In this document: piece after piece, positions 1 through 64,000 of the stretch
Position numbering within the stretch: the stretch's first letter is position 1
How the letters are laid out: each line of letters opens with the position of its first letter
Assembly (NCBI GenBank): GCA_052168215.1
Contig: JBQLZJ010000009.1
Span: forward strand, 16,049 to 80,048
DNA: 64,000 nt
Origin: Phycisphaerales bacterium
Lineage (GTDB): Bacteria; Planctomycetota; Phycisphaerae; Phycisphaerales; UBA1924
Direction of reading: 5' to 3'
Notes under the pieces: generated by a model
The model's input: the letters and a program-made list of their open reading frames with translations, nothing else
Told to the model about the DNA's origin: nothing
Databases searched by the model: none
Position numbers and translations under genes: made by a program

Positions 1-2362
1 CGCTCTCGATGAGTCGCTGCTCGTCCCCGTCTCCCGATCGAAGCTGGACGAGCTGCCGCTCGTAGGTCGGACCCGCGACATCGCGCATGAAGCGCACGAC
101 CTTGCGGATCTCGTGGTCGTCCACCAGCGTGCCCTGCGCGCGGTGCAGCTTGTGGCTGCGAGGGCTCAGATAGAGCATGTCGCCCTGGCCCAGCAAGAGC
201 TCGCCGCCCTTCTGGTCGAGCACGATCCGTGAGTCCATGCCGCTGGCGACCTTGAACGCCACCCGGCAGGGCATGTTCGACTTGATCAGGCCCGTGACGA
301 CATTCGCCTGCGGCCGCTGCGTCGCCAGGATCAGGTGGATGCCCACCGCCCGCGCCTTCTGCGCGATGCGGATGATCGAGCCCTCCACCTCCTTGTTCGT
401 CATCATCAGGTCGGCCAGCTCGTCGATGATGAAGACCATGTAGGGCAATCGGCGAGGGATCCGGGCCTTCTCCTCCTCGCTCTGCACGCCCATGCGCTCG
501 CACAGCTCGTCGAACGCCAGCTCGTTGTATCCAGAGATGTCCCGGCAGCCCGCTTCGGCGAGCAGCTCGTACCGCTCGTCCATCTTCTTGACGGCCCACT
601 CGAGGATCGCCGCGGCCTTGCCCATCTCCGTCACCACCGGGCACATCAGGTGCGGGATGTCCTTGAACTGGCTCATCTCGACCATCTTCGGGTCGACCAG
701 CACCAGCTTCAGCTCGTTCGGCTTCTTCGTGTAGAGGAAGCTCATGATGATCGTGTTCATGCACACCGACTTGCCCGAGCCGGTCGTGCCCGCGATCAGC
801 ATGTGCGGCATCTTCGTCAGGTCTTCGATCAGCGGCTCGCCCGACGCGTCCTTGCCCAGGAACATCGGCAGCTTCATCTTCTGGAAGCGCTCGCGGCTGG
901 ACATCAGCTCCTTGAGCCGGACCTTCTCCTTGGTCGGGTTGGGCACCTCGACGCCGACGGTGTCGCGCCCCACCTGATTCGCCACGATGCGGATGTTCAC
1001 CGCCTTGAGCGCGCGGGCCAGGTCGCTCTGGATGCTCGTCAGCTTGCTGACCTTCGTGCCGGGCGCGAGCTTGACATCGTACAGCGTGATCACCGGGCCC
1101 GATTCGATGCCCACGACCTCGCCGTCGATCTTGTACTGCTGCAGCGCGGCCTCGAGGTTCTCCGCCTGCTCGCGCACCAGTTCTTCCAGCGTCTCGCTGA
1201 AGCTCTCATCGGGCTCCTCGAGCAGGTCGAGCCCCGGGAAGCGGTAGCCCTCCAGCTCCGCGACATTCTGCAGGTCGCGCAGGTCCTCCTCGGTCGCCGT
1301 CGTCCGGTTCGCGCCGGCGAAGCGCAGCGGCAGCTTGGCGACCTTGTCACGGATCGCCTCCTCGCTGAAGACCTGCGGCGCACCGGGCAGGCCGTCTTCG
1401 TCGTCCTCTTCTTCGTCGTCCTCGTCGTCGTCCTCGTCGTCGTCCTCGTCGTCGTCCTCGTCGTCGTCCTCGTCCTCGTCCTCGTACTCGTACTCGTCTT
1501 CCTCGTACTCGTCCTCGGTCTGGTCTTCCTCGTAGTCCTCGTCCTCGAGCTCCTCGGCGGCGCCCAACCCGCCGGCCGTTTCCTTGACGCGGACCGATGT
1601 CGCCTTCCGCTTCCGCTCGGTGGCGCGCCGCTTGCGTCGTGCCTCGGTGAACTCGGCCTCCTGATCGTCATCGAGATCGTCGAGCCGAACCCGTCGGGCA
1701 CGCAGGCGCTGGGTCCTGTCCCACGCGCCACCCATCACGCGCGCCACGAACCGCCCGAGCAGCCCCGATCCCGCGCGGACCGTGCCCGACCGCTCCAGCG
1801 CCCACGCCGGCACCAGGAGCAGCCAGCGGTCCAGCGAAACCACCAGCCCGAGCAGAGCCGCCATCGCGAACGCCAGCGTCGTGCCCAGCCCGCCGAATCG
1901 GCTGCCAAGCTCGGCCGAGGTCACCAGCCCGACCGTCCCGCCCGGCAACCCCGCGATCGGCCCCGTCGCGGGCAGCAGGTGCCCTTGCAGCCCCGCCAGC
2001 CCGCCCGCGGCGAACACCAGCCCGGCGAGCCGCACCAGCGGGTGATCCACCCGGCCGCCCCGGACCGGCACGACCAGCAGCGCCGCCGACCCGAGCAGCA
2101 ACGCCCACACGGACAACCCGAAGGTCTGGTACCCCCAGTGCGCCACCGCCGCCCCGGCCGGTCCGCACCAGTTCATCGTCGGGTCGTTCGGCGGCCAGAC
2201 CGCGTGGGACGGAGCGTCCGCCCCGTCGTAGCTTGCCAGCGAGGCGGCCGCGAAGATCCAGACCGCCCAGGCCACCACGAGCGCCCCCTTCGACAGGGGG
2301 CTCAAGGGCTCGATCTCCGGCTCGGACCGGCGCGCGCGACCGCTCTGTCGTGTGGTACTCAT
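1..2362 (-). CDS. ftsK: DNA translocase FtsK/SpoIIIE; C-terminal end cut by the left window edge
   Basis: Absent from the ORF track because it has no stop in the window. My reverse-strand translation from the ATG at 2362 gives N-terminal TM helices and an acidic linker. It then gives ...KMPHMLIAGTTGSGKSVCMNTIIMS (Walker A, about nt 765-800), MVFIIDELADLMM (Walker B) and IHLILATQRPQANVVTGLIKSNMP. Confidence 0.9.
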   Translation of the reverse strand, partial: MSTTRQSGRARRSEPEIEPLSPLSKGALVVAWAVWIFAAASLASYDGADAPSHAVWPPNDPTMNWCGPAGAAVAHWGYQTFGLSVWALLLGSAALLVVPVRGGRVDHPLVRLAGLVFAAGGLAGLQGHLLPATGPIAGLPGGTVGLVTSAELGSRFGGLGTTLAFAMAALLGLVVSLDRWLLLVPAWALERSGTVRAGSGLLGRFVARVMGGAWDRTQRLRARRVRLDDLDDDQEAEFTEARRKRRATERKRKATSVRVKETAGGLGAAEELEDEDYEEDQTEDEYEEDEYEYEDEDEDDDEDDDEDDDEDDDEDDEEEDDEDGLPGAPQVFSEEAIRDKVAKLPLRFAGANRTTATEEDLRDLQNVAELEGYRFPGLDLLEEPDESFSETLEELVREQAENLEAALQQYKIDGEVVGIESGPVITLYDVKLAPGTKVSKLTSIQSDLARALKAVNIRIVANQVGRDTVGVEVPNPTKEKVRLKELMSSRERFQKMKLPMFLGKDASGEPLIEDLTKMPHMLIAGTTGSGKSVCMNTIIMSFLYTKKPNELKLVLVDPKMVEMSQFKDIPHLMCPVVTEMGKAAAILEWAVKKMDERYELLAEAGCRDISGYNELAFDELCERMGVQSEEEKARIPRRLPYMVFIIDELADLMMTNKEVEGSIIRIAQKARAVGIHLILATQRPQANVVTGLIKSNMPCRVAFKVASGMDSRIVLDQKGGELLLGQGDMLYLSPRSHKLHRAQGTLVDDHEIRKVVRFMRDVAGPTYERQLVQLRSGDGDEQRLIES
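1396..1550. repeat. Triplet microsatellite (core 12-mer gtcgtcgtcctc about x4 on the + strand) encoding the D/E/Y-rich linker of FtsK
   Basis: Read directly: cgtcgtcctcgtcgtcgtcctcgtcgtcgtcctcgtcgtcgtcctcgtcgtcgtcctcgtcctcgtcctcgtactcgtactcg. The reverse strand translates to ...EDEYEEDEYEYEDEDEDDDEDDDEDDDEDDDEDDEEEDDEDG. Confidence 0.8.
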
Positions 2363-2459
2363 ACGGCTCATTCATCGGGCCGCCGGAGCTTCGAGGATTC
2401 GATTTGCCCACCCGCCCCGCACCCTCGCCGAGCCGGCCGTGTGTTTGTATAGTGTCAGG

Positions 2460-4007
2460 ATGCTTGCCCGTGTTCAGTCCGCGTTGCTCCAGGGCATCGA
2501 CGCCCTGCCCTGCGAGGTCGAGGTCGACCACGACGAGGTCGGTCTGGATCGCGCCACGATCGTGGGCCTGCCGGACACGGCGGTGCGCGAGTCGCTCGAG
2601 CGCGTCCGCTCGGCGCTGGCGAACGGCGGGTACGCCTTTCCGGCAGGCCGCACGCTGATCAACCTCGCCCCGGCGGATCAGCGCAAGGAGGGCCCGCTGT
2701 ACGACCTGCCGATCGCAGTGGGACTCCTGCTGTCGCAGCGGCTCGTGCCGCCGGCGTCCTCGGGGCTCGATCATCGGCGGTACCTGTTCGCGGGGGAGCT
2801 GGCGCTCGACGGCCGGGTGCGCCCTGTGCCGGGCTGCCTCGCGATGGCGGCCCTCGCCGCCGAACTCGGCTTCGAGGGCGTGGTCGTGCCGGCGGACAAC
2901 GCGCGGGAGGCGGCCGTGGTCGCGGGCTCGCTGCCCGCCGCCGGGCCGGAGTTCCGCGTGCTGGGCGTGCGCACGCTGACGGAGGTCGCGTGCCTGCTGA
3001 CGGGGGCGATCGAGCCGGACCCGGTCGCGCCGGTGGATGTCGAGGGTCTGCTTGCCAGCGGGTCTGCCGCGGTCGATTTCGCGGATATCAAAGGGCAGGA
3101 GCCCGTCAAACGCGCGGCGGTCATCGCCGCGGCGGGAGGGCACAATCTGCTCATGCTCGGCCCCGCGGGCACCGGCAAGACGATGATCGCCCGTGCCCTG
3201 CCGGGCATCCTCCCGCCGATGACGCCCGCCCAGGCGATCGAGGTGACACGGATCTATTCCGCGGCCGGACGACTCCCGCCGGGCGTCGGGCTCATCGGCG
3301 CCCGTCCGGTGCGCACGCCGCACCACACGGCGTCCTCACCGGCCATCGTCGGCGGCGGCGCGGTGCCGAAGCCCGGGGAAATCTCGCTGGCGCACCACGG
3401 CGTGCTCTTCCTCGACGAGCTGCCGGAGTTCCAGCGCACCGTCCTCGAGACCCTCCGCCAGCCCACCGAGGACCATGTCGTCACGATCGCGCGGGCTTCG
3501 GGCTCGGTCCGATTCCCCGCGGACTTCATCCTCGTCGCCGCGATGAACCCGACGCCGGGCGGCGATCTCGCGCCCGGCGAGCAGGGCCGTCGCGACATGC
3601 AGCGGTATCTCTCTCGGATCTCCGGACCGATGCTCGACCGGATCGACATCCACATCGAAGCGCCGCGCGTTCCCTGGGAGCAGCTGGCCGAGGCCCCGCG
3701 CGGCACGGACTCGGCGAGGATGCGCCGGCAGGTCGACCTCGCGCGCGAGCGTCAGTGCGCGAGGCAGGGCCCGGAGCTGACCAACGCCCGCCTCTCGGGC
3801 CGTCAGCTCGACGAGCTGGCGCCGATGACCGATGCCGGGGTGTCGCTGCTGCGCCAGGCGATGACGGAGCTGGGGCTTTCCGCACGGGCGTACGACAAGA
3901 TCCGCCGGGTGGCTCGCACGATCGCCGACATCGACGCCGCGGAACGGATCGACGCCCCGCAGATCGCCGAGGCGATCCAGTATCGCCTGCTGGACCGTCG
4001 TCTGTAG
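2460..4007 (+). CDS. comM: Mg-chelatase-like AAA+ ATPase ComM/YifB
   Basis: ATG at codon 37 of track ORF 2352..4007 gives MLARVQSALLQGIDALPCEVEVD..., typical of the ComM N-terminus. Also EGPLYDLPIAVGLL, Walker A LGPAGTGKTM, and GEISLAHHGVLFLDELPEF. Confidence 0.9.
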   Translation: MLARVQSALLQGIDALPCEVEVDHDEVGLDRATIVGLPDTAVRESLERVRSALANGGYAFPAGRTLINLAPADQRKEGPLYDLPIAVGLLLSQRLVPPASSGLDHRRYLFAGELALDGRVRPVPGCLAMAALAAELGFEGVVVPADNAREAAVVAGSLPAAGPEFRVLGVRTLTEVACLLTGAIEPDPVAPVDVEGLLASGSAAVDFADIKGQEPVKRAAVIAAAGGHNLLMLGPAGTGKTMIARALPGILPPMTPAQAIEVTRIYSAAGRLPPGVGLIGARPVRTPHHTASSPAIVGGGAVPKPGEISLAHHGVLFLDELPEFQRTVLETLRQPTEDHVVTIARASGSVRFPADFILVAAMNPTPGGDLAPGEQGRRDMQRYLSRISGPMLDRIDIHIEAPRVPWEQLAEAPRGTDSARMRRQVDLARERQCARQGPELTNARLSGRQLDELAPMTDAGVSLLRQAMTELGLSARAYDKIRRVARTIADIDAAERIDAPQIAEAIQYRLLDRRL

Positions 4008-4055
4008 CGGCCGGCGGCGGTAGGCTCCCGTGTTCACCCCGAGGAGACCCCCGGC

Positions 4056-6041
4056 ATGCTTCGAATTCCGGTGATGTTCGCGTCGTTCGTGGCGGCCTCG
4101 GCTTCGGTCTCGGCTTGGGCGCAGGCACCGGGCCGACCCGCGCCGGAGTCCATCTTCGAACCGCTGGACTGGCCGAGCCACGATCCGAACCGGCTCGCGT
4201 CGGGCGCACCGGGGCCGGCGTACTGGCAGCAGCGTGCGGACTACCGCATCGCCGTGACGCTGGACACGGAGGCGCGGGCGCTCTCGGGGCGTCTGGCGTG
4301 CGTGTACACGAACAACAGCCCGCACGAGCTGCGGTACTTGTGGCTGAACCTGGATCAGAACGCGTTTCGGCCCGATTCGATCGGGGCGAGGGCCTTGCCG
4401 CCGGACATGTGGTGGCGCGTCCCCTCGGACTTTGTGGGCGGGTTCGAGCTGTCGGAGGCGTCGGTGGATGGCGCGCCGGTCGAGGTGCAGGTGTACGACT
4501 CGATGGGCAAGGTGCCGCTGCCCGGGCCGCTTGCGCCGGGCGCGTCGGTCACGCTGGAGCTGTCGTTCTCGATGAACATCCCGCCGCGTGGCCGGCTGGG
4601 CGTGTACGAGGGAAAGGCCGGCGAGGTCTTCCAGCTCGCGCACTGGTTCCCGAATGTCGCGGTCTACGACGACACGCACGGTTGGAATGTCTACCCCCAC
4701 CAGGGCGACGGCGAGTTCTACACGAACTTCGGGCGCTACGAGCTCGAGATCACCGTGCCGAGCGATCACATCGTCGCGGCGACGGGCGTGCTGGCCAACG
4801 CGGAGGAGGTGCTGACCGACGCGCAGCGCGCCCGGCTCGCCGAGGCGCAGCAGTCGACCGAGCCGGTGATCGTTCGCGGGTTCGACGAGATCCCCGACGA
4901 GCGGGCGTCGGACCAGCGCACCTGGCGGTTTGTTGCGGACGATGTGCGCACCGTCGCATGGGCGTCGAGCCGGGCGTTCCGCTGGGACGCGGCGATCGCC
5001 GACACAGACCGCCCGGTGCTCTGCCAGGCGTTCTACCCGCCCGAGGGGTTGGGCACCGACGAGCAACCCGGCTGGGAGCGAGCGGTCGAGTACGGTCGCC
5101 ACGCGATCAATTACTACAGCGAGTGGCTGATGGAGTACCCGTACCCGACGGCGACGAACATCGGCGGCGTTGTCGGCGGGATGGAGTACCCGATGATCGT
5201 GTTCTGCTCGCTCGGCCGCTCGCCGCAGAGTCTGTTCGGCGTGACGGACCACGAGTTCGGGCACATGTGGTACCCGATGATCGTCAACACGGACGAGCGT
5301 CGCCACGCCTGGATGGACGAGGGGTTCAACACCTTCATCAACCATTCGAGCTACAGCGACTACTGGGGTGAGGGCCGGCGGATCAGCGACGCCGAGTTCA
5401 TCGTCGAGAGGCGTCGCAACGGCCCGGTGCAGCCGATCGTGACCATCCCGGATCAGGTGCACAGCGGCGATCTGGGCTATCTGGCGTACGCCAAGCCGGG
5501 GTACGCGATGCGCGTGCTGCGCGAGGTCGTGCTCGGCGAAGATCGGTTCGACGATGCGTTCCGCGAGTACACCCGTCGCTGGGCGTTCAAGAGCCCGCGG
5601 CCCGAGGACTTCTTCCGGACGATGGAGGACGCGGCGGGCGCTGACCTGTCGTGGTTCTGGCGCGGCTGGTTCTACGAGTCGGCGTCGCTCGACCAGGCGG
5701 TGGCGGCGGTGCAGCCCACGGCGCAGCGCGGGCGGCTCACGGTGACGCTGGCGAACCTCGACCGCATGGTGATGCCGGCGGATGTGCTGATCACCTACGC
5801 CGATGGGTCCGAGGAGGAGCGGCGGCTGCCGGTGGAGGCATGGGCCCGCGCTGCGAGCTTCCCGATGTCGTGGGACGCCGAGGGACGGGAGATCGTTCGC
5901 GTCGAGGTCGATCCGCGGCACCGGCTTCCGGACATGGACCGCAGGAACAATGTGTGGGAAGCGCCGGCGCCGGCGGCCGCGGAGACCGACGGCGTTGGTG
6001 ATGCCGACGAGTCGCGCGTCATGCCGACGAAGAAGAGGTAG
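4056..6041 (+). CDS. Secreted M1-family (gluzincin) zinc metallopeptidase
   Basis: Signal-peptide-like MLRIPVMFASFVAASASVSAWAQA. GGMEYP (GxMEN-like). HEFGH followed 18 residues later by E (HEFGHMWYPMIVNTDERRHAWMDEGFNTF), which is HExxH-x18-E. Confidence 0.8.
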   Translation: MLRIPVMFASFVAASASVSAWAQAPGRPAPESIFEPLDWPSHDPNRLASGAPGPAYWQQRADYRIAVTLDTEARALSGRLACVYTNNSPHELRYLWLNLDQNAFRPDSIGARALPPDMWWRVPSDFVGGFELSEASVDGAPVEVQVYDSMGKVPLPGPLAPGASVTLELSFSMNIPPRGRLGVYEGKAGEVFQLAHWFPNVAVYDDTHGWNVYPHQGDGEFYTNFGRYELEITVPSDHIVAATGVLANAEEVLTDAQRARLAEAQQSTEPVIVRGFDEIPDERASDQRTWRFVADDVRTVAWASSRAFRWDAAIADTDRPVLCQAFYPPEGLGTDEQPGWERAVEYGRHAINYYSEWLMEYPYPTATNIGGVVGGMEYPMIVFCSLGRSPQSLFGVTDHEFGHMWYPMIVNTDERRHAWMDEGFNTFINHSSYSDYWGEGRRISDAEFIVERRRNGPVQPIVTIPDQVHSGDLGYLAYAKPGYAMRVLREVVLGEDRFDDAFREYTRRWAFKSPRPEDFFRTMEDAAGADLSWFWRGWFYESASLDQAVAAVQPTAQRGRLTVTLANLDRMVMPADVLITYADGSEEERRLPVEAWARAASFPMSWDAEGREIVRVEVDPRHRLPDMDRRNNVWEAPAPAAAETDGVGDADESRVMPTKKR

Positions 6042-6049
6042 GGGGTCGT

Positions 6050-6553
6050 TCAGAGCGCGATCGCCGCGCAGGCGTGCACGAGCAGCGCCGCGTACAACCC
6101 GGCGAGCAGGTCGTCCACCAGCACGCCCCAGCCGGCGGGCCATTTTTGTAAGCCATTGGCAGGCCATGGCTTGACGATGTCCATCGCGCGGAAGCACAGG
6201 AAGCAGAGCACAAGCGTGAAGGCGGCGAGCAGGGGGGTGGCCAGGGCGGCCGCGGGCAGGACCATGAGCGTCACGCACTGGCCGGCGGTCTCGTCGGCGA
6301 CGACATTGCCGTGGTCCTTCTTGCCGAAGACGGCCTCGGCCATGTCGCCCTGGGCGATGCAGGCGGCGGAGAAGAAGAGCATGATCGCGGCGAGGACGAG
6401 CAGGTAGACCGCCGGCGCGTCCTGCGGCCCCAGGCCGAGCGCGATCAGAACTCCCGCGACGACGACCGGGGGCATCGAGCCCCATGTGCCCGGCGCGGGG
6501 CGGATGCGGCCGAGCCCGAAGACGGTCAGGAATGGAAGTCGTGGCGTGTGCAC
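6050..6553 (-). CDS. pgpA: Phosphatidylglycerophosphatase A
   Basis: FGLGRIRPAPGTWGS..., FRAMDIVKPWP, and GWGVLVDDLLAGLYA match PgpA family hallmarks. The gene lies 3 nt downstream of pgsA. Confidence 0.8.
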   Translation of the reverse strand: MHTPRLPFLTVFGLGRIRPAPGTWGSMPPVVVAGVLIALGLGPQDAPAVYLLVLAAIMLFFSAACIAQGDMAEAVFGKKDHGNVVADETAGQCVTLMVLPAAALATPLLAAFTLVLCFLCFRAMDIVKPWPANGLQKWPAGWGVLVDDLLAGLYAALLVHACAAIAL

Positions 6554-6556
6554 GGG

Positions 6557-7351
6557 TTACGGTTCTCTCCGGCCGGTGCGAGCCGCGGCGAGGATGTAGG
6601 GAAGACCGCTGAGCACGGTCACGATCGTGGTGGACCAGGCGACCGCGGCGTTGAGCGATCGGCCGGTGGACGGCCCTGGCAGGATGAGGTCGTCGAACGG
6701 GTCGAGGCCGGTGAGGATGAGCACCGCCGGGATCGCGATCGATTGGACGACCATCTTGATTTTTCCGGCGGACCGGGCGGAGAAGTCCGCCCCGCCGGCT
6801 TCGATGAGTCCTCGGAGGCTGGTGATCAGCAGCTCCCGGCTGAGGATGACCACGACCATCCAGCCGGCGAATCCGGTCGCGGGCTGCAGGCTGAAGCCGA
6901 CGAAGCCGGGACCGGCGAGCAGGACGAACGAGCCGAGGACAAGGATCTTGTCGGCGAAGGGGTCCATGACTCGTCCGAAGCGGGTGACGGCGTTCCAGCG
7001 TCGGGCGAGGATGCCGTCGAGCGCATCGGTGGCGGCGGCGATGACGAAGAGCCCCGCGGCGAGGAGGAGCCGGTCGCCGCGATCATGGGTCAGATCGTGC
7101 GTGGCGAGGAGCCAGAACACGGCAACCGACAGCGCGAGCCGGACGCCGACGAGCGCATTGGGCGTGTGCAGCTTCCATCCGGCTGCGCGTGGTGGTTCGG
7201 CGATCGGTCCGGTCACGGGGCGATGGTACCGATCCGGCGCGGCTCGGCGCGGTTGAAGGGGTGGTGGGGCGGTTCTATCCTCAGCGGCGCTCGTGGGGGG
7301 TGGCCCGGTCAGGTCGCTGAGCCCCGGCCGAGCGCGGATCGGCCCGTCCAT
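6557..7351 (-). CDS. pgsA: CDP-diacylglycerol--glycerol-3-phosphate 3-phosphatidyltransferase (CDP-alcohol phosphatidyltransferase family)
   Basis: TDALDGILARRWNAVTRFGRVMDPFADK matches D-x2-DG-x2-AR-x8-G-x3-D-x3-D. TPNALVGVRLAL is a typical N-terminus. The start is uncertain: an in-frame GTG at 7216 would leave a more plausible divergent promoter gap to nuoJ. Confidence 0.75.
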   Translation of the reverse strand: MDGPIRARPGLSDLTGPPPTSAAEDRTAPPPLQPRRAAPDRYHRPVTGPIAEPPRAAGWKLHTPNALVGVRLALSVAVFWLLATHDLTHDRGDRLLLAAGLFVIAAATDALDGILARRWNAVTRFGRVMDPFADKILVLGSFVLLAGPGFVGFSLQPATGFAGWMVVVILSRELLITSLRGLIEAGGADFSARSAGKIKMVVQSIAIPAVLILTGLDPFDDLILPGPSTGRSLNAAVAWSTTIVTVLSGLPYILAAARTGRREP

Positions 7352-7380
7352 CAGGGCCCAGAAGAGCGGGGCCAGACGCC

Positions 7381-8427
7381 TTGGATTCCGTGATCAGCCC
7401 GGTCATCCTCTACGCACTGGCGGCGCTCGGCGGGCTGGGTGTGCTTCTGGCGATGCCGCGTCGCCGGTTCAGCCTGGCGCTGCCGGGCTATCTGGTCGGC
7501 ACGGTCGCGGGTGGGCTGGCGATGCTGGCGCTCGCCGCGGCGGGTCGTCAGACACCCGAGGGCGTGTCGGTCACGACGCCCAATGTGTACTTCTACATCT
7601 TCGCGCTGCTGGGTTTGGCGAGCGCGCTGCGTGTGATCACGCACCCGAAGCCGGTCTACTCGGCCCTGTATTTCATCCTGACGATCCTGGCGACGAGCGG
7701 GCTGTTCCTGATCCTGTCGGCGGAGTTCATGGCCTTCGCGCTCATCATCATCTACGCGGGCGCGATCCTGATCACCTACCTGTTTGTGATCATGCTGGCG
7801 ACGCAGGCGCCGAGCGAAGAGCTGGTCGAGAACCAGCCCGAGTACGACCGCGTGGCGAGGGAGCCGGTGATGGCGACGGTCGCCGGGTTCGTGCTGCTGG
7901 CGGCGGTGTCGACGATGCTGGCCCGCGGCGTGCCGATGCTGACGCCGGACCCCGCGGCGTACCGTGGCGATGAGCTCCTGGCCGGGTTCCCCAAGCGGAT
8001 CGAGCGGGCGCTGCGGGAGCAGCACCTGCTCGACGAGGGCGTCGGCATGCGGCCGGGCGAGCGTCTGGCGCGGGGCCTGTCCGAGTCGGGCGGACTCGGG
8101 CCGATCCTGGTCGACCACGAGTCGCGGACGGTGGTGGTGGAAGTGGCGACGGCGTCGGGCGACGGCGCGCGACGGACGGTGCCCTGGCCGGAGGACCTGC
8201 GGCTGTCGAACAGCGAGGGTGTGGGCTGGGAGCTGATCAAGGCGCACCCGGGCGCGATCGAGATCGCGGGTGTGATCCTGCTGATGGCGATGCTCGGGGC
8301 GACGATCCTGGCGCGGAAGCAGATCCAGATCGACGAGGACGCCAAGCGCGACATGGCGCTGGCGACGGCGCGGCGTCGCGGCGCGGGCGATGCGTCCTGG
8401 GCCGGCGGGTCGGAGGAGGTCGAGTGA
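7381..8427 (+). CDS. nuoJ: NADH-quinone oxidoreductase subunit J, unusually long (348 codons)
   Basis: TTG start. Contains VYSALYFILTILATSGLFLILSAEFMAFALIIIYAGAILITYLFVIMLA and a C-terminal GVGWELIKAHPGAIEIAGVILLMAMLGATILARK. The stop overlaps the nuoK start (gtgatg). Confidence 0.85.
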   Translation: MDSVISPVILYALAALGGLGVLLAMPRRRFSLALPGYLVGTVAGGLAMLALAAAGRQTPEGVSVTTPNVYFYIFALLGLASALRVITHPKPVYSALYFILTILATSGLFLILSAEFMAFALIIIYAGAILITYLFVIMLATQAPSEELVENQPEYDRVAREPVMATVAGFVLLAAVSTMLARGVPMLTPDPAAYRGDELLAGFPKRIERALREQHLLDEGVGMRPGERLARGLSESGGLGPILVDHESRTVVVEVATASGDGARRTVPWPEDLRLSNSEGVGWELIKAHPGAIEIAGVILLMAMLGATILARKQIQIDEDAKRDMALATARRRGAGDASWAGGSEEVE

Positions 8428-8783
8428 TGCTCGAGGCGCTTCCCACGCTCGCGCAGGCCGGGTTCCCCGAGCCGATGCACGCGATCACGCTGTACCACTA
8501 CCTGCTGGTCTCGGCGATCATGTTTGCGCTGGGGCTGATCGGGTTCGCGACCCGTCGGAACCTGATCATCATGTTCCTGTGCACGGAGATGATGTTCCAG
8601 GCGTCGGGCATCGCGCTGGTCGCGTTCGGCCGGTTCTATCTGGACTTCACGGGTCAGGTGTTCGTGATCTTCGTGCTGACGGTGGCGGCGGCCGAGGCGG
8701 CGCTGGCGTTGGCGCTGGTGGTCCTGCTGTTCCGGCGGAAGGAATCGCTCGACGGCACGGTGTGGTCCGCCCTGCGGGGCTAG
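8424..8783 (+). CDS. nuoK: NADH-quinone oxidoreductase subunit K
   Basis: YHYLLVSAIMFALGLIGFATRRNLIIMFLCTEMMFQASGIALVAF...VLTVAAAEAALALALVV. Size and pattern fit NuoK/ND4L. Confidence 0.9.
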   Translation: MMLEALPTLAQAGFPEPMHAITLYHYLLVSAIMFALGLIGFATRRNLIIMFLCTEMMFQASGIALVAFGRFYLDFTGQVFVIFVLTVAAAEAALALALVVLLFRRKESLDGTVWSALRG

Positions 8784-8805
8784 GTGTGGCAAAGGAGCCC
8801 TGCGG

Positions 8806-11168
<2,363 letters not shown>

Positions 11169-11169
<1 letters not shown>

Positions 11170-12788
11170 TGCTGCTGCTCCTGCTCATCGTGGTGCCGCT
11201 GATCTGCGCGGGGCTGATCGTGTTCAACCCGCGTGAGCTGGCGAAGTACATCGCCACCGGCGCCACGCTCGTTTCGGTCGCGATCGCGGCGGCGGCGCTG
11301 ATCCAGTTCGACTTCGGCCGGGCCGCGGAGGCGCAGCTCGCGGTGAGCGTGCCGTGGCTCCCGGCGATGGGGCTCGAGTTCTCATTGGCGACGGACTCGG
11401 TCTCGCTGCTGCTGATCGCGCTGACGGTGCTGCTCGGGCCGATCTGCGTGATCGGCTCGTTCACGGCCGTCAAGGCGGACATCAAGACCTACTACGCCTG
11501 GCTGCTGATCCTGCAGTCCGCGATGGTCGGCGTCTTCGCGGCGCAGGACCTCGTCCTGTTCTACATCTGCTTCGAGTTCACGCTGATCCCGATGTACATC
11601 CTGATCAGCCTCTACGGCTCATCCAACCGCAAGCGGGCGGCGACGAAGTTCTTCCTGTACACCTTCACCGGCTCGGTGATCGCGCTGGCCGGGTTCATGT
11701 TCGTCGCGTGGCACCACCAGCAGCTGTTCGGCGCGTGGACCTTCTCGATGCCGGCGCTCGCGGAGAGCGCCCGCCTGATGTCCCCCGGGCAGCAGGCCTG
11801 GGTGCTCGCGGCGTTGCTCGCCGGCTTTGCGGTGAAGGTGCCGCTCTTCCCGGTGCACACCTGGCTCCCGCTGGCGCACACCGAAGCGCCCACGGCCGGC
11901 TCGGTGATCCTGGCGGGCGTGCTGCTGAAGCTGGGGACCTACGGCATCTACAAGTTCGTCCTGCCCTATGCGCCGGACGCGGTCGTGCAGCACGCGCCGC
12001 TCATCGGTGTGCTCGCGGTCATCGGCATCGTCTACGCGGGCCTGATCTGCTGGGTGCAGACGGATGTCAAGAAGCTGGTGGCCTATTCCTCCGTCAGCCA
12101 CCTCGGGTTCTGCGTGCTCGGGCTGTTTGCGATCAACTCTGTCGGTGTCACTGGCAGCGTGCTGTACATGATCAGCCACGGGTTCTCGACCGGTGCGCTC
12201 TTCCTGATGATCGGCATGATGTACGAGCGGTATCACACGCGGTCGATGCGTGAAGTCGGCGGGCTCGGTTCGAAGATGCCGATCTGGTCGAGCTTCATGG
12301 TCTTCTTCGTGATGGCGTCGGTGGGGCTGCCGGGGCTGAACGGGTTCGTCAGCGAGATCATGACGCTGATGGGCACCTTCCAGGCGCACCAATGGACGGG
12401 CGAGGGCGGTGCCCACCCGGGCGGCACGCCCGGCACGCTCGGGCCGTGGTACGCGTTTTTTGCGGGCACGGGGATGATCGTCGCCGCGATGTACCTGCTG
12501 ATCATGACCGGCAAGATGGTCTGGGGCGCCTACCGCGAGCCGGAGGGCCATCACGCCCACGACGAGCTGCCGACGGATCTGAACGCGCGTGAGATCGGGC
12601 TGCTGCTCCCGCTGGCGGCGGGCTGCCTGATCTTCGGTCTGTATCCGAAGCCGCTGATGCAGGCTGTGGAAGCGCCGGTGAACGAGGTGGTGGCGCTCTA
12701 CGAGGGCATCGTGCCGCCCGCGGACATGCCCGAGCCGTCGCTCACGCCCGTCAACCACGACGCGGAGCATTCCGGGGGAGCCCACTGA
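11169..12788 (+). CDS. nuoM: NADH-quinone oxidoreductase subunit M
   Basis: FAVKVPLFPVHTWLPLAHTEAPTAGSVILAGVLLKLGTYG and LVAYSSVSHLGFCVLG. The ATG shares its A with the nuoL TGA. Confidence 0.9.
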
Positions 12789-12791
12789 GCC

Positions 12792-14432
12792 ATGTTGGAG
12801 AAGCTCGCCTCACTCTGGCCCGAGATGACGCTGTTCGCGGCGACCTGCGTCGTGATGGTGCTCGGTCTGTCGCCGAGCGCCGCGGTCCGCCGGCTGTGCC
12901 CGTTGCTGACGGGCCTCGCCCTGGCGGCCGCGGGGATCCTGGCGCTCGGCACCTCGCCGGTGATGACCGAGGCCCAGAGCGTGACCCCGGGGCTGATGCC
13001 GTACGCGAAGGCGGTCATCGCCCTCGTGGGCATCCTGCTGACGCTGCTGCTGCAGGGCGTGGTTGACCGGTTCGAAGAGGCCGACATCGAGGCGGGCCGT
13101 CGGCGGTTCGATCCGCTTCGTCTCACGCGCGGCGAGTTCTACGCCTTCTTCCTGTTCTCGATGACGGGGCTGATGCTGACGGTCTCGGCGGACAGCCTGA
13201 TCTGGCTCTTCCTGGCGCTCGAGCTGACGAGCCTGCCGACCTATGTCATGGTGACGATGTCCTCGCCGCGGATGCGCGCGAAGGAGGCGGGGGTCAAGTA
13301 CTTCTTCCTGGGGGCGCTTGGGGCGGCGGTCTTCCTGTACGGGTTCGCGCTGCTCTACGGCGGGACGGGCTCGGTGCACCTGACAGCGATCCGCGACGCG
13401 CTCGCGACGCAGGCCGCGGGCGAGGGCATCAACCCGGTGGCGATGACGGGGCTGATCATCGCGCTGCTCGGCGTGGGGTTCAAGGTCGCCGCCGTGCCGA
13501 TGCACTTCTACACGGCCGATGTCTACCAGGGGGCGGCGGCGCCGGTCTCGGCGATGCTCGCGTTCGTGCCCAAGACCGCGGGCTTCGTCACGATCATCAT
13601 GCTCGCCGCCCTGCCCGGCTGGACGCACGGCGACACGGGCGGACAACTGCCCGAGCTCGTCCGCGTGACGCTCTGGATCATGGCGGCGCTGACGATGTTC
13701 GTCGGGAATGTACTGGCGATCCTGCAGAGCTCCGTCAAGCGGATGCTGGCGTACTCGTCGGTCGCTCACTCGGGGTACATGCTCGTCGGCGTCATCGCCG
13801 GCCCGGGCGACAGCTTCTCGCAGAGCGGCATCGCCGCGGTGCTCTTCTACCTGCTGGCGTACGGCATCATGAACACCGGGGCGTTCGCTGTCATCGCCTC
13901 GCTCGAGACCCGGCACGCCTCGACGACGGACCTCGGCGAGCGCGTGCACGATGAAGCCGACCATCTGGACGCCTACCGCGGGCTCTGCCGGTCGAACCCG
14001 GTGCTCGGCTGGTCGATGGTGGTCTGCGCCCTGAGCCTGCTCGGCTTCCCGCTGACGCTCGGGTTCTTCGGCAAGCTGCCGCTGTTCACCGCGGGCATCG
14101 GCGCCGGCGAGATCCCGCTGGTGATCGTGCTGGGGATCAACTCGGCGATCGCGGCGTTCTACTACCTGCGTCTTGTGGCGCTGCCGATGTTCGAGCAGCC
14201 GGGCGATGAGGCCGAGGACTTCCGCGAGAGCTTCGCGCCGACGCGAAAGATCGCAGGTGTGATCGCCGCGGGCGGCGTGCTGGTGCTGACGGTGCTGGCC
14301 GGTCCGCTCATGGACGCCGCCTTCGCCGCCACGCGGGCGGATGAGCCGCGTCTCGAAGTCGGCACGAACCCCGGCGAGGCTCCCGATGCCCGCGTGTTGA
14401 CCGTCTCCGGGGCGATCGTCACCGCCGAGTAA
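12792..14432 (+). CDS. nuoN: NADH-quinone oxidoreductase subunit N
   Basis: LALELTSLPTYVMV, GFKVAAVPMHFYTADVYQGAAAPVSAMLAFVPKTAG and MLAYSSVAHSGYML. Confidence 0.9.
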   Translation: MLEKLASLWPEMTLFAATCVVMVLGLSPSAAVRRLCPLLTGLALAAAGILALGTSPVMTEAQSVTPGLMPYAKAVIALVGILLTLLLQGVVDRFEEADIEAGRRRFDPLRLTRGEFYAFFLFSMTGLMLTVSADSLIWLFLALELTSLPTYVMVTMSSPRMRAKEAGVKYFFLGALGAAVFLYGFALLYGGTGSVHLTAIRDALATQAAGEGINPVAMTGLIIALLGVGFKVAAVPMHFYTADVYQGAAAPVSAMLAFVPKTAGFVTIIMLAALPGWTHGDTGGQLPELVRVTLWIMAALTMFVGNVLAILQSSVKRMLAYSSVAHSGYMLVGVIAGPGDSFSQSGIAAVLFYLLAYGIMNTGAFAVIASLETRHASTTDLGERVHDEADHLDAYRGLCRSNPVLGWSMVVCALSLLGFPLTLGFFGKLPLFTAGIGAGEIPLVIVLGINSAIAAFYYLRLVALPMFEQPGDEAEDFRESFAPTRKIAGVIAAGGVLVLTVLAGPLMDAAFAATRADEPRLEVGTNPGEAPDARVLTVSGAIVTAE

Positions 14433-14455
14433 CCGCCGTCGCGCGGCGATCGTCG

Positions 14456-15427
14456 TCAGGACCAGTCGTCGCCGTCTTCGTCATCGCGGTCGCGCCGACG
14501 CCGTCGGCCGGCGGTCTGCTTGCGTCGGCGGGACTGCTCCTCGTCCCAGTCACGCTCGCCTCGATCGCCCTTGCGATCGCGTTCCTTCAGCCCGACGGTC
14601 TGCACCAGCAGGCCCGTGAGCGAGACGACGAGCCAGATGGCCGTCCACTGCGCGGCGGAGCGTTCGAGCAAGGCCTTGCCGGGCAGATCGAGCGCCTGAC
14701 TGAGCAGATAGACGGCCGGCAGCCAGAGGCCCGCGCCGGCGAACGCCGTCACCATTGCGGTCGATTTCTTCGGGAAGAAGACGCTGGCGGCGAGCCCGAG
14801 CAGCAGGCCCACGAAGGCGGCGGCCGCGAGGAGCGTGCGGTCCCGGACCGACAGCGGGTCCCACACATCCGCCTTGATCCCCACGAAGAGGTCGCGGGCG
14901 AAGGTGCCGGGGTCGCTGGCGGCCTCGCGGGCCTCGTCGAGGGTGATCTCGCCGAAGCGGTCCGAGAGGCCCGGCTGCGGTTCAGCGGGGTCGGGCGCCG
15001 GGGCGATCTCGCCCGCGAGCGTGTCGCCGGACGGCTCGGCCGGCGGCGCGGGGTTCATCTGGATGATGACGGCCGCGGCGAGCACGCCCAGCCCCGCCAT
15101 CACCCCCGAGGCCAGAACGCCGATCGCCAGGCGAAAGATGAGGATCGCGGCGAGGGCACCGACCGCGCCGCCGCCGGCGGCTCCGACGACCCCGCCGGGC
15201 AGACCGAACAGCTCGTCGAACCCGAGCCCCGGGACGGCCGCGTTGCCGAGGAACCCGCCGAGCAGGGCGCCGATGACCGCGAAGGCCGGCTTGAGCACCC
15301 GTCGGCCGCTGGCCCAGAGCATCACGCCGGTGACGATGGCGATGAGCAGCCCGGTGTGCGCCCACAGGGGGTGATCGCGCAGCGCTTCGACGAGCTGGTG
15401 CACCTGGTCGAGCTGGTCTGGATTCAT
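14456..15427 (-). CDS. Multi-pass membrane protein of unknown function with a highly charged R/D/E tail
   Basis: ATG at codon 86 of track ORF 14456..15682 gives MNPDQLDQVHQLVEAL.... The longer start would overlap the pheA leader. Contains several Gly/Ala-rich TM helices and ends ...KERDRKGDRGERDWDEEQSRRRKQTAGRRRRRDRDDEDGDDWS. Confidence 0.55.
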   Translation of the reverse strand: MNPDQLDQVHQLVEALRDHPLWAHTGLLIAIVTGVMLWASGRRVLKPAFAVIGALLGGFLGNAAVPGLGFDELFGLPGGVVGAAGGGAVGALAAILIFRLAIGVLASGVMAGLGVLAAAVIIQMNPAPPAEPSGDTLAGEIAPAPDPAEPQPGLSDRFGEITLDEAREAASDPGTFARDLFVGIKADVWDPLSVRDRTLLAAAAFVGLLLGLAASVFFPKKSTAMVTAFAGAGLWLPAVYLLSQALDLPGKALLERSAAQWTAIWLVVSLTGLLVQTVGLKERDRKGDRGERDWDEEQSRRRKQTAGRRRRRDRDDEDGDDWS

Positions 15428-15567
15428 CGCGGCTCCGAGCGCTGGGTCTGGATCACTGTATCGCGCCGTCGCCGGGTTCCTTGGGATTTCTCGCCCCGCA
15501 GTCTCGGCCGGGCGTGGAACATCGGTCGCGGAGGACCGATACCCTCCCCGCCGGAGACACACGCCCC

Positions 15568-16830
15568 ATGGCCCGCCGATCCAAGACGAATTCGAAGAAG
15601 TCTGCCCCGAGCCGCCGAGCCCCGAAGCCCTCGGGTGCTGCATCGTCTCGCCCGAAGCAGGCCCCCCCATCGACAGGGTCACCCGAATCGGGGACGGAGG
15701 CGGCGGGTGATCCGCGGCAGCGCGCTCGGCTGGATCGGCTGCGCGCGAAGATCGATGAGGTGGACTCGGAGCTGGTCCGGCTGCTCAACGAGCGGGCCAA
15801 AGCGGTCAAGCAGGTCGGCACGCTGAAGCGGGCGAGCGGGATCCCGATCTACGCACCGCACCGGGAGAGCGAGGTCCTAGCCAAGGCGATCAGCCGGAAC
15901 CGCGGCCCGCTGCCGGACCGGACGGTGGAAGGGATCTACCGGGAGCTGATGTCGGGGAGCTTCGCGATCGAGCGGCCGCTGCGGATCGGGTACCTGGGGC
16001 CGCGCGGGTCATTCAGCCATCTGGCGTCGGTGAAACACTTCGGATCGAGCGTGGACTTCGAGGACCTGCGGACGATCGACGGTGTGTTCACCGAGATCCG
16101 GCGGGGGCATGTCGACTACGGGCTGGTGCCGATCGAGAACTCGATCGGCGGGGGGATCGTGGAGACGCTCGATGCGTTCGCGGAGCATGCGGGGCACCTA
16201 CGGGTGTACGCCGAGGCGCAGATCGAGATCCATCACGCGCTGCTGGCCAACTGCGAGCCGTCGAACATCCGTCGGATCCACTCGAAGCCGGAGATCTTCA
16301 GCCAATGCCGAACCTGGCTGGCGACGCAGTACCCGGAGGCGGAGCTGGTGCCGGCGGCGTCGAGCAGCCGGGCGGCGCAGACCGCGGCCGAGGAGGTCGA
16401 GACCGCCCTGGCGATCGGGACCACGCCGGTGGCCGCGGCGATCGGCAACTCGCTCGCTGGATCGATCTACGGCCTGAACACGCTGTTCGAGAACATCGAG
16501 GATCGGCCGGGCAATGTCACCCGGTTCCTCGTGTTGAGCCGTGAACGAGCCCGCCGGAGCGGCGACGACAAGACCTCGATCATGTTCAACACGCAGGACA
16601 AGCCCGGCGCGCTGGTGGCGGTGCTGCAGGACTTCCACGAGGCCGGGGTCAACCTGACCCACATCGACAAGCGGCCGAGCGGGCGGGAGAACTGGCAGTA
16701 CACCTTTTTCATCGACGCCGAGGGCCACCAAGACGATCGCATTCTGTCAGGTGTGCTGAAGCGAGCGGCTCATCACTGTCGCGAGCTGACTGTGCTCGGC
16801 AGCTACCCGCGTTCGCGACGGCTGCTCTGA
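15568..16830 (+). CDS. pheA: Bifunctional chorismate mutase / prephenate dehydratase (P-protein)
   Basis: Chorismate mutase: LDRLRAKIDEVDSELVRLLNERAKAV. Prephenate dehydratase: IGYLGPRGSFSHLA. ACT domain: TSIMFNTQDKPGALVAVLQDFHEAGVNLTHIDKRPS. ATG at codon 30 of the track ORF. Confidence 0.9.
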   Translation: MARRSKTNSKKSAPSRRAPKPSGAASSRPKQAPPSTGSPESGTEAAGDPRQRARLDRLRAKIDEVDSELVRLLNERAKAVKQVGTLKRASGIPIYAPHRESEVLAKAISRNRGPLPDRTVEGIYRELMSGSFAIERPLRIGYLGPRGSFSHLASVKHFGSSVDFEDLRTIDGVFTEIRRGHVDYGLVPIENSIGGGIVETLDAFAEHAGHLRVYAEAQIEIHHALLANCEPSNIRRIHSKPEIFSQCRTWLATQYPEAELVPAASSSRAAQTAAEEVETALAIGTTPVAAAIGNSLAGSIYGLNTLFENIEDRPGNVTRFLVLSRERARRSGDDKTSIMFNTQDKPGALVAVLQDFHEAGVNLTHIDKRPSGRENWQYTFFIDAEGHQDDRILSGVLKRAAHHCRELTVLGSYPRSRRLL

Positions 16831-17334
16831 CGGGGTCGGCCGCTGTCCTCGGGACGACGGCCGATGGACGAAGGGCCACCGTGTCCGAACTGAAGTCGCA
16901 GAATCCCGCTGCCCGGACCGCTGGAATATGGTCCGAGGGGGTTTCTGCGTGCTGAAGGGCGGATCCGCTGCTGGCGGCGCGAGCGCAAGGCATGGATAAT
17001 GCCGGAGCGTTCCCGGGCCGGGGAGGTCGGGGGGCGCGTGGGCTGGCGCCGGTGCGTCGGCCCGGGGGGCGGGCGGGCAAGGAGCCCGCAAACGGTCCGC
17101 GTCGGCTTGAGAGTCGGCCTTTGGTCCGGTAGCCTCCTCGACACACGCGGGAGAGCGGCTGCGGAACGGATGCGCCCGCTCGAACCCGAAGGCAGGTCCC
17201 GAACCGGCGTCGCACGCTCGGCGGCGGGGAGTGGGGGCTCTCGCTTGAGAGTCCGGGACCAGACATTGCGTGCGACGGGCCGCCACGGATGTGCGCTCGC
17301 CGCGACGCGAACACCGCGGGACAGGAAACCAGAT

Positions 17335-20300
17335 ATGAGCCGTTCGTCTGACGCGCGTCGTCGCTATGTCCGCTCCGCTGATTCCATCGTCCGTCGGGCG
17401 AAGCAGAGCGGTCTGACCGCGGATGGTCTGACCTCCGCCGCGGGGCACGCGGGGGGCATCGAGCGTGCCCGCGTGGAGCAGCTCGAGCCGCGCAAGCTGC
17501 TGTTCAGCGTGACCGTTGACGACAGCTTCATCGATCCGGTGACGGGGCTTGGGCTGGCCGAGGGGTTCTTCGGGTACTTCATCCCGCTGCTGCAGACCTC
17601 CGAGGATGTGACCATCGAGCCCGACGAGCTCGTGACGGAGGACTTCAACGACGAGGATCTGGGCGCCGTCTTCTCGGGCGATGTGTTCGATCAGAGCGAT
17701 GTGCTCTTCCTTCGCGGCGGTGCGGTGACCAGCCGGATCGTGCAGCCCGTGCCGGATGTCGACGAGCAGCGGCTCGATCTGCGGATCACGAACCCGGGCT
17801 CGTTCTTCTCGTTCGCGACGCTGTCGGACTCCGAGAACGCGAACGGGCCGCGGAATGTCAACACCGCCGTCACCTTCAGCGTCGGAAGCGGCGGCAACGC
17901 GTTCCGGCTGCTCAACGGCCAGATCGAGGTCGAGCTGCTGTTCGAGGGCCAGGTGGTCGACACCTTCGACCAGGCGGACCTGACCGCGATCGGCCAGAAT
18001 GTCGGCGCCGAGACGAACTACACACTGTTCAGCCGGAACCAGGGCGTGTTCGGCGGTGTGTTCGATGAGGTGCGGTTCGTCCAGCGCGCGCCCACGGGCG
18101 GCAACCCGGAGCAGGCCGGCGACTTCTTCATCGACGACCTGAACTTCCTCCAGCCGGCGGGGAACTTCGCCGATGTGATCGGCCCCCGCGCCTTCGGCGT
18201 GTCGTTCAGCATCCTGGCGCCCGTCGGCGCCACGGTCCAGTTCCTCGACATCTACGGCCGGGACATGATCCAGACCATCCGCGTCGGCGGGTCGGCGGGC
18301 AACACGAATGTCGTGCGGGGCGACTTCGACGATGACGGCGTGCCCGACTTCAACGACGGCATCGGCCGGATCATCATGACCGGCTTCGACAGCACCAGTT
18401 CCTTCAAGCTGACGGGCGGCACGATCGAGTTCTTCGACGGCCCGGCGCCGGACGGAGCCGACTTTACCGAGGGGGGCGACGCGGCGTTCTTCTACGCGGA
18501 AACGCTCAGCCTGTACGACGACTTCGAGGAAGCGGGCTTCGGCTTCTTCATCTCGGGCGAGGACAGCACGGTCTCCGGCCTGCCGGATGACGGCCCCGGC
18601 ACGGTCATCATCGGCTCGCAGTTCGTCCGGCCGCTGAACGACTACGACCCGCTCGAGGCTGCTTCGCTCGACTTCGATTTCAGCCGGGACGACCAGGGCA
18701 TCTTCCTGAACGACGGCTCGTCCATCGGGCAGGTTACGACGAACGCGATCCTGTTCGGCTCGAGCAACTTCAACGGCTCGGTCGGTCAGTTCTCGTCGGG
18801 CTACTTCCTCGGGTCGCTGGCGGTCGCGGGCGACCTCGGCGGGTTCTACGCGGGCACGGACGCCGGCGCGTACCAGATCGACCCCGACGCCGTTGACGAT
18901 GACGATGTGATCGTCGACTTCCCGCTGACGAACTCGCAGGTGGTCGTCGGGCGGACGCTGGGCGACTTCGCGGTCGCCGGCCGGAGCTTCGTCGACATCA
19001 CCGTCGAGGGCGACCTGAGCTCGCTGGATGTCGAGCCGGACGATGTGCTGGTGTACGACGAGCGCGAGCTCGTCTTCGGCATCAGCCTGGACGCGGACCC
19101 CGCGGCGGTGATCACCGCGCAGGCCGAGTATCTCAACGGCGGGTTCCAGGTGCTGCCGCAGATCTTCACGAGCTCCGCGATTGGCACGATTCCCGGGACG
19201 ATCGTCAACGCGACGGCGTTCGGCGATACCTACTACCGCAACGACTCGATCCTCAACGCCGAGTTCGTCGGCGGCGCAGCGTCGGCGGTGGTGGTCCGCG
19301 GCTCGCTGGGCGGGCAGGACCCGATCAACACGGGCCAGGACGCGAGCGATGTGTACGCCTTCGCCGTCGACGGTTCGACCGAGGTGGTCATCGAGACGCT
19401 CTCCTTCACGGGCGTCGGGTTCCGCGTGGTCGATGTCGACGGGCGAACCGTCGCGGCGACCTCGGGCGACTTCGACACGGCGTTCGGGCAGGTCGTCCGG
19501 TTCAACCCGGACACGCCCGGCGTGTACTACCTCGTGCTCCACAACCCGACCGGTCAGGATGTCGACGAAGAGATCGACGCGGTCTACAGCGTTCTGATCT
19601 CCGGCATGGCGCCGACGACGCTCGGGTCGTACCGCACGGGCCTCGGCGGCGGCAGCACGCAGGACACCCGCGACAACGCGCCGGACGGGTTCCAGGAGCG
19701 CGCCTCGATCACCGTGCTCTCCGGCAGCGTCGGCTCGGTGCGCATCGGTACCGGCTATGTCTCCGGCGCCGGCACGGAGGAGAGCACCGTTGACTTCATC
19801 AATGTCTTCGGCGAGGAAGACGACGAGCAGCTCAACGCGAACGGCCTGAGCCTGTCGACGCCGGGCAGCCTGTACAGCTTCGTCAGCGGCGGCGACATCA
19901 ACTCCGCAGACGGCCGCGCCAGCGCCCCCGTGTCGCTCTCGATCGGACGCGATCTCGGCACCTTCCACACCGGGCGTTCGCCCATCGCCGGCATCGGCGA
20001 CGCGGGCCTGGTTCGGCTGGATGTCGGCGGCCGGATCGGCCTGATCGACATCAACGGCAGCATCGCCGCCGACACCGAGAACGCCGACGGATTCCTCAAC
20101 CGATTCCCCGGCGATACCTTCATCGTTCGGACCGGGCTCGACCCGGATCTCGACGGCGACATCGGGCTCATCATCGTGGGCCAGCAGGTCACCGGCGACG
20201 CACTGACGATCGACACCAGCGCCTCACCCGGCGCGGTGGTCGGCGGGCTCCTGATCTCGCAGCGGACCGAGGACTTCGGCCGGGGTGGAGACTTCGGCGA

Positions 20301-23300
20301 CGACCTGGGCATCTTCGACTCGATCAACGGTGTGAACCTGGTGCTCGGGCAGGACAGCGACATCCGCTTTGTGGACACACCGCGCATCGACCTGCTCGAA
20401 GGGCAGAACAGCGCGCTGCCGCTCATCATTGGTCAGCCCTTGGAGCTGGTCGATGACGCCGGCGGGCGGGTGGAGATCGTGGTCTCGCAGGACGGCATCA
20501 TCGGCCAGGTCGTCGCGGGCCGCGTGATCGTCGTCCCGGTCGACGACGGCGAGGGCGTGGCGATCGCGCGGATCGAGATCGACCTGACCGGCACCGGCAC
20601 GATCGCCGGCGGTCGGACGCTGACGATCCGCGGCCTGGCGGGGCAGGATGTCAACGATGTCATCTCGATCGGACGCATCCTCGTGACCGCGTCGGACGCG
20701 AACTCGCGCATCCAGATCACCGGCAACGCGCAGATCGATGTCTGGCGCATCGATGCGCCGGAGGGCCTCGACCGAATCGAGAACTTCACGCCGCGCGGCG
20801 ACATCGTCGCGATCGACACCCTGAGCCTCGACACGCTGCGCATCACCGGCGGCGATCTCGGCCGGACGCAGGTGCCGGAGTACGGCCCGCGGCTGATCGG
20901 CCCGGTGCTCGGTCTGACGCCGGGCCTCAACGGCACGGTCGGCGGAGCGCTCGGGTTCACGCAGGGCGAGATCACCGATCAGGACTGGAACGGCCAGATC
21001 TACCGGCCGACCACGGACACGAGCTTCGCCGCCGGCAACGCGTACCTCGACGACATCGGCTCGCCGTTCGACGATGCGCTCAACGGCCTGGCGGTGCGGA
21101 CGGGCAGCGTGACCCTCGTGGAGTCGAACCGCTCGATCGGCGATGTGATCCTGCAGGACGCCGCCGGCGACCTGACCACGGTCCGCGCCAACGCGGATCG
21201 CATCACGCCGAACGGTGAGTTCGAGGGGATCATCGGCTCGATCTTCGCGGGCCAGGACATCGATCTGGTGGACATCGGCGACGGCATCATCAGGACCGAG
21301 ACGGGCACGAACACGCCCTTCGCCGAGACGGGCATCTACGCCGAGCGGTTCATCCGCCGTGTGCAGTCGACGATCGACGGCGCGTTCATCAGCTCCAACA
21401 TCATCGCGGCGTTCCGCGACGCCGGCACCGGCGTTGTCAGCCCGTTCGGCACCGAGGGCATCGACTCGATCAGCCTCACCGGGGGTGACATCCGCGACGC
21501 GTTCATCGGCTCGACCGATCTCGACCAGTTCTACCGGAGCCGGGACTACGGCAACGAGGGCCGGTTCCGCGGCGATCTCCGGCAGATCACGCTCACCAAC
21601 GGCGACCTGTTCGGCTCGGTCGTGACCTTCCGCGATGTCGAAACGATCACCATCACCAACGGCTTCTTCGACGCGACCGACCTGAGCGTGCTCGGCGAGC
21701 TCAGCGGTTCGATCACCGCCGACGGCTTCCGCAACACCACGCTGGAGGGCGACACGCTCGAGTTCCGTCTGAGCCGCATCGCCGTCGGCGAGGATCTGGA
21801 GCAGCTGACCGCGCGGCAGGGCGGGACGATCTCGGATACGACGATCTCCGTGCTCGGCGACATCGAGAACGGGCTGACCGCCGGCAACCTCGTTCGGACG
21901 AACCTGCAGGTCGCCAACACGATCCGCTCGCTCATCGTGTCCGACAGCATCCTGGCGAGCTCCATCACCGCGGGTCAGCTCGTCGCGGTGACGGTCACGG
22001 ACACCGTGCAGCTCAGCTCCTTCTCGATCGCGGGCCCGATCGTCAACTTCCGTGTGCAGAACGAGATCGTGCGGTCGCAGATCTCGGTGACCGGCCCCGA
22101 CGGCCGGATCGATCGCCTGTCGGCCGCCAACGATCTGGACGCGGACATCTCGTCCTCCGGCCGGATCGGCACGATCGAGTCGCAGAACGGCTCGATCGCG
22201 GGCTCGATCGTCACGACGACCGATCGCGGCGACATCAACATGATCAGCGCCGCGGTCGACCTGGCCGCCAGCACCGACATCGGCGGCGACCTGAACATGC
22301 TCGAGGTCGGGCGGAACATCGGCAGCGCCGACGCGCCGAGCGTCGTGCTCGTCCGCGGCGATGTGACCGAGCTCGATGTCTCGGGTGGGCGGATCATCTC
22401 CGACCTGCGAGTCGGCGGCCGGGTGACGCAGGGCATCACCGTCGGCGGCGTGACGAACCTGCCCACCAACGCCAAGGCCGCCGACGGCGACATCACCGTC
22501 TTCGGCCGCATCGCCGAGGTCTCGATCACCGGCGACTACGACGGCCTGATCACCAGCGAGTCCGGCGGCATCGGCACCGTCACGATCCTCAACGGCTCGC
22601 TCCTCGCCGGCGGCGGCGTGATCGCCAACGACGGTGGCATCGGCACGGTCTCCATCATCGCCGGCCATCTCCTCGGCAACATCTACGCCGACCAGACCAT
22701 CAACCTGATCTCCGTGCAGTCCTCTGCGGACGGGTCGTTCGGCGACATCGGCATCAACAACCAGCTCTCCTCGGGCACCGCGTCCTCGGACAGCGCCCGC
22801 AACCAGCTGCCGCCGGGCGTCGTCGCGACCGGGGGCAACGACGGCCCCGTCATCGCGTCCGGCCGGGCGATCAACAGCATCATCGTCTCGGGTGGCGACA
22901 TCATCGAGGCGCTGATCTACGCCCGCACCTCGATCGGCACGATCGCCGTCAACGGCTCGATCCGGAACAACCAGAGCTCGTCGACGCAGGATCAGACCAC
23001 GGTCATCGCCGCGGGCGATCTGGTTCGAGAAGTGCTGGTGACAGGCGCGGCCACCGATGTGCTCTTCCTGGCCGGTGTGACGAGCTTCGGCGACGACCCG
23101 ATCTTCACCATCGCCGACCCGCTCTACAACGACCGCGCCGGCGGCACGGGGGCTGACGCGGACACGATCAAGTCCGGGCGGATCCAGACCGTGACCATCG
23201 GCGGGAACGCGACGGATGTCGCCTTCTCCGCCGGCATGACCGCCGGCAACGACGGCGAGTACAACACGGGCGACGCCGGCGAGGGCCATGTCGTCGGCCT

Positions 23301-26300
23301 GAGCATCGTCGATCAGATCACGATCCTGGGCACGCAGACCAATGTCACGGTCAACGCCGACCGGGCCGCCGCGTTCGTCAACGGCACGAATGTCCGCGCC
23401 AGCAACTTCGGCGGGCGTGCCCCGAACGCCGACGGCCTGCTCGCGCCGCTCACCGACGCGTTCGTTGGCGGCTCGATCGACCTGAGCCAGCTCGGCACGC
23501 TGGTGCCGCGCAACGGCTCGCAGGTGTTCACCTGGAACGGGACATCGTTCCGCGTGAACTGGAACGCGCCCGCGCCGACCTCCGCCGCCGAGGCCGCGGG
23601 ACAGGGCGTCGTCTGGGACGCCAGCACGGGCACGCTGATCCTCGCCAACACCCGTATCACGCACGATGTCACGATCACCGTGCTCGACAACGACGCCAAC
23701 GCGGGCACCGCGCTGCCCTCGCTGATCGACTTCAACATCCGGTCCAACGACGAGGCGTCCATCGGCACGCTGCGCATCACGGGCGAGAACGGCACGGCGA
23801 CGGTCGCCGGCAACTCGAGCATCGTGATCGACAACTACGCCAGCACGATCGCGCTGGGCAACTTCAACAGCTCGGGCCGGATCGTCGTCGGGGCCGACAT
23901 CGGCACGCTGACCGCGACGCGCATCGCCGGCGCATCCGTCCAGGCGAACTTCGTCAGGACCACCAACATCACGGGCAGCGTCGTGACGCTCAGCGGCCAG
24001 GCGCCGCGCTTCGATTACAGCGGCGCGGGCTCGTTCACCGTGACGGGCAACGCCACGGCCGAGTTCAATGTCGATCGCTCGATCAACACGCTGCGGGTGA
24101 ACGGGTCGGCGAACGGCCTGCTCTTCCGCGCCGGCGGCTCGCTGACCGCCTTCGAGGCCGGCAGCGTCTCCCGCTCGCGCCTGAGCGTGGCGAACACGAT
24201 CGGCTCGATCGATGTCGTCGGCGATGTCTTCGATACCTCGTTCATCGCGGGCGGCGACCTCGGCACCGACCTGCGCGACGGCGACGGCTCAAGGTCCTCC
24301 GACATCGACCGCGTCACCAGCGGCATCATCAACGAGGTCGACATCGGCGGCAGCTTCGCCGAGTCCGACATCGTCGCGGGCTTCCTCCGCGGGGCCGACG
24401 GGTTCTTCGGCAGCGCCGACGATGCCGCGGCCGCGGGCATCTCCTCGATCGGCACGGTGACGATCGACGGCACGAGAACCGGCTCGAATGTCAACTCCGA
24501 GTCGTACGCGATCCTCGCCGCCGGCACGATCAACGAGGCCACCATCGGCGGTCAGGACGCGGAGTCGCGCGGCAACCTTGTCGTCGGCCCGGTCACCTCG
24601 GTGCCGCTGCCGATCCGCGTTGATGGGTTCCGAGTCCTGCAGGACGCGCGGAGCTACACCGCCTTCTTTACTTTCAACCAGAACATCGACGAGTCCTCCT
24701 TCCTCGATGCGCTCCGCATCCGGGAGGCACGCAACGAGGACGATGCCCAGCAGCCCTGGGACCCGGCCGATCCGCTGAGCCTGCAGGTGCCCACGCCGGG
24801 CGTGCCGGGTTCGGGCGACTACTCGATCACCTACGACGAGGCAACCTTCACCTTCGCCGTCACCATCGATCGCGCGATCACCGATCGCGATCTGGTCGAC
24901 AACGGCGACGGGACCTTCAGCCTGCCCAGCGCGCCGGCGCCGGGCGTGTACCGGTTTGAGCTCTCGTCCGCGGTGCTCCGCGCCCTCAACGCGGGCGCAC
25001 GGCTTGACGGGGACGGGGACGGGTTCTCGATCGTCGGCGACGACTTCTCGGCTGACGCGGTCGTCGGCGACGCCGGCGATGTCGCCGGTCCGCGCCCCAT
25101 CGAGCGCGTGACGGTCATGGGTGACAACGGCGACGCGACCATCAACTTCTACGGTGCGGTCAATCTCGACCTGCTGCTCGATTCCAACCGCACGCCGGAC
25201 GGCCTGCCGGAGACCAACACCGTCGTCCGGATCAACGGCGCCCTGGGCGATCACCCGGACCGCGATCTCAACCTGTTCGGCTTCGGCGGCGACAAGGACC
25301 TGTACGCGGTCACGCTGCAGGCGGGCCAGATCCTCCGCCTCGGCGAGGTGACCGGTCCCGCGAACCAGCTGATCCGCTCCGTGTACTTCCAGCCCGTCGA
25401 CGGGAGCGAGCCGCTGCTCGTCAGCACGGCGTCGGGTGGTTTCGAGTCCACCAACGAGACGGCCCAGGCCGTCGTCCTGCCCAGCTCGACGCCCGAGCTC
25501 ACGGACATCGGCACCGACACCGCGCTGCTCATCAAGCAGACCGGGACCTACTACATCGTCGCCGAGTCCGCCTCGGTCAGCGAAGCGCCGTTCACCCAGG
25601 GCGCGGTGCCGAACCAGGACCCGCAGCCCAACCAGATCGGCAACTACGCCTTCGACATCGAGGTCTTCGACGACGGCAACTCGGGCTTCAACGCCGGCAC
25701 CGACGCGGGCAACGGCACGAACATCGTCTACGCCCCGCCGCCCGCCGCCTTTACGCAGCCCGGCCAGATCATCACCATCGGCGACTTCTCGTTCACGCTC
25801 GAGAACGGCGTGGTGCGGGGTCAGAACAGCGACGGCTCGATCGTGTCGACCCGGAACGGCACACGGCTCGAGAGCGTCATCACCTCCTCGATCGGTTCGC
25901 CCGGGTTGGCCGGGGCGCCGGGCGAGATCCAGGCCGATGTCGACATCTTCCACCTCAACAACTTCCAGCCCGTGCAGGCCGGCTCGCTCGTCACGATCAC
26001 GGTCGGCCTGAGCGACACCGGCGCGGATCTCGGCTCGACGATCCGCGACGAGGCCGACGCCATCGTCACCGGGTTCCAGTCGCTGACGAACCAGTCACGG
26101 AATGTGCAGTTCGCGCTCTTCGAGACCACGAACTCCAGCGACGCCGAGAGCGCCGACCTGGTGTTCAGCCCGACCGACTTCCAGTCGCGGGCCGGCACGC
26201 CCGACACGATTCTCGCCAGCAACGGCGCGACGCGATACGGCTATGACAGCAACGGCGATTTCTTCATCTCGTTCGTTGTTCCTCCCTCGTTCGACGGCGG

Positions 26301-27087
26301 TAACGGCACCTTCGCGGTCTATCTCCAGGGCGCGTTCCGGGCCGACTACGAGCTGCGCGTTGTCACCCAGGGCACCGCGAGCTACACCCCCCGCACGCAG
26401 AATGTCCTCATCGAGGCCAACGGCGGGACCATCGACTGGCTCGGTATCCAGGACGAGGTATCGTTCGGCGGCTTCGACGCCGGCACGCTGGGCTTTGCGG
26501 GCCTGGTCAGCAATGTCAGCGTCGAGAGCTTCATCCTCGCCGAGGTCACGCAGCGGCTGAACGGCTTCTTCGACGCCATCGGGCTGGATGTGAACTTCTC
26601 CACCAACCCGGCCGAGTTCGAGTTCGAGCCCTTCTCAACGGTCTTCCTCACCAGCGACGCCAACCCGGTCGGCCTGCTGACGCTGTCGGACTACGGCGTC
26701 AGCGAGCGGTCCGACCCGTTCAACACCGATCTCGAGGACGAGGCCGTCGTCTTCGCCCCGGCGTACGCCACGCTCGGCTTCTCGCCCAGCCCGACGGACC
26801 TGGAGAACTTCATCGACTCCATCGCCGCGGGCATCGGCCGCCGCGTCGGCGAGCTCGTCGGCCTCCGGCTCACCGTGTCGAACCCGCTCGCTGATGTCGG
26901 CGGCAACATCGATATCCAGAGCGAGGAGTCGATCGCCTTCCCGAGGCTGGACCCGCAGTCCAGCTATGTCTTCTCGCCCGACAGCCGCGAGCTGGTCGGC
27001 TTCGACAACTTCATCGACGACACCGCCTTCTTCCTGGGCGACCAGCGGGCCGTCTCGCTGCTCGACACCATCCTGGCCGACGACTGA
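17335..27087 (+). CDS. Giant (3,250 aa) acidic LEPR-XLL-motif extracellular-type protein with PPC-like modules and a beta-helix-like repeat tract
   Basis: ATG at codon 113 of track ORF 16999..27087; the upstream part is R/G-rich non-coding-like. LEPRKLL lies at aa 50-56 (nt 17482-17502). Ca-binding-like loops: RGDFDDDGVPDFNDG and ARLDGDGDGF. PPC-like modules: DASDVYAFAVDG...PGVYYLVLHN and GDKDLYAVTLQAG...TGTYYIVAES. Degenerate approximately 20-residue G/I/V/D/T-rich turns run over about nt 21900-24600. Confidence 0.85.
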   Translation: MSRSSDARRRYVRSADSIVRRAKQSGLTADGLTSAAGHAGGIERARVEQLEPRKLLFSVTVDDSFIDPVTGLGLAEGFFGYFIPLLQTSEDVTIEPDELVTEDFNDEDLGAVFSGDVFDQSDVLFLRGGAVTSRIVQPVPDVDEQRLDLRITNPGSFFSFATLSDSENANGPRNVNTAVTFSVGSGGNAFRLLNGQIEVELLFEGQVVDTFDQADLTAIGQNVGAETNYTLFSRNQGVFGGVFDEVRFVQRAPTGGNPEQAGDFFIDDLNFLQPAGNFADVIGPRAFGVSFSILAPVGATVQFLDIYGRDMIQTIRVGGSAGNTNVVRGDFDDDGVPDFNDGIGRIIMTGFDSTSSFKLTGGTIEFFDGPAPDGADFTEGGDAAFFYAETLSLYDDFEEAGFGFFISGEDSTVSGLPDDGPGTVIIGSQFVRPLNDYDPLEAASLDFDFSRDDQGIFLNDGSSIGQVTTNAILFGSSNFNGSVGQFSSGYFLGSLAVAGDLGGFYAGTDAGAYQIDPDAVDDDDVIVDFPLTNSQVVVGRTLGDFAVAGRSFVDITVEGDLSSLDVEPDDVLVYDERELVFGISLDADPAAVITAQAEYLNGGFQVLPQIFTSSAIGTIPGTIVNATAFGDTYYRNDSILNAEFVGGAASAVVVRGSLGGQDPINTGQDASDVYAFAVDGSTEVVIETLSFTGVGFRVVDVDGRTVAATSGDFDTAFGQVVRFNPDTPGVYYLVLHNPTGQDVDEEIDAVYSVLISGMAPTTLGSYRTGLGGGSTQDTRDNAPDGFQERASITVLSGSVGSVRIGTGYVSGAGTEESTVDFINVFGEEDDEQLNANGLSLSTPGSLYSFVSGGDINSADGRASAPVSLSIGRDLGTFHTGRSPIAGIGDAGLVRLDVGGRIGLIDINGSIAADTENADGFLNRFPGDTFIVRTGLDPDLDGDIGLIIVGQQVTGDALTIDTSASPGAVVGGLLISQRTEDFGRGGDFGDDLGIFDSINGVNLVLGQDSDIRFVDTPRIDLLEGQNSALPLIIGQPLELVDDAGGRVEIVVSQDGIIGQVVAGRVIVVPVDDGEGVAIARIEIDLTGTGTIAGGRTLTIRGLAGQDVNDVISIGRILVTASDANSRIQITGNAQIDVWRIDAPEGLDRIENFTPRGDIVAIDTLSLDTLRITGGDLGRTQVPEYGPRLIGPVLGLTPGLNGTVGGALGFTQGEITDQDWNGQIYRPTTDTSFAAGNAYLDDIGSPFDDALNGLAVRTGSVTLVESNRSIGDVILQDAAGDLTTVRANADRITPNGEFEGIIGSIFAGQDIDLVDIGDGIIRTETGTNTPFAETGIYAERFIRRVQSTIDGAFISSNIIAAFRDAGTGVVSPFGTEGIDSISLTGGDIRDAFIGSTDLDQFYRSRDYGNEGRFRGDLRQITLTNGDLFGSVVTFRDVETITITNGFFDATDLSVLGELSGSITADGFRNTTLEGDTLEFRLSRIAVGEDLEQLTARQGGTISDTTISVLGDIENGLTAGNLVRTNLQVANTIRSLIVSDSILASSITAGQLVAVTVTDTVQLSSFSIAGPIVNFRVQNEIVRSQISVTGPDGRIDRLSAANDLDADISSSGRIGTIESQNGSIAGSIVTTTDRGDINMISAAVDLAASTDIGGDLNMLEVGRNIGSADAPSVVLVRGDVTELDVSGGRIISDLRVGGRVTQGITVGGVTNLPTNAKAADGDITVFGRIAEVSITGDYDGLITSESGGIGTVTILNGSLLAGGGVIANDGGIGTVSIIAGHLLGNIYADQTINLISVQSSADGSFGDIGINNQLSSGTASSDSARNQLPPGVVATGGNDGPVIASGRAINSIIVSGGDIIEALIYARTSIGTIAVNGSIRNNQSSSTQDQTTVIAAGDLVREVLVTGAATDVLFLAGVTSFGDDPIFTIADPLYNDRAGGTGADADTIKSGRIQTVTIGGNATDVAFSAGMTAGNDGEYNTGDAGEGHVVGLSIVDQITILGTQTNVTVNADRAAAFVNGTNVRASNFGGRAPNADGLLAPLTDAFVGGSIDLSQLGTLVPRNGSQVFTWNGTSFRVNWNAPAPTSAAEAAGQGVVWDASTGTLILANTRITHDVTITVLDNDANAGTALPSLIDFNIRSNDEASIGTLRITGENGTATVAGNSSIVIDNYASTIALGNFNSSGRIVVGADIGTLTATRIAGASVQANFVRTTNITGSVVTLSGQAPRFDYSGAGSFTVTGNATAEFNVDRSINTLRVNGSANGLLFRAGGSLTAFEAGSVSRSRLSVANTIGSIDVVGDVFDTSFIAGGDLGTDLRDGDGSRSSDIDRVTSGIINEVDIGGSFAESDIVAGFLRGADGFFGSADDAAAAGISSIGTVTIDGTRTGSNVNSESYAILAAGTINEATIGGQDAESRGNLVVGPVTSVPLPIRVDGFRVLQDARSYTAFFTFNQNIDESSFLDALRIREARNEDDAQQPWDPADPLSLQVPTPGVPGSGDYSITYDEATFTFAVTIDRAITDRDLVDNGDGTFSLPSAPAPGVYRFELSSAVLRALNAGARLDGDGDGFSIVGDDFSADAVVGDAGDVAGPRPIERVTVMGDNGDATINFYGAVNLDLLLDSNRTPDGLPETNTVVRINGALGDHPDRDLNLFGFGGDKDLYAVTLQAGQILRLGEVTGPANQLIRSVYFQPVDGSEPLLVSTASGGFESTNETAQAVVLPSSTPELTDIGTDTALLIKQTGTYYIVAESASVSEAPFTQGAVPNQDPQPNQIGNYAFDIEVFDDGNSGFNAGTDAGNGTNIVYAPPPAAFTQPGQIITIGDFSFTLENGVVRGQNSDGSIVSTRNGTRLESVITSSIGSPGLAGAPGEIQADVDIFHLNNFQPVQAGSLVTITVGLSDTGADLGSTIRDEADAIVTGFQSLTNQSRNVQFALFETTNSSDAESADLVFSPTDFQSRAGTPDTILASNGATRYGYDSNGDFFISFVVPPSFDGGNGTFAVYLQGAFRADYELRVVTQGTASYTPRTQNVLIEANGGTIDWLGIQDEVSFGGFDAGTLGFAGLVSNVSVESFILAEVTQRLNGFFDAIGLDVNFSTNPAEFEFEPFSTVFLTSDANPVGLLTLSDYGVSERSDPFNTDLEDEAVVFAPAYATLGFSPSPTDLENFIDSIAAGIGRRVGELVGLRLTVSNPLADVGGNIDIQSEESIAFPRLDPQSSYVFSPDSRELVGFDNFIDDTAFFLGDQRAVSLLDTILADD

Positions 27088-27121
27088 TCCTCGGCCGCAA
27101 GCCCACCCTCCCGACCACCGA

Positions 27122-27158
27122 CGCCCCCGGGGACCCTCGCCCGGGGGCGTTTCGTGTT
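27122..27158 (+). terminator. Rho-independent-type terminator after the giant gene
   Basis: cgcccccggg-gaccctcg-cccgggggcg forms a perfect 10-bp G/C stem with an 8-nt loop, followed by tttcgtgtt. It lies 35 nt after the TGA at 27085-27087. Confidence 0.7.
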
Positions 27159-27308
27159 CCAAGCGCCGCGGCCGCCGGACGCCGGCCGCTCCAACAAGAT
27201 GGCGCTGCCCTCTGGACAACGACCCATCGCGGCATCACAATGCAGGACCCGGGCCCGTTCCGTCGGCTCGGCGTGTGATCCGTCGCCATCCTCCGAAGGG
27301 CACCTCGA

Positions 27309-28808
27309 GTGCGCACGCAGAGCGATACAACCACTCCCCGTCCTCTCCATCACACCCGGCCCAGGCCGATCACCAAGGGACGGTTCACCGCCGCCCTGAT
27401 CGCGATCACGCTCCTCGCGGCGGGGCTGCGCCTGTACGAGCTCGGATCGCCCGGCTTGTGGAACGACGAGCTCTACACCGTCCGCTCGGCGCTCGATCTG
27501 GCGAACACGCGCCCCGACAAGACGCTCGGCTATGTCCCGACATGGCTCATGCTCCAGGCGATCGGCGCGGGGGATCTGAACCCGCACGACTCCTCGAACT
27601 GGCAGGAATCGGGTCTGACACCGTTCATGATCCGGCTGCCCACGGCGATCGTCGGCATCCTCACGATCCCGGCGGTCATGCTGCTCGGCCGCGCCGCGAT
27701 CTCGCCGCGGTTCGGCATCGCGCTCGCGTTCATGTTCGCGGTCTGCCCGTGGCACATCTACTGGTCGCAGGGCGCTCGGTTCTATACCCCGCAGATGCTC
27801 TTTATGTCCGTGAGCATGCTGGCGTACTGGGCCGGGATCCGGCACCGCTCGACCCGGTGGCAGATCGTTGCGGCCGCATCCTTCGGTCTCGGCGTGCTGT
27901 CCCAACCGAACGCGGTCATCCTGGCCGTGGTGCCCGTCGTCGATCTCGCGTGGACGCTCCTTCGCCGCAAGCCGCTCCGGATCGGCCTCGCGGGCATGGC
28001 GGCGTGGGCGGTCGCGGGCATCGTCACGGCAAGCATCCTCGCCTTCGGGGTCTATTCCGGCTGGGACGACTACCAGCAGTTCCTCGGCGCACAGAAGCCA
28101 TCGGGCATCGCGGGGGCGTTCTCGCTACCGCTTGGCGTGGCGTTCATGCTCACACCCGTGGTCGCGCTCGCGGTGGTGCTCGGGTGGTTCGAGCTGTACC
28201 GGCATGCGCCACGCGCCGCCGTCTTCTTCGGCGTCGCGGCGGCGGCGCCCGTGGTCGGCTACAGCCTCTGGGCGCTCGGGAACAATGTCGGCCTGCGCTA
28301 CCTTGTCGTGTCGATCCTGGGGCTGCTGGCGCTCGGTGCCTATCTTCTGATGCGCATGACCTTCGTGCTCGCCCGCCGACGCGGCGCGCTCTACGCCCCC
28401 ATTCCCGCGATCGTCGTCCTTGCGTCCGTCAGCTCCCTGCTCGCCAGCTACTTCACGACGGGCTACGGCTTCCGCCCCCGCTGGGCGGAGGTGTACGAGG
28501 AGCTCGATCGGCTCAAGCAGCCGGGCGACCGCATCGTCGATCGTCACCCGATCGTTGCGTCGTACTACCTCCGCCGCCCGGTGGACCTGTTCCCGCCGAA
28601 CGCCCAGGCCTTCGACGAGACCAACCAGCCCGTCATCTTCGCCATGGAGACCGATCTGCCCGTCGGCTGGATGCTCCGCCGAGGCGAGCTGCTTGCCACC
28701 CGGGACATCCGGGCACTCCGGCCGCTCGCCGAGGTGCATGTCCTCCGGCTCGCCCCGGCCACGCCCGCGCGGTCGGTCGCGGACCAGACCGTCGCTCCCG
28801 AGGGCTGA
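27309..28808 (+). CDS. GT-C fold glycosyltransferase, ArnT/PMT-like (family 39/83 type), polytopic membrane protein
   Basis: N-terminus FTAALIAITLLAAGLRLYELGSPGLWNDELYTVRSAL, which is the LRLY-LG...LW-DE first-loop acidic motif typical of ArnT/PMT-like enzymes. Many TM helices follow, then a soluble C-terminal part. Confidence 0.7.
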   Translation: MRTQSDTTTPRPLHHTRPRPITKGRFTAALIAITLLAAGLRLYELGSPGLWNDELYTVRSALDLANTRPDKTLGYVPTWLMLQAIGAGDLNPHDSSNWQESGLTPFMIRLPTAIVGILTIPAVMLLGRAAISPRFGIALAFMFAVCPWHIYWSQGARFYTPQMLFMSVSMLAYWAGIRHRSTRWQIVAAASFGLGVLSQPNAVILAVVPVVDLAWTLLRRKPLRIGLAGMAAWAVAGIVTASILAFGVYSGWDDYQQFLGAQKPSGIAGAFSLPLGVAFMLTPVVALAVVLGWFELYRHAPRAAVFFGVAAAAPVVGYSLWALGNNVGLRYLVVSILGLLALGAYLLMRMTFVLARRRGALYAPIPAIVVLASVSSLLASYFTTGYGFRPRWAEVYEELDRLKQPGDRIVDRHPIVASYYLRRPVDLFPPNAQAFDETNQPVIFAMETDLPVGWMLRRGELLATRDIRALRPLAEVHVLRLAPATPARSVADQTVAPEG

Positions 28809-29066
28809 CGCGGGCCCGCTGCGATCCCGTCTCGGCAGACTTCTCGGGCGTGCTCACCGCGGTCAGCCTTCCCGGAAGAGGGTGCGACCCGCGTCGCCCT
28901 GACGCCCCGTCGCACGCCCGGATCGCCGTCCGGCTCAGGAGCGGCTCGGGCTAACCGCGGGGGGACCCTGCCCAATCCTCCCAAACGACACGGCCGGCAC
29001 AACCAACGGGCGACGCTCCGAGAGAACCCTGTCCGTCGCGCCGATTGGTGGCATGGTGCCCGTGCC

Positions 29067-29474
29067 ATGAACAGATCCGGTCGAAACATCCTGTCGCTGA
29101 ACACGCTGATGCGGGCCGACGATTCGTCCGAGCGGAGCGACGCCCGCCGTCACGGCCGTGTCCGCATCGAGCTGATGAGCTGCTCCCTGGGCACCGTGCT
29201 GGACCTGTCCCGCTCGGGGATGCGCGTGCTGGCCCGTCGTCGGCGCGAGCTGGTTGCCAACATGAAGCACCAGATCGTCCTGGAGGCGTTCGATCAGCGC
29301 GTCGAGCTGCCCTGCCGCATCGCCTGGATCGAGAAACGCGGCCTGTTCAAGTCGGAGATCGGTATCGAGTTTGGCGAACTGACCGATGACCAGGCGGCGG
29401 TGCTGTGCAGCATCGCGCGGACCGCGGCCTCGAACGCGCAGCTGGGCTCGTTCTCCACACGCCGCGCGTCCTGA
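29067..29474 (+). CDS. PilZ-domain c-di-GMP-binding protein
   Basis: RRHGRVR (RxxxR) followed by LDLSRSGMRV (D-x-S-x-x-G), within a protein of single-domain size. Confidence 0.75.
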   Translation: MNRSGRNILSLNTLMRADDSSERSDARRHGRVRIELMSCSLGTVLDLSRSGMRVLARRRRELVANMKHQIVLEAFDQRVELPCRIAWIEKRGLFKSEIGIEFGELTDDQAAVLCSIARTAASNAQLGSFSTRRAS

Positions 29475-29543
29475 TCCGGCCTCAACCGTTCTCCACGGGG
29501 CATACGCTCTTCTGGTCGCCCGTGTCGGGCGCAGGAGAACGCC

Positions 29544-30122
29544 ATGCCAACCGTCGCTGTTGTGTATCACTCCGGTTTCGGCCATACAAAGGTGATGGCC
29601 GAGCATGTCCTCGCCGGCGTCAGATCGGTCAAGGGCGTTGAGGGCATCATCATCTCCGCCGACGAGCTGCCCGACCCCGATGCCGATCGCAAGCTCGGCG
29701 GGCGCTGGGACGAGCTGAACAGCGCCGACGCCATCGTCTTCGGCGCACCGACCTACATGGGCTCGCTCTCCGCCGGCATGAAGCGAGTCTTCGAGGTCGC
29801 CAGCGGGCTGTGGTTCAAGCAGGTGTGGAAGGACAAGCTCGCCGCCGGCTTCACCAACGGCGGCAGCTACTCGGGCGACAAGGTCAACACGCTCCAGGAC
29901 ATCTGGCACAACTGCATGCAGCACAGCATGATCTGGGTCTCCACCGGCTTCCTGAGCGAGGGCAACACCCCCGAGAGCATCAACCGCATGGGCAGCTTCG
30001 CCGGCGCCATGGCCCAGTCAGACAACGCCTCGCCCGAGGTGACGCCCCCGGTGGGCGACCGCAAGACCGCCGAGAAGTTCGGCGTCCGCATAGCGGAGGC
30101 TGTGATACGCTGGACGGCATGA
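29544..30122 (+). CDS. Flavodoxin-fold NAD(P)H:quinone oxidoreductase, WrbA-like
   Basis: VAVVYHSGFGHTKVMAEHV..., AIVFGAPTYMGSLSAGMKRVFE, and AAGFTNGGSYSGDK. Confidence 0.7.
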   Translation: MPTVAVVYHSGFGHTKVMAEHVLAGVRSVKGVEGIIISADELPDPDADRKLGGRWDELNSADAIVFGAPTYMGSLSAGMKRVFEVASGLWFKQVWKDKLAAGFTNGGSYSGDKVNTLQDIWHNCMQHSMIWVSTGFLSEGNTPESINRMGSFAGAMAQSDNASPEVTPPVGDRKTAEKFGVRIAEAVIRWTA

Positions 30123-31123
30123 TCAGCCAGCTTCGACTGACCCTCGCCGTTTTCGCCATCCTGTTCGCTCGCGCAGCCTTCGCCGGGTCGGAGGAGGATG
30201 TCGACGCGCTGCTGAGCCGCATGCACGAGGCGTCGAAGAACGCGGATGTGGCGTACTTCGACCTGTTCGCGGATGATGCCGTGTTCTTCGGGACCGACCT
30301 GTGGGAACGCTGGACGAAGAGCCAGTTCGAGGCGTTGTACCGGCCGTACATGGAGTCGGGCCGAGGCTGGGAGTTGCAGGTGCGGTCGCGGATCATCGCG
30401 GTGCAGCCGTGCGATACCATGGCGCTGTTCGACGAGGTCCTGTTCAGCGAGAGCTTCGGGCTATGCCGAGCAACAGGCGCGGCGAGGCTCGATGATGGCG
30501 CGTGGACCATCGTGCGGTATCACCTGGATATCACGATACCGAATCCGGTCGTCGACGAGGTGGTACCCATCGCGCAGCGTTCAATCGACTCCACGATCCG
30601 CTACGCGAGCATCGACGCGACGGGCTTGGAAGCGGACCAGATCGCCTCGTTCCTTGGAGCTGCGAAGCCCGATCTTGTCTATATCACCAACATGGAGACG
30701 CAGGTTTGGCTGCCGCTGAACCGACTCATTGACACCCGTACCTTTGGCTCAGGATACGCCCACCTGAGCGATCCCTGGAGCACGCGGCACCTGCTTGCCA
30801 GAGACTCAGCCTTCGACGATTCCGTTGGCACAGGCGAAACGCGTGTTGGCGGGCATATGCTCGCCAGCGTTGAGCGGTGCTGCGATTTCGACGACTTCCA
30901 CATCGTAATAGTGAACCCGGACGCCGATGAGGCTGACGAAGCCGAGCTCCGCATGATCCGAGATCGGCTCGGCCGCGTCCTGATGCTCCGCAATGACACA
31001 TTCGAACCCGACGAAGCGACCTTCTCGATCGAACTCGAACCACGCGAAATCGCCGGGATTTCTGTTCTTTCAGGCGAGATCAGGTTTGTCAGTGGGCAGA
31101 GTCCGAAGCCGCCCGCCGAATAG
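30119..31123 (+). CDS. Secreted two-domain protein: NTF2/SnoaL-like N-terminal domain plus unknown C-terminal domain
   Basis: ATG at codon 104 of track ORF 29810..31123 overlaps the WrbA-like stop (ATGA). Signal peptide MISQLRLTLAVFAILFARAAFAGS. DVAYFDLFADDAVFFGTDLWERWTKSQF...WTIVRYHLD resembles DUF4440/SnoaL. Confidence 0.55.
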   Translation: MISQLRLTLAVFAILFARAAFAGSEEDVDALLSRMHEASKNADVAYFDLFADDAVFFGTDLWERWTKSQFEALYRPYMESGRGWELQVRSRIIAVQPCDTMALFDEVLFSESFGLCRATGAARLDDGAWTIVRYHLDITIPNPVVDEVVPIAQRSIDSTIRYASIDATGLEADQIASFLGAAKPDLVYITNMETQVWLPLNRLIDTRTFGSGYAHLSDPWSTRHLLARDSAFDDSVGTGETRVGGHMLASVERCCDFDDFHIVIVNPDADEADEAELRMIRDRLGRVLMLRNDTFEPDEATFSIELEPREIAGISVLSGEIRFVSGQSPKPPAE

Positions 31124-32147
31124 CTCCGCCCGCCCGCTCGATCGCCGCATCATCGATGTGCAGATGCACCACCGCCCGCACGCTCTGCGGCCCCTCATCG
31201 AGCATCAGCGCCTCGCCCTTCACTCGCTCGCAGAACTCGCCCGCGGTGCCGAGTGACGGGTCCACATCGAAGTAGACCATGTTCGTCTGCACGCGCTCGC
31301 GGTCGACCGTGATGCCTGGGGCGTCCGCGATCAGGTCGCACAGCGTCTGCGCGCGGGCGTGGTCGTCGGTCATGCGCTGCCGGTGATGATCGAGCGCATA
31401 GTTCGCGGCCGCAGCGAGCATGCCGGATTGCCGCATCGCGCCGCCGAGCTGCTTGCGCAGGTGCCGGGCACGCTTGATCGTTTCACGGTCAGCCACGAGC
31501 GCCGAGCCGACCGGGCAGCCGAGGCCCTTGCTGAAGCACACGCTGACCGTGTCGGCGTGCAGCCCGTACTCGGCGGGTGATGCGCCGGTCGCGGCGCACG
31601 CGTTCCACAGCCGGGCGCCGTCCATGTGGACGCGCAGGCCCCGTTCGTGCGCTCGATCTGAGACACGCGCGAGCTGATCGACCGGCCAGGGGATCCCGCC
31701 GCCCCGGTTGTGCGTGTTCTCGACCGCGAGCAGCTTCGGCGTGGGAAAGTGGGGGTCGTCCCAGAGGCGGACGAGCGGCTCGAAGTCGTCAGCGGTGAAG
31801 AGTCCGCGATTGCCGTGGGTGTAGCGGACGGAGAGCCCCGCGACCGCGGCGTAGCCGCCGGTTTCGTAGTAGACGATGTGGCACTCGTGGTCGCAGATCA
31901 TCTCGTCGCCGTGCGACGTTTGGCTGCGGAGCGCGAGCAGGTTGGCCATGGTGCCGCTGGGGACAAACAGCGCGTCGTCCTTGCCGAGCAGCGCGGCGAC
32001 TTTGGCTTCGAGCTCGCGGACGGTCGGGTCGCCCTCGAGGACATCGTCGCCGAGCGGGGCGGTGGCCATCGCCTCACGCATCGCGGGCGTGGGCTGGGTG
32101 ACGGTATCGGAACGGAGGTCAACGGGAGCGGTGTCGGGTCGGGGCAT
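31089..32147 (-). CDS. ltaE: Low-specificity L-threonine aldolase
   Basis: DLRSDTVTQPTPAMREAMATAPLGDDVLEGDPTVRELEAKVAALLGKDDALFVPSGTMANLLAL and the FSKGLGCPVGS PLP-lysine region. Confidence 0.85.
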   Translation of the reverse strand: MPRPDTAPVDLRSDTVTQPTPAMREAMATAPLGDDVLEGDPTVRELEAKVAALLGKDDALFVPSGTMANLLALRSQTSHGDEMICDHECHIVYYETGGYAAVAGLSVRYTHGNRGLFTADDFEPLVRLWDDPHFPTPKLLAVENTHNRGGGIPWPVDQLARVSDRAHERGLRVHMDGARLWNACAATGASPAEYGLHADTVSVCFSKGLGCPVGSALVADRETIKRARHLRKQLGGAMRQSGMLAAAANYALDHHRQRMTDDHARAQTLCDLIADAPGITVDRERVQTNMVYFDVDPSLGTAGEFCERVKGEALMLDEGPQSVRAVVHLHIDDAAIERAGGAIRRAASDSAH

Positions 32148-32159
32148 GCCCCGATGATG

Positions 32160-32900
32160 TCACCGTCGACGGCGGAGGGCAAGCAGGGAGAGCGGCGCGA
32201 TCGCGAGCGTTGCCGGTGCGGGGATGATCGCGACGGTCACGCTCCACTCGACACTCGCAAAGCCGAGCGGCTCGCCGACACCGCCCGAGAAATGGTCGGA
32301 GTGGAACTGGAAGAACTGGGGGGAGCCACCGGCGGAAGTGCCCTCGAGGTCGACGGCGTCGAACGAATCGGCCGGATCGCCCAGCGGGTCGGCGAGCAGG
32401 CCGGCGAACCCCGCTCCGACAAACGAGCCGTTCAGCAGCACCGGGCTGCCGTTCGCGGGAAACCGCAGCGGATCGTGCGTCAGCGTCCCGGTGATCCGCA
32501 GCGGAACATCCGCCGGGAGCGTGACGGCGACGATGCCGAAGGTGTTGTGCCCTTGCGACGCGAACTGCGGCACGGCACCGACGCCGCCCGGCGTCTCGAA
32601 CGCGCGGATCGAGCCGGTGAATGTCACCGAGTCACCGGCCGCGATCACCGAGTAGCGCTGCTCCAAGCGGATGCTCCGTCCGAGAATATCCGTGCTCTCG
32701 AGCACGCGGGTGATGTCGAAATCGCCCGTGCCGGACTCGTTGAGCTCCTGGAACACCGAGCCGCCGGCTCCTGTGAGATCGGAGACGCTGGCCGAGCCAC
32801 CGATCGAGTAATCACCGACCACGATCTGGCCGGCCGCGGCGCTGCCAATGCAGAGAGGGATCAGCGAGAACAGGCTTCTCTGTATGAGCTTCTTTCGCAT
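32160..32900 (-). CDS. Secreted protein with a PEP-CTERM-like (PAP variant) C-terminal sorting tail, paralog A
   Basis: ATG at codon 38 of track ORF 32160..33011 gives signal peptide MRKKLIQRSLFSLIPLCIGSAAAGQ. The C-terminus ...VTVAIIPAPATLAIAPLSLLALRRRR* is P-x-P, a hydrophobic helix, then an Arg cluster. Confidence 0.65.
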   Translation of the reverse strand: MRKKLIQRSLFSLIPLCIGSAAAGQIVVGDYSIGGSASVSDLTGAGGSVFQELNESGTGDFDITRVLESTDILGRSIRLEQRYSVIAAGDSVTFTGSIRAFETPGGVGAVPQFASQGHNTFGIVAVTLPADVPLRITGTLTHDPLRFPANGSPVLLNGSFVGAGFAGLLADPLGDPADSFDAVDLEGTSAGGSPQFFQFHSDHFSGGVGEPLGFASVEWSVTVAIIPAPATLAIAPLSLLALRRRR

Positions 32901-32961
32901 GAGAAGAGCATACCAGATCGATGCAAGGGGAAGAAGACTCAGCGGGTGATCTTTGCGGTAT

Positions 32962-33720
32962 CTATATTGAGTCTCGTGTCCTCGTCGGAGATCGTCGTCG
33001 TTGGGATGCAAGGACCATGCCAGCGGCCAGCACGCCGAGCCCGCCCGGCGCGGGCACGACCCTGACGCTGATATCCCACGACAGATCGAGGCTGGTCAGC
33101 GCGCTGCCGGGTTCGCCGATGCCGGTGCTGAACGAGTCCCACGCGATGAAGTGCGTGCCCGCTGGGAAGACAGCCTGGGCGAAGACCTCGACGAACGGAT
33201 CGTTGGGGCTCGGACCCGCGGCAAACTCGACGGCGAAGGGCCCGAGATTGAACAGCACGCCCGTTCCGTTGAGCAGGTCAATCGAACCGGTGTCCAGCAG
33301 GCCGTTGTCGTGGCGGATGAACCCCTCGATGCGCACGAGCGAGCGCTCGCTGAGTGAGAAGATGATGTCGGACGAGAGGCGGTGCTGCTGCTGGTAGAAC
33401 GGGAACGCGGGCTCGGTCGAGATCACTTCGCCCCAGAAGCGAAAGCCGCGAGCCAGCTGTTCCGAACGCATCGCGCCGGAGAAGGCGGCCGAGAAGTCGT
33501 TGGACTCATCGATGAGCACGGTCGGGGTGAACTCGATCGAATACGGCGCGGTCAGCGGCCCGGTGTCGAACGCATCCGCGACGGAGCCCCTCGCCGCCGA
33601 CGCCGAGTACTGCCCGAAGGCGGTGTACGACTGGACCTGCAACTGGCTCGCGGCAGATCCGCAGCCGAACGCCACGGAGAGGGCGGCGGGAACGCGGAGG
33701 TCGTGCCGGTGCAGGCGCAT
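32962..33720 (-). CDS. Secreted protein with a PEP-CTERM-like (PAP variant) tail, paralog B
   Basis: ATG at codon 13 gives MRLHRHDLRVPAALSVAFGCGSAASQ. The C-terminus is ...ISVRVVPAPGGLGVLAAGMVLASQRRRSPTRTRDSI*. It shares FS-G-GEP...W..SV..(I/V)PAP with paralog A. Confidence 0.6.
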   Translation of the reverse strand: MRLHRHDLRVPAALSVAFGCGSAASQLQVQSYTAFGQYSASAARGSVADAFDTGPLTAPYSIEFTPTVLIDESNDFSAAFSGAMRSEQLARGFRFWGEVISTEPAFPFYQQQHRLSSDIIFSLSERSLVRIEGFIRHDNGLLDTGSIDLLNGTGVLFNLGPFAVEFAAGPSPNDPFVEVFAQAVFPAGTHFIAWDSFSTGIGEPGSALTSLDLSWDISVRVVPAPGGLGVLAAGMVLASQRRRSPTRTRDSI

Positions 33721-33770
33721 TGGATGAAGGTACCACGCCGACCGTGATCGGAGCAAGAGCAGGGTTGAGA

Positions 33771-35264
33771 TCAGCTCTCCGCCCGGACAACCGGCGCGGG
33801 TCCGCGAGTCTTCGAATCGGCCGGGGCACGGTTCTCAACCGGGGTCAGGTCCATCGTGCGGTCCATCCAGACGAACCCGACCGCGCCGAGGAGCACCAGC
33901 ACGAGGCACAGGCCGATCGCCCAGGGCTCGGTGCCGGGGTGGTGCTCGGCGAGCCAGTTGTAGAGCGACACCGAGGCGGCCGGTCCGATCAGCCCTCGCA
34001 CGCCGGTGAGCGTGACATGCACACCCATGTACTCGCTCGCCCGGCTGGTGGGCGCGAAGTCGTGGTGCCCGAGTTGCCACGCCAGCATGCCCCCGGCCAG
34101 CGCGAAGCCCTTCAGACCCGCCGCGACGAACAGCAGCCACTCGATGTGCCCGAGCACAGCGACGAGCAGGAGCGCCATCGTGACCACGAACATCCAGCTG
34201 TGGACCGCGCGGAACCGGACGATGTGCGCGCGGTCCAGCAGCCGTGCCCACACGGGCACCGCGATCGGCGTCAGCAGCATGCCGAGCGATCCCGAGAGCA
34301 GCAGCACCTTGAAGTAGCCCGCGTCGAACCGCTCCCGCAGGATGATCGGGATCAGCGGGAAGAGCATCAGGTTGCCGATGCCCATCAGGAACTGGTTGAC
34401 CTGGTACGCGCCGTAGCGGCGATCCTCGAGAAGAAGGCCCACCACGCCCCAGGGGTTCAGTGTCGGGCCGGTGTTATCGGCGCTGGACTCGCGCTCCGCC
34501 TGCAGCATGCGCTTGTGCTGACGCACGCGGATCGTCGAGATCACGGCGGTCCCGGCGCCGGCGCAGCACGCCGCAACGATCAGAAACCCCTTGAAGACCT
34601 GCCAGGGCTCGATGCCAAGTTGATTCAGCGAGAGCGCCGGGTGGAGTGGCTGCAGCTTGTCGCCCATGAGCGCGCCGAGCAGGATCCCGAGCGATCCGAT
34701 CGTCAGCGTCTGGACGGTCGAGAGCTTGCCGGCGACGCGCGCCCGAAGGCTCCGCGCGTAATTGGCCCGCCAGATCGTCGACCGCACCGCGATGTACCCG
34801 GACCAGCACACCCAGGCACCGAACGCGCACGCGACCTGGCCCACGAGCCCGGCCGGCGTGGGGGGCATGAGCGCCAGCATCACGACGAACAGCGCCATGG
34901 CTGTCTGCACCGCGACGATGAAGCGCGTCTTGTTGACGCCGTGTGCGACACGCGTCCAGATGAAGTTGAAGATGTTCGCGGCCGCGGGCACCGTGGCGAA
35001 GGCGGCCACGGCGTAGTTGAGCGGGGTCGGATCGACGACGCCGTCGTACGCCACCCTCGCCACGCCCGCGAGCACCGAGCCCTCGAAGGCCGCCCGGCCG
35101 ACGGAGAGGAATGCCGTCCCCGTCAGCTCCCTGGCGTAATTCCGCTGGATGGGTGCCGGCATCGCCCGCGGATGGAACGACCCGGCCGCCCGTCGGGCCA
35201 GACCGACGGGGCCATTGCTCTGGCGGGATGATGACGCAGGCCGCACGAGGATTGGTAGGCTCAC
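33771..35264 (-). CDS. MFS-type transporter (about 12 TM helices)
   Basis: Two bundles of about 6 hydrophobic helices are separated by the charged loop IRVRQHKRMLQAERESSADN. The start is ambiguous: an in-frame ATG at 35162 gives MPAPIQRNYAREL. Confidence 0.55.
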   Translation of the reverse strand: MSLPILVRPASSSRQSNGPVGLARRAAGSFHPRAMPAPIQRNYARELTGTAFLSVGRAAFEGSVLAGVARVAYDGVVDPTPLNYAVAAFATVPAAANIFNFIWTRVAHGVNKTRFIVAVQTAMALFVVMLALMPPTPAGLVGQVACAFGAWVCWSGYIAVRSTIWRANYARSLRARVAGKLSTVQTLTIGSLGILLGALMGDKLQPLHPALSLNQLGIEPWQVFKGFLIVAACCAGAGTAVISTIRVRQHKRMLQAERESSADNTGPTLNPWGVVGLLLEDRRYGAYQVNQFLMGIGNLMLFPLIPIILRERFDAGYFKVLLLSGSLGMLLTPIAVPVWARLLDRAHIVRFRAVHSWMFVVTMALLLVAVLGHIEWLLFVAAGLKGFALAGGMLAWQLGHHDFAPTSRASEYMGVHVTLTGVRGLIGPAASVSLYNWLAEHHPGTEPWAIGLCLVLVLLGAVGFVWMDRTMDLTPVENRAPADSKTRGPAPVVRAES

Positions 35265-35383
35265 CCACGCCCCGGTGGAGATCCCCTCTGCCAGACCGGC
35301 GTGTCCGGAGAGTCGTCGCGAGGCGCGGAGGACCGACCGCCGTCGGGGTGTTCGATCCGTCGTCGGCGTACGATCCTCCGCCC

Positions 35384-37215
<1,832 letters not shown>

Positions 37216-37216
<1 letters not shown>

Positions 37217-37347
37217 TGACTCAGGCGGAAACTAACTCGCAGAGTGGCCAGACGCAGCAATCCGACGACAAGTGGGATCCCAAGGCGATCGAGGCTGCGC
37301 TGCGCAAGGCCGCACAGGCGGCGGCTCGGCGCAAGGCTGCTGGGTGA
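37216..37347 (+). CDS. Possible 43-codon ORF between the two lepA-end repeats (MTQAETNSQSGQTQQSDDKWDPKAIEAALRKAAQAAARRKAAG)
   Basis: The ATG overlaps the lepA TGA (gagTGATGact) and GGAGG lies 4 nt upstream. Composition is Q/S/T/K-rich, unlike neighbouring genes. No family recognised. Confidence 0.3.
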
Positions 37348-37352
37348 CACTC

Positions 37353-37395
37353 CTGCAGAAAGCCTTCATGGCGGTACCGGAGCAGGGGAAGGAGT
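37353..37395 (+). repeat. Direct repeat copy 2: degenerate copy of the lepA 3' end (reads LQKAFMAVPEQGKE, followed by TAG) supplying AAGGAG (37389-37394) 7 nt upstream of the GTG of the next gene
   Basis: ctgcagaaagccttcatggcggtaccggagcaggggaaggagt. See copy 1. Confidence 0.8.
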
Positions 37396-37401
37396 AGATT
37401 C

Positions 37402-38064
37402 GTGTCAGATCCGGCGAGATCTACTACCGACGTAGCGTTCCCCGACTGGTTTAAAGAACATGCAAAGACCTGGGACCGACTTCGAGACGCCGTAGACGAC
37501 CACACGGTCGTCGTCATCGGCGGCGCTCGTTTAGATGAAGCACTCGACCAAGCGATCCGTGCCCAACTTGTACGACTGCCAGACACCCAGGATGAATTGC
37601 TGCTTCCGAGCAAGCCGCTAGGCTCGTTTTCCGCCAAGATTGACATGGCGCTGATGCTGGGACTGATTTCTGTCCACATGCACAAAGAACTCCACCGTTT
37701 GCGCAGAATACGAAACAGGGTCGCCCATCTTTCAAGTGAAGCCGACTTGTCCAAAGACGAGCTGCGCGATATGTGTATGTCTTTGCGCTCGACCAACGAT
37801 TTGCCTGATCATCTGCGAGATCAGATGTACCCGACTCCTCGCCATCGATTTGAACACGCGGTCTCGACATTTGAAGTAGTAATAAAGGGCGTCGCTGAGC
37901 GAGTCGTTCAGTTGAAGCTACCACTCTTGGATGGTCGCGACTTCGCGATGATGGATACAGAGGAACGCGAGGAGCGGTTCGCAAACCGCACAAGCGAGGG
38001 CTACCTGTGCTTGGATGGTCGTTTGTATGATCTGAATTGCACGCAGCGCAAGACGACATCGTGA
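37402..38064 (+). CDS. MtlR/YggD-like (mannitol-repressor-family helical domain) protein in a visibly lower-GC segment
   Basis: GTG start with an AAGGAG SD. GARLDEALDQAIRAQLV...SKPLGSFSAKIDMALMLGLISVHMHKELHRLRRIRNRVAH matches the G-PL-SFSAKI-LAY-LGLI...L-IRK-IRN-FAH core I associate with MtlR/YggD-type domains. Confidence 0.6.
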   Translation: MSDPARSTTDVAFPDWFKEHAKTWDRLRDAVDDHTVVVIGGARLDEALDQAIRAQLVRLPDTQDELLLPSKPLGSFSAKIDMALMLGLISVHMHKELHRLRRIRNRVAHLSSEADLSKDELRDMCMSLRSTNDLPDHLRDQMYPTPRHRFEHAVSTFEVVIKGVAERVVQLKLPLLDGRDFAMMDTEEREERFANRTSEGYLCLDGRLYDLNCTQRKTTS

Positions 38065-38116
38065 ATCAATGTATAGCGATTGCCATCCTGCACCTTCACT
38101 CAACGGGGACCCCACC

Positions 38117-38533
38117 ATGCCATCGATGACCGAAACCGCCCGGAAGCTGTTTGACGCCTGTGAGTCCGGGAAGGGCTGGGAGGCGTGCCGCGAGTTCTGT
38201 CATGCGGACGCGACATTCAACGCCCAGACGGACGCGTTGGCCGAGGTGACCACGGTCGAGGCGTACACAGACTTCATGGCCAGCATCTACCACATCATGC
38301 CAGACGCCCGGTACGAGGTTCACGCGTTCGCGGGTGACGAGAGCACGAACCGCGTGATGGGCTTCGGCATGTTCTTCGCCACGCACACCGAGGAGGGCGG
38401 GCCCGTGCCGCCGACGGGCAAGTCCCTCGAGGCGGAGTATGTCTACATCTTCACCTTCGACGGCGACAAAGTCCGTCGTATGACCAAGGTCTGGAACGAT
38501 GTGCACAGCTTCAAGCAGGTCGGCTGGGCCTGA
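38117..38533 (+). CDS. SnoaL-like / ester-cyclase-type NTF2-fold protein
   Basis: MPSMTETARKLFDACESGKGWEACREFCHADATFNAQ...YEVHAFAGDESTNRVMGFGMFFATH...KVRRMTKVWN. Size and pattern fit SnoaL-like cyclases. ATG at codon 17 of the track ORF. Confidence 0.6.
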   Translation: MPSMTETARKLFDACESGKGWEACREFCHADATFNAQTDALAEVTTVEAYTDFMASIYHIMPDARYEVHAFAGDESTNRVMGFGMFFATHTEEGGPVPPTGKSLEAEYVYIFTFDGDKVRRMTKVWNDVHSFKQVGWA

Positions 38534-38549
38534 TTTGCGGCAAATCAGG
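38529..38549. promoter_or_regulatory. Perfect 10+10 inverted repeat cctgatttgc-g-gcaaatcagg overlapping the stop codon of the SnoaL-like gene (weak terminator or operator)
   Basis: Read directly; it is followed by tgatttcac. It is more A/T-rich than its surroundings. Confidence 0.35.
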
Positions 38550-38679
38550 TGATTTCACGCGATTCCGTGCCGATCTGCCGCGAAAGTGGATCGATCGTCC
38601 CGGTTTCCCTAGGGTCTCTCAATCCGGTGGCGCGTCGTCGCCGCGTTTCGCACGCGACCCGAGCAACAGGGGATTCCAC

Positions 38680-39495
38680 ATGTCGTCATCAGCCGTTCCG
38701 AGCGTTCTCGCTCCGTCGCTCCGTGCGCTGGCCGAGGCCGCGCCGCCCGTCGCCGTGCCCGCGGAGGGCGGGACCATCGATCAGGACAGCGAGTGGTTCC
38801 TGGTGAAGTACGAGGGCGCGTGGCGCGAGCTTCGGCTGCACGATTACCCGGACATCTACTCGATCGAGGGGCTCTACGAGAAGGTCGTGTACGACCTGCT
38901 GCGGTGCCGATCGCCCGAGGTGATCCGCGACGAGCTGGTGTCGGCCGTGAAGAAGGCCGGCGGGGACCCGTCGGGACTGACGGTGCTCGATCTTGGCGCG
39001 GGCAACGGGATCATGGCAGAACGGCTCAAAGAGGCTGGTATCGCCGAGGGTGAGGATGGGGCGTTCATCGGCGCGGACCTGATCCCGGAGGCGGCGGAGG
39101 CGGCCGAGCGCGATCGGCCGGGTATCTATGACGAGTATGTCGTCGGCGACATCACCGATCTGCCAGCGCAGGAGCAGGCGAAGCTGGCGTCCGTCGAGCC
39201 GGATGTGCTCACCTGCGTCGCGGCGCTCGGGTTCGGCGACATCCCGCCCGAGGCGTTCATCGCCGGCTTCGAGAAGGTGCGCGTCGGCGGCTGGGTCGCG
39301 TTCTGCATCCGGGACCGATTCGTCGATGCCGACGACGGGTCCGGCTTTTCCAGGTTGATCGATCACCTGATCCGTGACGGCGTGATCGAGGTCGTCTCGA
39401 CACGGCGGTATGTCCACCGCGTCGCCTTCAGCGGCGAGCCGATCGAGTATGTGGCGTACATCGCGCGCAAGTGCGATGAGCAGCGCCGGTTCTGA
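38680..39495 (+). CDS. Class I SAM-dependent methyltransferase with an N-terminal extension
   Basis: Motif I is VLDLGAGNGIMAERL. The acidic post-I region is IGADLIPEA. The N-terminal part is EWFLVKYEGAWRELRLHDYPDIYSIEGLYEKVVYDLLRCRSP. Confidence 0.75.
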   Translation: MSSSAVPSVLAPSLRALAEAAPPVAVPAEGGTIDQDSEWFLVKYEGAWRELRLHDYPDIYSIEGLYEKVVYDLLRCRSPEVIRDELVSAVKKAGGDPSGLTVLDLGAGNGIMAERLKEAGIAEGEDGAFIGADLIPEAAEAAERDRPGIYDEYVVGDITDLPAQEQAKLASVEPDVLTCVAALGFGDIPPEAFIAGFEKVRVGGWVAFCIRDRFVDADDGSGFSRLIDHLIRDGVIEVVSTRRYVHRVAFSGEPIEYVAYIARKCDEQRRF

Positions 39496-39510
39496 GCCCC
39501 GCGTCTGGCG

Positions 39511-40071
39511 CTAGGCGTCCGCGTCGCGCTTGAGGACGAAGGTCATCTGCCCGGCCACCTCACCCTCCTTGTCGAAGGTGGTCCAGATCTGCTCGACGGT
39601 GTCGTCGTCGACGAAGACAAGTGTCAGGCCGCCCATGTAGTGGTCCTGCCCCTCGGTGAAGTTGCTGACGGTGTCGACAGCAAACTCGATCGATGGGCCT
39701 CGGTCGGTCTCTTCGATGCCCTCGGCGACCATGCGCGGCTGGTTGCCCACGGCGCAGTAATGCGTGCAGACGACGCGGTCGCCGTCCATGTGGTACAGGT
39801 TGGTCATCTCGTGCGGCTCGCCGACCATCATGACTTCGCGGACGACGGAGCCGGCGCTCGAGGGTGTGAAGACCGAGACCTCTTTGCTGAGCGAACCGTC
39901 TTCCTGCACCAGGCGCCACTGTCCTTCAAGCGAGGTGAGCAGTTCCATCACCTTGGCCTTGTGCGCCGCGTCCTGGGCAACCGGGGCGATCGCGGCCCCT
40001 TCGGGCTGCACCGGGGCAAGGCCGAGGCTCAGGGCGAGAACGGGGGCGGCGAACAGTGCGGCGTGACGCAT
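39511..40071 (-). CDS. Secreted protein of unknown function
   Basis: ATG at codon 35 gives signal peptide MRHAALFAAPVLALSLGLAPV. Contains a conserved-looking CTHYCAVGNQPRMV segment. No family assigned with confidence. Confidence 0.5.
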   Translation of the reverse strand: MRHAALFAAPVLALSLGLAPVQPEGAAIAPVAQDAAHKAKVMELLTSLEGQWRLVQEDGSLSKEVSVFTPSSAGSVVREVMMVGEPHEMTNLYHMDGDRVVCTHYCAVGNQPRMVAEGIEETDRGPSIEFAVDTVSNFTEGQDHYMGGLTLVFVDDDTVEQIWTTFDKEGEVAGQMTFVLKRDADA

Positions 40072-40248
40072 GGCAAGGACCTCCTCAGGTTTCGTTTCGG
40101 ACTGCAGTTTACCGGACAGCGAAGTGGGGATTGATGGTGCAGAGAGAAACCTGCGCGGGCTTGATTTCAACAATCAATAAGCCTAGAGAAATATCGGCTA
40201 TTGCTCGGCTTCGGGCGAGCCCGGCCGGGCGCAACTGGAGGTCCAGCC

Positions 40249-40923
40249 ATGCGTTGCGTTGCTCTTGGCGTCTTGTTCCTGCTGGTGGGCTGCCAGCGTA
40301 GTGGCGTTCTTGAACCCGTCGGAGAAGCCCCTTCGATGGAGCAGCGGTCTGTTGCATCCGCCGAGGCTCCGGTCCCGACAGAGCTCGCGGTGATCCAGCG
40401 GGCCTTGGACGAGGCGCTCGAGGACGAGCGCCGTTCGGAGGCGCTGTACGAGGCCGTCATGGAGCGGGTCGGCGAGCGCCGGCCGTTCGCGACCATCGTG
40501 CACGCCGAGCGCCGCCATCAGGCGATGCTCCTGGCGCAGTACGAGCGGTTGGGCTTGATTCCGCCGGATGAGCACGCCTTCGAGTTCGAGGTGCCGGACG
40601 ACTTCGTATCGGCGTGCGTCATGGCGGCCGACGCGGAGCGCGAGAACATCGCGATCTACGACCGTGTGCTCTCGCAGGTGACCGAAGCCGGCGTGGTTGC
40701 GGCGTTTGAGCGGCTGCGCGCTGTGTCGCTGAACTGCCACCTTCGCGCGTTCGAACGCCACGCCTCGGGTGATCACGCGGGACATGCAGAGGGCGGGGCC
40801 GGGGGCTGCGCCGGAGCTGGAGCCTGTGGTGGAGGGGGCGGCTGCGGCAACGGAGCCGGTGCGGGCGGCTGTGGGGGCGGCTGCGGTGGGGGCCCGGGCG
40901 GCGGGCATTCGCACGGCGGCTGA
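40249..40923 (+). CDS. Lipoprotein with a ferritin-like DUF2202-type domain and a Gly/Cys/His-rich C-terminal tail
   Basis: Lipobox MRCVALGVLFLLVGC. ALEDERRSEALYEAVMERVG...VHAERRHQAMLLAQYERLGL...AADAERENIAIYDRVL...SLNCHLRAFERH. The tail is GDHAGHAEGGAGGCAGAGACGGGGGCGNGAGAGGCGGGCGGGPGGGHSHGG. Confidence 0.65.
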   Translation: MRCVALGVLFLLVGCQRSGVLEPVGEAPSMEQRSVASAEAPVPTELAVIQRALDEALEDERRSEALYEAVMERVGERRPFATIVHAERRHQAMLLAQYERLGLIPPDEHAFEFEVPDDFVSACVMAADAERENIAIYDRVLSQVTEAGVVAAFERLRAVSLNCHLRAFERHASGDHAGHAEGGAGGCAGAGACGGGGGCGNGAGAGGCGGGCGGGPGGGHSHGG

Positions 40924-40958
40924 CTATGTGCCTGGACCGGTTCTCCTAGCATCGTCGC

Positions 40959-42059
40959 ATGACCCAAGGCTCCGTCTTCACGCTGGCCGGGAAACGCATC
41001 GCACCCGGCACTTCCCGTGATGTCGAGGTGCCGGTGGGGGAGTCCGCCACGGGTCGGGAGGTGACGGTGCCGACGCGCGTCTGGCGCGGTTCGGAGGCCG
41101 GGCCGACGGTCGCGATCACCGCGGCGGTGCACGGCGATGAGATCATCGGTATGGGCATCGTGCGGCAGCTCTTGATCGACCCGCCGTTCGAGCTGCGGCG
41201 CGGCACACTCGTGCTCGTTCCGGTGATGAACATCCTCGGCTTCGAACGGCAGTCGCGGTACATGCCCGATCGCCGCGATCTGAACCGCAGTTTTCCCGGC
41301 TCGGCGACCGGAAGCCTGACGGCGCGGTTCGCCCACGCGGTGTTCGATCAGATCGTGCGCCGGGCGGATTGGCTGATCGACCTGCACGCGGCGGCGGCGA
41401 AACGCACGAACTACCCGAATGTCCGGGCCGACCTCAACGACCCCCGATGCGCTGAGCTGGCGCACCACTTCGCGGCAAGCCTGACGGTCCACGGCCGAGG
41501 TCCGGAGGGATCGCTGCGCCGGGCCGCGGTAGACGCGGGTGTACCGGCGATCATCCTCGAGGCCGGTGAGGTCTGGAAGTTCGAGCCGCGTCTGACGGAG
41601 GCCGGGGTCCGCGGCATCGTCAATGCGCTGCACGGGCTCGGCATGATCGAGGGAGGGCCCGTGGAGCCGAGCTTTCGCGCGGTCTGCCGGAAGACCGAGT
41701 GGCTGCGCGCGGATCAGGGCGGCATCCTGCGCTTCCATGTCGGCCCGGGCGAAGATGTCGACCGCGATCAGCCCGTCGCCACGGTGACCACGGTGCTCGG
41801 CCGGGATCTGGGCGTGATCACGGCGCCGGGCGACGGCATCGTGCTGGGCATGACAACCATGCCCTCCGTTGTCCCGGGCGATCCGGTGTGCCACCTCGCG
41901 ACAGTCGAGGGGGGGATCGACGCGATCCGCCGGGCGCGGCGGCGGTCCCGCGGAGAGACCCTCGACGAACGCGTTCGCGATGACCTGGCGACCAACCTCT
42001 CGCTGGAAGAGCACGACGGATCCGACGCGCCAGACGCCCCACAGCCGGCCGAGGGCTGA
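40959..42059 (+). CDS. Succinylglutamate desuccinylase/aspartoacylase-family (M14-like) zinc hydrolase
   Basis: VAITAAVHGDEIIG, VPVMNILGFERQSRYMPDRRDLNRSFPGS and DLHAAA. Confidence 0.75.
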   Translation: MTQGSVFTLAGKRIAPGTSRDVEVPVGESATGREVTVPTRVWRGSEAGPTVAITAAVHGDEIIGMGIVRQLLIDPPFELRRGTLVLVPVMNILGFERQSRYMPDRRDLNRSFPGSATGSLTARFAHAVFDQIVRRADWLIDLHAAAAKRTNYPNVRADLNDPRCAELAHHFAASLTVHGRGPEGSLRRAAVDAGVPAIILEAGEVWKFEPRLTEAGVRGIVNALHGLGMIEGGPVEPSFRAVCRKTEWLRADQGGILRFHVGPGEDVDRDQPVATVTTVLGRDLGVITAPGDGIVLGMTTMPSVVPGDPVCHLATVEGGIDAIRRARRRSRGETLDERVRDDLATNLSLEEHDGSDAPDAPQPAEG

Positions 42060-42065
42060 TGCCCG

Positions 42066-42821
42066 CTATCGCAGGTCGGCGCCCTTCTTGGTGTAGTACG
42101 GACCGAGGTGCGGACGCTTCGGCTCGGTGTACGCGCCCGCCCGCTGCACGCTCCAGGGCACGGGGTCCGCGACGCCACGCTCACGCAAATATTCGATGTA
42201 GGCCGCGTCGTACGAATCGAGGTGATCGAGCACAGCCTCGTCCGCCGGGTATCGCTCTTCGAACAGCACCGCCTCCACCGGCAGGCGGGGGCGCGCCCCG
42301 GGCGACTCCGCCGGGATCCCGACGCACAGCCCGAACAGCGGGTACACGCCCTCGGGCAGCTCGAGCAGCCGGTCCACCTCGTCGATGTGGTTGCGCAGCC
42401 CGCCGATGTAGCAGATCCCGTAGCCCATGGCTTCCAGCGCGATCACGGTCTTTTCCGCGAAGAGGCTCGCGTCGATCGCGGCGACAAGGAACGACTCGAG
42501 CCGCTGGTCGTACGCGTTCCCATCGCGAACCGCGGCGAGGCGGTGCCGACGCGTATCGCCGCAGATCACCAGGAACGCTCCGCTCTGGGCGACCTTCTCC
42601 TGCGGTCCGCACAGGTCGGCGACGCGGTCCCGCGTCTGCTCGTCGCGCACGCGGATCGCGCAGTACGCCTGCACCGCGGAGCTGGTCGAGGCCATCTGGC
42701 CCGCGGCGACGGCAGTCCTGAGGTCCTCGTCAGGCACCGGGTCCGGGGCGAACCGCCGGATGGAGCGGTGCGCCATGAGCAGATCCAGCACGGTCCGGGC
42801 GGAGTCCTGGGTGTGGGGCAT
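42066..42821 (-). CDS. Oxygen-insensitive NAD(P)H nitroreductase, NfsA-like
   Basis: ATG at codon 39 gives MPHTQDSARTVLDLLMAHRSIRRFAPDPVPDEDL...TSSAVQAYCAIRVRD...AFLVICGDTRRH, which is collinear with the NfsA pattern. Confidence 0.8.
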   Translation of the reverse strand: MPHTQDSARTVLDLLMAHRSIRRFAPDPVPDEDLRTAVAAGQMASTSSAVQAYCAIRVRDEQTRDRVADLCGPQEKVAQSGAFLVICGDTRRHRLAAVRDGNAYDQRLESFLVAAIDASLFAEKTVIALEAMGYGICYIGGLRNHIDEVDRLLELPEGVYPLFGLCVGIPAESPGARPRLPVEAVLFEERYPADEAVLDHLDSYDAAYIEYLRERGVADPVPWSVQRAGAYTEPKRPHLGPYYTKKGADLR

Positions 42822-42871
42822 GCACAAAAGGTAGACCACGGTTGCGCAGCCCGCCGGGTAGAGTGCCCGCG

Positions 42872-44338
42872 ATGCCCGCCGCCGCTGCCAGCTTGCCGGT
42901 CGCTCGAGACGATCGCCACGATGCGTTCGTTGCATTCGTGCTGCTCGCGGGCGCGGTGGTGCTGCTGACGCTGCATCCGCTGCGGTTCGTCGAGGATGCG
43001 GACGCCTATCTCCGAGGCCTGCGCGGGCTTGTCCGTCACCCGGCGGACGCCATGACTCCCCTGCACATGCTCCCCGCGGCTGCGTTGACGCTGCTGGGCT
43101 GTCGGGCCGCGCCGCTCGCTCGGCCGCTGCGCATCGGGCTCGGCATCGCGGGCTGGCTCCTGCTGCTGGAGCTGATCCAGCCGATCGTGCAGTATCGGCA
43201 CGCGCGTGCCGGCGATCTGCTGGCGCAGTGGCTCGGCGTCTGGCTCGGGCTGCACGCCGCAGGCCGCGCCCGGCGCTGGCGATCGCTCCCGTGGCGTGCG
43301 GTGTGGCTCGGGGCGCTCCTGACCTGTGCGGCGGCGGTGCTGTCGATCGGGCTGCGGGCGCAGGTCGGGCACCGCATCGGGCCGCTGGATCCGTCGTACC
43401 GCATCACGATCGGCAGCGAGGTCGGCGACGAACGGCCCTGGCTGGGGGTGATTCACCATGCCGCGTTGTACGCCGACGCGGCGACACCCGCGCAGGCGTC
43501 GCAGCTCGCCAACACCCCGCCCGATGTCGCCACGGCGTTCGTTCGCCGCGCGCTGCCCGGTGCGGTGCTGTACGACTTCGTCAACACGGGCGCGACCGTG
43601 GGAGGTGTGGTGCAGGTGCCGGCGGTGATTGGTGAGGCGCCGACGCTGTTCCGTCGCGGAGCTGTGCTCACCTCGGACGGGCTCGACACAAGCGCTGGCC
43701 CGCCCGTCGCCAGCAGGGAGAACCTCGGCGAGTTCTGCCGCGCTGCGGAGCAGGCGGGAGCGGTGTCGATCGAGGCGTCGGTCACGCCCGCCCGCGCCGA
43801 GCAGGTCGGGCCCGCACGGATTCTGACGATCTCCAACGGCGTCGGGGTCCGGAACCTGACGCTCGCGCAGGCGGGCGACGCCGTCGAGGTCCGGGTCCGC
43901 ACGCGGCGGACCGGGCTGAACGCGAGCCGCGTGACGGCCACTTTCCCGGGGGTGTTCCGCGAGGGTCGGCGTGTGCACCTGCTGGCTGTCAGCACCGGTG
44001 ACCGTGTATCGCTGTTCGTCAATGGGATGCCGGCCGGCGAGCGCGTGCTGCTGGTCGGCCCGGGCGAGTGGCTTGGGTTCGTGCCGGCGTGGGGCGATCT
44101 CGTCGGGGCGGTGGCGTTGTTCCTGCCCATCGGCGTCGCGGCAGCCGGTGTGATTCGCAGGCCCGTCGCGGGAGCGTTGCTCGGCGCCGGCGTCGCCGGT
44201 GGTGCGGCGGGCGTGGTGCTCGTGGCCTCGGCGGCGCTCGGCCGACCCGCATCGCTCCCCCTCATGCTGATGGCCTGCTCGATCGCGGTGCTCGGGGCGG
44301 TGCTGGCCTCTCCCAGGCCAACCGCCGCACACAGCTGA
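42872..44338 (+). CDS. Membrane protein: VanZ-like N-terminal module, LamG/concanavalin-like central domain, C-terminal TM segments
   Basis: VanZ-like: LLELIQPIVQYRHARAGDLLAQWLGVWLG. LamG-like: RILTISNGVGVRNLTLAQAGDAVEVRVRT...RRVHLLAVSTGDRVSLFVNGMPAG and PWLGVIHHAALYADAATPAQASQL. Confidence 0.5.
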   Translation: MPAAAASLPVARDDRHDAFVAFVLLAGAVVLLTLHPLRFVEDADAYLRGLRGLVRHPADAMTPLHMLPAAALTLLGCRAAPLARPLRIGLGIAGWLLLLELIQPIVQYRHARAGDLLAQWLGVWLGLHAAGRARRWRSLPWRAVWLGALLTCAAAVLSIGLRAQVGHRIGPLDPSYRITIGSEVGDERPWLGVIHHAALYADAATPAQASQLANTPPDVATAFVRRALPGAVLYDFVNTGATVGGVVQVPAVIGEAPTLFRRGAVLTSDGLDTSAGPPVASRENLGEFCRAAEQAGAVSIEASVTPARAEQVGPARILTISNGVGVRNLTLAQAGDAVEVRVRTRRTGLNASRVTATFPGVFREGRRVHLLAVSTGDRVSLFVNGMPAGERVLLVGPGEWLGFVPAWGDLVGAVALFLPIGVAAAGVIRRPVAGALLGAGVAGGAAGVVLVASAALGRPASLPLMLMACSIAVLGAVLASPRPTAAHS

Positions 44339-44423
44339 TGGATCCTTGCGACCCGGGCTGGCGACGCCCGTCCGGCGAGACGACAATCATCCCGGAAGCG
44401 CACCGCCCAGGAGCCCCATCAGC

Positions 44424-44999
44424 GTGCCGTCACCCATCGCGCATGGTTCCATGGTCATGCTGGCGCAGCCCGCGCTCGGGGCCGCGTGGCGTGACTCCAC
44501 CACGACCCAGCGGGTGCTCATCTCGCTGATGGCCCTGTTCGTCTGCGGCATGCCCGATCTGGACATCTTCATCGGTCTGGCTCGGACGGGCGACGCCTTC
44601 GCCGACCACGGCTACCAGACGCACTCGCTGCTGATCGCGCCGATTGTGGGCGTGGGTTTCGCGCTCCTCGCCGGGGCAATGGCCCCCCGCTTCCGCAAGC
44701 GGCGGGTTCGCTTTCGCGCGTTCTGCGTCGGGACGGCTCTCTACGCGTTGCATGTCGTCATGGACTATCTCACCCACGACTCCCGTGGCGTCGGGCTGCT
44801 CTGGCCGATCGTGCAGCAGCGTTTCGCTTCGCCGGTGGCGCTGTTCGTGGGCGTCGAGCACAGCGAGTGGTGGCTCTGGCGCGAGCATGTGCTGACCGTG
44901 ACGACCGAGCTGGCGTTCGCAGGTCTGGTTTGGTTCATGGCTCGTCGGATGCGCCGCGCACGCGGGTCCCTTGACGACACACGATGGGGAAGCCGGTGA
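44424..44999 (+). CDS. Membrane-bound metal-dependent hydrolase, YdjM/DUF457-like
   Basis: An in-frame GTG in track ORF 44346..44999 gives (M)PSPIAHGSMVMLAQ.... Also QTHSLLIAPIVGVGFALLAG and VVMDYLTHDSRGVGLLWP. Confidence 0.5.
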   Translation: MPSPIAHGSMVMLAQPALGAAWRDSTTTQRVLISLMALFVCGMPDLDIFIGLARTGDAFADHGYQTHSLLIAPIVGVGFALLAGAMAPRFRKRRVRFRAFCVGTALYALHVVMDYLTHDSRGVGLLWPIVQQRFASPVALFVGVEHSEWWLWREHVLTVTTELAFAGLVWFMARRMRRARGSLDDTRWGSR

Positions 45000-45805
45000 C
45001 CGAGGTCGGCAGGGTCACGATCGTCGATGGCCATGTGCACCTGCGTCCGCGGTTCGATCCGTCGGCGCTGCTCTCGTCGGCGCTGGCCAACGCGGACAGT
45101 CACGCCGCTCGGCTGGGGGCATCCTCGCACGACACGGTGCTCATGCTCGCCGAGGCCATGGGGGAGGACGCTTTCGATCGCCTCGCCGCCGCGACGGGAC
45201 CGGTTGGGCGGTGGCGGTTCGAGAGCACGGCCGAGACGGGGGTCCTGCGGGCCGAGCGCGACGACGGCCGATCGCTGCTCCTCATCCAGGGCCGGCAGTG
45301 GGCCTGCCGGGAACGGCTCGAGGTCCTGACGCTCGCCAGCGGCGCTCGAGAAGACGCCGGGCTCGCCGACGGGCTGCCGATCCGTGAGGTCATCCGGCTC
45401 GGGCTGGAGGCGGGGGCCTTGGTGACGCTGCCGTGGGGCTTCGGCAAATGGACCGGGGATCGTCGCCGGCTGATGCTCGAGCTGCTCGAGGCGTTCGGGT
45501 CGTCGGTGGTGGTGGGCGATTCGGCCGCCCGGCCTCGCGGGACGGTTGACCCCGTCATCCAGGCCGCCGATTCCCGGGGGATCCCGATCCTGCCCGGCAC
45601 CGATCCGCTGCCGGTGCCGGCGCACCGTGCGCGGATCGCCCGGTTCGGCCTGTGGCTCGACGGGTTCGCACCCGGAGCCGGGGTGGTTCCGTGGCTCACG
45701 GCGAGGATCCGGTCAAGTCGGCCCCGCCACGCGACGATCGGCCAACGGGACGGCCCGATCACGGCGCTGGCGACGCAGCTGCGCCTGCGGCTCTCGGCCT
45801 CCTAA
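44984..45805 (+). CDS. Hypothetical protein (possible amidohydrolase/PHP-like; IVDGHVHL N-terminus)
   Basis: Coding-like composition. Overlaps the previous gene by 16 nt. Only the VTIVDGHVHLRP motif is suggestive. Confidence 0.4.
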   Translation: MGKPVTEVGRVTIVDGHVHLRPRFDPSALLSSALANADSHAARLGASSHDTVLMLAEAMGEDAFDRLAAATGPVGRWRFESTAETGVLRAERDDGRSLLLIQGRQWACRERLEVLTLASGAREDAGLADGLPIREVIRLGLEAGALVTLPWGFGKWTGDRRRLMLELLEAFGSSVVVGDSAARPRGTVDPVIQAADSRGIPILPGTDPLPVPAHRARIARFGLWLDGFAPGAGVVPWLTARIRSSRPRHATIGQRDGPITALATQLRLRLSAS

Positions 45806-45864
45806 ACTCGACCCGCTTGCGCGCCGGGGTCGTGACCGTCAGGCCAGGGAAAGGGGGGGCGGAC

Positions 45865-47061
45865 ATGCGGATCCTCGTCATCGCGCCGCACCCGTTCTAC
45901 ATCGACCGCGGCACGCCGATCGATGTCGATATCCTGGTTCGCGCTCTGTGCGAGCAGGGGCACGAGGTCCACCTCGCCACGCTGCACGCCGGCGAGGACC
46001 GCGGCTACGAGAACCTGACGATCCATCGGATCAAGCCCCCCCGCGGCGTGGGGATGCTCTCGCCCGGCTTCAGCCCGGACAAGCTGCGCTGCGACGCGAA
46101 GCTCGCGGCCATGGCCTGGAAGCTGACCAAGCAGCTCAAGCCCGATGTGATCCACGCCGGCGAGGAGGCGGTCTTCATCGCCAAGGCGCTCAAGGCCCGG
46201 TTCGGCGTGCCGTATGTCTACGACATGGACTCGTCGATCGCGCAGCAGATGGTCGAGCAGATGGGCCGGCTCGCGCCGCTGGCCGGGGTGTTCAACTGGT
46301 TCGAGGGCTGGGCGGTGCGCGGGGCGGTGGCCTGCGCCCCGGTCTGCAACGCCCTGTCGGACCTCGCCCGCGAGCAGGGGGCGAAGCAGCTCGTCACGCT
46401 GCACGACATCAGCCAGCTCGATGTCGGCTCGCTCCGGCAGACCGGCTGGCTCCGGCGTCGGCTCAAGATCGAATCGGGCCTGGTGCTGGTCTACTGCGGC
46501 AACCTGCAGGTCTACCAGGGTGTGGACCTGCTGATCGAGGGCCTGAAGGTCGCCGCCGACGCCGACGCGGATGTCCACGCCGTCATCGCGGGCGGCGAGG
46601 AGGAGCAGATCGCCGAGTACGAGGCGAAGGCGAGCCGCATCGGCATCGCCCACCGGGTCCACCTCATCGGCAAGTGGCCGGCGGCCCGGCTGGGGGAGCT
46701 GCTGATCGAGGGGGACATCCTGACGGCCCCGAGGACGAAGGGCGTGAACACGCCGCAGAAGGTTTTTCCGTATCTGCACACGGGCAAGCCGGTGCTGGTC
46801 ACCGACCTGCCGACGCATTCGCAGATCTTGGACCAGTCCGTCTGCCGGCTGGCCCCGGCCGACCCGGTCGGGTTCGGGGAGGCGATCCAGGAGCTCGCGG
46901 CCGATGAGGCGCTCCGGCGTCGTCTCGGCGAAGCGGGCCGGGCGTTCGCCGAGGCGCAGCACACCTATCCTGCACACGCACGGCGGGTCTCGGAGCTCTA
47001 CGCCCTCGTCGCGGAAGCCGTTCAGAGCAACCGGGCCGAGACCTCTCCGACCGTGCAGTAG
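45865..47061 (+). CDS. GT-B fold glycosyltransferase, family 4-like
   Basis: ATG at codon 72 gives MRILVIAPHPFYIDRGTPIDVD.... The C-terminal half has LVYCGNLQVYQGVDLL, GEEE..., and PRTKGVNTPQKVFPYLHTGKPVLVTD (E-x7-E region). Confidence 0.75.
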   Translation: MRILVIAPHPFYIDRGTPIDVDILVRALCEQGHEVHLATLHAGEDRGYENLTIHRIKPPRGVGMLSPGFSPDKLRCDAKLAAMAWKLTKQLKPDVIHAGEEAVFIAKALKARFGVPYVYDMDSSIAQQMVEQMGRLAPLAGVFNWFEGWAVRGAVACAPVCNALSDLAREQGAKQLVTLHDISQLDVGSLRQTGWLRRRLKIESGLVLVYCGNLQVYQGVDLLIEGLKVAADADADVHAVIAGGEEEQIAEYEAKASRIGIAHRVHLIGKWPAARLGELLIEGDILTAPRTKGVNTPQKVFPYLHTGKPVLVTDLPTHSQILDQSVCRLAPADPVGFGEAIQELAADEALRRRLGEAGRAFAEAQHTYPAHARRVSELYALVAEAVQSNRAETSPTVQ

Positions 47062-47091
47062 CAGTCACCCCGACTCCGAGAGAAGTCAGAC

Positions 47092-48123
47092 ATGAAGGTT
47101 CTCGTGACAGGCGGCACCGGGTTCACCGGCAGTCATCTCGTGCGCCGGCTCATCCGCAAGGGCGATGAGGTAGTCGTGCTCGACAACCAGCCCGGGTTGT
47201 TCCACGACGAGCTGCGCGACCTGGGCGCGACGATCCACATCGGGAGCGTCACCGATCGCGAGATCGTGAACAAGGCGACCGAGGGCTGCGAGGTGGTGCA
47301 GCACACCGCCGCCGCCTTCCGCAAGCTCAATGTCCCGGACCGCCACTACTGGGATGTGAATGTCGAGGGCACGCGCAATGTCTGCAACGCGTGCAAGACC
47401 TTCGGCGTGCGCAAGCTCGTCTACTGCTCCACGCAGGGCGTGCACGGCCACATCGCCACGGGCACCGGCAGCGAGGAGAGCCCCATCGCGCCGGCGGACT
47501 ACTACCAGGAGACGAAGTACAACGGCGAAGAGGTCGTCATGCAGTTCGTGCACGAGGGGCTCGATGCCACGATCGTCCGGCCCACCGCGATCTACGGCCC
47601 CGGCGACCCGGGCCGGTTCCTCATGCTCTACAAGCTCTGCAAGACCGGCACCTTCCACATGTTCGGCGACGGCACGACGCACTACCACCCGGTGCACATC
47701 GAGAACCTGTGCGATGTGTTCGAGCTCGCCGCGTCGGCGCCGGGTGTGACCGGCGAGGCGTTCATCGCGGGCGACGATCACTCCGTGGAGCTCAACGAGC
47801 TGGTCCGAGAAGTCGGGCGGGCGATGGATATCGATGTCAAGATCCGGTATTGGCCCTTCGCCCCTCTTCGGGCGGCGGCCGTGGTCTGTGAGGGGGTTTG
47901 TAAGCCGCTGCGCATCACGCCGCCCCTGTTTCCGCGCCGCGTGGATTGGTACAGGCAGCACCGCTCGTTTACGATCGACAAGGCCCGAACGAAACTGGGC
48001 TACAACCCGCGGGTCGATCTGCCGATGGGCTTGAAGCAGACCGGCGACTGGTACCGGCAGTTCGGCTACCTGGACGGACGACCCGCGAGCACCGTGCGCC
48101 TCCCCGAGCCGATCGACCCGTAG
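47092..48123 (+). CDS. NAD-dependent epimerase/dehydratase (extended SDR)
   Basis: MKVLVTGGTGFTGSHLVRRL and the catalytic YYQETK (YxxxK). Confidence 0.8.
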   Translation: MKVLVTGGTGFTGSHLVRRLIRKGDEVVVLDNQPGLFHDELRDLGATIHIGSVTDREIVNKATEGCEVVQHTAAAFRKLNVPDRHYWDVNVEGTRNVCNACKTFGVRKLVYCSTQGVHGHIATGTGSEESPIAPADYYQETKYNGEEVVMQFVHEGLDATIVRPTAIYGPGDPGRFLMLYKLCKTGTFHMFGDGTTHYHPVHIENLCDVFELAASAPGVTGEAFIAGDDHSVELNELVREVGRAMDIDVKIRYWPFAPLRAAAVVCEGVCKPLRITPPLFPRRVDWYRQHRSFTIDKARTKLGYNPRVDLPMGLKQTGDWYRQFGYLDGRPASTVRLPEPIDP

Positions 48124-48160
48124 CGCGTCGGCGGTGGGGGGCGGGAGACCCTCACCAGCC

Positions 48161-49195
48161 ATGCGAGTGCTTGTCACCGGCGCAACCGGGTTCACCGGCG
48201 GACGGCTCGTGGAGATGTGTCGCGAGCGCGGCCGCACGGTGGTGGCCCTCGCGCGCCCCAGCGCCGACACCGCGCGCATCGAGAGCGCTGGCGCGGAGAT
48301 CCATCGCGGGGATGTGACCGATGCGGAGAGCGTGCTCGCCGCCGCCCGAGGCTGCGAGGAGATCTACCACATCGCTGCGCTCTACCGCTCCGCGAAGCAC
48401 GCCGACAGCGTGTATCACGATGTCAACGTCGGCGGCACCGCGCATGTGCTCGAGGCGGCGCGCCGCCTCGGCGTCCGGCGCGTCGTGCACTGCTCGACCG
48501 TCGGCGTGCACGGCAAGGTCGCCAGCCTGCCCGTCGATGAGAACGCGCCGTTTGCGCCGGGTGACATCTACCAGCGCACCAAGCTCGAGGGAGAGCGGCT
48601 GGCGCAGCGGGCGATCCGCGACGGGTTGCCGGTGGTCATCGCGCGGCCGGCGGGCATCTACGGTCCCGGCGACCTGCGGTTCCTCAAGCTCTTCCGCGCG
48701 ATCCAGTCGCGCAGCTTCCGCATGATCGGCTCCGGTCGGGTGGTGTACCACTTCACCTACATCGACGACCTCTGCCGGGGCTTCATGGACTGCGCCAAGC
48801 ACCCCAACGCGGTCGGCGGCACCTTCATCCTGTGCGGCGACGGGTACCACCCGATCAGCGAGGTGGCGTCGATCGTGGCCGAGGCGGTCGGTCAGCCGCT
48901 GCGCCCCGGGCGCGTGCCGGTCGCGCCGGTGATGCTCGCCGCGACGCTGTGCGAGGCGCTCTGCAAGCCGCTGGGCATCGAGCCGCCGCTGTTCCGGCGC
49001 CGGCTGGACTTCTTCGTGAAGAACCGGGCGTTCACGAACGCCCACGCGAGGGCGACCATCGGGTTCCGGCCCAGGGTCGGTCTTCGCGACGGGCTCTTCC
49101 GAACGGCCGCGTGGTACTACCAGCAAGGGCTGCTCGCGGGACCGGCGCCGGAGGCGCTCGCCGCCGAGTGCCCCAGCGAACCCGGGGTGCTCTGA
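48161..49195 (+). CDS. NAD-dependent epimerase/dehydratase (extended SDR), tandem paralog
   Basis: ATG at codon 10 gives MRVLVTGATGFTGGRLVE. Catalytic motif IYQRTK. Collinear with the preceding gene. Confidence 0.8.
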   Translation: MRVLVTGATGFTGGRLVEMCRERGRTVVALARPSADTARIESAGAEIHRGDVTDAESVLAAARGCEEIYHIAALYRSAKHADSVYHDVNVGGTAHVLEAARRLGVRRVVHCSTVGVHGKVASLPVDENAPFAPGDIYQRTKLEGERLAQRAIRDGLPVVIARPAGIYGPGDLRFLKLFRAIQSRSFRMIGSGRVVYHFTYIDDLCRGFMDCAKHPNAVGGTFILCGDGYHPISEVASIVAEAVGQPLRPGRVPVAPVMLAATLCEALCKPLGIEPPLFRRRLDFFVKNRAFTNAHARATIGFRPRVGLRDGLFRTAAWYYQQGLLAGPAPEALAAECPSEPGVL

Positions 49196-49330
49196 TCCGA
49201 AGCTATCGGTCGCGGTCGGCACCCCCGGTTCCAGCGGCATGGTGACGGAGCTGCGCCAGCCCGGCCCGTCGCCGGTGGCACGACCGTCACGCGGGTCCAG
49301 TTCGATCCGGATCCGCCCGACGCAGATGGT

Positions 49331-50665
49331 GTGACCGTGGCGCCACCGAAGATGAGCTGGCTCACCGCCCGGTGGACGCGACCGGTCCTCATCGGCGCGG
49401 TACTGGCCGCGCAGACGGCCGTCATCGCCGGGGCGTGGCTCTTGGGGCTGCGCGACATCGTGTCGGGCGTCGCGCGTGATTCCGCCGCCCGTGTGGAGGT
49501 CGCCTCCGAGGGCACGGCTCTGGGGATCGCGCTGGCGATCGTCAAGGCCGAGATCGCATCGCTCGAGCGGGGGTCCGCGGACTGGACCCGCGCGCAGGAG
49601 CTGCTCGCGAGCCTGGGCCTGCCCGATGGCGTCTCGGTGGCGCTGGTAGGCGACGACGGCCGCGTGCTGTGCGACCCGGCGATGTCACCGCTGCCGGGCT
49701 TCGACGCCTCGGGCCGCGTGCTGGCCGGGGCCGCGGTGACGGCGTCGGCGCCGATCCCGGGGCTCGACGCCGCGGTCGTGATCCATGAGCCGGCTCGGCC
49801 GGGCCTCGGTGCCGACCGAGCCGAGACCACCGCGGCTGTCCAGACCGCCATCGCCGGCGTCGTGATCCTCACCCTGACCGGCATCGGCGCCGCGGCGCTC
49901 ATCTCGATCCACGGCCGGCGGCTCGAACGGCAGAATCGGCTGCTCACCGAGCGCATGACGGAGCAGTCGGCGCAGGTGCTCCGCATCCGCGAGGCGATGA
50001 TCCTCGGGCTCGCCAAGCTGGCCGACTACAGGGACTCGGACACCGGCCGGCACCTCGACCGCATCTGCTCGTATGTCGTGCTGCTCGCCGAGGCGCTGCG
50101 GGATCGCTTCGCCGAGATCGACGACGAGTACATCCGCGATCTGCGCCTCGCCGCGTCGCTGCACGATATCGGGAAGGTCGGCGTGCCGGACGCTGTGCTG
50201 CTCAAGCGGGGCCGGCTCACCGAGGACGAAATGGCCGTGATCCGGATGCACCCGGGCATCGGCGCGGCGACGCTCGAGGCGATCCGCGATCGGGTCGGCG
50301 CCGACGACCCGCTGCTGTCCATGTCCATCGACATCGCGCTCCGGCACCACGAGCGGTGGGACGGGTCGGGCTACCCCGGCGGACTTGTTCGGGACGAGAC
50401 GCCCCTGTCGGCTCGGCTGCTGGCGGTCGCGGATGTGTACGACGCGCTGACCTCCGCGCGGGTCTACAAGGACGCCATGCCGCACGACGACGCCGTCCGC
50501 ATCATCCGCGACAGCAGCGGCTCGCACCTCGACCCGGCCGTGGTCGAGGCGTTCGTAGCCGTGGCGGACCGGTTTGACGGCGTTCGCCGCGTGCTCCAGC
50601 AGCCCACGGACGCGTCCGATTGCCCCCGTCACCTCGGGGCGGCCGCGGCCGCTTCCGTGGCGTGA
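49331..50665 (+). CDS. Membrane-anchored sensor with an HD-GYP c-di-GMP phosphodiesterase domain
   Basis: N-terminal TM helix, a periplasmic-type segment and a second TM helix. Then LHDIGKVGVPDAVLLK...HHERWDGSGYPGGL...VADVYDALTSARVYK. Alternative ATG at 49352. Confidence 0.8.
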   Translation: MTVAPPKMSWLTARWTRPVLIGAVLAAQTAVIAGAWLLGLRDIVSGVARDSAARVEVASEGTALGIALAIVKAEIASLERGSADWTRAQELLASLGLPDGVSVALVGDDGRVLCDPAMSPLPGFDASGRVLAGAAVTASAPIPGLDAAVVIHEPARPGLGADRAETTAAVQTAIAGVVILTLTGIGAAALISIHGRRLERQNRLLTERMTEQSAQVLRIREAMILGLAKLADYRDSDTGRHLDRICSYVVLLAEALRDRFAEIDDEYIRDLRLAASLHDIGKVGVPDAVLLKRGRLTEDEMAVIRMHPGIGAATLEAIRDRVGADDPLLSMSIDIALRHHERWDGSGYPGGLVRDETPLSARLLAVADVYDALTSARVYKDAMPHDDAVRIIRDSSGSHLDPAVVEAFVAVADRFDGVRRVLQQPTDASDCPRHLGAAAAASVA

Positions 50666-50671
50666 CGGGCG

Positions 50672-51961
50672 TCACCGCACCTTGAGCACCACGAGCGTGC
50701 GGTCGTCGTCCGCCGGCCTGCCCGCGGTGAACGCCTCGAGCGCCTGCAGCACGGAGCGGATCAGCGCCTCGGCGTCGATGCCGCAGTTGGCGAGCACCCC
50801 GTCGAGCCGCTCGACCTCGAAGATCTCGTCGCTGTCGTTGAACGCCTCGGTGATGCCGTCGGTGTAGAGCACGACCTGGTCCCCCGGGACGAGCTCGACG
50901 CGGGCCTCTGGATAGTCGATGTGTTCGGCGATGCCGAGCGGGAGCGCCTGCGCGCCGTCGAGGATGAACATGGATCCGTCGCTGCAGCGTTTGACGCGCG
51001 GCGGGTTGTGCCCGGCGCTGGAGTAGACGAACGATCGGTCGGCGGGGTCGAAGATCCCGTAGAACGCGGTGACGAAGGTACCCTGCGAGGTGTATCGCGC
51101 CGCCAGCCGGTCGTTGACATACTCAAGGAGCTTGCCGGGCGGAAGGGTGTCGCTCGGCGCGGTGTGGGCGAGCGCGTGCATGATGGCCATGAGCACCGCC
51201 GCCGGCGTGCCGTGGCCGCAGACATCCGCGATGAGGAAGCCCCATCGCCCGCCGGCGAGGGGGAAGATGTCGTAGTAGTCGCCCCCGGCTCTGGCGCTGG
51301 TCTCGTAGTGCGCCGCAACGCCGAGGGAGTCGATCTCGGGGATCGTTGCCGGCAGCAGCGATCGCTGGATGTCCGCGACGGTCTTGAGCTCGGCATCGAC
51401 GCGCTGGTACGCCTTGTCCAGCTCGCGTCGGAGCACGAGGTTGTGGGTCGCTCGGCCGAAGAGATTGGTGCGCCAGACCATGTCCGGCAGCTCGGTCGGG
51501 TTGAACGCGGCGCGGCCCCGGCGGGCCATCACGACCATGTTCTTGGCGATGCCCTCGTCGAAGGCGGGGATCGCCACGGCCGAGCCCATGCCCGCGATGT
51601 ACGCCGAAGCCGGGTCATCGTCCGCCAGGCGGAGCTCATCGATGACCGCGGCCTCGCCGGCGTAGAGCAGATCGTGCAGCACGCCCCGGTCATAGATCGG
51701 CAGCCGATCCGGGTTCAGCCAGGGGTCGACCTCCTGCTCCCAGGCCGAGGCCCGGGTCACCTTGAACAGCGGCGGCTCGAGTGACCGCCGGCTGATCGAG
51801 ACGAAGGCATCGACCGGGTACATCTGCGAGATGCGAGACCGGTACGAGCGGACCATCTCCTGCGGCTCGCTCTGCTCGGAGAGCTCGCGCATCATGGCGG
51901 TCACCTCGGTGAGCCGCCGCCGCCAGTCCGTCGATCTGTCTCCGTCCAGCCGCTCCACCAC
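50672..51961 (-). CDS. GAF-like sensor plus PP2C/SpoIIE-family Ser phosphatase (RsbU-like)
   Basis: This is only the C-terminal part of track ORF 50672..53548. Contains DIQRSLLPATIPEIDSLGVAAHYETSARAGGDYYDIF...FLIADVCGHGTPAAVLMA...VLYTDGITEA. Start is either GTG at 51961 or ATG at 51895. Confidence 0.75.
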   Translation of the reverse strand: MVERLDGDRSTDWRRRLTEVTAMMRELSEQSEPQEMVRSYRSRISQMYPVDAFVSISRRSLEPPLFKVTRASAWEQEVDPWLNPDRLPIYDRGVLHDLLYAGEAAVIDELRLADDDPASAYIAGMGSAVAIPAFDEGIAKNMVVMARRGRAAFNPTELPDMVWRTNLFGRATHNLVLRRELDKAYQRVDAELKTVADIQRSLLPATIPEIDSLGVAAHYETSARAGGDYYDIFPLAGGRWGFLIADVCGHGTPAAVLMAIMHALAHTAPSDTLPPGKLLEYVNDRLAARYTSQGTFVTAFYGIFDPADRSFVYSSAGHNPPRVKRCSDGSMFILDGAQALPLGIAEHIDYPEARVELVPGDQVVLYTDGITEAFNDSDEIFEVERLDGVLANCGIDAEALIRSVLQALEAFTAGRPADDDRTLVVLKVR

Positions 51962-52027
51962 CGTTGGTCTCCAGAGCTCTTGTCGTCCGAGGTTGCGAAC
52001 CACGCGCCACCCGGCGATAGTACCGCC

Positions 52028-53581
52028 ATGCACCACACGCCCAGAGACACCGCTCGACGCCCGCTGTACTCGTGCTCCTCCTCGCGAACCGCACCGTGGA
52101 CGGGCTTGTTCCGCGTCGTGTGGCTCGCGCTGCCTCTGATGCTCTCGGGCTGCGGGCTGTTCGGTGGCGGTGATTCGGAGCCGGCTCGGCGGGCGGTGGT
52201 CCCCTCGGCCGTCCCCGCGACGCCGCCGATGACCATCGCTCTCGACGGTCGCATCGACGACTGGCCCACGGAGTCGGCCGCCGTCGCGGACCGCGACTAC
52301 CTCTATCTGCGTTTCAAGGCCGATCGGCCGACTTCGCTGCAGTCGAACGGCGAGGCGCTGATGGTCCAGCTCGATGTCGACGCCGACCCGTTGACGGGTC
52401 GCCGGGACGGGCCCCTGGGCATCGATCTGGCGATCACCTTCTCCCCCCCTGGTGATGAGGGCGAGCTGAAGGGCGGCACACGCGTCGAAGTCATCTCGCC
52501 GGAGGGTGAGAAGTCGATCGTGCCCGCCGCGGCGCTCGACATTGCCTTCGCTCCGACGCACGCTTCCGAGTGGTTCGAGCTGCGCATCGGGCGGCGCTTC
52601 GCCGTGGAAGGTCTGCTCCCCAACCGGGGGCTGCTCGGCTCGGGGAGCGTGGCGGGGAGGATCGTGCTCTACAGCGCGCTCGGCCGACCGATCGCCGCGG
52701 CCGACCGGTTCGAGCTCGAACTCGTACCCGCCTCGGGTCGACCCAACCGTGACGCGATTCTGGTGCCGGAGCGTTCGCTGGGGTCCGTGCGGATCGTCGC
52801 GTTCAATGTGCTCAACAGCTCGCCCGACAAGACGCCCGAGCCGTTCACGCGTCTGCTGCGTGCGCTCGAGCCGGATGTGGTGCTGGTGCAGGAGTGGTAC
52901 GACCAGACGCCCGAGTCGCTCGCGGCGTGGTTCAACCGGGAGCTGCCGATCGCGACGAGCTGGCAGGCCGTGACCTCCGAGGGCCGCGGCGTCGCGGTGG
53001 TCAGCCGGCTCGATCTCCAGCCGCTCGGCCCGCCCGCGGTGGTGATCCGGCCGGAGGGCGAGGACCGGACGGTCCGCGTGGCGGCCGCGCTGGTGGATTC
53101 CCCCGCGGGCCCGCTCGCGGTGGCGAGCGTCCACCTGAAGTGCTGCGGGTCGCTGGGCGGTCGGGAGGACTTGCTCCGCAGCGCCGAGGCGTCGGCCATC
53201 ACCGCCATGCTGCGCGAGGCGCTCGCGGACGCTGGTCCGCACGGCCTCGTGATCGCGGGGGACTACAACCTCGTCGGCGGCACCGAGCCGCTCGCGATCA
53301 TGAGCGAGGGGATGGACCTCGACGGGTCCGAGCTGCTCGTCGTCGAGCCGTTCGTCCTGGGCGATCCCGCGGTGTACACCTGGTCCGACCCGCGGAGCGC
53401 GTTCCTGCCCGGTCGTCTGGACTACGCCGCGGTCTCCGACAGCGTGCTGGAGGTCGAGCGGGCCTTCGTATTTGATGCCGAGCGTCTGGACCCGATCGCG
53501 CTCGAGGCGATGAACCTCGATCCGCTCGACAGCCGGGCGAGCGACCACCGCCCGCTGGTCATCGATGTCCGCTCACGCTGA
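52028..53581 (+). CDS. Lipoprotein with an N-terminal beta-sandwich-like domain and a C-terminal endonuclease/exonuclease/phosphatase (EEP) domain
   Basis: Lipobox WLALPLMLSGC. EEP-like: VRIVAFNVLN...PDVVLVQEW...VASVHLK...VIAGDYN...SDHRPLVIDV. Confidence 0.7.
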   Translation: MHHTPRDTARRPLYSCSSSRTAPWTGLFRVVWLALPLMLSGCGLFGGGDSEPARRAVVPSAVPATPPMTIALDGRIDDWPTESAAVADRDYLYLRFKADRPTSLQSNGEALMVQLDVDADPLTGRRDGPLGIDLAITFSPPGDEGELKGGTRVEVISPEGEKSIVPAAALDIAFAPTHASEWFELRIGRRFAVEGLLPNRGLLGSGSVAGRIVLYSALGRPIAAADRFELELVPASGRPNRDAILVPERSLGSVRIVAFNVLNSSPDKTPEPFTRLLRALEPDVVLVQEWYDQTPESLAAWFNRELPIATSWQAVTSEGRGVAVVSRLDLQPLGPPAVVIRPEGEDRTVRVAAALVDSPAGPLAVASVHLKCCGSLGGREDLLRSAEASAITAMLREALADAGPHGLVIAGDYNLVGGTEPLAIMSEGMDLDGSELLVVEPFVLGDPAVYTWSDPRSAFLPGRLDYAAVSDSVLEVERAFVFDAERLDPIALEAMNLDPLDSRASDHRPLVIDVRSR

Positions 53582-54334
53582 GGCCGTCGGCTCGGTGGCG
53601 TCGGCCCGCTGCCGGGCGATGCGGATGGTCCCGTCGGCCTCGTGCTCGACCAGGCCGAGCGCATCGAGGGCGCGCAGCGCGGCCCGCTGCTCCGCCTGCT
53701 TCTTGCTCGCGCCCTCACCCGGCTCGTAGAGCTCGCCGGCGATCTCCACGCACACGACGAAGGTCTTGGCGTGATCCGGGCCGGACTGCGACACCACCCG
53801 GTAGCAGGGCGTGGACTGCAGCGACCGCTGCACATGCTGCTGCAGGACTGACTTGTAGTTCTGCTGGTGGCCGCTCTCGGCGGCGTCGAGGATGTGCGGC
53901 TCCAGGAGCGGGCCGAGCCACGCGCGCACCGGGTCGAGGCCGCCGTCGAGGTACACCGCCGCGATCGTCGATTCCAGCGACGCCGCCGCGAGCGAGTGCG
54001 GCAGCGAGCCCTTCTGGTCCCGGATCCCTTTGCCTAGGCGGATCAGCGGCTCGAGACCGATACGCTGCGCGATCTTCGCGCACACGCGCCGGCTGACCGC
54101 GACGGACTTGATCTTCGTCATCTCGCCTTCGAGCAGATCCGGGAAGACGCGGTAGATGGCCTCGCACGCCACCAGCCCGAGCACCGCGTCGCCCAGGAAC
54201 TCGAGCCGTTCGTTCGATTCCAGCCGGCCGTCCGACACCGACGCGTGCGTGAGCGCGCGGACGATGAGGTCCGGGTTGGCGAACCGGTACCCGACGATCG
54301 ACTCGACCTCTTCCACCAGATCCCGGCTGTCCAT
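53573..54334 (-). CDS. rnc: Ribonuclease III
   Basis: ATG at codon 92 gives MDSRDLVEEVESIVGYRFANPDLIVRALTHASV...ESNERLEFLGDAVLGLV. The C-terminal dsRBD is GPDHAKTFVVCVEIAGE...GEGASKKQAEQRAA. Confidence 0.9.
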   Translation of the reverse strand: MDSRDLVEEVESIVGYRFANPDLIVRALTHASVSDGRLESNERLEFLGDAVLGLVACEAIYRVFPDLLEGEMTKIKSVAVSRRVCAKIAQRIGLEPLIRLGKGIRDQKGSLPHSLAAASLESTIAAVYLDGGLDPVRAWLGPLLEPHILDAAESGHQQNYKSVLQQHVQRSLQSTPCYRVVSQSGPDHAKTFVVCVEIAGELYEPGEGASKKQAEQRAALRALDALGLVEHEADGTIRIARQRADATEPTASA

Positions 54335-54741
54335 GCGAAGCGCGCCTGTTGACCGGTCGCCGACTCGTGGTCGGCACCGCACCCACGCCCGCGTGCGCCG
54401 GGCGTGCAGGTGGTGTCCATCGGTCCGATGCCCGGAGACACCGGAAGGGTGTCGGCCCGCTCGCCTGACCGCCGACCGGACGCGCGGGCGTCCGGCGAGC
54501 AGAGGGGCGAAAGCGCCGATCGCGGAACGCGCCCGCCCGCACGCGGCGGACGCCGTTCCTCCGGTCTGTTCTATCGTCGCCGACCCCGGCACGCCAGAGC
54601 GCAACACAGAATTTGGGCCGTGTTCAGGTCCCAGAGCGCGCGGCGGCAGGCCCGCGGGGCTGGACCCGACGCGGGAGGGACCCTACAAATGCTCCCCGAA
54701 GGCCGTGGTGGGCCCTCGGACGCCGCAACCGGAGCCCTCTC

Positions 54742-54882
54742 ATGGCCATGCACTACCCCCGCCGGATCAGCAAGCTGAAGAAGAAGCGTGGCCAGGGCTT
54801 CCGCGCTCGGATGAAGACCAAGGGTGGGCGGAAGATCATCAATCGCCGCCGCCGCATCGGCCGCCACCTCAAGTTCGCCTGA
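54742..54882 (+). CDS. rpmH: 50S ribosomal protein L34
   Basis: MAMHYPRRISKLKKKRGQGFRARMKTKGGRKIINRRRRIGRHLKFA contains the GFRARM-T--GRK----RR--GR signature. The upstream part of track ORF 54613.. is rejected. Confidence 0.85.
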   Translation: MAMHYPRRISKLKKKRGQGFRARMKTKGGRKIINRRRRIGRHLKFA

Positions 54883-54897
54883 GGCAGCGCTGCCCTG

Positions 54898-55938
54898 TTA
54901 GGGCGCTACGACATAGACCTGCTGCAGCGGGAAGCGGTGACGCAGGTCCGGCGATAGATTCGCATAGCTCGACAAGAACAGATCCACAAAGCGATCCGCA
55001 TCGATCAGGATGAGGTTTGCGTCGTTCTGCTCGGTGTGCTTGGCATCGCTTGAGAACCCGCCCAAGCTGATCAGCACGCCCTTTTCCCCCGGATTGAGCA
55101 CGCCGCGGAGTTGCTTGACCGCCGGTGCTCCGATGGTTGAGGTGCCGCTCTTGGCTTGGATCTTGAGCAGGGGGGGCGTGACCCCGAGCGGGTCCATGTG
55201 CGCGATGACATCGACGCCCAGGTCACGGGTGCCCTGCTGCGTGACCGCGGTGTACCCGAGCGCCCGAAACACGCCGGCGACGACCTCCTCAAAGTCCTGG
55301 GCTGTGCGGATCCAGCGGCGGATGAGGTAGTCCTTGGTCGCTTGGACCACCTCGTCGGCGGCGAAGGCCGCATCGTCCTCGCTCTGCTCTGCCTCGGCGT
55401 CTTGGCTGAGTTCGACGGGCTTGGCTGCGGGCTCGTGTTGCGCCAGCTGTCCGCGGAGCACCGCCCGAACCTCATCGAGGTGGTCGTCCGCTGTTGACAC
55501 GGACGAGAAGCTGCCGAAGCTGCGCAGAGCGGCCTGACTGAACCGAACGCGGGGCACCTTCGAGATCCACTCGACGGGCCGGACATTGCAGTAATCGTGC
55601 TCTCGCAGGTCGCTGTCAGCGGACCAACTGTAGTCGCCGGCGATACGCCCGATCAGCACATCACGCGACGCCTTGATCGGATACACAACCGGATCGCCGA
55701 CCTGCATCTCATGAGCGAAGCGGTAGACCTGGCCGTACGACGAACGGACGGATGCGGCCGATTTACCTGGAAACGCGGCTTCATACGCCGCCTTGAGCTT
55801 CTCGGGCGTGTCGTACGGCGAGAGGTTGCCGATCCGGGTCCAGCCGATGCAGACAAAGCCCTCGGCCTGCGCTCGCTGAGCGATCCGCTTGTGGTTCGAG
55901 ATGTGCACGACCCACAGCCGCTCTGCAGACTCGAACAT
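54898..55938 (-). CDS. Mrr-type (PD-(D/E)xK) restriction endonuclease-like protein with an unassigned N-terminal reader-like domain
   Basis: ATG at codon 79 of track ORF 54898..56172. The C-terminal half is FEEVVAGVFRALGYTAVTQQGTRDLGVDVIAH...LLKIQAKSGTSTIGAPAVKQLRGVL...GVLISLGGFSSDAKHT...LILIDADRFVDLFL, collinear with the Mrr catalytic domain. An acidic linker is present. The N-terminal approximately 150 aa is LWVVHISNHKRIAQRAQAEGFVCIGW...MQVGDPVVYP...LIGRIAGDY. Confidence 0.75.
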   Translation of the reverse strand: MFESAERLWVVHISNHKRIAQRAQAEGFVCIGWTRIGNLSPYDTPEKLKAAYEAAFPGKSAASVRSSYGQVYRFAHEMQVGDPVVYPIKASRDVLIGRIAGDYSWSADSDLREHDYCNVRPVEWISKVPRVRFSQAALRSFGSFSSVSTADDHLDEVRAVLRGQLAQHEPAAKPVELSQDAEAEQSEDDAAFAADEVVQATKDYLIRRWIRTAQDFEEVVAGVFRALGYTAVTQQGTRDLGVDVIAHMDPLGVTPPLLKIQAKSGTSTIGAPAVKQLRGVLNPGEKGVLISLGGFSSDAKHTEQNDANLILIDADRFVDLFLSSYANLSPDLRHRFPLQQVYVVAP

Positions 55939-55978
55939 CGCTGCGGTTCCCCCCTCCGAACGGTGAGACCGGACTTCG

Positions 55979-56551
55979 CTACCGTCCCGGCAGGCCCAGC
56001 CCGACCGGCTGGGGCTTCGGCGAGTGGCTGGGCTGGATGGCGATGCCCAGGCCGACGCGTTCGCCGTCCGGGCCGCGCGGCGGGATGCCGTCCTCGTCGA
56101 TGATCCGCTGGATCGCCATGCACCCTTCGAGCAGCTGCTCGGGCCGGGGGGGGCAGCCGGGGACATAGACATCGACGGGGATGAACTGGTCGACGCCCTG
56201 GACGACGGCGTAGGTGTCGAACACGCCGCCGGTGGAGGCGCAAGCGCCCATGGAGATGACCCACTTGGGCTCGTTCATCTGGCGATAGATCCGCTGGAGC
56301 ACGGGCATCATCTTGATGCCGATGCGGCCGGCGACGATCATCAGGTCGGCCTGACGGGGGCTGAAGCTCATCTTTTCCATGCCGAAGCGGGCGATGTCGT
56401 ACCGGCTGGACGCCGTCGCCATCAGCTCGATCCCGCAGCACGCGGTGGCGAAGGGCATGGGCCACAGCGAACTCCGGCGTGCCCAGTTGATCACCCGGCG
56501 CAGCTGCGTAGTCAGGACCAGATCGTTCGGGAGCGCGGCTTCGATGCCCAT
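55979..56551 (-). CDS. nuoB: NADH-quinone oxidoreductase subunit B (20-kDa, N2 Fe-S), unlinked to other nuo genes
   Basis: [44 protein letters not shown] and [13 protein letters not shown] supply the four cluster cysteines. Confidence 0.9.
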
Positions 56552-56639
56552 CGGTTCGTCCTTTCGGTCATCGATGGTATTCGGCGTTCCGCGACGGGTC
56601 GATCCACCGCCCGACGGCTCCGGAGCGGGGAAAGTCCGA

Positions 56640-56870
56640 TCAGTCGTCGCGGCTCGTGGGGGGCTCGGCCGCGGGGCCGAGCAGGCTCTCGCGCTTGATG
56701 CGGCGTTCCGGCACGCGCGGGTCGCGGGCGGCGGCCTGGCGGAGCTCCTCGCTGTCCGCGGCCAGGCCCCGGCCCGACACGACCTTTCGGTAGCAGCCTG
56801 GCGCCAGGGCCGCGTACGCCGCCAGCATCCCGAGACCCAGCATGATGGACATTCTGATCCGCCTCTTCAC
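56640..56870 (-). CDS. Small lipoprotein of unknown function
   Basis: A GTG overlapping the yihY stop (GTGA) gives (M)[25 protein letters not shown] with a lipobox. Alternative ATG at 56852. Confidence 0.45.
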
Positions 56871-58303
56871 TGCTGCGCCTCCGCTGTTGGCTCTCCGTCC
56901 GTGTGATCCGCGTCCTGGCCGATCAGGGTCGCGAGTGTGACGCCCTGGAGTGCTTGTCGCTCGGCTTCGCGCAGGCGTTCGACCGCGCCGCTCCACGCCT
57001 GCCCGTTGCGTCGCACGCCGTTGGCCATCGCCAGGATCGCTTCGAGCGCCGTCCACGCCTGGATCGTGTCCGCCGGGGCAGCGAGCGAGTAGCGGTCGTC
57101 CCCGCCGTCGAGCTCGTGCAGCACGCCGATCTCCGCAAGCCGCTCGAGCATGGCGCCCGCGACGGCGGCGGGGATGCCCAGCTCGTCCGCGAGGGTGTCC
57201 CGCGCGGTCGGCTTGCCCCGCGCGAAGCGTGTCCCGATGTGCGCCAGCAGCGCGAGCGAGGCGGCCGGGTCCACCAGCGCATCGTCGTCGTCGTGGTCCT
57301 GCCGGTGGTCGGTCGCCTTCGAAAAGTGCTGGAGACCGTAGCTGACCTGCAGGCCGAACAGCACGATCAGCCAGGTGAAGTAGATCCAGAGCATGAACAG
57401 GGGGAGCACGCCGATGGAGCCGTAGAGCTTGGCGTAGCTGACCGAGTACTCGACATACTGCCGGAACGCGGACTTGGCGATCTCCCAGAGGATCGCCGCG
57501 ATGAGTGCGCCCACGGCCGCGGTCCGGACATGCACCCGCGTGTTGGGGATCGTCGTGTACCCCAGCAGCAGCAGCACGGCGCTGATGGCGACGCTGACCA
57601 CCGGCGCCAGCGTCCCGGCCCCGAAGCCGCGGAACTGCTCCGAGGCGTAGAACGCCGAGAACAGCAGCAGCGAGCCGAGCGTCAGCACGCTCCAGTACTG
57701 CGTGATCCGTCGGCCCCAGGACCGGCCGATCTTCGCCCGGTACACTTGGTTGAACGCCCGCTCGATCTCGGTCAGCATGGAGATTGCCGCGTACACCAGC
57801 GTCAGCAGACCCACAGCGCCGATGGCGCGGAACGGGATCGCCAGCAGGCGATCCACCAGCCCGTTGAGCAGCTCTTCGAGGCGGATCTCCGTCTCGTCTT
57901 CGGATGCCGGGGTTGTCGGGGACTCGTCCCGGTCGGCCGGCCTCTCGCCGGCCGTGTCACGCGCAGGCTGCGGTTCGTCGAACGCGTCGTCGATGGAGCC
58001 GGCCGCGTCGGCACCGGCGCGCTCCGCCTGTTCGTCCGTGTCGAACTCTGACACGCGGATGTCCGCAACGCCCGAGCTCTCGAGCGCTCGGTCCATCACC
58101 TGTTTCACCTGCTCCGCGTCGGCGAACGCGCCGACGATCGCGACCGAGATCACCAGCATCGGGATCAGCGCGAACAGCGTGCGGAAGGTCAGCGCGCTGG
58201 CCATCTGCGGCAGGCGTGACGCGAACAGCCCGCGCACCGCCAGCCGCGTGACGCGGATGGTCTCCCGCAGGCCCGGCGATCGCTCGGTCCGGCGGCGGCT
58301 CAT
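56867..58303 (-). CDS. yihY: YihY/BrkB (formerly 'RNase BN') family inner-membrane protein with an acidic loop insertion and a C-terminal winged-helix-like extension
   Basis: LPQMASALTFRTLFALIPMLVISVAI, YGSIGVLPLFMLWIYFTWLIVLFGLQVSY. The start overlaps the rluB stop (ATGA). Confidence 0.8.
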   Translation of the reverse strand: MSRRRTERSPGLRETIRVTRLAVRGLFASRLPQMASALTFRTLFALIPMLVISVAIVGAFADAEQVKQVMDRALESSGVADIRVSEFDTDEQAERAGADAAGSIDDAFDEPQPARDTAGERPADRDESPTTPASEDETEIRLEELLNGLVDRLLAIPFRAIGAVGLLTLVYAAISMLTEIERAFNQVYRAKIGRSWGRRITQYWSVLTLGSLLLFSAFYASEQFRGFGAGTLAPVVSVAISAVLLLLGYTTIPNTRVHVRTAAVGALIAAILWEIAKSAFRQYVEYSVSYAKLYGSIGVLPLFMLWIYFTWLIVLFGLQVSYGLQHFSKATDHRQDHDDDDALVDPAASLALLAHIGTRFARGKPTARDTLADELGIPAAVAGAMLERLAEIGVLHELDGGDDRYSLAAPADTIQAWTALEAILAMANGVRRNGQAWSGAVERLREAERQALQGVTLATLIGQDADHTDGEPTAEAQQ

Positions 58304-59337
58304 CGCTCGCCCCGATCACGCCGAGGACGCGGGCGAAGATCCGGATCGCGACCCGCGTCGGCGATCGCGCGGCGCACCCGGCGGCGGTCCAGCGTTGGGG
58401 TCTCCTCGTCGGTCCTCGTGGGCCCGCCTCGCTTGCCCTTGGCGGCGCCGAAACGGCGCGCCGGGCCGGCAGCGGTGGGGCGGTCGGCCGACTTGCCCCG
58501 GCGCACCGCTCGGCGGAGCGCTTCGATCTCGCCTCGGCTCAGCTCGCGCCAGGCGCCGCGCGGCAGGCCGCTCAGACGGACCGGCCCCATCGCCACCCGC
58601 TCGAGCTTCTTCACCGGGCAGCCGACCGCCGCCAGCATCCGCCGGACCTGCCGGTTGCGACCCTCGGTCAGCCGGAGCTCGAGCACGGTGCGTTCGCGGT
58701 CGCGCTTGAACACCGAGACCTCGACCCGAGCGGTCCGCGCTGCGCCCACGGTCTGCCCGGCCCGCCGCTCGGCGAGATAGATCCCTCGCTCGAGCTCCCT
58801 GGCGTCCTCGTCGGTCAGCGAACCCTTCACGACCGCGCGGTAGGTCTTCGTCACGCCGAAGCGCGGGTGCGTCAGCCGGTTCGCCAGCTCGCCGTCGTTG
58901 GTCAGCAGCAGCAGCCCCGTCGTGTCGAAGTCGAGCCGGCCGACCGGGAACAGGCGGTCGGCTGCGGGATGATCGACCAGGTCCAGCACGGTTCGTCGGT
59001 CAAGCTCCGGCTCGTCGGAGGTCGTGGTGACGGTCCGCGCCGGCTTGTTGAGCATGACATAGACCCGCCGCGACCGTCGGCCGATCGGTCGGCCCTCCAC
59101 GGTGATCCGGTCGCGGTCGGGGTCGGCAAAGGCGGGCAGGAAATCGACCACCGTGCCGTTGACCTCGACGGCGCCCTGCTCGATAAGCTCCTCGCAGACG
59201 CGTCGGGCCGCGACGCCGGCGTCCGCGAGGGTGCGCTGCAGGCGGGGGCCGCGCGACTTGTCGCCGTAGACCCGCCGCGCCTCCCGGGGGTCGAGCCGGC
59301 CGGGGCTGGGCGATCGATCTCTGGGCGGGGTGGGCAT
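58300..59337 (-). CDS. rluB: Pseudouridine synthase, RluB/RsuA family, with an S4 domain and an Arg/Gly-rich tail
   Basis: S4 domain: RLQRTLADAGVAARRVCEELIEQGAVEVNG. VYVMLNKPARTVTT. Catalytic FPVGRLDFDTTGLLLLTNDGELANRLTHPRFGVTKTY. Confidence 0.85.
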   Translation of the reverse strand: MPTPPRDRSPSPGRLDPREARRVYGDKSRGPRLQRTLADAGVAARRVCEELIEQGAVEVNGTVVDFLPAFADPDRDRITVEGRPIGRRSRRVYVMLNKPARTVTTTSDEPELDRRTVLDLVDHPAADRLFPVGRLDFDTTGLLLLTNDGELANRLTHPRFGVTKTYRAVVKGSLTDEDARELERGIYLAERRAGQTVGAARTARVEVSVFKRDRERTVLELRLTEGRNRQVRRMLAAVGCPVKKLERVAMGPVRLSGLPRGAWRELSRGEIEALRRAVRRGKSADRPTAAGPARRFGAAKGKRGGPTRTDEETPTLDRRRVRRAIADAGRDPDLRPRPRRDRGER

Positions 59338-59473
59338 CGCGGGAGTCTAGGTGCGGGCCGGATTTCTGGGCCCCCGGGTCCGCCGCTGCCGATGAGCCGG
59401 TCAGGCGCGGTCGTTCTGCCCGGATGGAGCCGGGTCCGCGCGCCGCACGCCCCAGCCCCGACGAGGAGCCGTC

Positions 59474-61177
59474 GTGGAGCCCGCGATCCGAGCCAACCCG
59501 CACGCCGAGCCCAAGCCACGCGCCGAGGGTGCGCTCGCCGCCGCGTCGGATCCCTTCCTGACACCCCGGGTGATCGATCGGCTGGCGTTCGAGGAGTACG
59601 GCCGGCTGCTCCGAGGGGAGATCGAACGCGCCACCAAAGAGAGCGAGCTGCTGGCCCGCCGCGCCGAGGCCGCGGCGGTCGTGCTCGACCAGCTCGAGTC
59701 GTTCATCGGCGGGAACGCGGACGCGATCGAGCGAGCCGCGGAGATCCTCACCGGCATCGACGACCGAGCGGCCCGCACGCGTGAGCTGCTGCAGGAGATC
59801 GACCGCCGCGCCGACGCGCTGTCGCGCGCAGCCGATCGCTTCGAGAGCGAGGCCGACGCCCGCACCGAGCAGTTCGAGCATCGGCTCAGGAACCTGGTCG
59901 ACACCGCGATGGACCGATTCGAGGAGACCGAGGACCAGCTCGTTGCCCGTGCCGCGTCCATGCGTCGGAGCCTGATCGATCGGCTCGAGGAGATCCGGTC
60001 CAAGGGGGAGAGCGCGCTCGAACGGCTCGAACAGCGTGGCGCCTCACTCGTCGCCTCGGCCGAACAGGACCTTGAGCGGCTCGAGCAGCGGAGCAAGGCG
60101 GAACGCCTGGCCGGCGAGGAGCTGTCGGCCCGACTCGCGGGGCTGTCAGCCCAGCACGAGGAGCGCACGAGTGCGCTGCTCGTTTCAGTCGAGACATCGC
60201 TCTCCACCGCGGAGCGGCGGATCGACGAACGCGCCGCGAGCGCCGAGCAGAGGTTCGTGGATCACGCCGGTCGTGCCGACGCCGCTGCCCGCCGCGCCGA
60301 CGATCTGACCGCCACGCTCGAGCAGCTGCTCGGGCATGTCGAACGCCAGGCGGCGAAGATCGAGGTCGAAACGAAGAATGCGGCGTCCACGATCGATGCG
60401 CACCGAGAGCAGACGCTCCGATCGGTCGCCGAACGCCTCGACGCCGCCGCCACCGAACGGCTCGCGCAGCTGACCGACGCCCTGGACCGTCAGGCCGGCG
60501 ACCGGGCAGCGAGCATCGAACACATCCTCGAACGGCTCGAAGCCGCGGGTCGGTCCGCCGAGCAGGTGCTCACCTCGTCGAAGCTCCGCAGCCTGCTCAC
60601 CCGGTGCGAGCGCGCCGAGGACGCCGCGGCCACCGCCGCGATGCGTTTCGAGCAGCTCGCGGACCAGACCGGCGTCGCCGCCAAGACGCTCGGCGAGACG
60701 CTGCTTGCGGCTGCCTCGCGGGTGGACGAGCTGGATGCACACGCCGCCACGCTGCTCGAGCGTGCGCAGGGACCGATCGAAGCGCTCGCGCCCGTGGTCG
60801 AGCGTGCCCAGAGGCTCGCGGAGCAGCTCCAGCCGTGGGTCGAACTGCTCGGACCTCGCTCGGCTGGTCGGGCGCCGGCGCCCATCGCCGATCTGCTCGA
60901 TGAGGTGCGATCCGCTGCCGCGTCGGCGCCAACGGCGAGGGACGAAGAGCTGCGCGCCGAGGTGCAGGGGCTCTCGGAGATGGTGCTCGCGCTGAGCACG
61001 CAGCTCGCCGCGATGGAGAAGAAACTCCAGCCGCCCAAGCCCGCCAAAACTCCTGGCACGAAGCGTGGGGCGAACCAGGCCGCCGAGCCCGCGGCCGCGG
61101 GCGTCGAGTCCAAGCCCCGTACGCGGTCCAAGGCGTCCCCAAAGAAAAAAGCCGCCGCCCCGAAGCGCGCCGGTTAG
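59474..61177 (+). CDS. Long alpha-helical/coiled-coil protein with a Lys/Pro/Ala-rich basic tail
   Basis: About 500 aa are dominated by A/E/R/L/D heptad-like sequence (…ERLEQRGASLVASAEQDLERLEQRSKAERLAGEELSARL…). It ends KKLQPPKPAKTPGTKRGANQAAEPAAAGVESKPRTRSKASPKKKAAAPKRAG. GTG start. Confidence 0.6.
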   Translation: MEPAIRANPHAEPKPRAEGALAAASDPFLTPRVIDRLAFEEYGRLLRGEIERATKESELLARRAEAAAVVLDQLESFIGGNADAIERAAEILTGIDDRAARTRELLQEIDRRADALSRAADRFESEADARTEQFEHRLRNLVDTAMDRFEETEDQLVARAASMRRSLIDRLEEIRSKGESALERLEQRGASLVASAEQDLERLEQRSKAERLAGEELSARLAGLSAQHEERTSALLVSVETSLSTAERRIDERAASAEQRFVDHAGRADAAARRADDLTATLEQLLGHVERQAAKIEVETKNAASTIDAHREQTLRSVAERLDAAATERLAQLTDALDRQAGDRAASIEHILERLEAAGRSAEQVLTSSKLRSLLTRCERAEDAAATAAMRFEQLADQTGVAAKTLGETLLAAASRVDELDAHAATLLERAQGPIEALAPVVERAQRLAEQLQPWVELLGPRSAGRAPAPIADLLDEVRSAAASAPTARDEELRAEVQGLSEMVLALSTQLAAMEKKLQPPKPAKTPGTKRGANQAAEPAAAGVESKPRTRSKASPKKKAAAPKRAG

Positions 61178-61193
61178 CCCGCATGCCGGTCTG

Positions 61194-61245
61194 GGACCGC
61201 AGCGCACGCCCCCGCGCCGTGGGCGCGGGGGCGTCGCTGCGGTCC
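61194..61245. terminator. Long interrupted G/C hairpin between convergent genes (likely bidirectional terminator)
   Basis: ggaccgcagcg-ca-cgcccccgcgcc-gtg-ggcgcgggggcg-t-cgctgcggtcc has 11+12 paired positions by hand. It lies between the stop at 61177 (+) and the stop at 61265 (-). Confidence 0.55.
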
Positions 61246-61264
61246 GTGAGAGAGAGGTCCGTGG

Positions 61265-62020
61265 TTACGGCGTGCAGGTCGGGCCCGCGGTTCCCTGGTT
61301 GTACGCCGCCACCCAGGCACTGAAGTCCGAGCCCTCGACGGAGCCGTTCTGGTTCGTGTCGGCGATCGGGTCGCCCTGGTTGAACGCGGCGACCCACGCC
61401 GTGAAGTCGCCGGGCTCGATCGAGCCATTGTTGTTGCTGTCCGCGCAGAGCCGTGACCCGCCGTCGACGATGAGGTCGAGCCGCAGGTCACCGGTGGCGC
61501 TGGGGCCGAACGCCAGGGTCGTCGCGAAGAGCTGGTACGACCGCCCGGCGACCAGCTCGAACTCGGCTTCTCCCGAATCGGGACGCGCATCATCCAGCGG
61601 GAGCGCAAAGACCGCGTCCTGCGTCAGCTCGTCGACGACGACCAGGACATCGACCTGGGCGGTGCCGATCGGCGGCCTCGGCGCATCCCAGGTCACCCGG
61701 GCGAGGCTCGTCTCGGTAACGCGGAAGGCGGCGCTCACGCCCGCATCGGCGACCGAGCCGGGGGAGACCGTGTACATGGAGACGAAGGCGGTCGTCGGCG
61801 TGAGGCCGGCCGTCGCCCCCGCTTGGCTGTAGGCGACCTCCACCGTTTCGATGTCGCCGGTCAGAGAGCCGATCTGCCCGGACAGGTAGTCGTAGGCGTA
61901 CGCGCTCGTCTCGTAGCCCGCGGGGTCATCGACCCACTCGAACGCGGGCTGGCCGAGGGTTTGGCCCCCGGCGAACAACGCCCCACCAAAGAGGCACGCC
62001 TTCCAGGTCGTCTGTGTCAT
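61265..62020 (-). CDS. Secreted protein with a C-terminal Cys-bracketed double dockerin/EF-hand-like module ('GC-type dockerin' style anchor)
   Basis: Signal-like MTQTTWKACLFGGALFAGGQTLGQ. The C-terminus is LCADSNNNGSIEPGDFTAWVAAFNQGDPIADTNQNGSVEGSDFSAWVAAYNQGTAGPTCTP, which is two D-x-N-x-N-G-x5-DF-x-AWV-A-(F/Y)NQG repeats. Confidence 0.7.
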   Translation of the reverse strand: MTQTTWKACLFGGALFAGGQTLGQPAFEWVDDPAGYETSAYAYDYLSGQIGSLTGDIETVEVAYSQAGATAGLTPTTAFVSMYTVSPGSVADAGVSAAFRVTETSLARVTWDAPRPPIGTAQVDVLVVVDELTQDAVFALPLDDARPDSGEAEFELVAGRSYQLFATTLAFGPSATGDLRLDLIVDGGSRLCADSNNNGSIEPGDFTAWVAAFNQGDPIADTNQNGSVEGSDFSAWVAAYNQGTAGPTCTP

Positions 62021-62191
62021 GATGGTCTCCGGTTGCTATCAGGCAAAATTCTTTCAAAGAGACTTTAGCATCATTTCGCAACCCGGTTCCACACCCACTC
62101 GGATTACTTCTCGGCTGGCTCTTCACGCACGGAGGACTGCAGGAGGACTGCCGGAGGCTGGCGGTCGCGGAGGATCCGGTACGATCCCCGC

Positions 62192-63817
62192 ATGCACGGC
62201 GGCGAGCCGACGATGACCCTGAGACCGGTGGCCGCTTTCGGTTCGAGCGAGCCCGTGCCGCCCGCCGTGCTGCCCGTGGACCGCCCGTTCTTGATCGGGC
62301 GGTCCGCCGAGGCCGACTGGCACATCCCGGACCCGTGCGTCTCCCGCCGGCACGCGACGATCGGGCGGCAGGGCGGCTCGTGGTTCATCACCGATCTCTC
62401 GTCCCGCCACGGCACCTCGATCAATGATCGTCGGCTCGAGCCCGGCGATCCGACGCCGATCCAGCCCGGCGATGTGATCGCGTTCGGGACCTGGCGGTGC
62501 CGATGCTCGTCGGCCGAGGCGAACCCGCACAACACGACGCGGTTCACTCCCACCGGCCACGGCGGCGGGAGCGTCACCGCGATTCCAAGGCATCAGCTCG
62601 GCGGCGTGGCGCAGCGCGGGCTGGATGTGCTCATGGCGCTCACCGCGGCGCTCGACGGGGCCAAGTCCCGCCAGCAGGTCGCCCAGGCGGTCGTCGATGC
62701 CGTTCGAGAAGCCACCGGCTGCCGGCGCGTGGTGCTGATCGAGCCCGAGGACGGTCAGGATCTGGCCGTGCTCGCTTCCACCACCGAAGGCACACCACGC
62801 GTCTCGCGATCGCTTATCGAACAGGCCGCGCGCCAGGGCCTTGTGCAGCTCAACGCCGCGGACGACCGGGTGCACCACGGGCAGTCGATCATGGATCTGG
62901 GCATCCGATCGGCGATCTGTGCGCCCGTGCTGGTGGACGGGTCCCCGGTCGCGTTCATGATGCTCGACACGCGCGACGCCGAGGGTGATGTACCGGCGGA
63001 CGCCGCGGCATTCTGCGAGTCCGTTGCCAGGCTCGCCGGGCTCTCGTTTCAGCGGGTCAGCGCGGCCCTCATGGCCGAACGCCACCGCCAGCTGGAGTCG
63101 GACCTGGAGGCCGCCCGCCGCGCGCAGGAGATGCTCTCCCCGCCCACCCGTGGCACGCGTGGCGGCGTCGCCTACCGCTTCGAGTCCATCCCCGGTCGGG
63201 TCGTTGCGGGTGATCTGTTCGACATCTTCCAGCTCGACCCGTCCCGCACCGCGTTCTTTCTCGGCGATGTCTCGGGCAAGGGGGTCGGCGCTGCCATGCT
63301 GATGGCGGCGTGCCAGTCACAGCTGCGGACGCAGCTGCTGTCGGGTGCGCACCTCGCCGACGCCGTCGCCGCCGTCAACGCGGACCTCCATCAGCGCACC
63401 GAGGCATCGAAGTTCATCACGCTCGTCGCCGGGATCATCGATGCCGCCAGCCGACAGGCGAGCCTGGTCGACGCGGGACACGGCCTGTGTGTCATCACCG
63501 CGCCAGAGCGATCACCCGAACGGCTGGTCGCCAACTCCGGCATCCCGCTCGGCATCATGGAACACGCGGACTTCGGCGTCCTCGCCGTCGACCTCCCGCC
63601 GGGCGCTGCGCTGCTCCTGTTCTCCGACGGCGCCATCGAGCAGCCAGACGGCAACGGCGAGCATCACGGTCTGGCCGGCGTGCTGGGCTCGCTCGCGTGC
63701 GTCATCGATCCGGGCGACGCCGTCTCCGCGGTGACCGAGAGCGTCCGTCGGCACGCCGCCGGCCCGCTCGCCGACGACCTGACTGTTGCCTCGCTCTGGA
63801 TCACCGACGGCGATTGA
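62192..63817 (+). CDS. FHA - GAF - PP2C/SpoIIE three-domain signalling phosphatase
   Basis: FHA: FLIGRSAEADWHIPDPCVSRRHATIGRQGGSWFITDLSSRHGTSINDRRL...GDVIAFG. A GAF-like middle domain. PP2C: VAGDLFDIFQLDPSRTAFFLGDVSGKGVGAAMLMAA...LLLFSDGAIEQ...PLADDLTVASL. Confidence 0.8.
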   Translation: MHGGEPTMTLRPVAAFGSSEPVPPAVLPVDRPFLIGRSAEADWHIPDPCVSRRHATIGRQGGSWFITDLSSRHGTSINDRRLEPGDPTPIQPGDVIAFGTWRCRCSSAEANPHNTTRFTPTGHGGGSVTAIPRHQLGGVAQRGLDVLMALTAALDGAKSRQQVAQAVVDAVREATGCRRVVLIEPEDGQDLAVLASTTEGTPRVSRSLIEQAARQGLVQLNAADDRVHHGQSIMDLGIRSAICAPVLVDGSPVAFMMLDTRDAEGDVPADAAAFCESVARLAGLSFQRVSAALMAERHRQLESDLEAARRAQEMLSPPTRGTRGGVAYRFESIPGRVVAGDLFDIFQLDPSRTAFFLGDVSGKGVGAAMLMAACQSQLRTQLLSGAHLADAVAAVNADLHQRTEASKFITLVAGIIDAASRQASLVDAGHGLCVITAPERSPERLVANSGIPLGIMEHADFGVLAVDLPPGAALLLFSDGAIEQPDGNGEHHGLAGVLGSLACVIDPGDAVSAVTESVRRHAAGPLADDLTVASLWITDGD

Positions 63818-64000
63818 CCCAGTCGGCCGCGCCACGGCGAACTCGAACTTCAACGGCGTCGTGGACCGCGGCAACTTCGCGGCGTGGACCGGTCCATACC
63901 TGAGTCAGCGAACGGACAGCAGCGGGGTGTACAGCCAGTTGCGACCGGATCCGGAGTCACCTCCGGGAGCACCCCGTTCGGAGAGACCCGATCACGACGG

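Follow-up and report, generated by a model that had tools for sequence, protein, structure and literature searches.

The window, that is, the entire 64-kb stretch of DNA analyzed here, harbors a giant open reading frame (17335-27087; codons 17335-27084, stop 27085-27087), followed by a weak terminator-like hairpin at 27134-27147; this gene and all the features described below lie on the forward strand. Computed translation yielded a protein of 3,250 aa with 0 Cys, 7 Lys, 8 Met, 8 His, and 7 Trp, in which G (12.7%), D (9.6%), A (8.8%), V (8.4%), T (8.3%), and S (8.2%) are the commonest residues and which ends in ...AVSLLDTILADD. These counts coincide with those of a previous sequence-only reading, which had described by eye a Cys-free product of 3,250 codons with about seven Lys, and the hyper-acidic character noted on the same occasion was confirmed by a computed pI of 4.05 and a net charge of about -264 for a mass of 337.7 kDa. 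Neighboring proteins encoded in the window contain 0.87% Cys and 2.3% Lys; at this Cys frequency, ~28 Cys would be expected in the giant protein, so that the probability of finding none is ~5e-13. The protein is likewise very poor in Lys, His, Met, and Trp.

The ATG at 17335 is preceded, at a distance of 6 nt, by a Shine-Dalgarno-like AGGAAA (17323 to 17328), and AGGAG or GGAA was found 6-9 nt before the aligned ATG in nearly all of 65 orthologues. An in-frame ATG is also present upstream, at 16999, which was rejected as the start: the extension it would add is Arg/Gly-rich and Cys-containing, the codon sits within a conserved GATAAT box, and ~60 orthologues begin at the aligned ATG with a strong Shine-Dalgarno before it. 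As this extension also lacks any hydrophobic stretch, no upstream in-frame start with a canonical signal peptide was found. The GATAAT box itself (16995 to 17000), located ~335 nt 5' of the start and overlapping the spurious ATG, proved conserved when the upstream regions of 8 loci were aligned, all from the clade sharing >=50% protein identity, and may constitute a promoter element. A further promoter-like element at 17107 to 17135 comprises TTGAGA (-35-like), a 17-nt spacer, and TAGCCT (-10-like), with hexamers that are invariant or nearly so and a spacer that varies; as a putative promoter it would imply a 5' UTR of ~200 nt. A stricter promoter-consensus scan did not call this element. The presence of a structured RNA in the 5' UTR was considered and rejected, since RNAalifold gave -4.3 kcal/mol with 1 covarying pair and promoter hexamers account better for the conserved blocks; an Rfam scan of the window returned 0 matches.

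The first 56 residues (17335 to 17502) form a leader with a basic N-region (MSRSSDARRRYVRS...), an (R)LAxxAG-type block, which reads GLTSAAG in the window protein, and a terminal VEQ-LEPRKLL. The LEPRKLL motif (aa 50-56; 17482 to 17502) is the sole one of its kind in the 64-kb window and represents the core of the PF07595/'LEPR-XLL'-type planctomycete leader, in agreement with the motif recognized in the sequence-only reading. In the AlphaFold (AF2) model the leader is predicted to be disordered (pLDDT <50), and the fold begins at F57. The leaders of 214 relatives have medians of 44 aa for length and +6 for net charge, with 97% of them being positive, and the L, E, and R of the motif are the sole residues at their positions in 214/214 sequences, under a search pattern that permitted alternatives. 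The most hydrophobic 10-aa stretch within the first 80 aa reaches a KD of 1.25, which indicates that a signal-peptide core is lacking, as had been stated before. The N-terminus presents an LExRxLL after a basic stretch and without a hydrophobic h-region, as in other leader proteins of this type. The claim that there is no recognizable export signal therefore holds with regard to Sec and Tat signals, but not with regard to the basic leader and its motif, since the LExRxLL leader has been proposed as a planctomycete-specific N-terminal export signal (Studholme 2004, as quoted in PMC8567305). In Tuwongella immobilis, 8 of the 10 longest proteins carry an LExRxLL-type motif, and 8 of the 20 detected motif proteins were confined to the SDS-soluble S3 fraction, in which outer-membrane proteins such as BamA fractionate (PMC8567305). 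In profile searches, PF07595 scored 11.6-13.8 bits against the window protein, under the 25.5-bit gathering threshold, and was the only recurrent Pfam match of the family (11 of 64 orthologue N-termini at E<=1, best 0.0057, all sub-threshold). No NCBIfam family, LEPR-XLL or other, matched the whole protein at E<=1 or the 400-aa tiles at E<=10, and no leader-type NCBIfam model matched any of the 64 orthologue N-termini at E<=1.

The conservation of the leader is accompanied by a pronounced change in Cys tolerance at the motif. C-terminal of it, the relatives contain 23 Cys in 343,972 residues, as opposed to 12 in 4,887 before it (background 0.87%); an independent set of relatives has 9 in 265,439 residues, and the combined sets hold 32 Cys in ~609,000 post-leader residues. 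The exclusion is ~37-fold weaker upstream of LExRxLL, and a sequence signature of this sharpness is unusual; it points to a constraint acting on the exported portion.

More than 200 full-length, colinear relatives were retrieved, all from Phycisphaerales-type MAGs and ~3,000-3,300 aa in length, with a few reaching 5,500 aa. A set of 109 homologues exhibits 30-64% identity, nearly all of them spanning 98-100% of the query at 3,000-3,340 aa. The GTDB species genomes yielded 206 matches, the best 80 of which all belong to Phycisphaerales-type MAGs with one locus each, and a search of 1.84 billion representatives yielded 209 matches, every one giant or a fragment. The family occurs in marine, freshwater, soil, and wastewater MAGs. 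The upstream order nuoLMN-(small gene)-pheA-giant gene was observed in ~40 of the 80 fetched GTDB loci, while the downstream genes vary; the PMT_2 glycosyltransferase encoded 3' of the giant gene is conserved in the closest relative only, and its functional association with the giant protein was rejected as a family feature for this reason. In contrast to variable repeat adhesins, conservation is even over the full length of the protein. These comparisons identify the giant protein as a member of a previously unstudied family of orthologues that spans the order with conserved length and synteny, which sets it apart from idiosyncratic repeat proteins.

Searches of the whole protein and of 400-aa tiles with Pfam and NCBIfam (hmmscan) produced no significant match. 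Catalytic families were likewise unmatched in the Pfam, NCBIfam, and PDB-sequence searches, and family profiles (full-length, N-terminal tile, and C-terminal domain) gave 0 or chance-level matches to PDB sequences. Structural models were built with AlphaFold for aa 1-1200 and aa 2051-3250 (pLDDT ~82) from mixed tile and full-length alignments, the former being modeled as one compact body (pTM 0.81). Its first domain is a predicted lectin/CBM-like jelly roll at aa 57-305 (17503 to 18249; pLDDT ~80-93), with boundaries taken from the secondary-structure string and Foldseek matches to the FlaA1 sheath protein and to CBM8/22/32/51/4 (E 2e-4 to 1e-2, TMt <=0.58). The acidic loop RGDFDDDGVPDFNDGIGRI at aa 328-346 (18316 to 18372) matches DxDxDG and is a likely Ca2+ site, given that N340, G342, and G344 are invariant and D330, G335, P337, and D341 nearly so. 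The previous description of the protein as Ca-loop-rich was nevertheless overstated, as the 3,250 aa contain just one GGxGxD and three DxDxDG-like sequences. A PPC/collagen-binding-like β-sandwich follows at aa ~651-768 (19285 to 19638), for which Foldseek retrieved the collagen-binding domains of ColG/ColH and a Bacillus anthracis PPC domain (prob 1.0, TMt 0.55-0.66, 17-22% identity), with a sub-threshold score of 15.2 bits against Pfam PF04151 (cutoff 25.9).

The central part of the protein is a long all-β region at aa ~790-2420 (19702 to 24594), supported by AF2 and self-comparison, whose repetitive core at aa ~1250-2406 (21082-24552) bears internal repeats with a period of ~20 aa. In the hhalign self-comparison, off-diagonal matches within aa 1257-2406 attained 97.6-99.7% probability, Gly and hydrophobic residues of the rod show lag-20 autocorrelation, and the models of aa 790-1200 and 2051-2420 consist of β strands only, in a repeating long/short pattern. 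We infer from these patterns that the rod core (>1,100 aa) is probably a β-solenoid, a wording kept cautious because AF2 covers aa 1-1200 and 2051-3250 and because a canonical β-helix was absent from the Foldseek top 50 of the C-terminal model (aa 2051-3250).

Three further predicted β-sandwiches lie C-terminal of the rod. The Ig-like sandwich at aa ~2425-2550 (24607 to 24984; pLDDT 66-90, mostly 81-90) fits the alpha-2-macroglobulin MG and Ig-type sandwiches retrieved by Foldseek in whole-chain output that gives no query ranges. The PPC-like sandwich at aa ~2590-2782 (25102 to 25680) has a nearly invariant GDHPD and invariant D2653 and D2655 (GGDKDLY in the window protein; consensus GDxDVY), and is weakly similar to aa 648-756 of the same protein in the self-comparison. 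The sandwich at aa ~2810-3014 (25762 to 26376), seen in the AF2 model, exhibits a PPC-like pattern (DVDIFHLNN ... YELRVV) and invariant D2868, D2870, Y2968, G2969, Q2998, G2999, and Y3005. The top Foldseek match of the C-terminal model was the pair of tandem collagen-binding domains of ColG (5iku, E 4.5e-5, prob 1.0), and this tandem match to ColG s3a-s3b supports the last sandwich as well. The PPC fold of ColG/ColH (PF04151) is matched at no fewer than two places, aa ~651-768 and ~2590-3014, here as accessory modules of a non-protease giant protein and with sequence scores below the Pfam threshold. Similarity to the N-terminal linker with which the ColG CBD binds Ca2+ is apparent in the acidic Asp pairs.

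The last segment, at aa ~3015-3250 (26377 to 27084), is a family-specific α/β domain (AF2 pLDDT mostly 70-89) with predicted helices at aa 3063-3080, 3153-3174, and 3239-3247, the last being the short terminal helix VSLLDTILA. Q3022, E3027, W3035, D3127, N3130, and D3135 are invariant, and an RRxGEL helix is present. Its profile retrieved only 14 fragments of the same family from an index of 5.8 billion proteins, only giant relatives from the 1.84 billion representatives, and nothing from the PDB sequences at E<=10, while a BFVD fold search returned generic fibre/tail proteins only, with low TM-scores. The helix 'AAVGRRxGELxGLR' was considered as a degenerate metzincin HExxHxxGxxH and rejected, as the zinc ligands are not conserved; the order of secondary structures is compatible with this idea, and the consensus His of SEHSD is Arg in the window protein. 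No clear Foldseek match to a zincin fold was obtained, and the meprin match (E 0.016) may equally reflect its MAM/TRAF sandwich.

In line with the earlier observation that no secretion genes are nearby, no secretion-system gene was detected in the 64-kb window, and ABC/MFP/TolC genes were found neither in the window nor in the 10-kb flanks of three relatives. HMM searches detected no PEP-CTERM, LPXTG, T9SS CTD, or dockerin at the C-terminus, the autotransporter translocator PF03797 was unmatched, and the modeled C-terminus is α/β instead of a barrel, all of which agrees with the absence of such ends in the sequence-only reading. A faint T9SS-tail match (E 0.088) falls at aa ~684-740, within the first PPC-like domain. 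As regards two-partner secretion, there is no PF05860 match, no h-region, and no POTRA/ShlB-type (TpsB) gene nearby. The TpsA exoprotein FhaB/FHA of Bordetella, which has ~3,590 aa, nonetheless offers a parallel: both types of protein have ~3,000-3,600 aa, few or no Cys, and a rod of β-strand repeats, begin with a conserved module, and close with a C-terminal domain of a different kind, and for both unfolded export would be expected; the giant protein differs in lacking a Sec signal, the TPS domain, a nearby TpsB, and a canonical β-helix in Foldseek. Among the closest known systems are also the RRLxxExLExRxLLA giants of Rhodopirellula baltica and T. immobilis (PF07595 'Planc_extracel'; NCBI 'LEPR-XLL'), which share a basic N-terminus followed by LExRxLL without a hydrophobic core, a very large size, extracellular-type β domains, and a planctomycete origin. 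The family described here is distinguished from them by scores under the Pfam threshold and no NCBIfam match, by the extra RLAxxAG block of the leader, whose median length also appears greater than that of the R. baltica consensus, and by being composed of single-copy, syntenic, length-conserved orthologues of the class Phycisphaerae without a recognizable Pfam domain.

Together, these observations lead us to favor, with a probability of roughly 60%, a core and vertically inherited envelope or surface protein of the Phycisphaerales that is exported as a structural or adhesive fibre, and action as a fibre, not as an enzyme or toxin, is the best explanation of the data. The leader, not a Sec/Tat peptide, would direct export by the route taken by other motif-bearing giant planctomycete surface proteins, and the chain would cross the envelope unfolded, which would explain the post-leader Cys exclusion, since disulfide bonds would block the passage of the chain or tie it to itself or its neighbors through cross-links. 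Outside the cell it would fold into a rigid rod tens of nm long, whose very acidic surface would probably bind Ca2+; with coils of ~20 aa and 0.48 nm each, ~1,600 aa would amount to ~35-40 nm. The jelly-roll, PPC, and Ig-like folds, as modeled, are typical extracellular-type modules, and their fold class, at modest TM-scores, suggests ligand binding, such that the lectin-like and PPC-like modules might bind polysaccharide, particulate ligands, or the cell's own envelope. Several findings count against this reading: PF07595 matched below its threshold and NCBIfam yielded no LEPR-XLL match, the leader appears longer than the R. baltica consensus, no exporter gene is linked to the giant gene, and no further LExRxLL-leader proteins were detected in ~1.5 Mb of Phycisphaerales DNA.

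The same exported protein could instead tile the surface as an S-layer-like coat or join a proteinaceous wall. Classical S-layer proteins share the acidic, Cys-free, Met/His-poor, and Thr/Ser/Gly/Ala-high make-up observed here, core-gene status and a strong Shine-Dalgarno would fit an abundant structural protein, and the N-terminal 1,200 aa are predicted to form a compact body. This is, however, unlikely in our view: neither SLH, PEP-CTERM, nor any other anchoring or lattice domain was detected with Pfam/NCBIfam, an elongated molecule, not a tile, is what the long rod of repeats would lead one to expect, 338 kDa is beyond the size range of typical S-layer subunits, and the literature examined reports no S-layer for Phycisphaerae. 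The type I secretion resemblance pointed out in the sequence-only reading, which would entail a C-terminal signal, ABC/MFP/TolC encoded elsewhere in the genome, and Ca2+-dependent folding outside the cell, fits the composition (Cys-free, very acidic, Gly/Asp-rich) and did not extend beyond it. The giant size and the conserved extreme C-terminal helix LLDxxL, which might embed a signal, can be adduced in its favor, and the giant RTX/type I adhesins LapA, SiiE, and MpIBP are similarly giant, acidic, Cys-free, and probably Ca2+-stabilized, with modular β-sandwich domains and a ligand-binding end. Against this, a single GGxGxD match (aa 1936) and no tandem GGxGxDxUx nonapeptides were found in 3,250 aa, the C-terminal ~236 aa are modeled as a conserved domain with a fold of its own instead of a loose, unstructured signal, linked ABC/MFP/TolC genes were found neither in the window nor in the 10-kb flanks of three relatives, and the conserved leader, together with the abrupt shift in Cys tolerance seen at LExRxLL, points to N-terminal targeting, which makes this route very unlikely.

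Another alternative is a secreted polysaccharide-active enzyme, with a lyase- or hydrolase-type β-helix rod flanked by carbohydrate-binding modules, to which we assign a slim chance. The CBM-like jelly roll and the PPC-type accessory domains would suit such an enzyme, and some cultured Phycisphaerae are linked to algae and polysaccharide use; yet no GH/PL/CE or catalytic family was matched in Pfam/NCBIfam even in 400-aa tiles, the top Foldseek matches include no enzyme β-helix, and the rigid length and synteny across habitats are unlike those of substrate-specific CAZymes. Least probable of all is a protein that stays inside the cell as a scaffold or cytoskeletal element, serving, for instance, in FtsZ-less division. 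A cytoplasmic location would follow from the missing Sec/Tat signal, neither a classical signal peptide nor a transmembrane segment is present, and the core gene is located among housekeeping genes, but a near-absolute exclusion of Cys with depletion of Lys, His, Met, and Trp is atypical of cytoplasmic proteins, the PPC, CBM-like, and Ig-like folds are of extracellular type, and the leader motif accompanies surface proteins in other planctomycetes.

Returning to the exported fibre, a bolder version of it appears doubtful at present: the family would be a universal cargo of a Planctomycetota-specific, Sec-/Tat-independent pathway, with the basic leader and its invariant LExRxLLF junction as recognition and perhaps cleavage signal, a post-junction Cys ban that reflects unfolded transit, and a ~35-40-nm rod that is essential to the envelope and not an accessory adhesin. 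Catalogues of giant genes in planctomycetes go back almost two decades, and we know of no LExRxLL giant planctomycete protein for which an export route or function has been established. Most giant surface proteins are variable and located in genomic islands, whereas the gene described here occurs once per genome throughout an order whose genomes are small (3-4 Mb), as an orthologue with conserved synteny and length. Such orthology would provide a clean handle for phylogenetic profiling of the exporter or peptidase, for leader-reporter tests, and for approaching the function of a core 338-kDa rod. The family also represents a large 'dark' protein space, in which 3,250 aa without a Pfam, NCBIfam, or PDB-sequence match model well and could seed domain families.

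The ORF finder listed the giant gene at 16999-27087 on the + strand, and translation from the ATG at 17335 yielded 3,250 residues followed by a single terminal stop. This ATG is well supported as the start of the gene; AGGAAA lies 6 nt upstream of it, and about 60 orthologues start at the aligned ATG, after AGGAG or GGAA. The ATG at 16999 was rejected as a start because it falls inside a conserved GATAAT box and the in-frame extension back to it is Arg/Gly-rich, includes Cys and lacks any hydrophobic stretch. No upstream in-frame start with a signal peptide was found. The computational translation contains no Cys, in agreement with the sequence-only reading, together with only 7 Lys, 8 Met, 8 His and 7 Trp, and is dominated by Gly, Asp, Ala, Val, Thr and Ser (computed mass 337.7 kDa, pI 4.05, net charge about -264). 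In ten neighbouring proteins of the window, the shares of Cys, Lys, His, Met and Trp are 0.87%, 2.3%, 2.7%, 3.0% and 1.8%, respectively; the last four residues are thus each about tenfold rarer in the giant protein, and against this Cys background the chance probability of observing no Cys in 3,250 residues is about 5e-13.

A search of 5.8 billion proteins with the giant protein returned 109 matches, nearly all with 30-64% identity, 98-100% query coverage and a length of 3,000-3,340 aa, while a few longer relatives (3,800-4,330 aa) were colinear with it and carried insertions. The named sources were all Phycisphaerales, Phycisphaeraceae or "Planctomycetota" MAGs, and the only annotations were "hypothetical protein" or "beta strand repeat-containing protein"; no characterised family was matched over the full length. 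The species genomes of GTDB contain 206 stretches that code for a relative; the best 80 of these occur one per genome, all within the same order and including several complete chromosomes. An exhaustive HMM search of 1.84 billion representatives with the C-terminal 846 aa (E<=1e-3) retrieved only 209 proteins, either giants of 2,700-5,500 aa matched at their own C-terminus or fragments; the family is an isolated island of sequence space. Conservation is uniform over the full length, with about 100 invariant positions and no hypervariable stretch. In about half of the best 80 loci, the giant gene is preceded by nuoJKLMN, an unknown small gene read in the opposite direction, and pheA, in this order (pheA in 42, nuoN in 41), down to 34% protein identity, whereas the downstream genes vary. 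Such a pattern marks a core gene passed on by vertical inheritance and is unlike that of an island-borne adhesin.

The 504-nt intergenic region between pheA and the giant gene contains blocks that are conserved among the relatives sharing at least 50% protein identity; they were noted in the window and upstream of the orthologue in the relatives' loci L005, L008, L010, L011, L012, L040, L045, L052 and L060. These include the GATAAT box (16995-17000, +) and TTGAGA-17 nt-TAGCCT (17107-17135, +), in which the hexamers are conserved and the spacer is free. The latter looks like a sigma-70-type promoter, which would leave a 5' UTR of about 200 nt; RNAalifold found no convincing RNA structure.

The N-terminal alignment resolved four consecutive elements, namely a basic stretch M-x-R/K-S-R-R...RPYVR, a variable linker, an RLAxxAG block and h-E-x-L-E-x-R-x-L-L-F-(S/T/A)-L-T-(I/V). 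The leaders of 214 long relatives are 44 aa long at the median and carry a median net charge of +6 (positive in 97%), against -0.053 charge per residue in the remainder of the protein, and the L, E and R of the motif were the sole residues at their positions in 214/214, though the pattern permitted alternatives. PF07595 ("Planctomycete extracellular") was the sole recurrent Pfam family on 64 member N-termini, always sub-threshold (11/64), and NCBIfam gave no match. In Tuwongella immobilis, the motif occurs on 8 of the 10 longest proteins, and 20 of the 52 motif-bearing proteins were detected by proteomics, 8 of them in the SDS-soluble S3 fraction only, in which BamA and other outer-membrane proteins are commonly recovered (PMC8567305). 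The giant protein accordingly carries, in extended form, the proposed planctomycete export signal. A classical signal is absent, as previously claimed: the first 80 aa have no hydrophobic core (maximum 10-aa Kyte-Doolittle value 1.25), no transmembrane-like segment occurs anywhere in the protein, and a lipobox is lacking because there is no Cys. The broader claim that no export signal is recognisable is not supported, given the extended LExRxLL leader, and the paradox it posed largely dissolves. The motif also marks a compositional boundary. Across 108 motif-bearing homologues, 23 Cys were counted among the 343,972 residues after LExR (0.007%) and 12 among the 4,887 residues of the short leaders preceding it, so the constraint on Cys applies after the motif and is relaxed in the leader. 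An independent set of 81 deep-search representatives had 9 Cys in 265,439 residues, with 73/81 Cys-free; acidity is common to all family members.

AlphaFold2 was run on two segments with alignments of 30 sequences each, aa 1-1200 (pLDDT 81.8, pTM 0.81) and aa 2051-3250 (pLDDT 82.5, pTM 0.62). The leader, aa 1-56, is predicted to be disordered (pLDDT <50), and the fold begins at F57. When compared with the PDB by Foldseek, the N-terminal model matched jelly-roll lectin/CBM folds (FlaA1 sheath protein, CBM8/22/32/51/4) and the PPC/collagen-binding domains of ColG, ColH and B. anthracis (prob 1.0, TMt 0.55-0.66, about 20% identity), while the best match of the C-terminal model was the tandem ColG collagen-binding domains (E 4.5e-5), followed by MG, CUB, MAM and Ig-type sandwiches. 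The region of aa ~1250-2406 proves internally repetitive when the family profile is aligned with itself (hhalign probability 97.6-99.7%, offsets of about 42 and 75-81 aa), Gly and hydrophobic residues recur at lag 20, and the model of aa 2051-2420 is all-beta with long and short strands alternating every ~20 residues. This region probably forms a beta-solenoid rod; the reading stays inferential because the top Foldseek matches included no canonical beta-helix and aa 1201-2050 lie outside the models. The last ~236 aa are modelled as an alpha/beta domain with an RRxGEL helix, with invariant Q3022, E3027, W3035, D3127, N3130 and D3135, whose profile matches its own family only. Among the deep-search proteins P0259-P0264, P0271, P0272, P0245 and P0248, a sister group of ~2,700-3,030 aa has in common with the family no more of the C-terminal module than its Ig-like and first PPC-like part, without this domain; other relatives reach 5,088-5,497 aa.

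Taken together, the most economical reading is that of an exported structural or adhesive cell-surface rod, given the extracellular type of its modules, its extreme acidity with a few conserved Asp-rich loops, the ban on Cys that starts at the leader junction, a leader of the surface-protein type, and its standing as a core gene preceded by a strong ribosome-binding site. FHA/TpsA and RTX adhesins are likewise giant Cys-poor exoproteins, obliged to cross the envelope unfolded. The giant protein resembles them in size and Cys poverty but has no TPS domain, no C-terminal barrel and one RTX motif, and partner genes for either system are absent from the window; the earlier likeness to type I secretion substrates thus fades, and a T1SS cargo is less well supported than the surface rod. 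The same holds for a polysaccharide-active enzyme, to which the CBM-like folds might point and for which HMM and profile searches over the whole protein detected no catalytic family, for a cytoplasmic scaffold, set against the leader and the extracellular-type modules, and for an S-layer-like coat, which would share the surface location. Pfam annotation of the whole window confirmed that no secretion component (ABC/MFP/TolC, TpsB/BamA-like, GspD or other) lies near the gene, and the exporter must therefore be encoded elsewhere. Giant planctomycete surface proteins, the leader motif and ordinary beta modules as building blocks are already known; new are an order-wide, syntenic, length-conserved orthologue without a database family, its extended leader, its private C-terminal domain and an exceptionally clean Cys-exclusion boundary. 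The family offers a tractable handle on the export route of proteins with this leader, proposed as an export signal in 2004.

The window also encodes FtsK, a ChlI-like ATPase, an M1 peptidase, PgpA and PgsA. Between nuoN and pheA, 14456-15427 (-), which runs against the direction of the giant gene, encodes a protein of 323 aa that begins with a membrane-like segment and matches nothing in Pfam; tblastn found it in 18 loci, between nuoN and pheA or the giant gene where present. On the 3' side lie PMT_2 (27309-28808, +; GT-C, protein-mannosyltransferase/ArnT-like) and PilZ (29067-29474, +). PMT_2 could possibly glycosylate the Ser/Thr-rich giant protein, which would not be a family feature, as the window and the nearest relative, L012, are the only ones to have it at this place. 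Six ORFs with coding-type GC3 have faint or no Pfam matches and lack the LExRxLL motif: 59474-61177 (+), 61265-62020 (-), 39511-40173 (-), 42842-44338 (+; 498 aa, marginal Laminin_G_3 match), 44984-45805 (+) and 32962-33756 (-). Two SpoIIE/PP2C-type phosphatase genes, one with FHA and GAF domains, lie at 50672-53548 (-) and 62192-63817 (+), and nuoB (55979-56551) is apart from nuoJKLMN (7381-14432). In the relatives' loci L002-L004, RluD, BrkB, nuoB and RNase III start 1-5 kb 3' of the giant gene, and 2 of the 3 also have SpoIIE close by; in the window they lie ~27 kb further away and inverted (53573-59337, minus). The intervening block at 27.3-53 kb holds PMT_2, PilZ, a flavoreductase (FMN reductase), SnoaL proteins, LepA, a GT4 glycosyltransferase with two epimerases and an HD-domain protein, an arrangement that indicates a local rearrangement or insertion.

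Follow-up and report, generated by a model that had tools for sequence, protein, structure and literature searches.

The 64,000-nucleotide stretch analysed here (the window) comes from a bacterium of the Phycisphaerales and harbors a gene for a giant protein whose N-terminus combines the basic box RRRYVR with the motif LEPRKLL and has no hydrophobic core. The question raised by this locus is whether such an N-terminus is a signal for export or processing and, if so, which machinery could read it. We give about an even chance to the answer that residues 1–57 form a dedicated, Sec- and Tat-independent leader, which would address the giant protein to an ABC-less, type-I-like envelope machine encoded by a gene cassette. 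The features of the locus are as follows.

17107..17135, + strand: promoter-like element (TTGAGA at 17107–17112, 17-nt spacer, TAGCCT at 17130–17135)
17323..17326, + strand: Shine-Dalgarno-like box (AGGA), 8 nt upstream of the start codon
17335..27087, + strand: whole giant gene (3,250 aa, 338 kDa, pI 4.05, net charge −271)
17335..17505, + strand: leader, residues 1–57 (basic, net charge +5, pI 11.5, predicted unstructured)
17356..17373, + strand: basic box RRRYVR, residues 8–13, the variant of the family box RP[YF][VA]R in this protein
17428..17445, + strand: L-x3-A-G box (L32...A36-G37), here 12 residues before LEPR
17473..17505, + strand: core motif V-E-Q-L-E-P-R-K-L-L-F, residues 47–57 (family consensus [VL]-E-x-L-E-x-R-x-L-L-F)
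17506..18414, + strand: first folded region, residues 58 to ~360, β-sandwich/jelly-roll domains predicted by AlphaFold2

The giant gene and its N-terminal leader

The open reading frame extends from the ATG at 17335–17337 through 3,250 codons in frame and ends at 27087. Its first 58 residues (MSRSSDARRRYVRSADSIVRRAKQSGLTADGLTSAAGHAGGIERARVEQLEPRKLLFS) agree with those given in the first-pass annotation, as does the position of LEPRKLL (residues 50–56 of 3,250, nt 17482–17502). The start codon has good support at the sequence level: full-length alignments of homologues show an invariant M1, and in several orthologues an in-frame stop lies 3–9 codons upstream of the equivalent ATG. The Shine-Dalgarno-like AGGA is conserved as well (GGGACAGGAA, immediately 5' of the aligned ATG, is invariant in six members of the genus). 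The promoter-like element is located ~200 nt 5' of the start codon and may act as the promoter of the gene; its parts GCTTGAGAGTCG and GTAGCCTCC are invariant upstream of the gene in six genomes of the genus, and the 11-mer GCTTGAGAGTC has two copies in the genome, both 5' of the giant gene. A consensus scan made no call at 17107..17135, and neither a regulatory RNA nor a terminator was found in the 504-nt region 5' of the gene.

In 4 of the 5 relatives checked nuoN and/or pheA are located upstream of the giant gene, and in none of the five does the downstream PMT_2 (GT-C) gene or the small ORF at 28809–29474 have a homologue beside it. A functional link between the giant, the PMT_2 gene and this ORF was therefore rejected.

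The protein contains no cysteine, only 7 lysines and no transmembrane-like segment. It has 72 homologues of 3,018–3,344 aa (one of them a 1,900-aa fragment), which come from MAGs of Phycisphaerales/Planctomycetota. Column identity averaged over the whole protein is only 37–40%. Searches of the giant against Pfam, NCBIfam and PDB sequences gave no match, and the fold search gave weak CBM-like matches; assignment of a function from sequence was abandoned on these grounds.

The leader is found in 70 of the 72 homologues. L50, E51 and R53 of its core motif are invariant in these 70 sequences, at least 90% of the homologues share L56 and F57, and the third position of the motif (Pro) varies. L32, A36 and G37 of the second box are likewise kept in at least 90%, with [AS]G situated 7–24 residues before LExR in 64 of 70; outside family f1, to which the genome belongs, no such box was seen in the canonical leaders read. 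The basic box, which the first-pass annotation described as Tat-like, resembles a Tat signal superficially. Its first arginine is not conserved; across the family the box reads x-R-P-[YF]-[VA]-R. Of the 70 homologues, 32 possess RP[YF][VA]R in its strict form and 50 in a relaxed form, but only 24 the twin arginine (RR.[YFL][VAL][RK]). The core motif is anchored at the N-terminus in all 70 homologues, where it lies 28–62 aa from the start (median 43 aa). In the homologues the segment before the motif has a median charge of +7, and the remainder of the protein one of −167.

A Tat signal has a nearly invariant twin arginine in S/T-R-R-x-F-L-K followed by an uncharged h-region of ~12–20 residues, and a Sec signal has a hydrophobic core and a signal-peptidase site. 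The lack of an h-region noticed in the first-pass annotation is confirmed by hydropathy analysis: the best 10-residue Kyte-Doolittle window within the first 60 residues of the giant is 0.69, and the longest uncharged run of the leader comprises 7 residues (family median 7.5). The best 10-residue values of the family leaders have a median of 0.82 and a maximum of 1.49, so that no homologue has a hydrophobic core in its leader by this measure, whereas signal-peptide- or transmembrane-like N-termini of the same genome score at least 2.3.

Strict LEPR.LL occurs 4 times in the genome (all six-frame ORFs of at least 100 aa), and in both plausible cases the ORF exceeds 2,000 aa and has the motif no more than 62 residues from its start. 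The LEPRKLL of the giant is evidently not a chance match. As judged from conservation among the homologues, the leader is a real and constrained three-box N-terminal element.

The AlphaFold2 prediction, run with an alignment of 25 full-length homologues, gives pLDDT below 55 for residues 1–55 and 86–97 from residue 60 on, so in the model the leader gives way sharply to the first domain at residue 57/58. Foldseek on the first folded region returned weak matches to CBM22, CBM86, CBM8 and CBM32 (TM 0.45–0.6 on the target). Together with the absence of cysteine and of a transmembrane segment and with the low pI, this CBM-like first domain makes the giant look like a cargo exported in the unfolded state.

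Relation to the LEPR-XLL motif

In the first-pass annotation the motif was taken as a literal instance of LEPR-XLL. The curated models do not bear this out. NF012209 (LEPR-8K) scores 9.5 bits on the 65-aa leader (cut-off 17 bits) and has no match at E ≤ 1 on the whole giant or on its first 100 aa, nor any at this site in the genome search; PF07595 (Planc_extracel) scores 13.7–17.1 bits on the leader, below its gathering cut-off of 25.5 bits. Other leaders of the family behave in the same way. Out of 53, only one is matched by NF012209 at all and 16 by PF07595 at E ≤ 10, and none passes either cut-off. The name 'LEPR-XLL domain-containing protein' expected from PGAP is not given to the homologues by NCBI, which annotates all 72 homologues as 'hypothetical protein'. 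Profile-profile comparison of the family leaders with canonical LEPR-XLL leaders nevertheless yields a match with 76% probability (E = 2e-5, 16 columns). Being sub-threshold to both models, the leader of the giant is to be regarded, from its sequence, as a divergent, three-box variant of the LEPR-XLL or 'Planctomycete extracellular' motif.

Both groups have the motif at the N-terminus of large planctomycete proteins of the surface type, with an L-E-x-R-x-L-L core after E-x, a basic N-region and no hydrophobic core. In the canonical LEPR-XLL proteins of the 40 relatives and of the phylum sample described below the motif is N-terminal as well. The leaders of the giant family are distinguished by their greater length (median 43 aa to the motif vs ~10–45 aa elsewhere), by the two additional conserved boxes RP[YF][VA]R and L-x3-A-G, and by the residues after LL, which are F-[SAT]-L-T-[IV] in the giant family and S-[AG]-D in the canonical proteins. 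It follows that annotation models miss whole leader families and that surveys by PGAP name undercount them.

The motif was proposed as a planctomycete export signal by Studholme et al. 2004 (as cited in PMC8567305), and in Tuwongella immobilis the proteins with the motif, regarded as surface proteins, came mainly from the detergent-only fraction (PMC8567305). Our literature search found no paper demonstrating a translocon or a peptidase for LEPR-XLL, in agreement with the first-pass annotation.

The secondary-SecA cassette and its distribution

A candidate machine is encoded on the same contig as the giant (C9:4–7114), ~26 kb upstream and just outside the window. The cassette consists of genes for an HlyD protein, a GAF-HlyD protein, a fusion of PqqD-like, M50 and HlyD domains, and a truncated SecA. 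The latter (650–670 aa) has the DEAD, PP_bind and P-loop domains only, with Walker A and DEAD motifs intact, and lacks the scaffold/wing domain, which couples SecA to SecY. In the fusion protein HExxH and NxxPxxxxDG are intact. Its N-terminal half (the PqqD-like domain, at residues ~35–100, and the M50 core) aligns over the full length of the daptide leader-peptidase model NF041824 with 171.9 bits (E = 2e-50), which is below the equivalog cut-off of 300 bits. It differs from the daptide peptidases also in its fusion to an HlyD adaptor and in its putative substrate, a giant protein; in the stretches read, the surroundings of the cassette showed no RiPP genes.

TolC-like genes are present and are encoded away from the cassette in this genome, while in some relatives an OEP/TolC gene adjoins it. 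No obvious inner-membrane channel component was found among the cassette genes. An HlyB- or PrtD-type ABC exporter was not found in the 79%-complete genome, where the matches of TIGR01846 and TIGR01842 cover the nucleotide-binding domain only. On contig C4 there is a second, SecA-less cassette, situated 1.3 kb downstream of a different motif protein. In total the genome of ~3 Mb has three motif- or leader-bearing proteins and two or three cassettes, and the view of the protein as a good test case stands, given the small number of motif-bearing proteins (three) and of cassettes that are candidates for export (two).

The locus was described as 'secondary SecA_DEAD' by Kamneva, Poudel & Ward 2015, PLoS One (PMC4452313), who gave no cargo for it and called its role 'completely unknown'. 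The genome studied here has the same GAF-HlyD, M50-HlyD, truncated SecA_DEAD and extra HlyD genes. What differs is the putative tie to LExRxLL leaders, which comes from co-occurrence in the present analysis; no paper linking these leaders to the secondary-SecA locus was found in our literature search.

Profiling of genes that co-occur with the motif, suggested in the first-pass annotation, was carried out at two levels. Of the 40 relatives, 7 lack the fusion gene, and none of these 7 has a motif protein or an orthologue of the giant. Within family f1, the orthologue of the giant is present in 15 of 17 genomes with the SecA-bearing type-1 cassette and in 0 of 7 without it. On the RpoB tree this co-distribution amounts to about three (2–3) independent events, all in the same direction, and a sign test on these independent contrasts within the family is not significant. 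In a phylum sample of 201 genomes the fusion gene was found in 29 of 32 with NF012209 hits, and the 3 exceptions are false motif hits. Thus, after correction, the fusion is present in all 29 genuine motif genomes, which span 20 families, vs 32 of the 172 others (19%); the raw odds ratio is 41, and the Fisher p-value overstates the association because the genomes are related. The 32 cassette-bearing genomes (of 61) in this sample without an NF012209 hit could have divergent leaders, as in the giant, or other cargo. Another carrier of the cassette is Methylobacterium extorquens AM1.

Motif gene and fusion gene are located at most 12 kb apart in at least 10 genomes, and in one of them (G028) the cassette, a TolC-like gene, an HlyD gene and a 4,839-aa LEPR-XLL ORF are all adjacent. 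Adjacency of other motif proteins to a cassette was seen also in the present genome (contig C4), in G024, G141, G187, G210 and in others. The giant itself is not adjacent to the cassette: the distance is 26–32 kb in G000, G002 and G007, the three members of the genus in which both share a contig, with housekeeping genes between. Outside the genus, giant and cassette are found on separate contigs. Their linkage in the genus may be plain synteny. Since this kind of leader occurs only in cassette-carrying genomes, the cassette is the best candidate for its export machine.

A candidate export route and the competing readings

The evenly weighted proposal made at the outset can be put in four steps. 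The parts of the machine would be the HlyD periplasmic adaptor, the GAF-HlyD adaptor, the fusion protein with its PqqD-like and M50 domains and a third HlyD, the truncated SecA and TolC-type channels. A cytoplasmic PqqD/RRE-like domain would bind the leader, probably at the invariant [VL]-E-x-L-E-x-R-x-L-L-F strand. The truncated SecA, which keeps the motor and preprotein-binding domains, would then push the chain in an ATP-driven manner, and the adaptors and a TolC-type channel would carry it over the periplasm and the outer membrane. Finally, the M50 domain might cut off the leader, either near the A-G box or where the first domain starts.

Parts of such a route have counterparts elsewhere. 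Leaders of PCAT substrates have a GG, GA or GS cleavage motif that is recognised by a C39 peptidase-ABC transporter. As in these double-glycine systems (colicin V, CvaAB-TolC), the leader of the giant is a short N-terminal one without an h-region and contains a conserved dipeptide of small residues (A-G); common to both would be recognition by a peptidase domain that forms part of an exporter protein, and passage through adaptor and TolC. The differences are an RRE-M50 metalloprotease on the adaptor instead of a C39 domain on the ABC pump, a truncated SecA as the proposed motor, a cargo of 338 kDa instead of a peptide, and a placement of A36-G37 relative to hydrophobic residues that departs from the PCAT pattern. 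The SecA2/SecY2 system of Gram-positive serine-rich-repeat adhesins has a dedicated second SecA, very large adhesins and an extended N-terminal signal with a basic/aromatic box (KxYKxGKxW there, RP[YF][VA]R here). However, it relies on an h-region and SecY2, whereas here there is neither an h-region nor a second SecY, the SecA is truncated, its partners are of HlyD/TolC type and the cell has a double membrane.

The reading that comes next in plausibility, which we hold to be unlikely, accepts the leader as a genuine non-classical one and assigns export to another route, so that the SecA/M50/HlyD cassette would only process, regulate or quality-control the protein, or would serve other cargo. 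The separation of the giant gene from the cassette in its own lineage, the cassette-positive genomes of the phylum without NF012209 hits (32 of 61) and the lack of an obvious inner-membrane channel component in the cassette would fit it. It is at odds with the dependency of leader on cassette, which runs one way and has no exception (29 of 29 motif genomes, 15 of 15 giant-bearing members of the family), with the frequent adjacency of motif and cassette elsewhere, and with the content of the cassette, in which a leader-binding domain, a protease, a motor and three adaptors fit export.

A further reading takes the N-terminus as a basic, flexible tail for retention or anchoring, which as in LapA-type adhesins would hold the protein back in the envelope or serve as a plug of the outer channel, with the C-terminus directing a type-I-like export. 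The extreme C-terminus of the family (...FFLGxQ..SLLDxxL) is indeed conserved and may hold a second signal. The A-G dipeptide recalls the di-alanine site of LapG, and the composition of the cargo is typical of type I substrates; the LapA/LapBCE system shares with the present one a giant, acidic, Cys-poor, adhesin-like cargo, partners of HlyD/TolC type and a functional N-terminus. We consider this reading improbable. The genome has no LapG-like C93 protease (no PF06035 hit) and, at 79% completeness, no HlyB- or PrtD-type ABC exporter, and Pfam finds no RTX repeats in the giant; on these three counts, a retention module of the LapA kind, with A-A-G as the site of LapG, was rejected. Moreover, the N-terminus is disordered and basic in the AlphaFold2 model and is not a folded plug, and the PqqD/RRE-M50 module has the architecture of a leader peptidase.

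It is very improbable that the giant is not exported at all and that its N-terminus is conserved for an intracellular role such as translation regulation or assembly: a classical signal, an anchor and a sorting tail are all absent, as this would require, but the complete lack of cysteine in 3,250 residues, the extreme acidity and the loops of CBM-like and Ca-binding type are extracellular features, and motif proteins of Tuwongella count as surface proteins (PMC8567305). On hydropathy analysis and the make-up of the box, it is hardly credible that the leader is a Tat or Sec signal peptide of an atypical kind: RRRYVR resembles R-R-x-F-L-K, TatC is present in the genome (so its absence was no ground for rejection) and the leader of one homologue (P0059) has an uncharged stretch of 20 residues, but the twin arginine is not conserved (24 of 70), residues 14–48 carry charges throughout, the longest uncharged run here is 7 residues, and no homologue exceeds a 10-residue hydropathy of 1.49.

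Beyond the giant itself, the export proposal has a wider form, to which we give somewhat less than an even chance. LExRxLL leaders and the ABC-less cassette (truncated SecA, RRE-M50-HlyD, GAF-HlyD, HlyD, TolC) may constitute a distinct and so far undescribed pathway by which double-membrane bacteria secrete giant surface proteins, with 'dialects' that would be read by paralogous cassettes. In this Phycisphaerales lineage the dialects would be the three-box leader RP[YF][VA]R / L-x3-A-G / LExRxLLF and the short classic leader of a cadherin-like protein, each read by one of the two or three paralogous cassettes; M50 cleavage might take place at the A-G box. Since 2004 LExRxLL has stood as an orphan 'signal'; its counterpart as an orphan 'machine', dating from 2015, is the secondary-SecA cassette. 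The locus described here offers a small and clean system for testing the link between them, with 70 orthologous leaders that define the constrained residues. If the link holds, it would mean a new route of protein secretion and would provide an export tag that can be transferred to very large proteins free of cysteine.

The giant gene and the anatomy of its leader

The giant protein is encoded by an open reading frame on the window's forward strand, and its translation is identical to the earlier reading of residues 1–58.

Features of the giant gene (window coordinates)
ATG 17335 to stop 27085–27087, + strand: giant ORF, 3,250 codons (ORF reading of the window)
Residues 8–13, + strand: RRRYVR (translation of the giant)
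Residues 50–56, nt 17482–17502, + strand: LEPRKLL (translation of the giant)

A longer in-frame reading from 16999 was rejected as non-coding, since its GC1/2/3 is flat (0.72/0.72/0.77 vs 0.64/0.40/0.93 within the gene), several orthologues have an in-frame stop just 3–9 codons 5' of the equivalent ATG, M1 is invariant in full-length homologue alignments and six genomes of the genus share an unchanged GGGACAGGAA box immediately 5' of the ATG. Further upstream, the 11-mer GCTTGAGAGTC has its only two copies in the whole 2.38-Mb genome (17105–17115 and 17243–17253; 0.75 expected by chance). The first lies within the block GCTTGAGAGTCG...GTAGCCTCC, which is invariant in the same number of genomes of the genus (six) and looks like a promoter-like pair (TTGAGA-17 nt-TAGCCT); the second was found only in this genome. 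The conserved position of the gene is after the nuo operon and pheA, with nuoN and/or pheA upstream in four of five relatives checked. On the 3' side (27309–29474) a PMT_2 (GT-C) glycosyltransferase gene is followed by a small ORF (28809–29474); in the regions beside the giant gene fetched from five relatives, one of which belongs to the genus of this genome, tblastn detected no counterpart to the PMT_2 gene or the small ORF.

The 3,250-residue product (338 kDa, pI 4.05, net charge -271) contains no cysteine and 7 lysines vs 162 arginines (0.2% vs 5.0%). K23 and K54, two of these lysines, belong to the leader. Sequence analysis revealed no transmembrane-like segment and no match to any Pfam or NCBIfam family or PDB sequence. 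The homologues in a large protein database number 72, with lengths of 3,018–3,344 aa apart from one fragment of 1,900 aa. All are annotated as 'hypothetical protein'; wherever a source is named, it is a Planctomycetota or Phycisphaerales MAG, and a relative at 35% identity is titled Phycisphaerales bacterium.

The anatomy of the leader is directly established. The same N-terminus is present in 70 of the 72 homologues, the start codon of the remaining two being called too far downstream. The box near the start is basic, with the consensus R-P-[YF]-[VA]-R (strict in 32 of 70, relaxed in 50). The second, L-x3-A-G, precedes the core motif by 12 residues in the giant, and each of its residues L32, A36 and G37 is kept by at least 90% of homologues. 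The third is formed by [VL]-[ED]-x-L-E-x-R-[QK]-[LM]-L-F-[SAT]-[LV]-[TS]-[IV] with invariant L50, E51 and R53. In the alignment of homologue N-termini LExR lies 28–62 residues from the start (median 43) in 70/70, so the motif is indeed anchored N-terminally, as the first-pass annotation had supposed. The median charge of the pre-motif segment is +7 vs -167 for the remainder of the protein. These few leader residues rank among the best-conserved positions of the protein, for which the mean column identity is 37–40%. Across all six-frame ORFs of the genome there are four strict LEPR.LL matches, and the two plausible ones both lie no further than 62 residues from the start, in ORFs of more than 2,000 aa. 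This rarity and placement rule out chance as the source of LEPRKLL.

AlphaFold2 was applied to residues 1–400 with an alignment of 25 sequences, giving a mean pLDDT of 77. Residues 1–55 have pLDDT below 55 and two weak helices, and a confident beta-sandwich region (pLDDT 86–97) extends from residue 58 to ~360; the solved folds closest to this region, all weak matches, are carbohydrate-binding modules. As the flexible basic tail runs to residue 55 and the fold begins at 58, the motif is predicted to sit exactly at the junction of tail and first domain. Residues 1–57 are very probably a functional non-Sec/non-Tat leader.

Relation to Tat and Sec signals and to the LEPR-XLL motif

An atypical Tat or Sec signal was considered as an explanation of the N-terminus, TatC being encoded in the genome. 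The Tat-like character ascribed earlier to RRRYVR does not extend to the family: its first arginine is not conserved, only 24/70 homologues have the twin-arginine form and the window's sequence is a local variant of the R-P-[YF]-[VA]-R form. The reported lack of a hydrophobic core was confirmed (best 10-residue Kyte-Doolittle window 0.69 in the first 60 residues, longest uncharged run 7). The same measure is at most 1.49 in all 70 leaders and at least 2.3 in signal-peptide-like N-termini of the genome. No h-region is seen in the homologues save one weak outlier. Only in the homologue P0059 is the basic box followed by 20 uncharged residues in a row, rich in Ala, Gly and Ser; this is the sole approach to a Tat-like h-region. 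Judged by hydropathy and conservation, the leader is neither Tat nor Sec.

The LEPR-XLL motif class goes back in print to 2004 (Studholme et al., cited in PMC8567305). Tuwongella immobilis has 52 motif proteins, 20 of them in the proteome (PMC8567305), and in a green sulfur bacterial epibiont the giant proteins have 'N-terminal 24 aa LEPRxLL' domains, according to a mention in a 2026 preprint. LEPRKLL was taken at first for a literal instance of this motif; it is present and N-terminal, but the leader stays below both curated cut-offs, with 9.5 bits for NF012209 (LEPR-8K; cut-off 17) and 13.7–17.1 bits for PF07595 (Planc_extracel; cut-off 25.5). Neither cut-off is reached by any of 53 family leaders. 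Profile-profile comparison with 30 canonical leaders gave 76% probability and E = 2e-5 over a 16-column core only. Canonical leaders of relatives and phylum are likewise N-terminal, but they are shorter and continue LL-S-[AG]-D; the A-G box is, among leaders read, essentially confined to the family-level lineage of this genome. For these reasons the leader is classed, at the level of sequence, as a divergent form of the known motif that falls outside the curated definitions.

NF012209 also matches, at or near the cut-off, frames in high-GC genes that look antisense or wrong (loci L063, L131 and L140 of genomes G025, G233 and G191); such matches, for example ...LERLEQRGLLAADVG..., lie a long way from start codons. 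The N-terminal position must be checked in motif-only surveys of high-GC genomes.

Candidate export cassettes and their association with the leader

The 'secondary SecA' cassette was published in 2015 (Kamneva et al., PMC4452313).

Cassette and further leader-bearing proteins (contigs C9 and C4 of this genome)
C9:4–7114: cassette 1, four genes: HlyD (cut by contig end), GAF-HlyD, PqqD+M50+HlyD, truncated SecA
C4:321275–329770 (L017:2275–10770): cadherin/laminin-G (LamG)/RTX-repeat protein with classic short leader ...RKPRLDVESLEKRVLMSA
C4:106809–113198 (L018:6809–13198), minus strand: third leader-bearing protein, 2,129 aa (NF012209 28.5 bits, passes)

Cassette 1, with its M50 protease fusion, lies on the window's contig and ends ~26 kb upstream of the giant. 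The fusion has intact HExxH and NxxPxxxxDG, and its N-terminal half aligns to the entire NF041824 (daptide leader-peptidase) with 171.9 bits, under the cut-off of 300. The truncated SecA (650–670 aa), the second SecA of the genome, has DEAD, PP_bind and P-loop domains only, with Walker A and DEAD intact. TolC-type genes are located elsewhere; searches of the 79%-complete genome for an ABC exporter of the HlyB or PrtD type and for a LapG-type protease gave none.

Cassette 2 (GAF-HlyD + M50-HlyD, without a SecA gene) is 1.3 kb downstream of the cadherin/LamG/RTX protein, whose gene reaches masked sequence (N) at its 3' end; genome G002 has such a protein and cassette paired in the same way. The 2,129-aa protein also has an L-L-S-S-A-G box in its leader, matches ASRT (PF07100) at its C-terminus, has orthologues across the genus and adjoins no cassette. 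The genus has up to three paralogous RRE-M50-HlyD cassettes (G002:C1, G001, G003, G006, G007 and others), of which this 79%-complete genome shows types 1 and 2 only. In types 1 and 3 a truncated SecA directly adjoins the fusion gene; type 2 has none.

The genomic association of leader and cassette is observed directly. In the set of 40 relatives, seven genomes lack any fusion gene, and these have neither NF012209 matches over the cut-off nor giant orthologues. Within the family-level lineage, the orthologue is present in 15/17 genomes whose cassette is of type 1 (52% or more identical to that of this genome) and in 0/7 that lack this type; the assemblies of the other two of the 17 are fragmented. 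The RpoB tree resolves this co-distribution into a single gain and two joint losses, consistent in direction and not significant. In a phylum sample of 201 genomes, each at least 90% complete, NF012209 matches were found in 32, the fusion marker in 61, and both in 29 of the 32 (raw odds ratio 41). On reading, the three exceptions proved to be two antisense-type false matches and one without the motif, so the fusion is present in 29/29 genuine motif genomes vs 32/172 others. Motif-bearing genomes span 20 families. Motif and fusion genes are at most 12 kb apart in at least ten genomes, and in G028 the cassette, an OEP/TolC gene, an HlyD gene and a 4,839-aa LEPR-XLL ORF are contiguous. In the window's genus the giant–cassette distance is 26–32 kb with housekeeping genes between; elsewhere they are unlinked.

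Proposed function of the leader

The best-supported explanation, to which we give about an even chance, is that residues 1–57 are a dedicated leader directing unfolded-transport-type cargo to an ABC-less, type-I-like cassette. The PqqD-like domain would read the leader, truncated SecA would be the motor, and three adaptors with a TolC-type channel would form the conduit. The M50 domain may be the leader peptidase, though cleavage by it seems rather unlikely. The route across the inner membrane lacks explanation for the cassette (Kamneva et al., PMC4452313), and the proposed model has the same gap. The association could alternatively mean that the giant uses another export route and the cassette is merely auxiliary. 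It is also conceivable that the N-terminus is a retention tail and the signal is C-terminal, for the extreme C-terminus of the family is conserved too. These ~30 residues (window 26990–27084, ...DDTAFFLGDQRAVSLLDTILADD) are conserved across a 60-member alignment with the consensus DTxFFLGxQNxxSLLDxxL, and could be a second signal or anchoring element. Binding, export and cleavage are inferred. The remaining rivals are the atypical Tat or Sec signal considered above and no export of the giant at all.

No paper linking the LEPR-XLL motif to the cassette was found in the literature searched. New are the 70-member leader family missed by both curated models, the three-box architecture with its predicted sharp structural boundary, and a compact genome where cargo and cassettes are countable. 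The finding is not a new category; it is a good test case.
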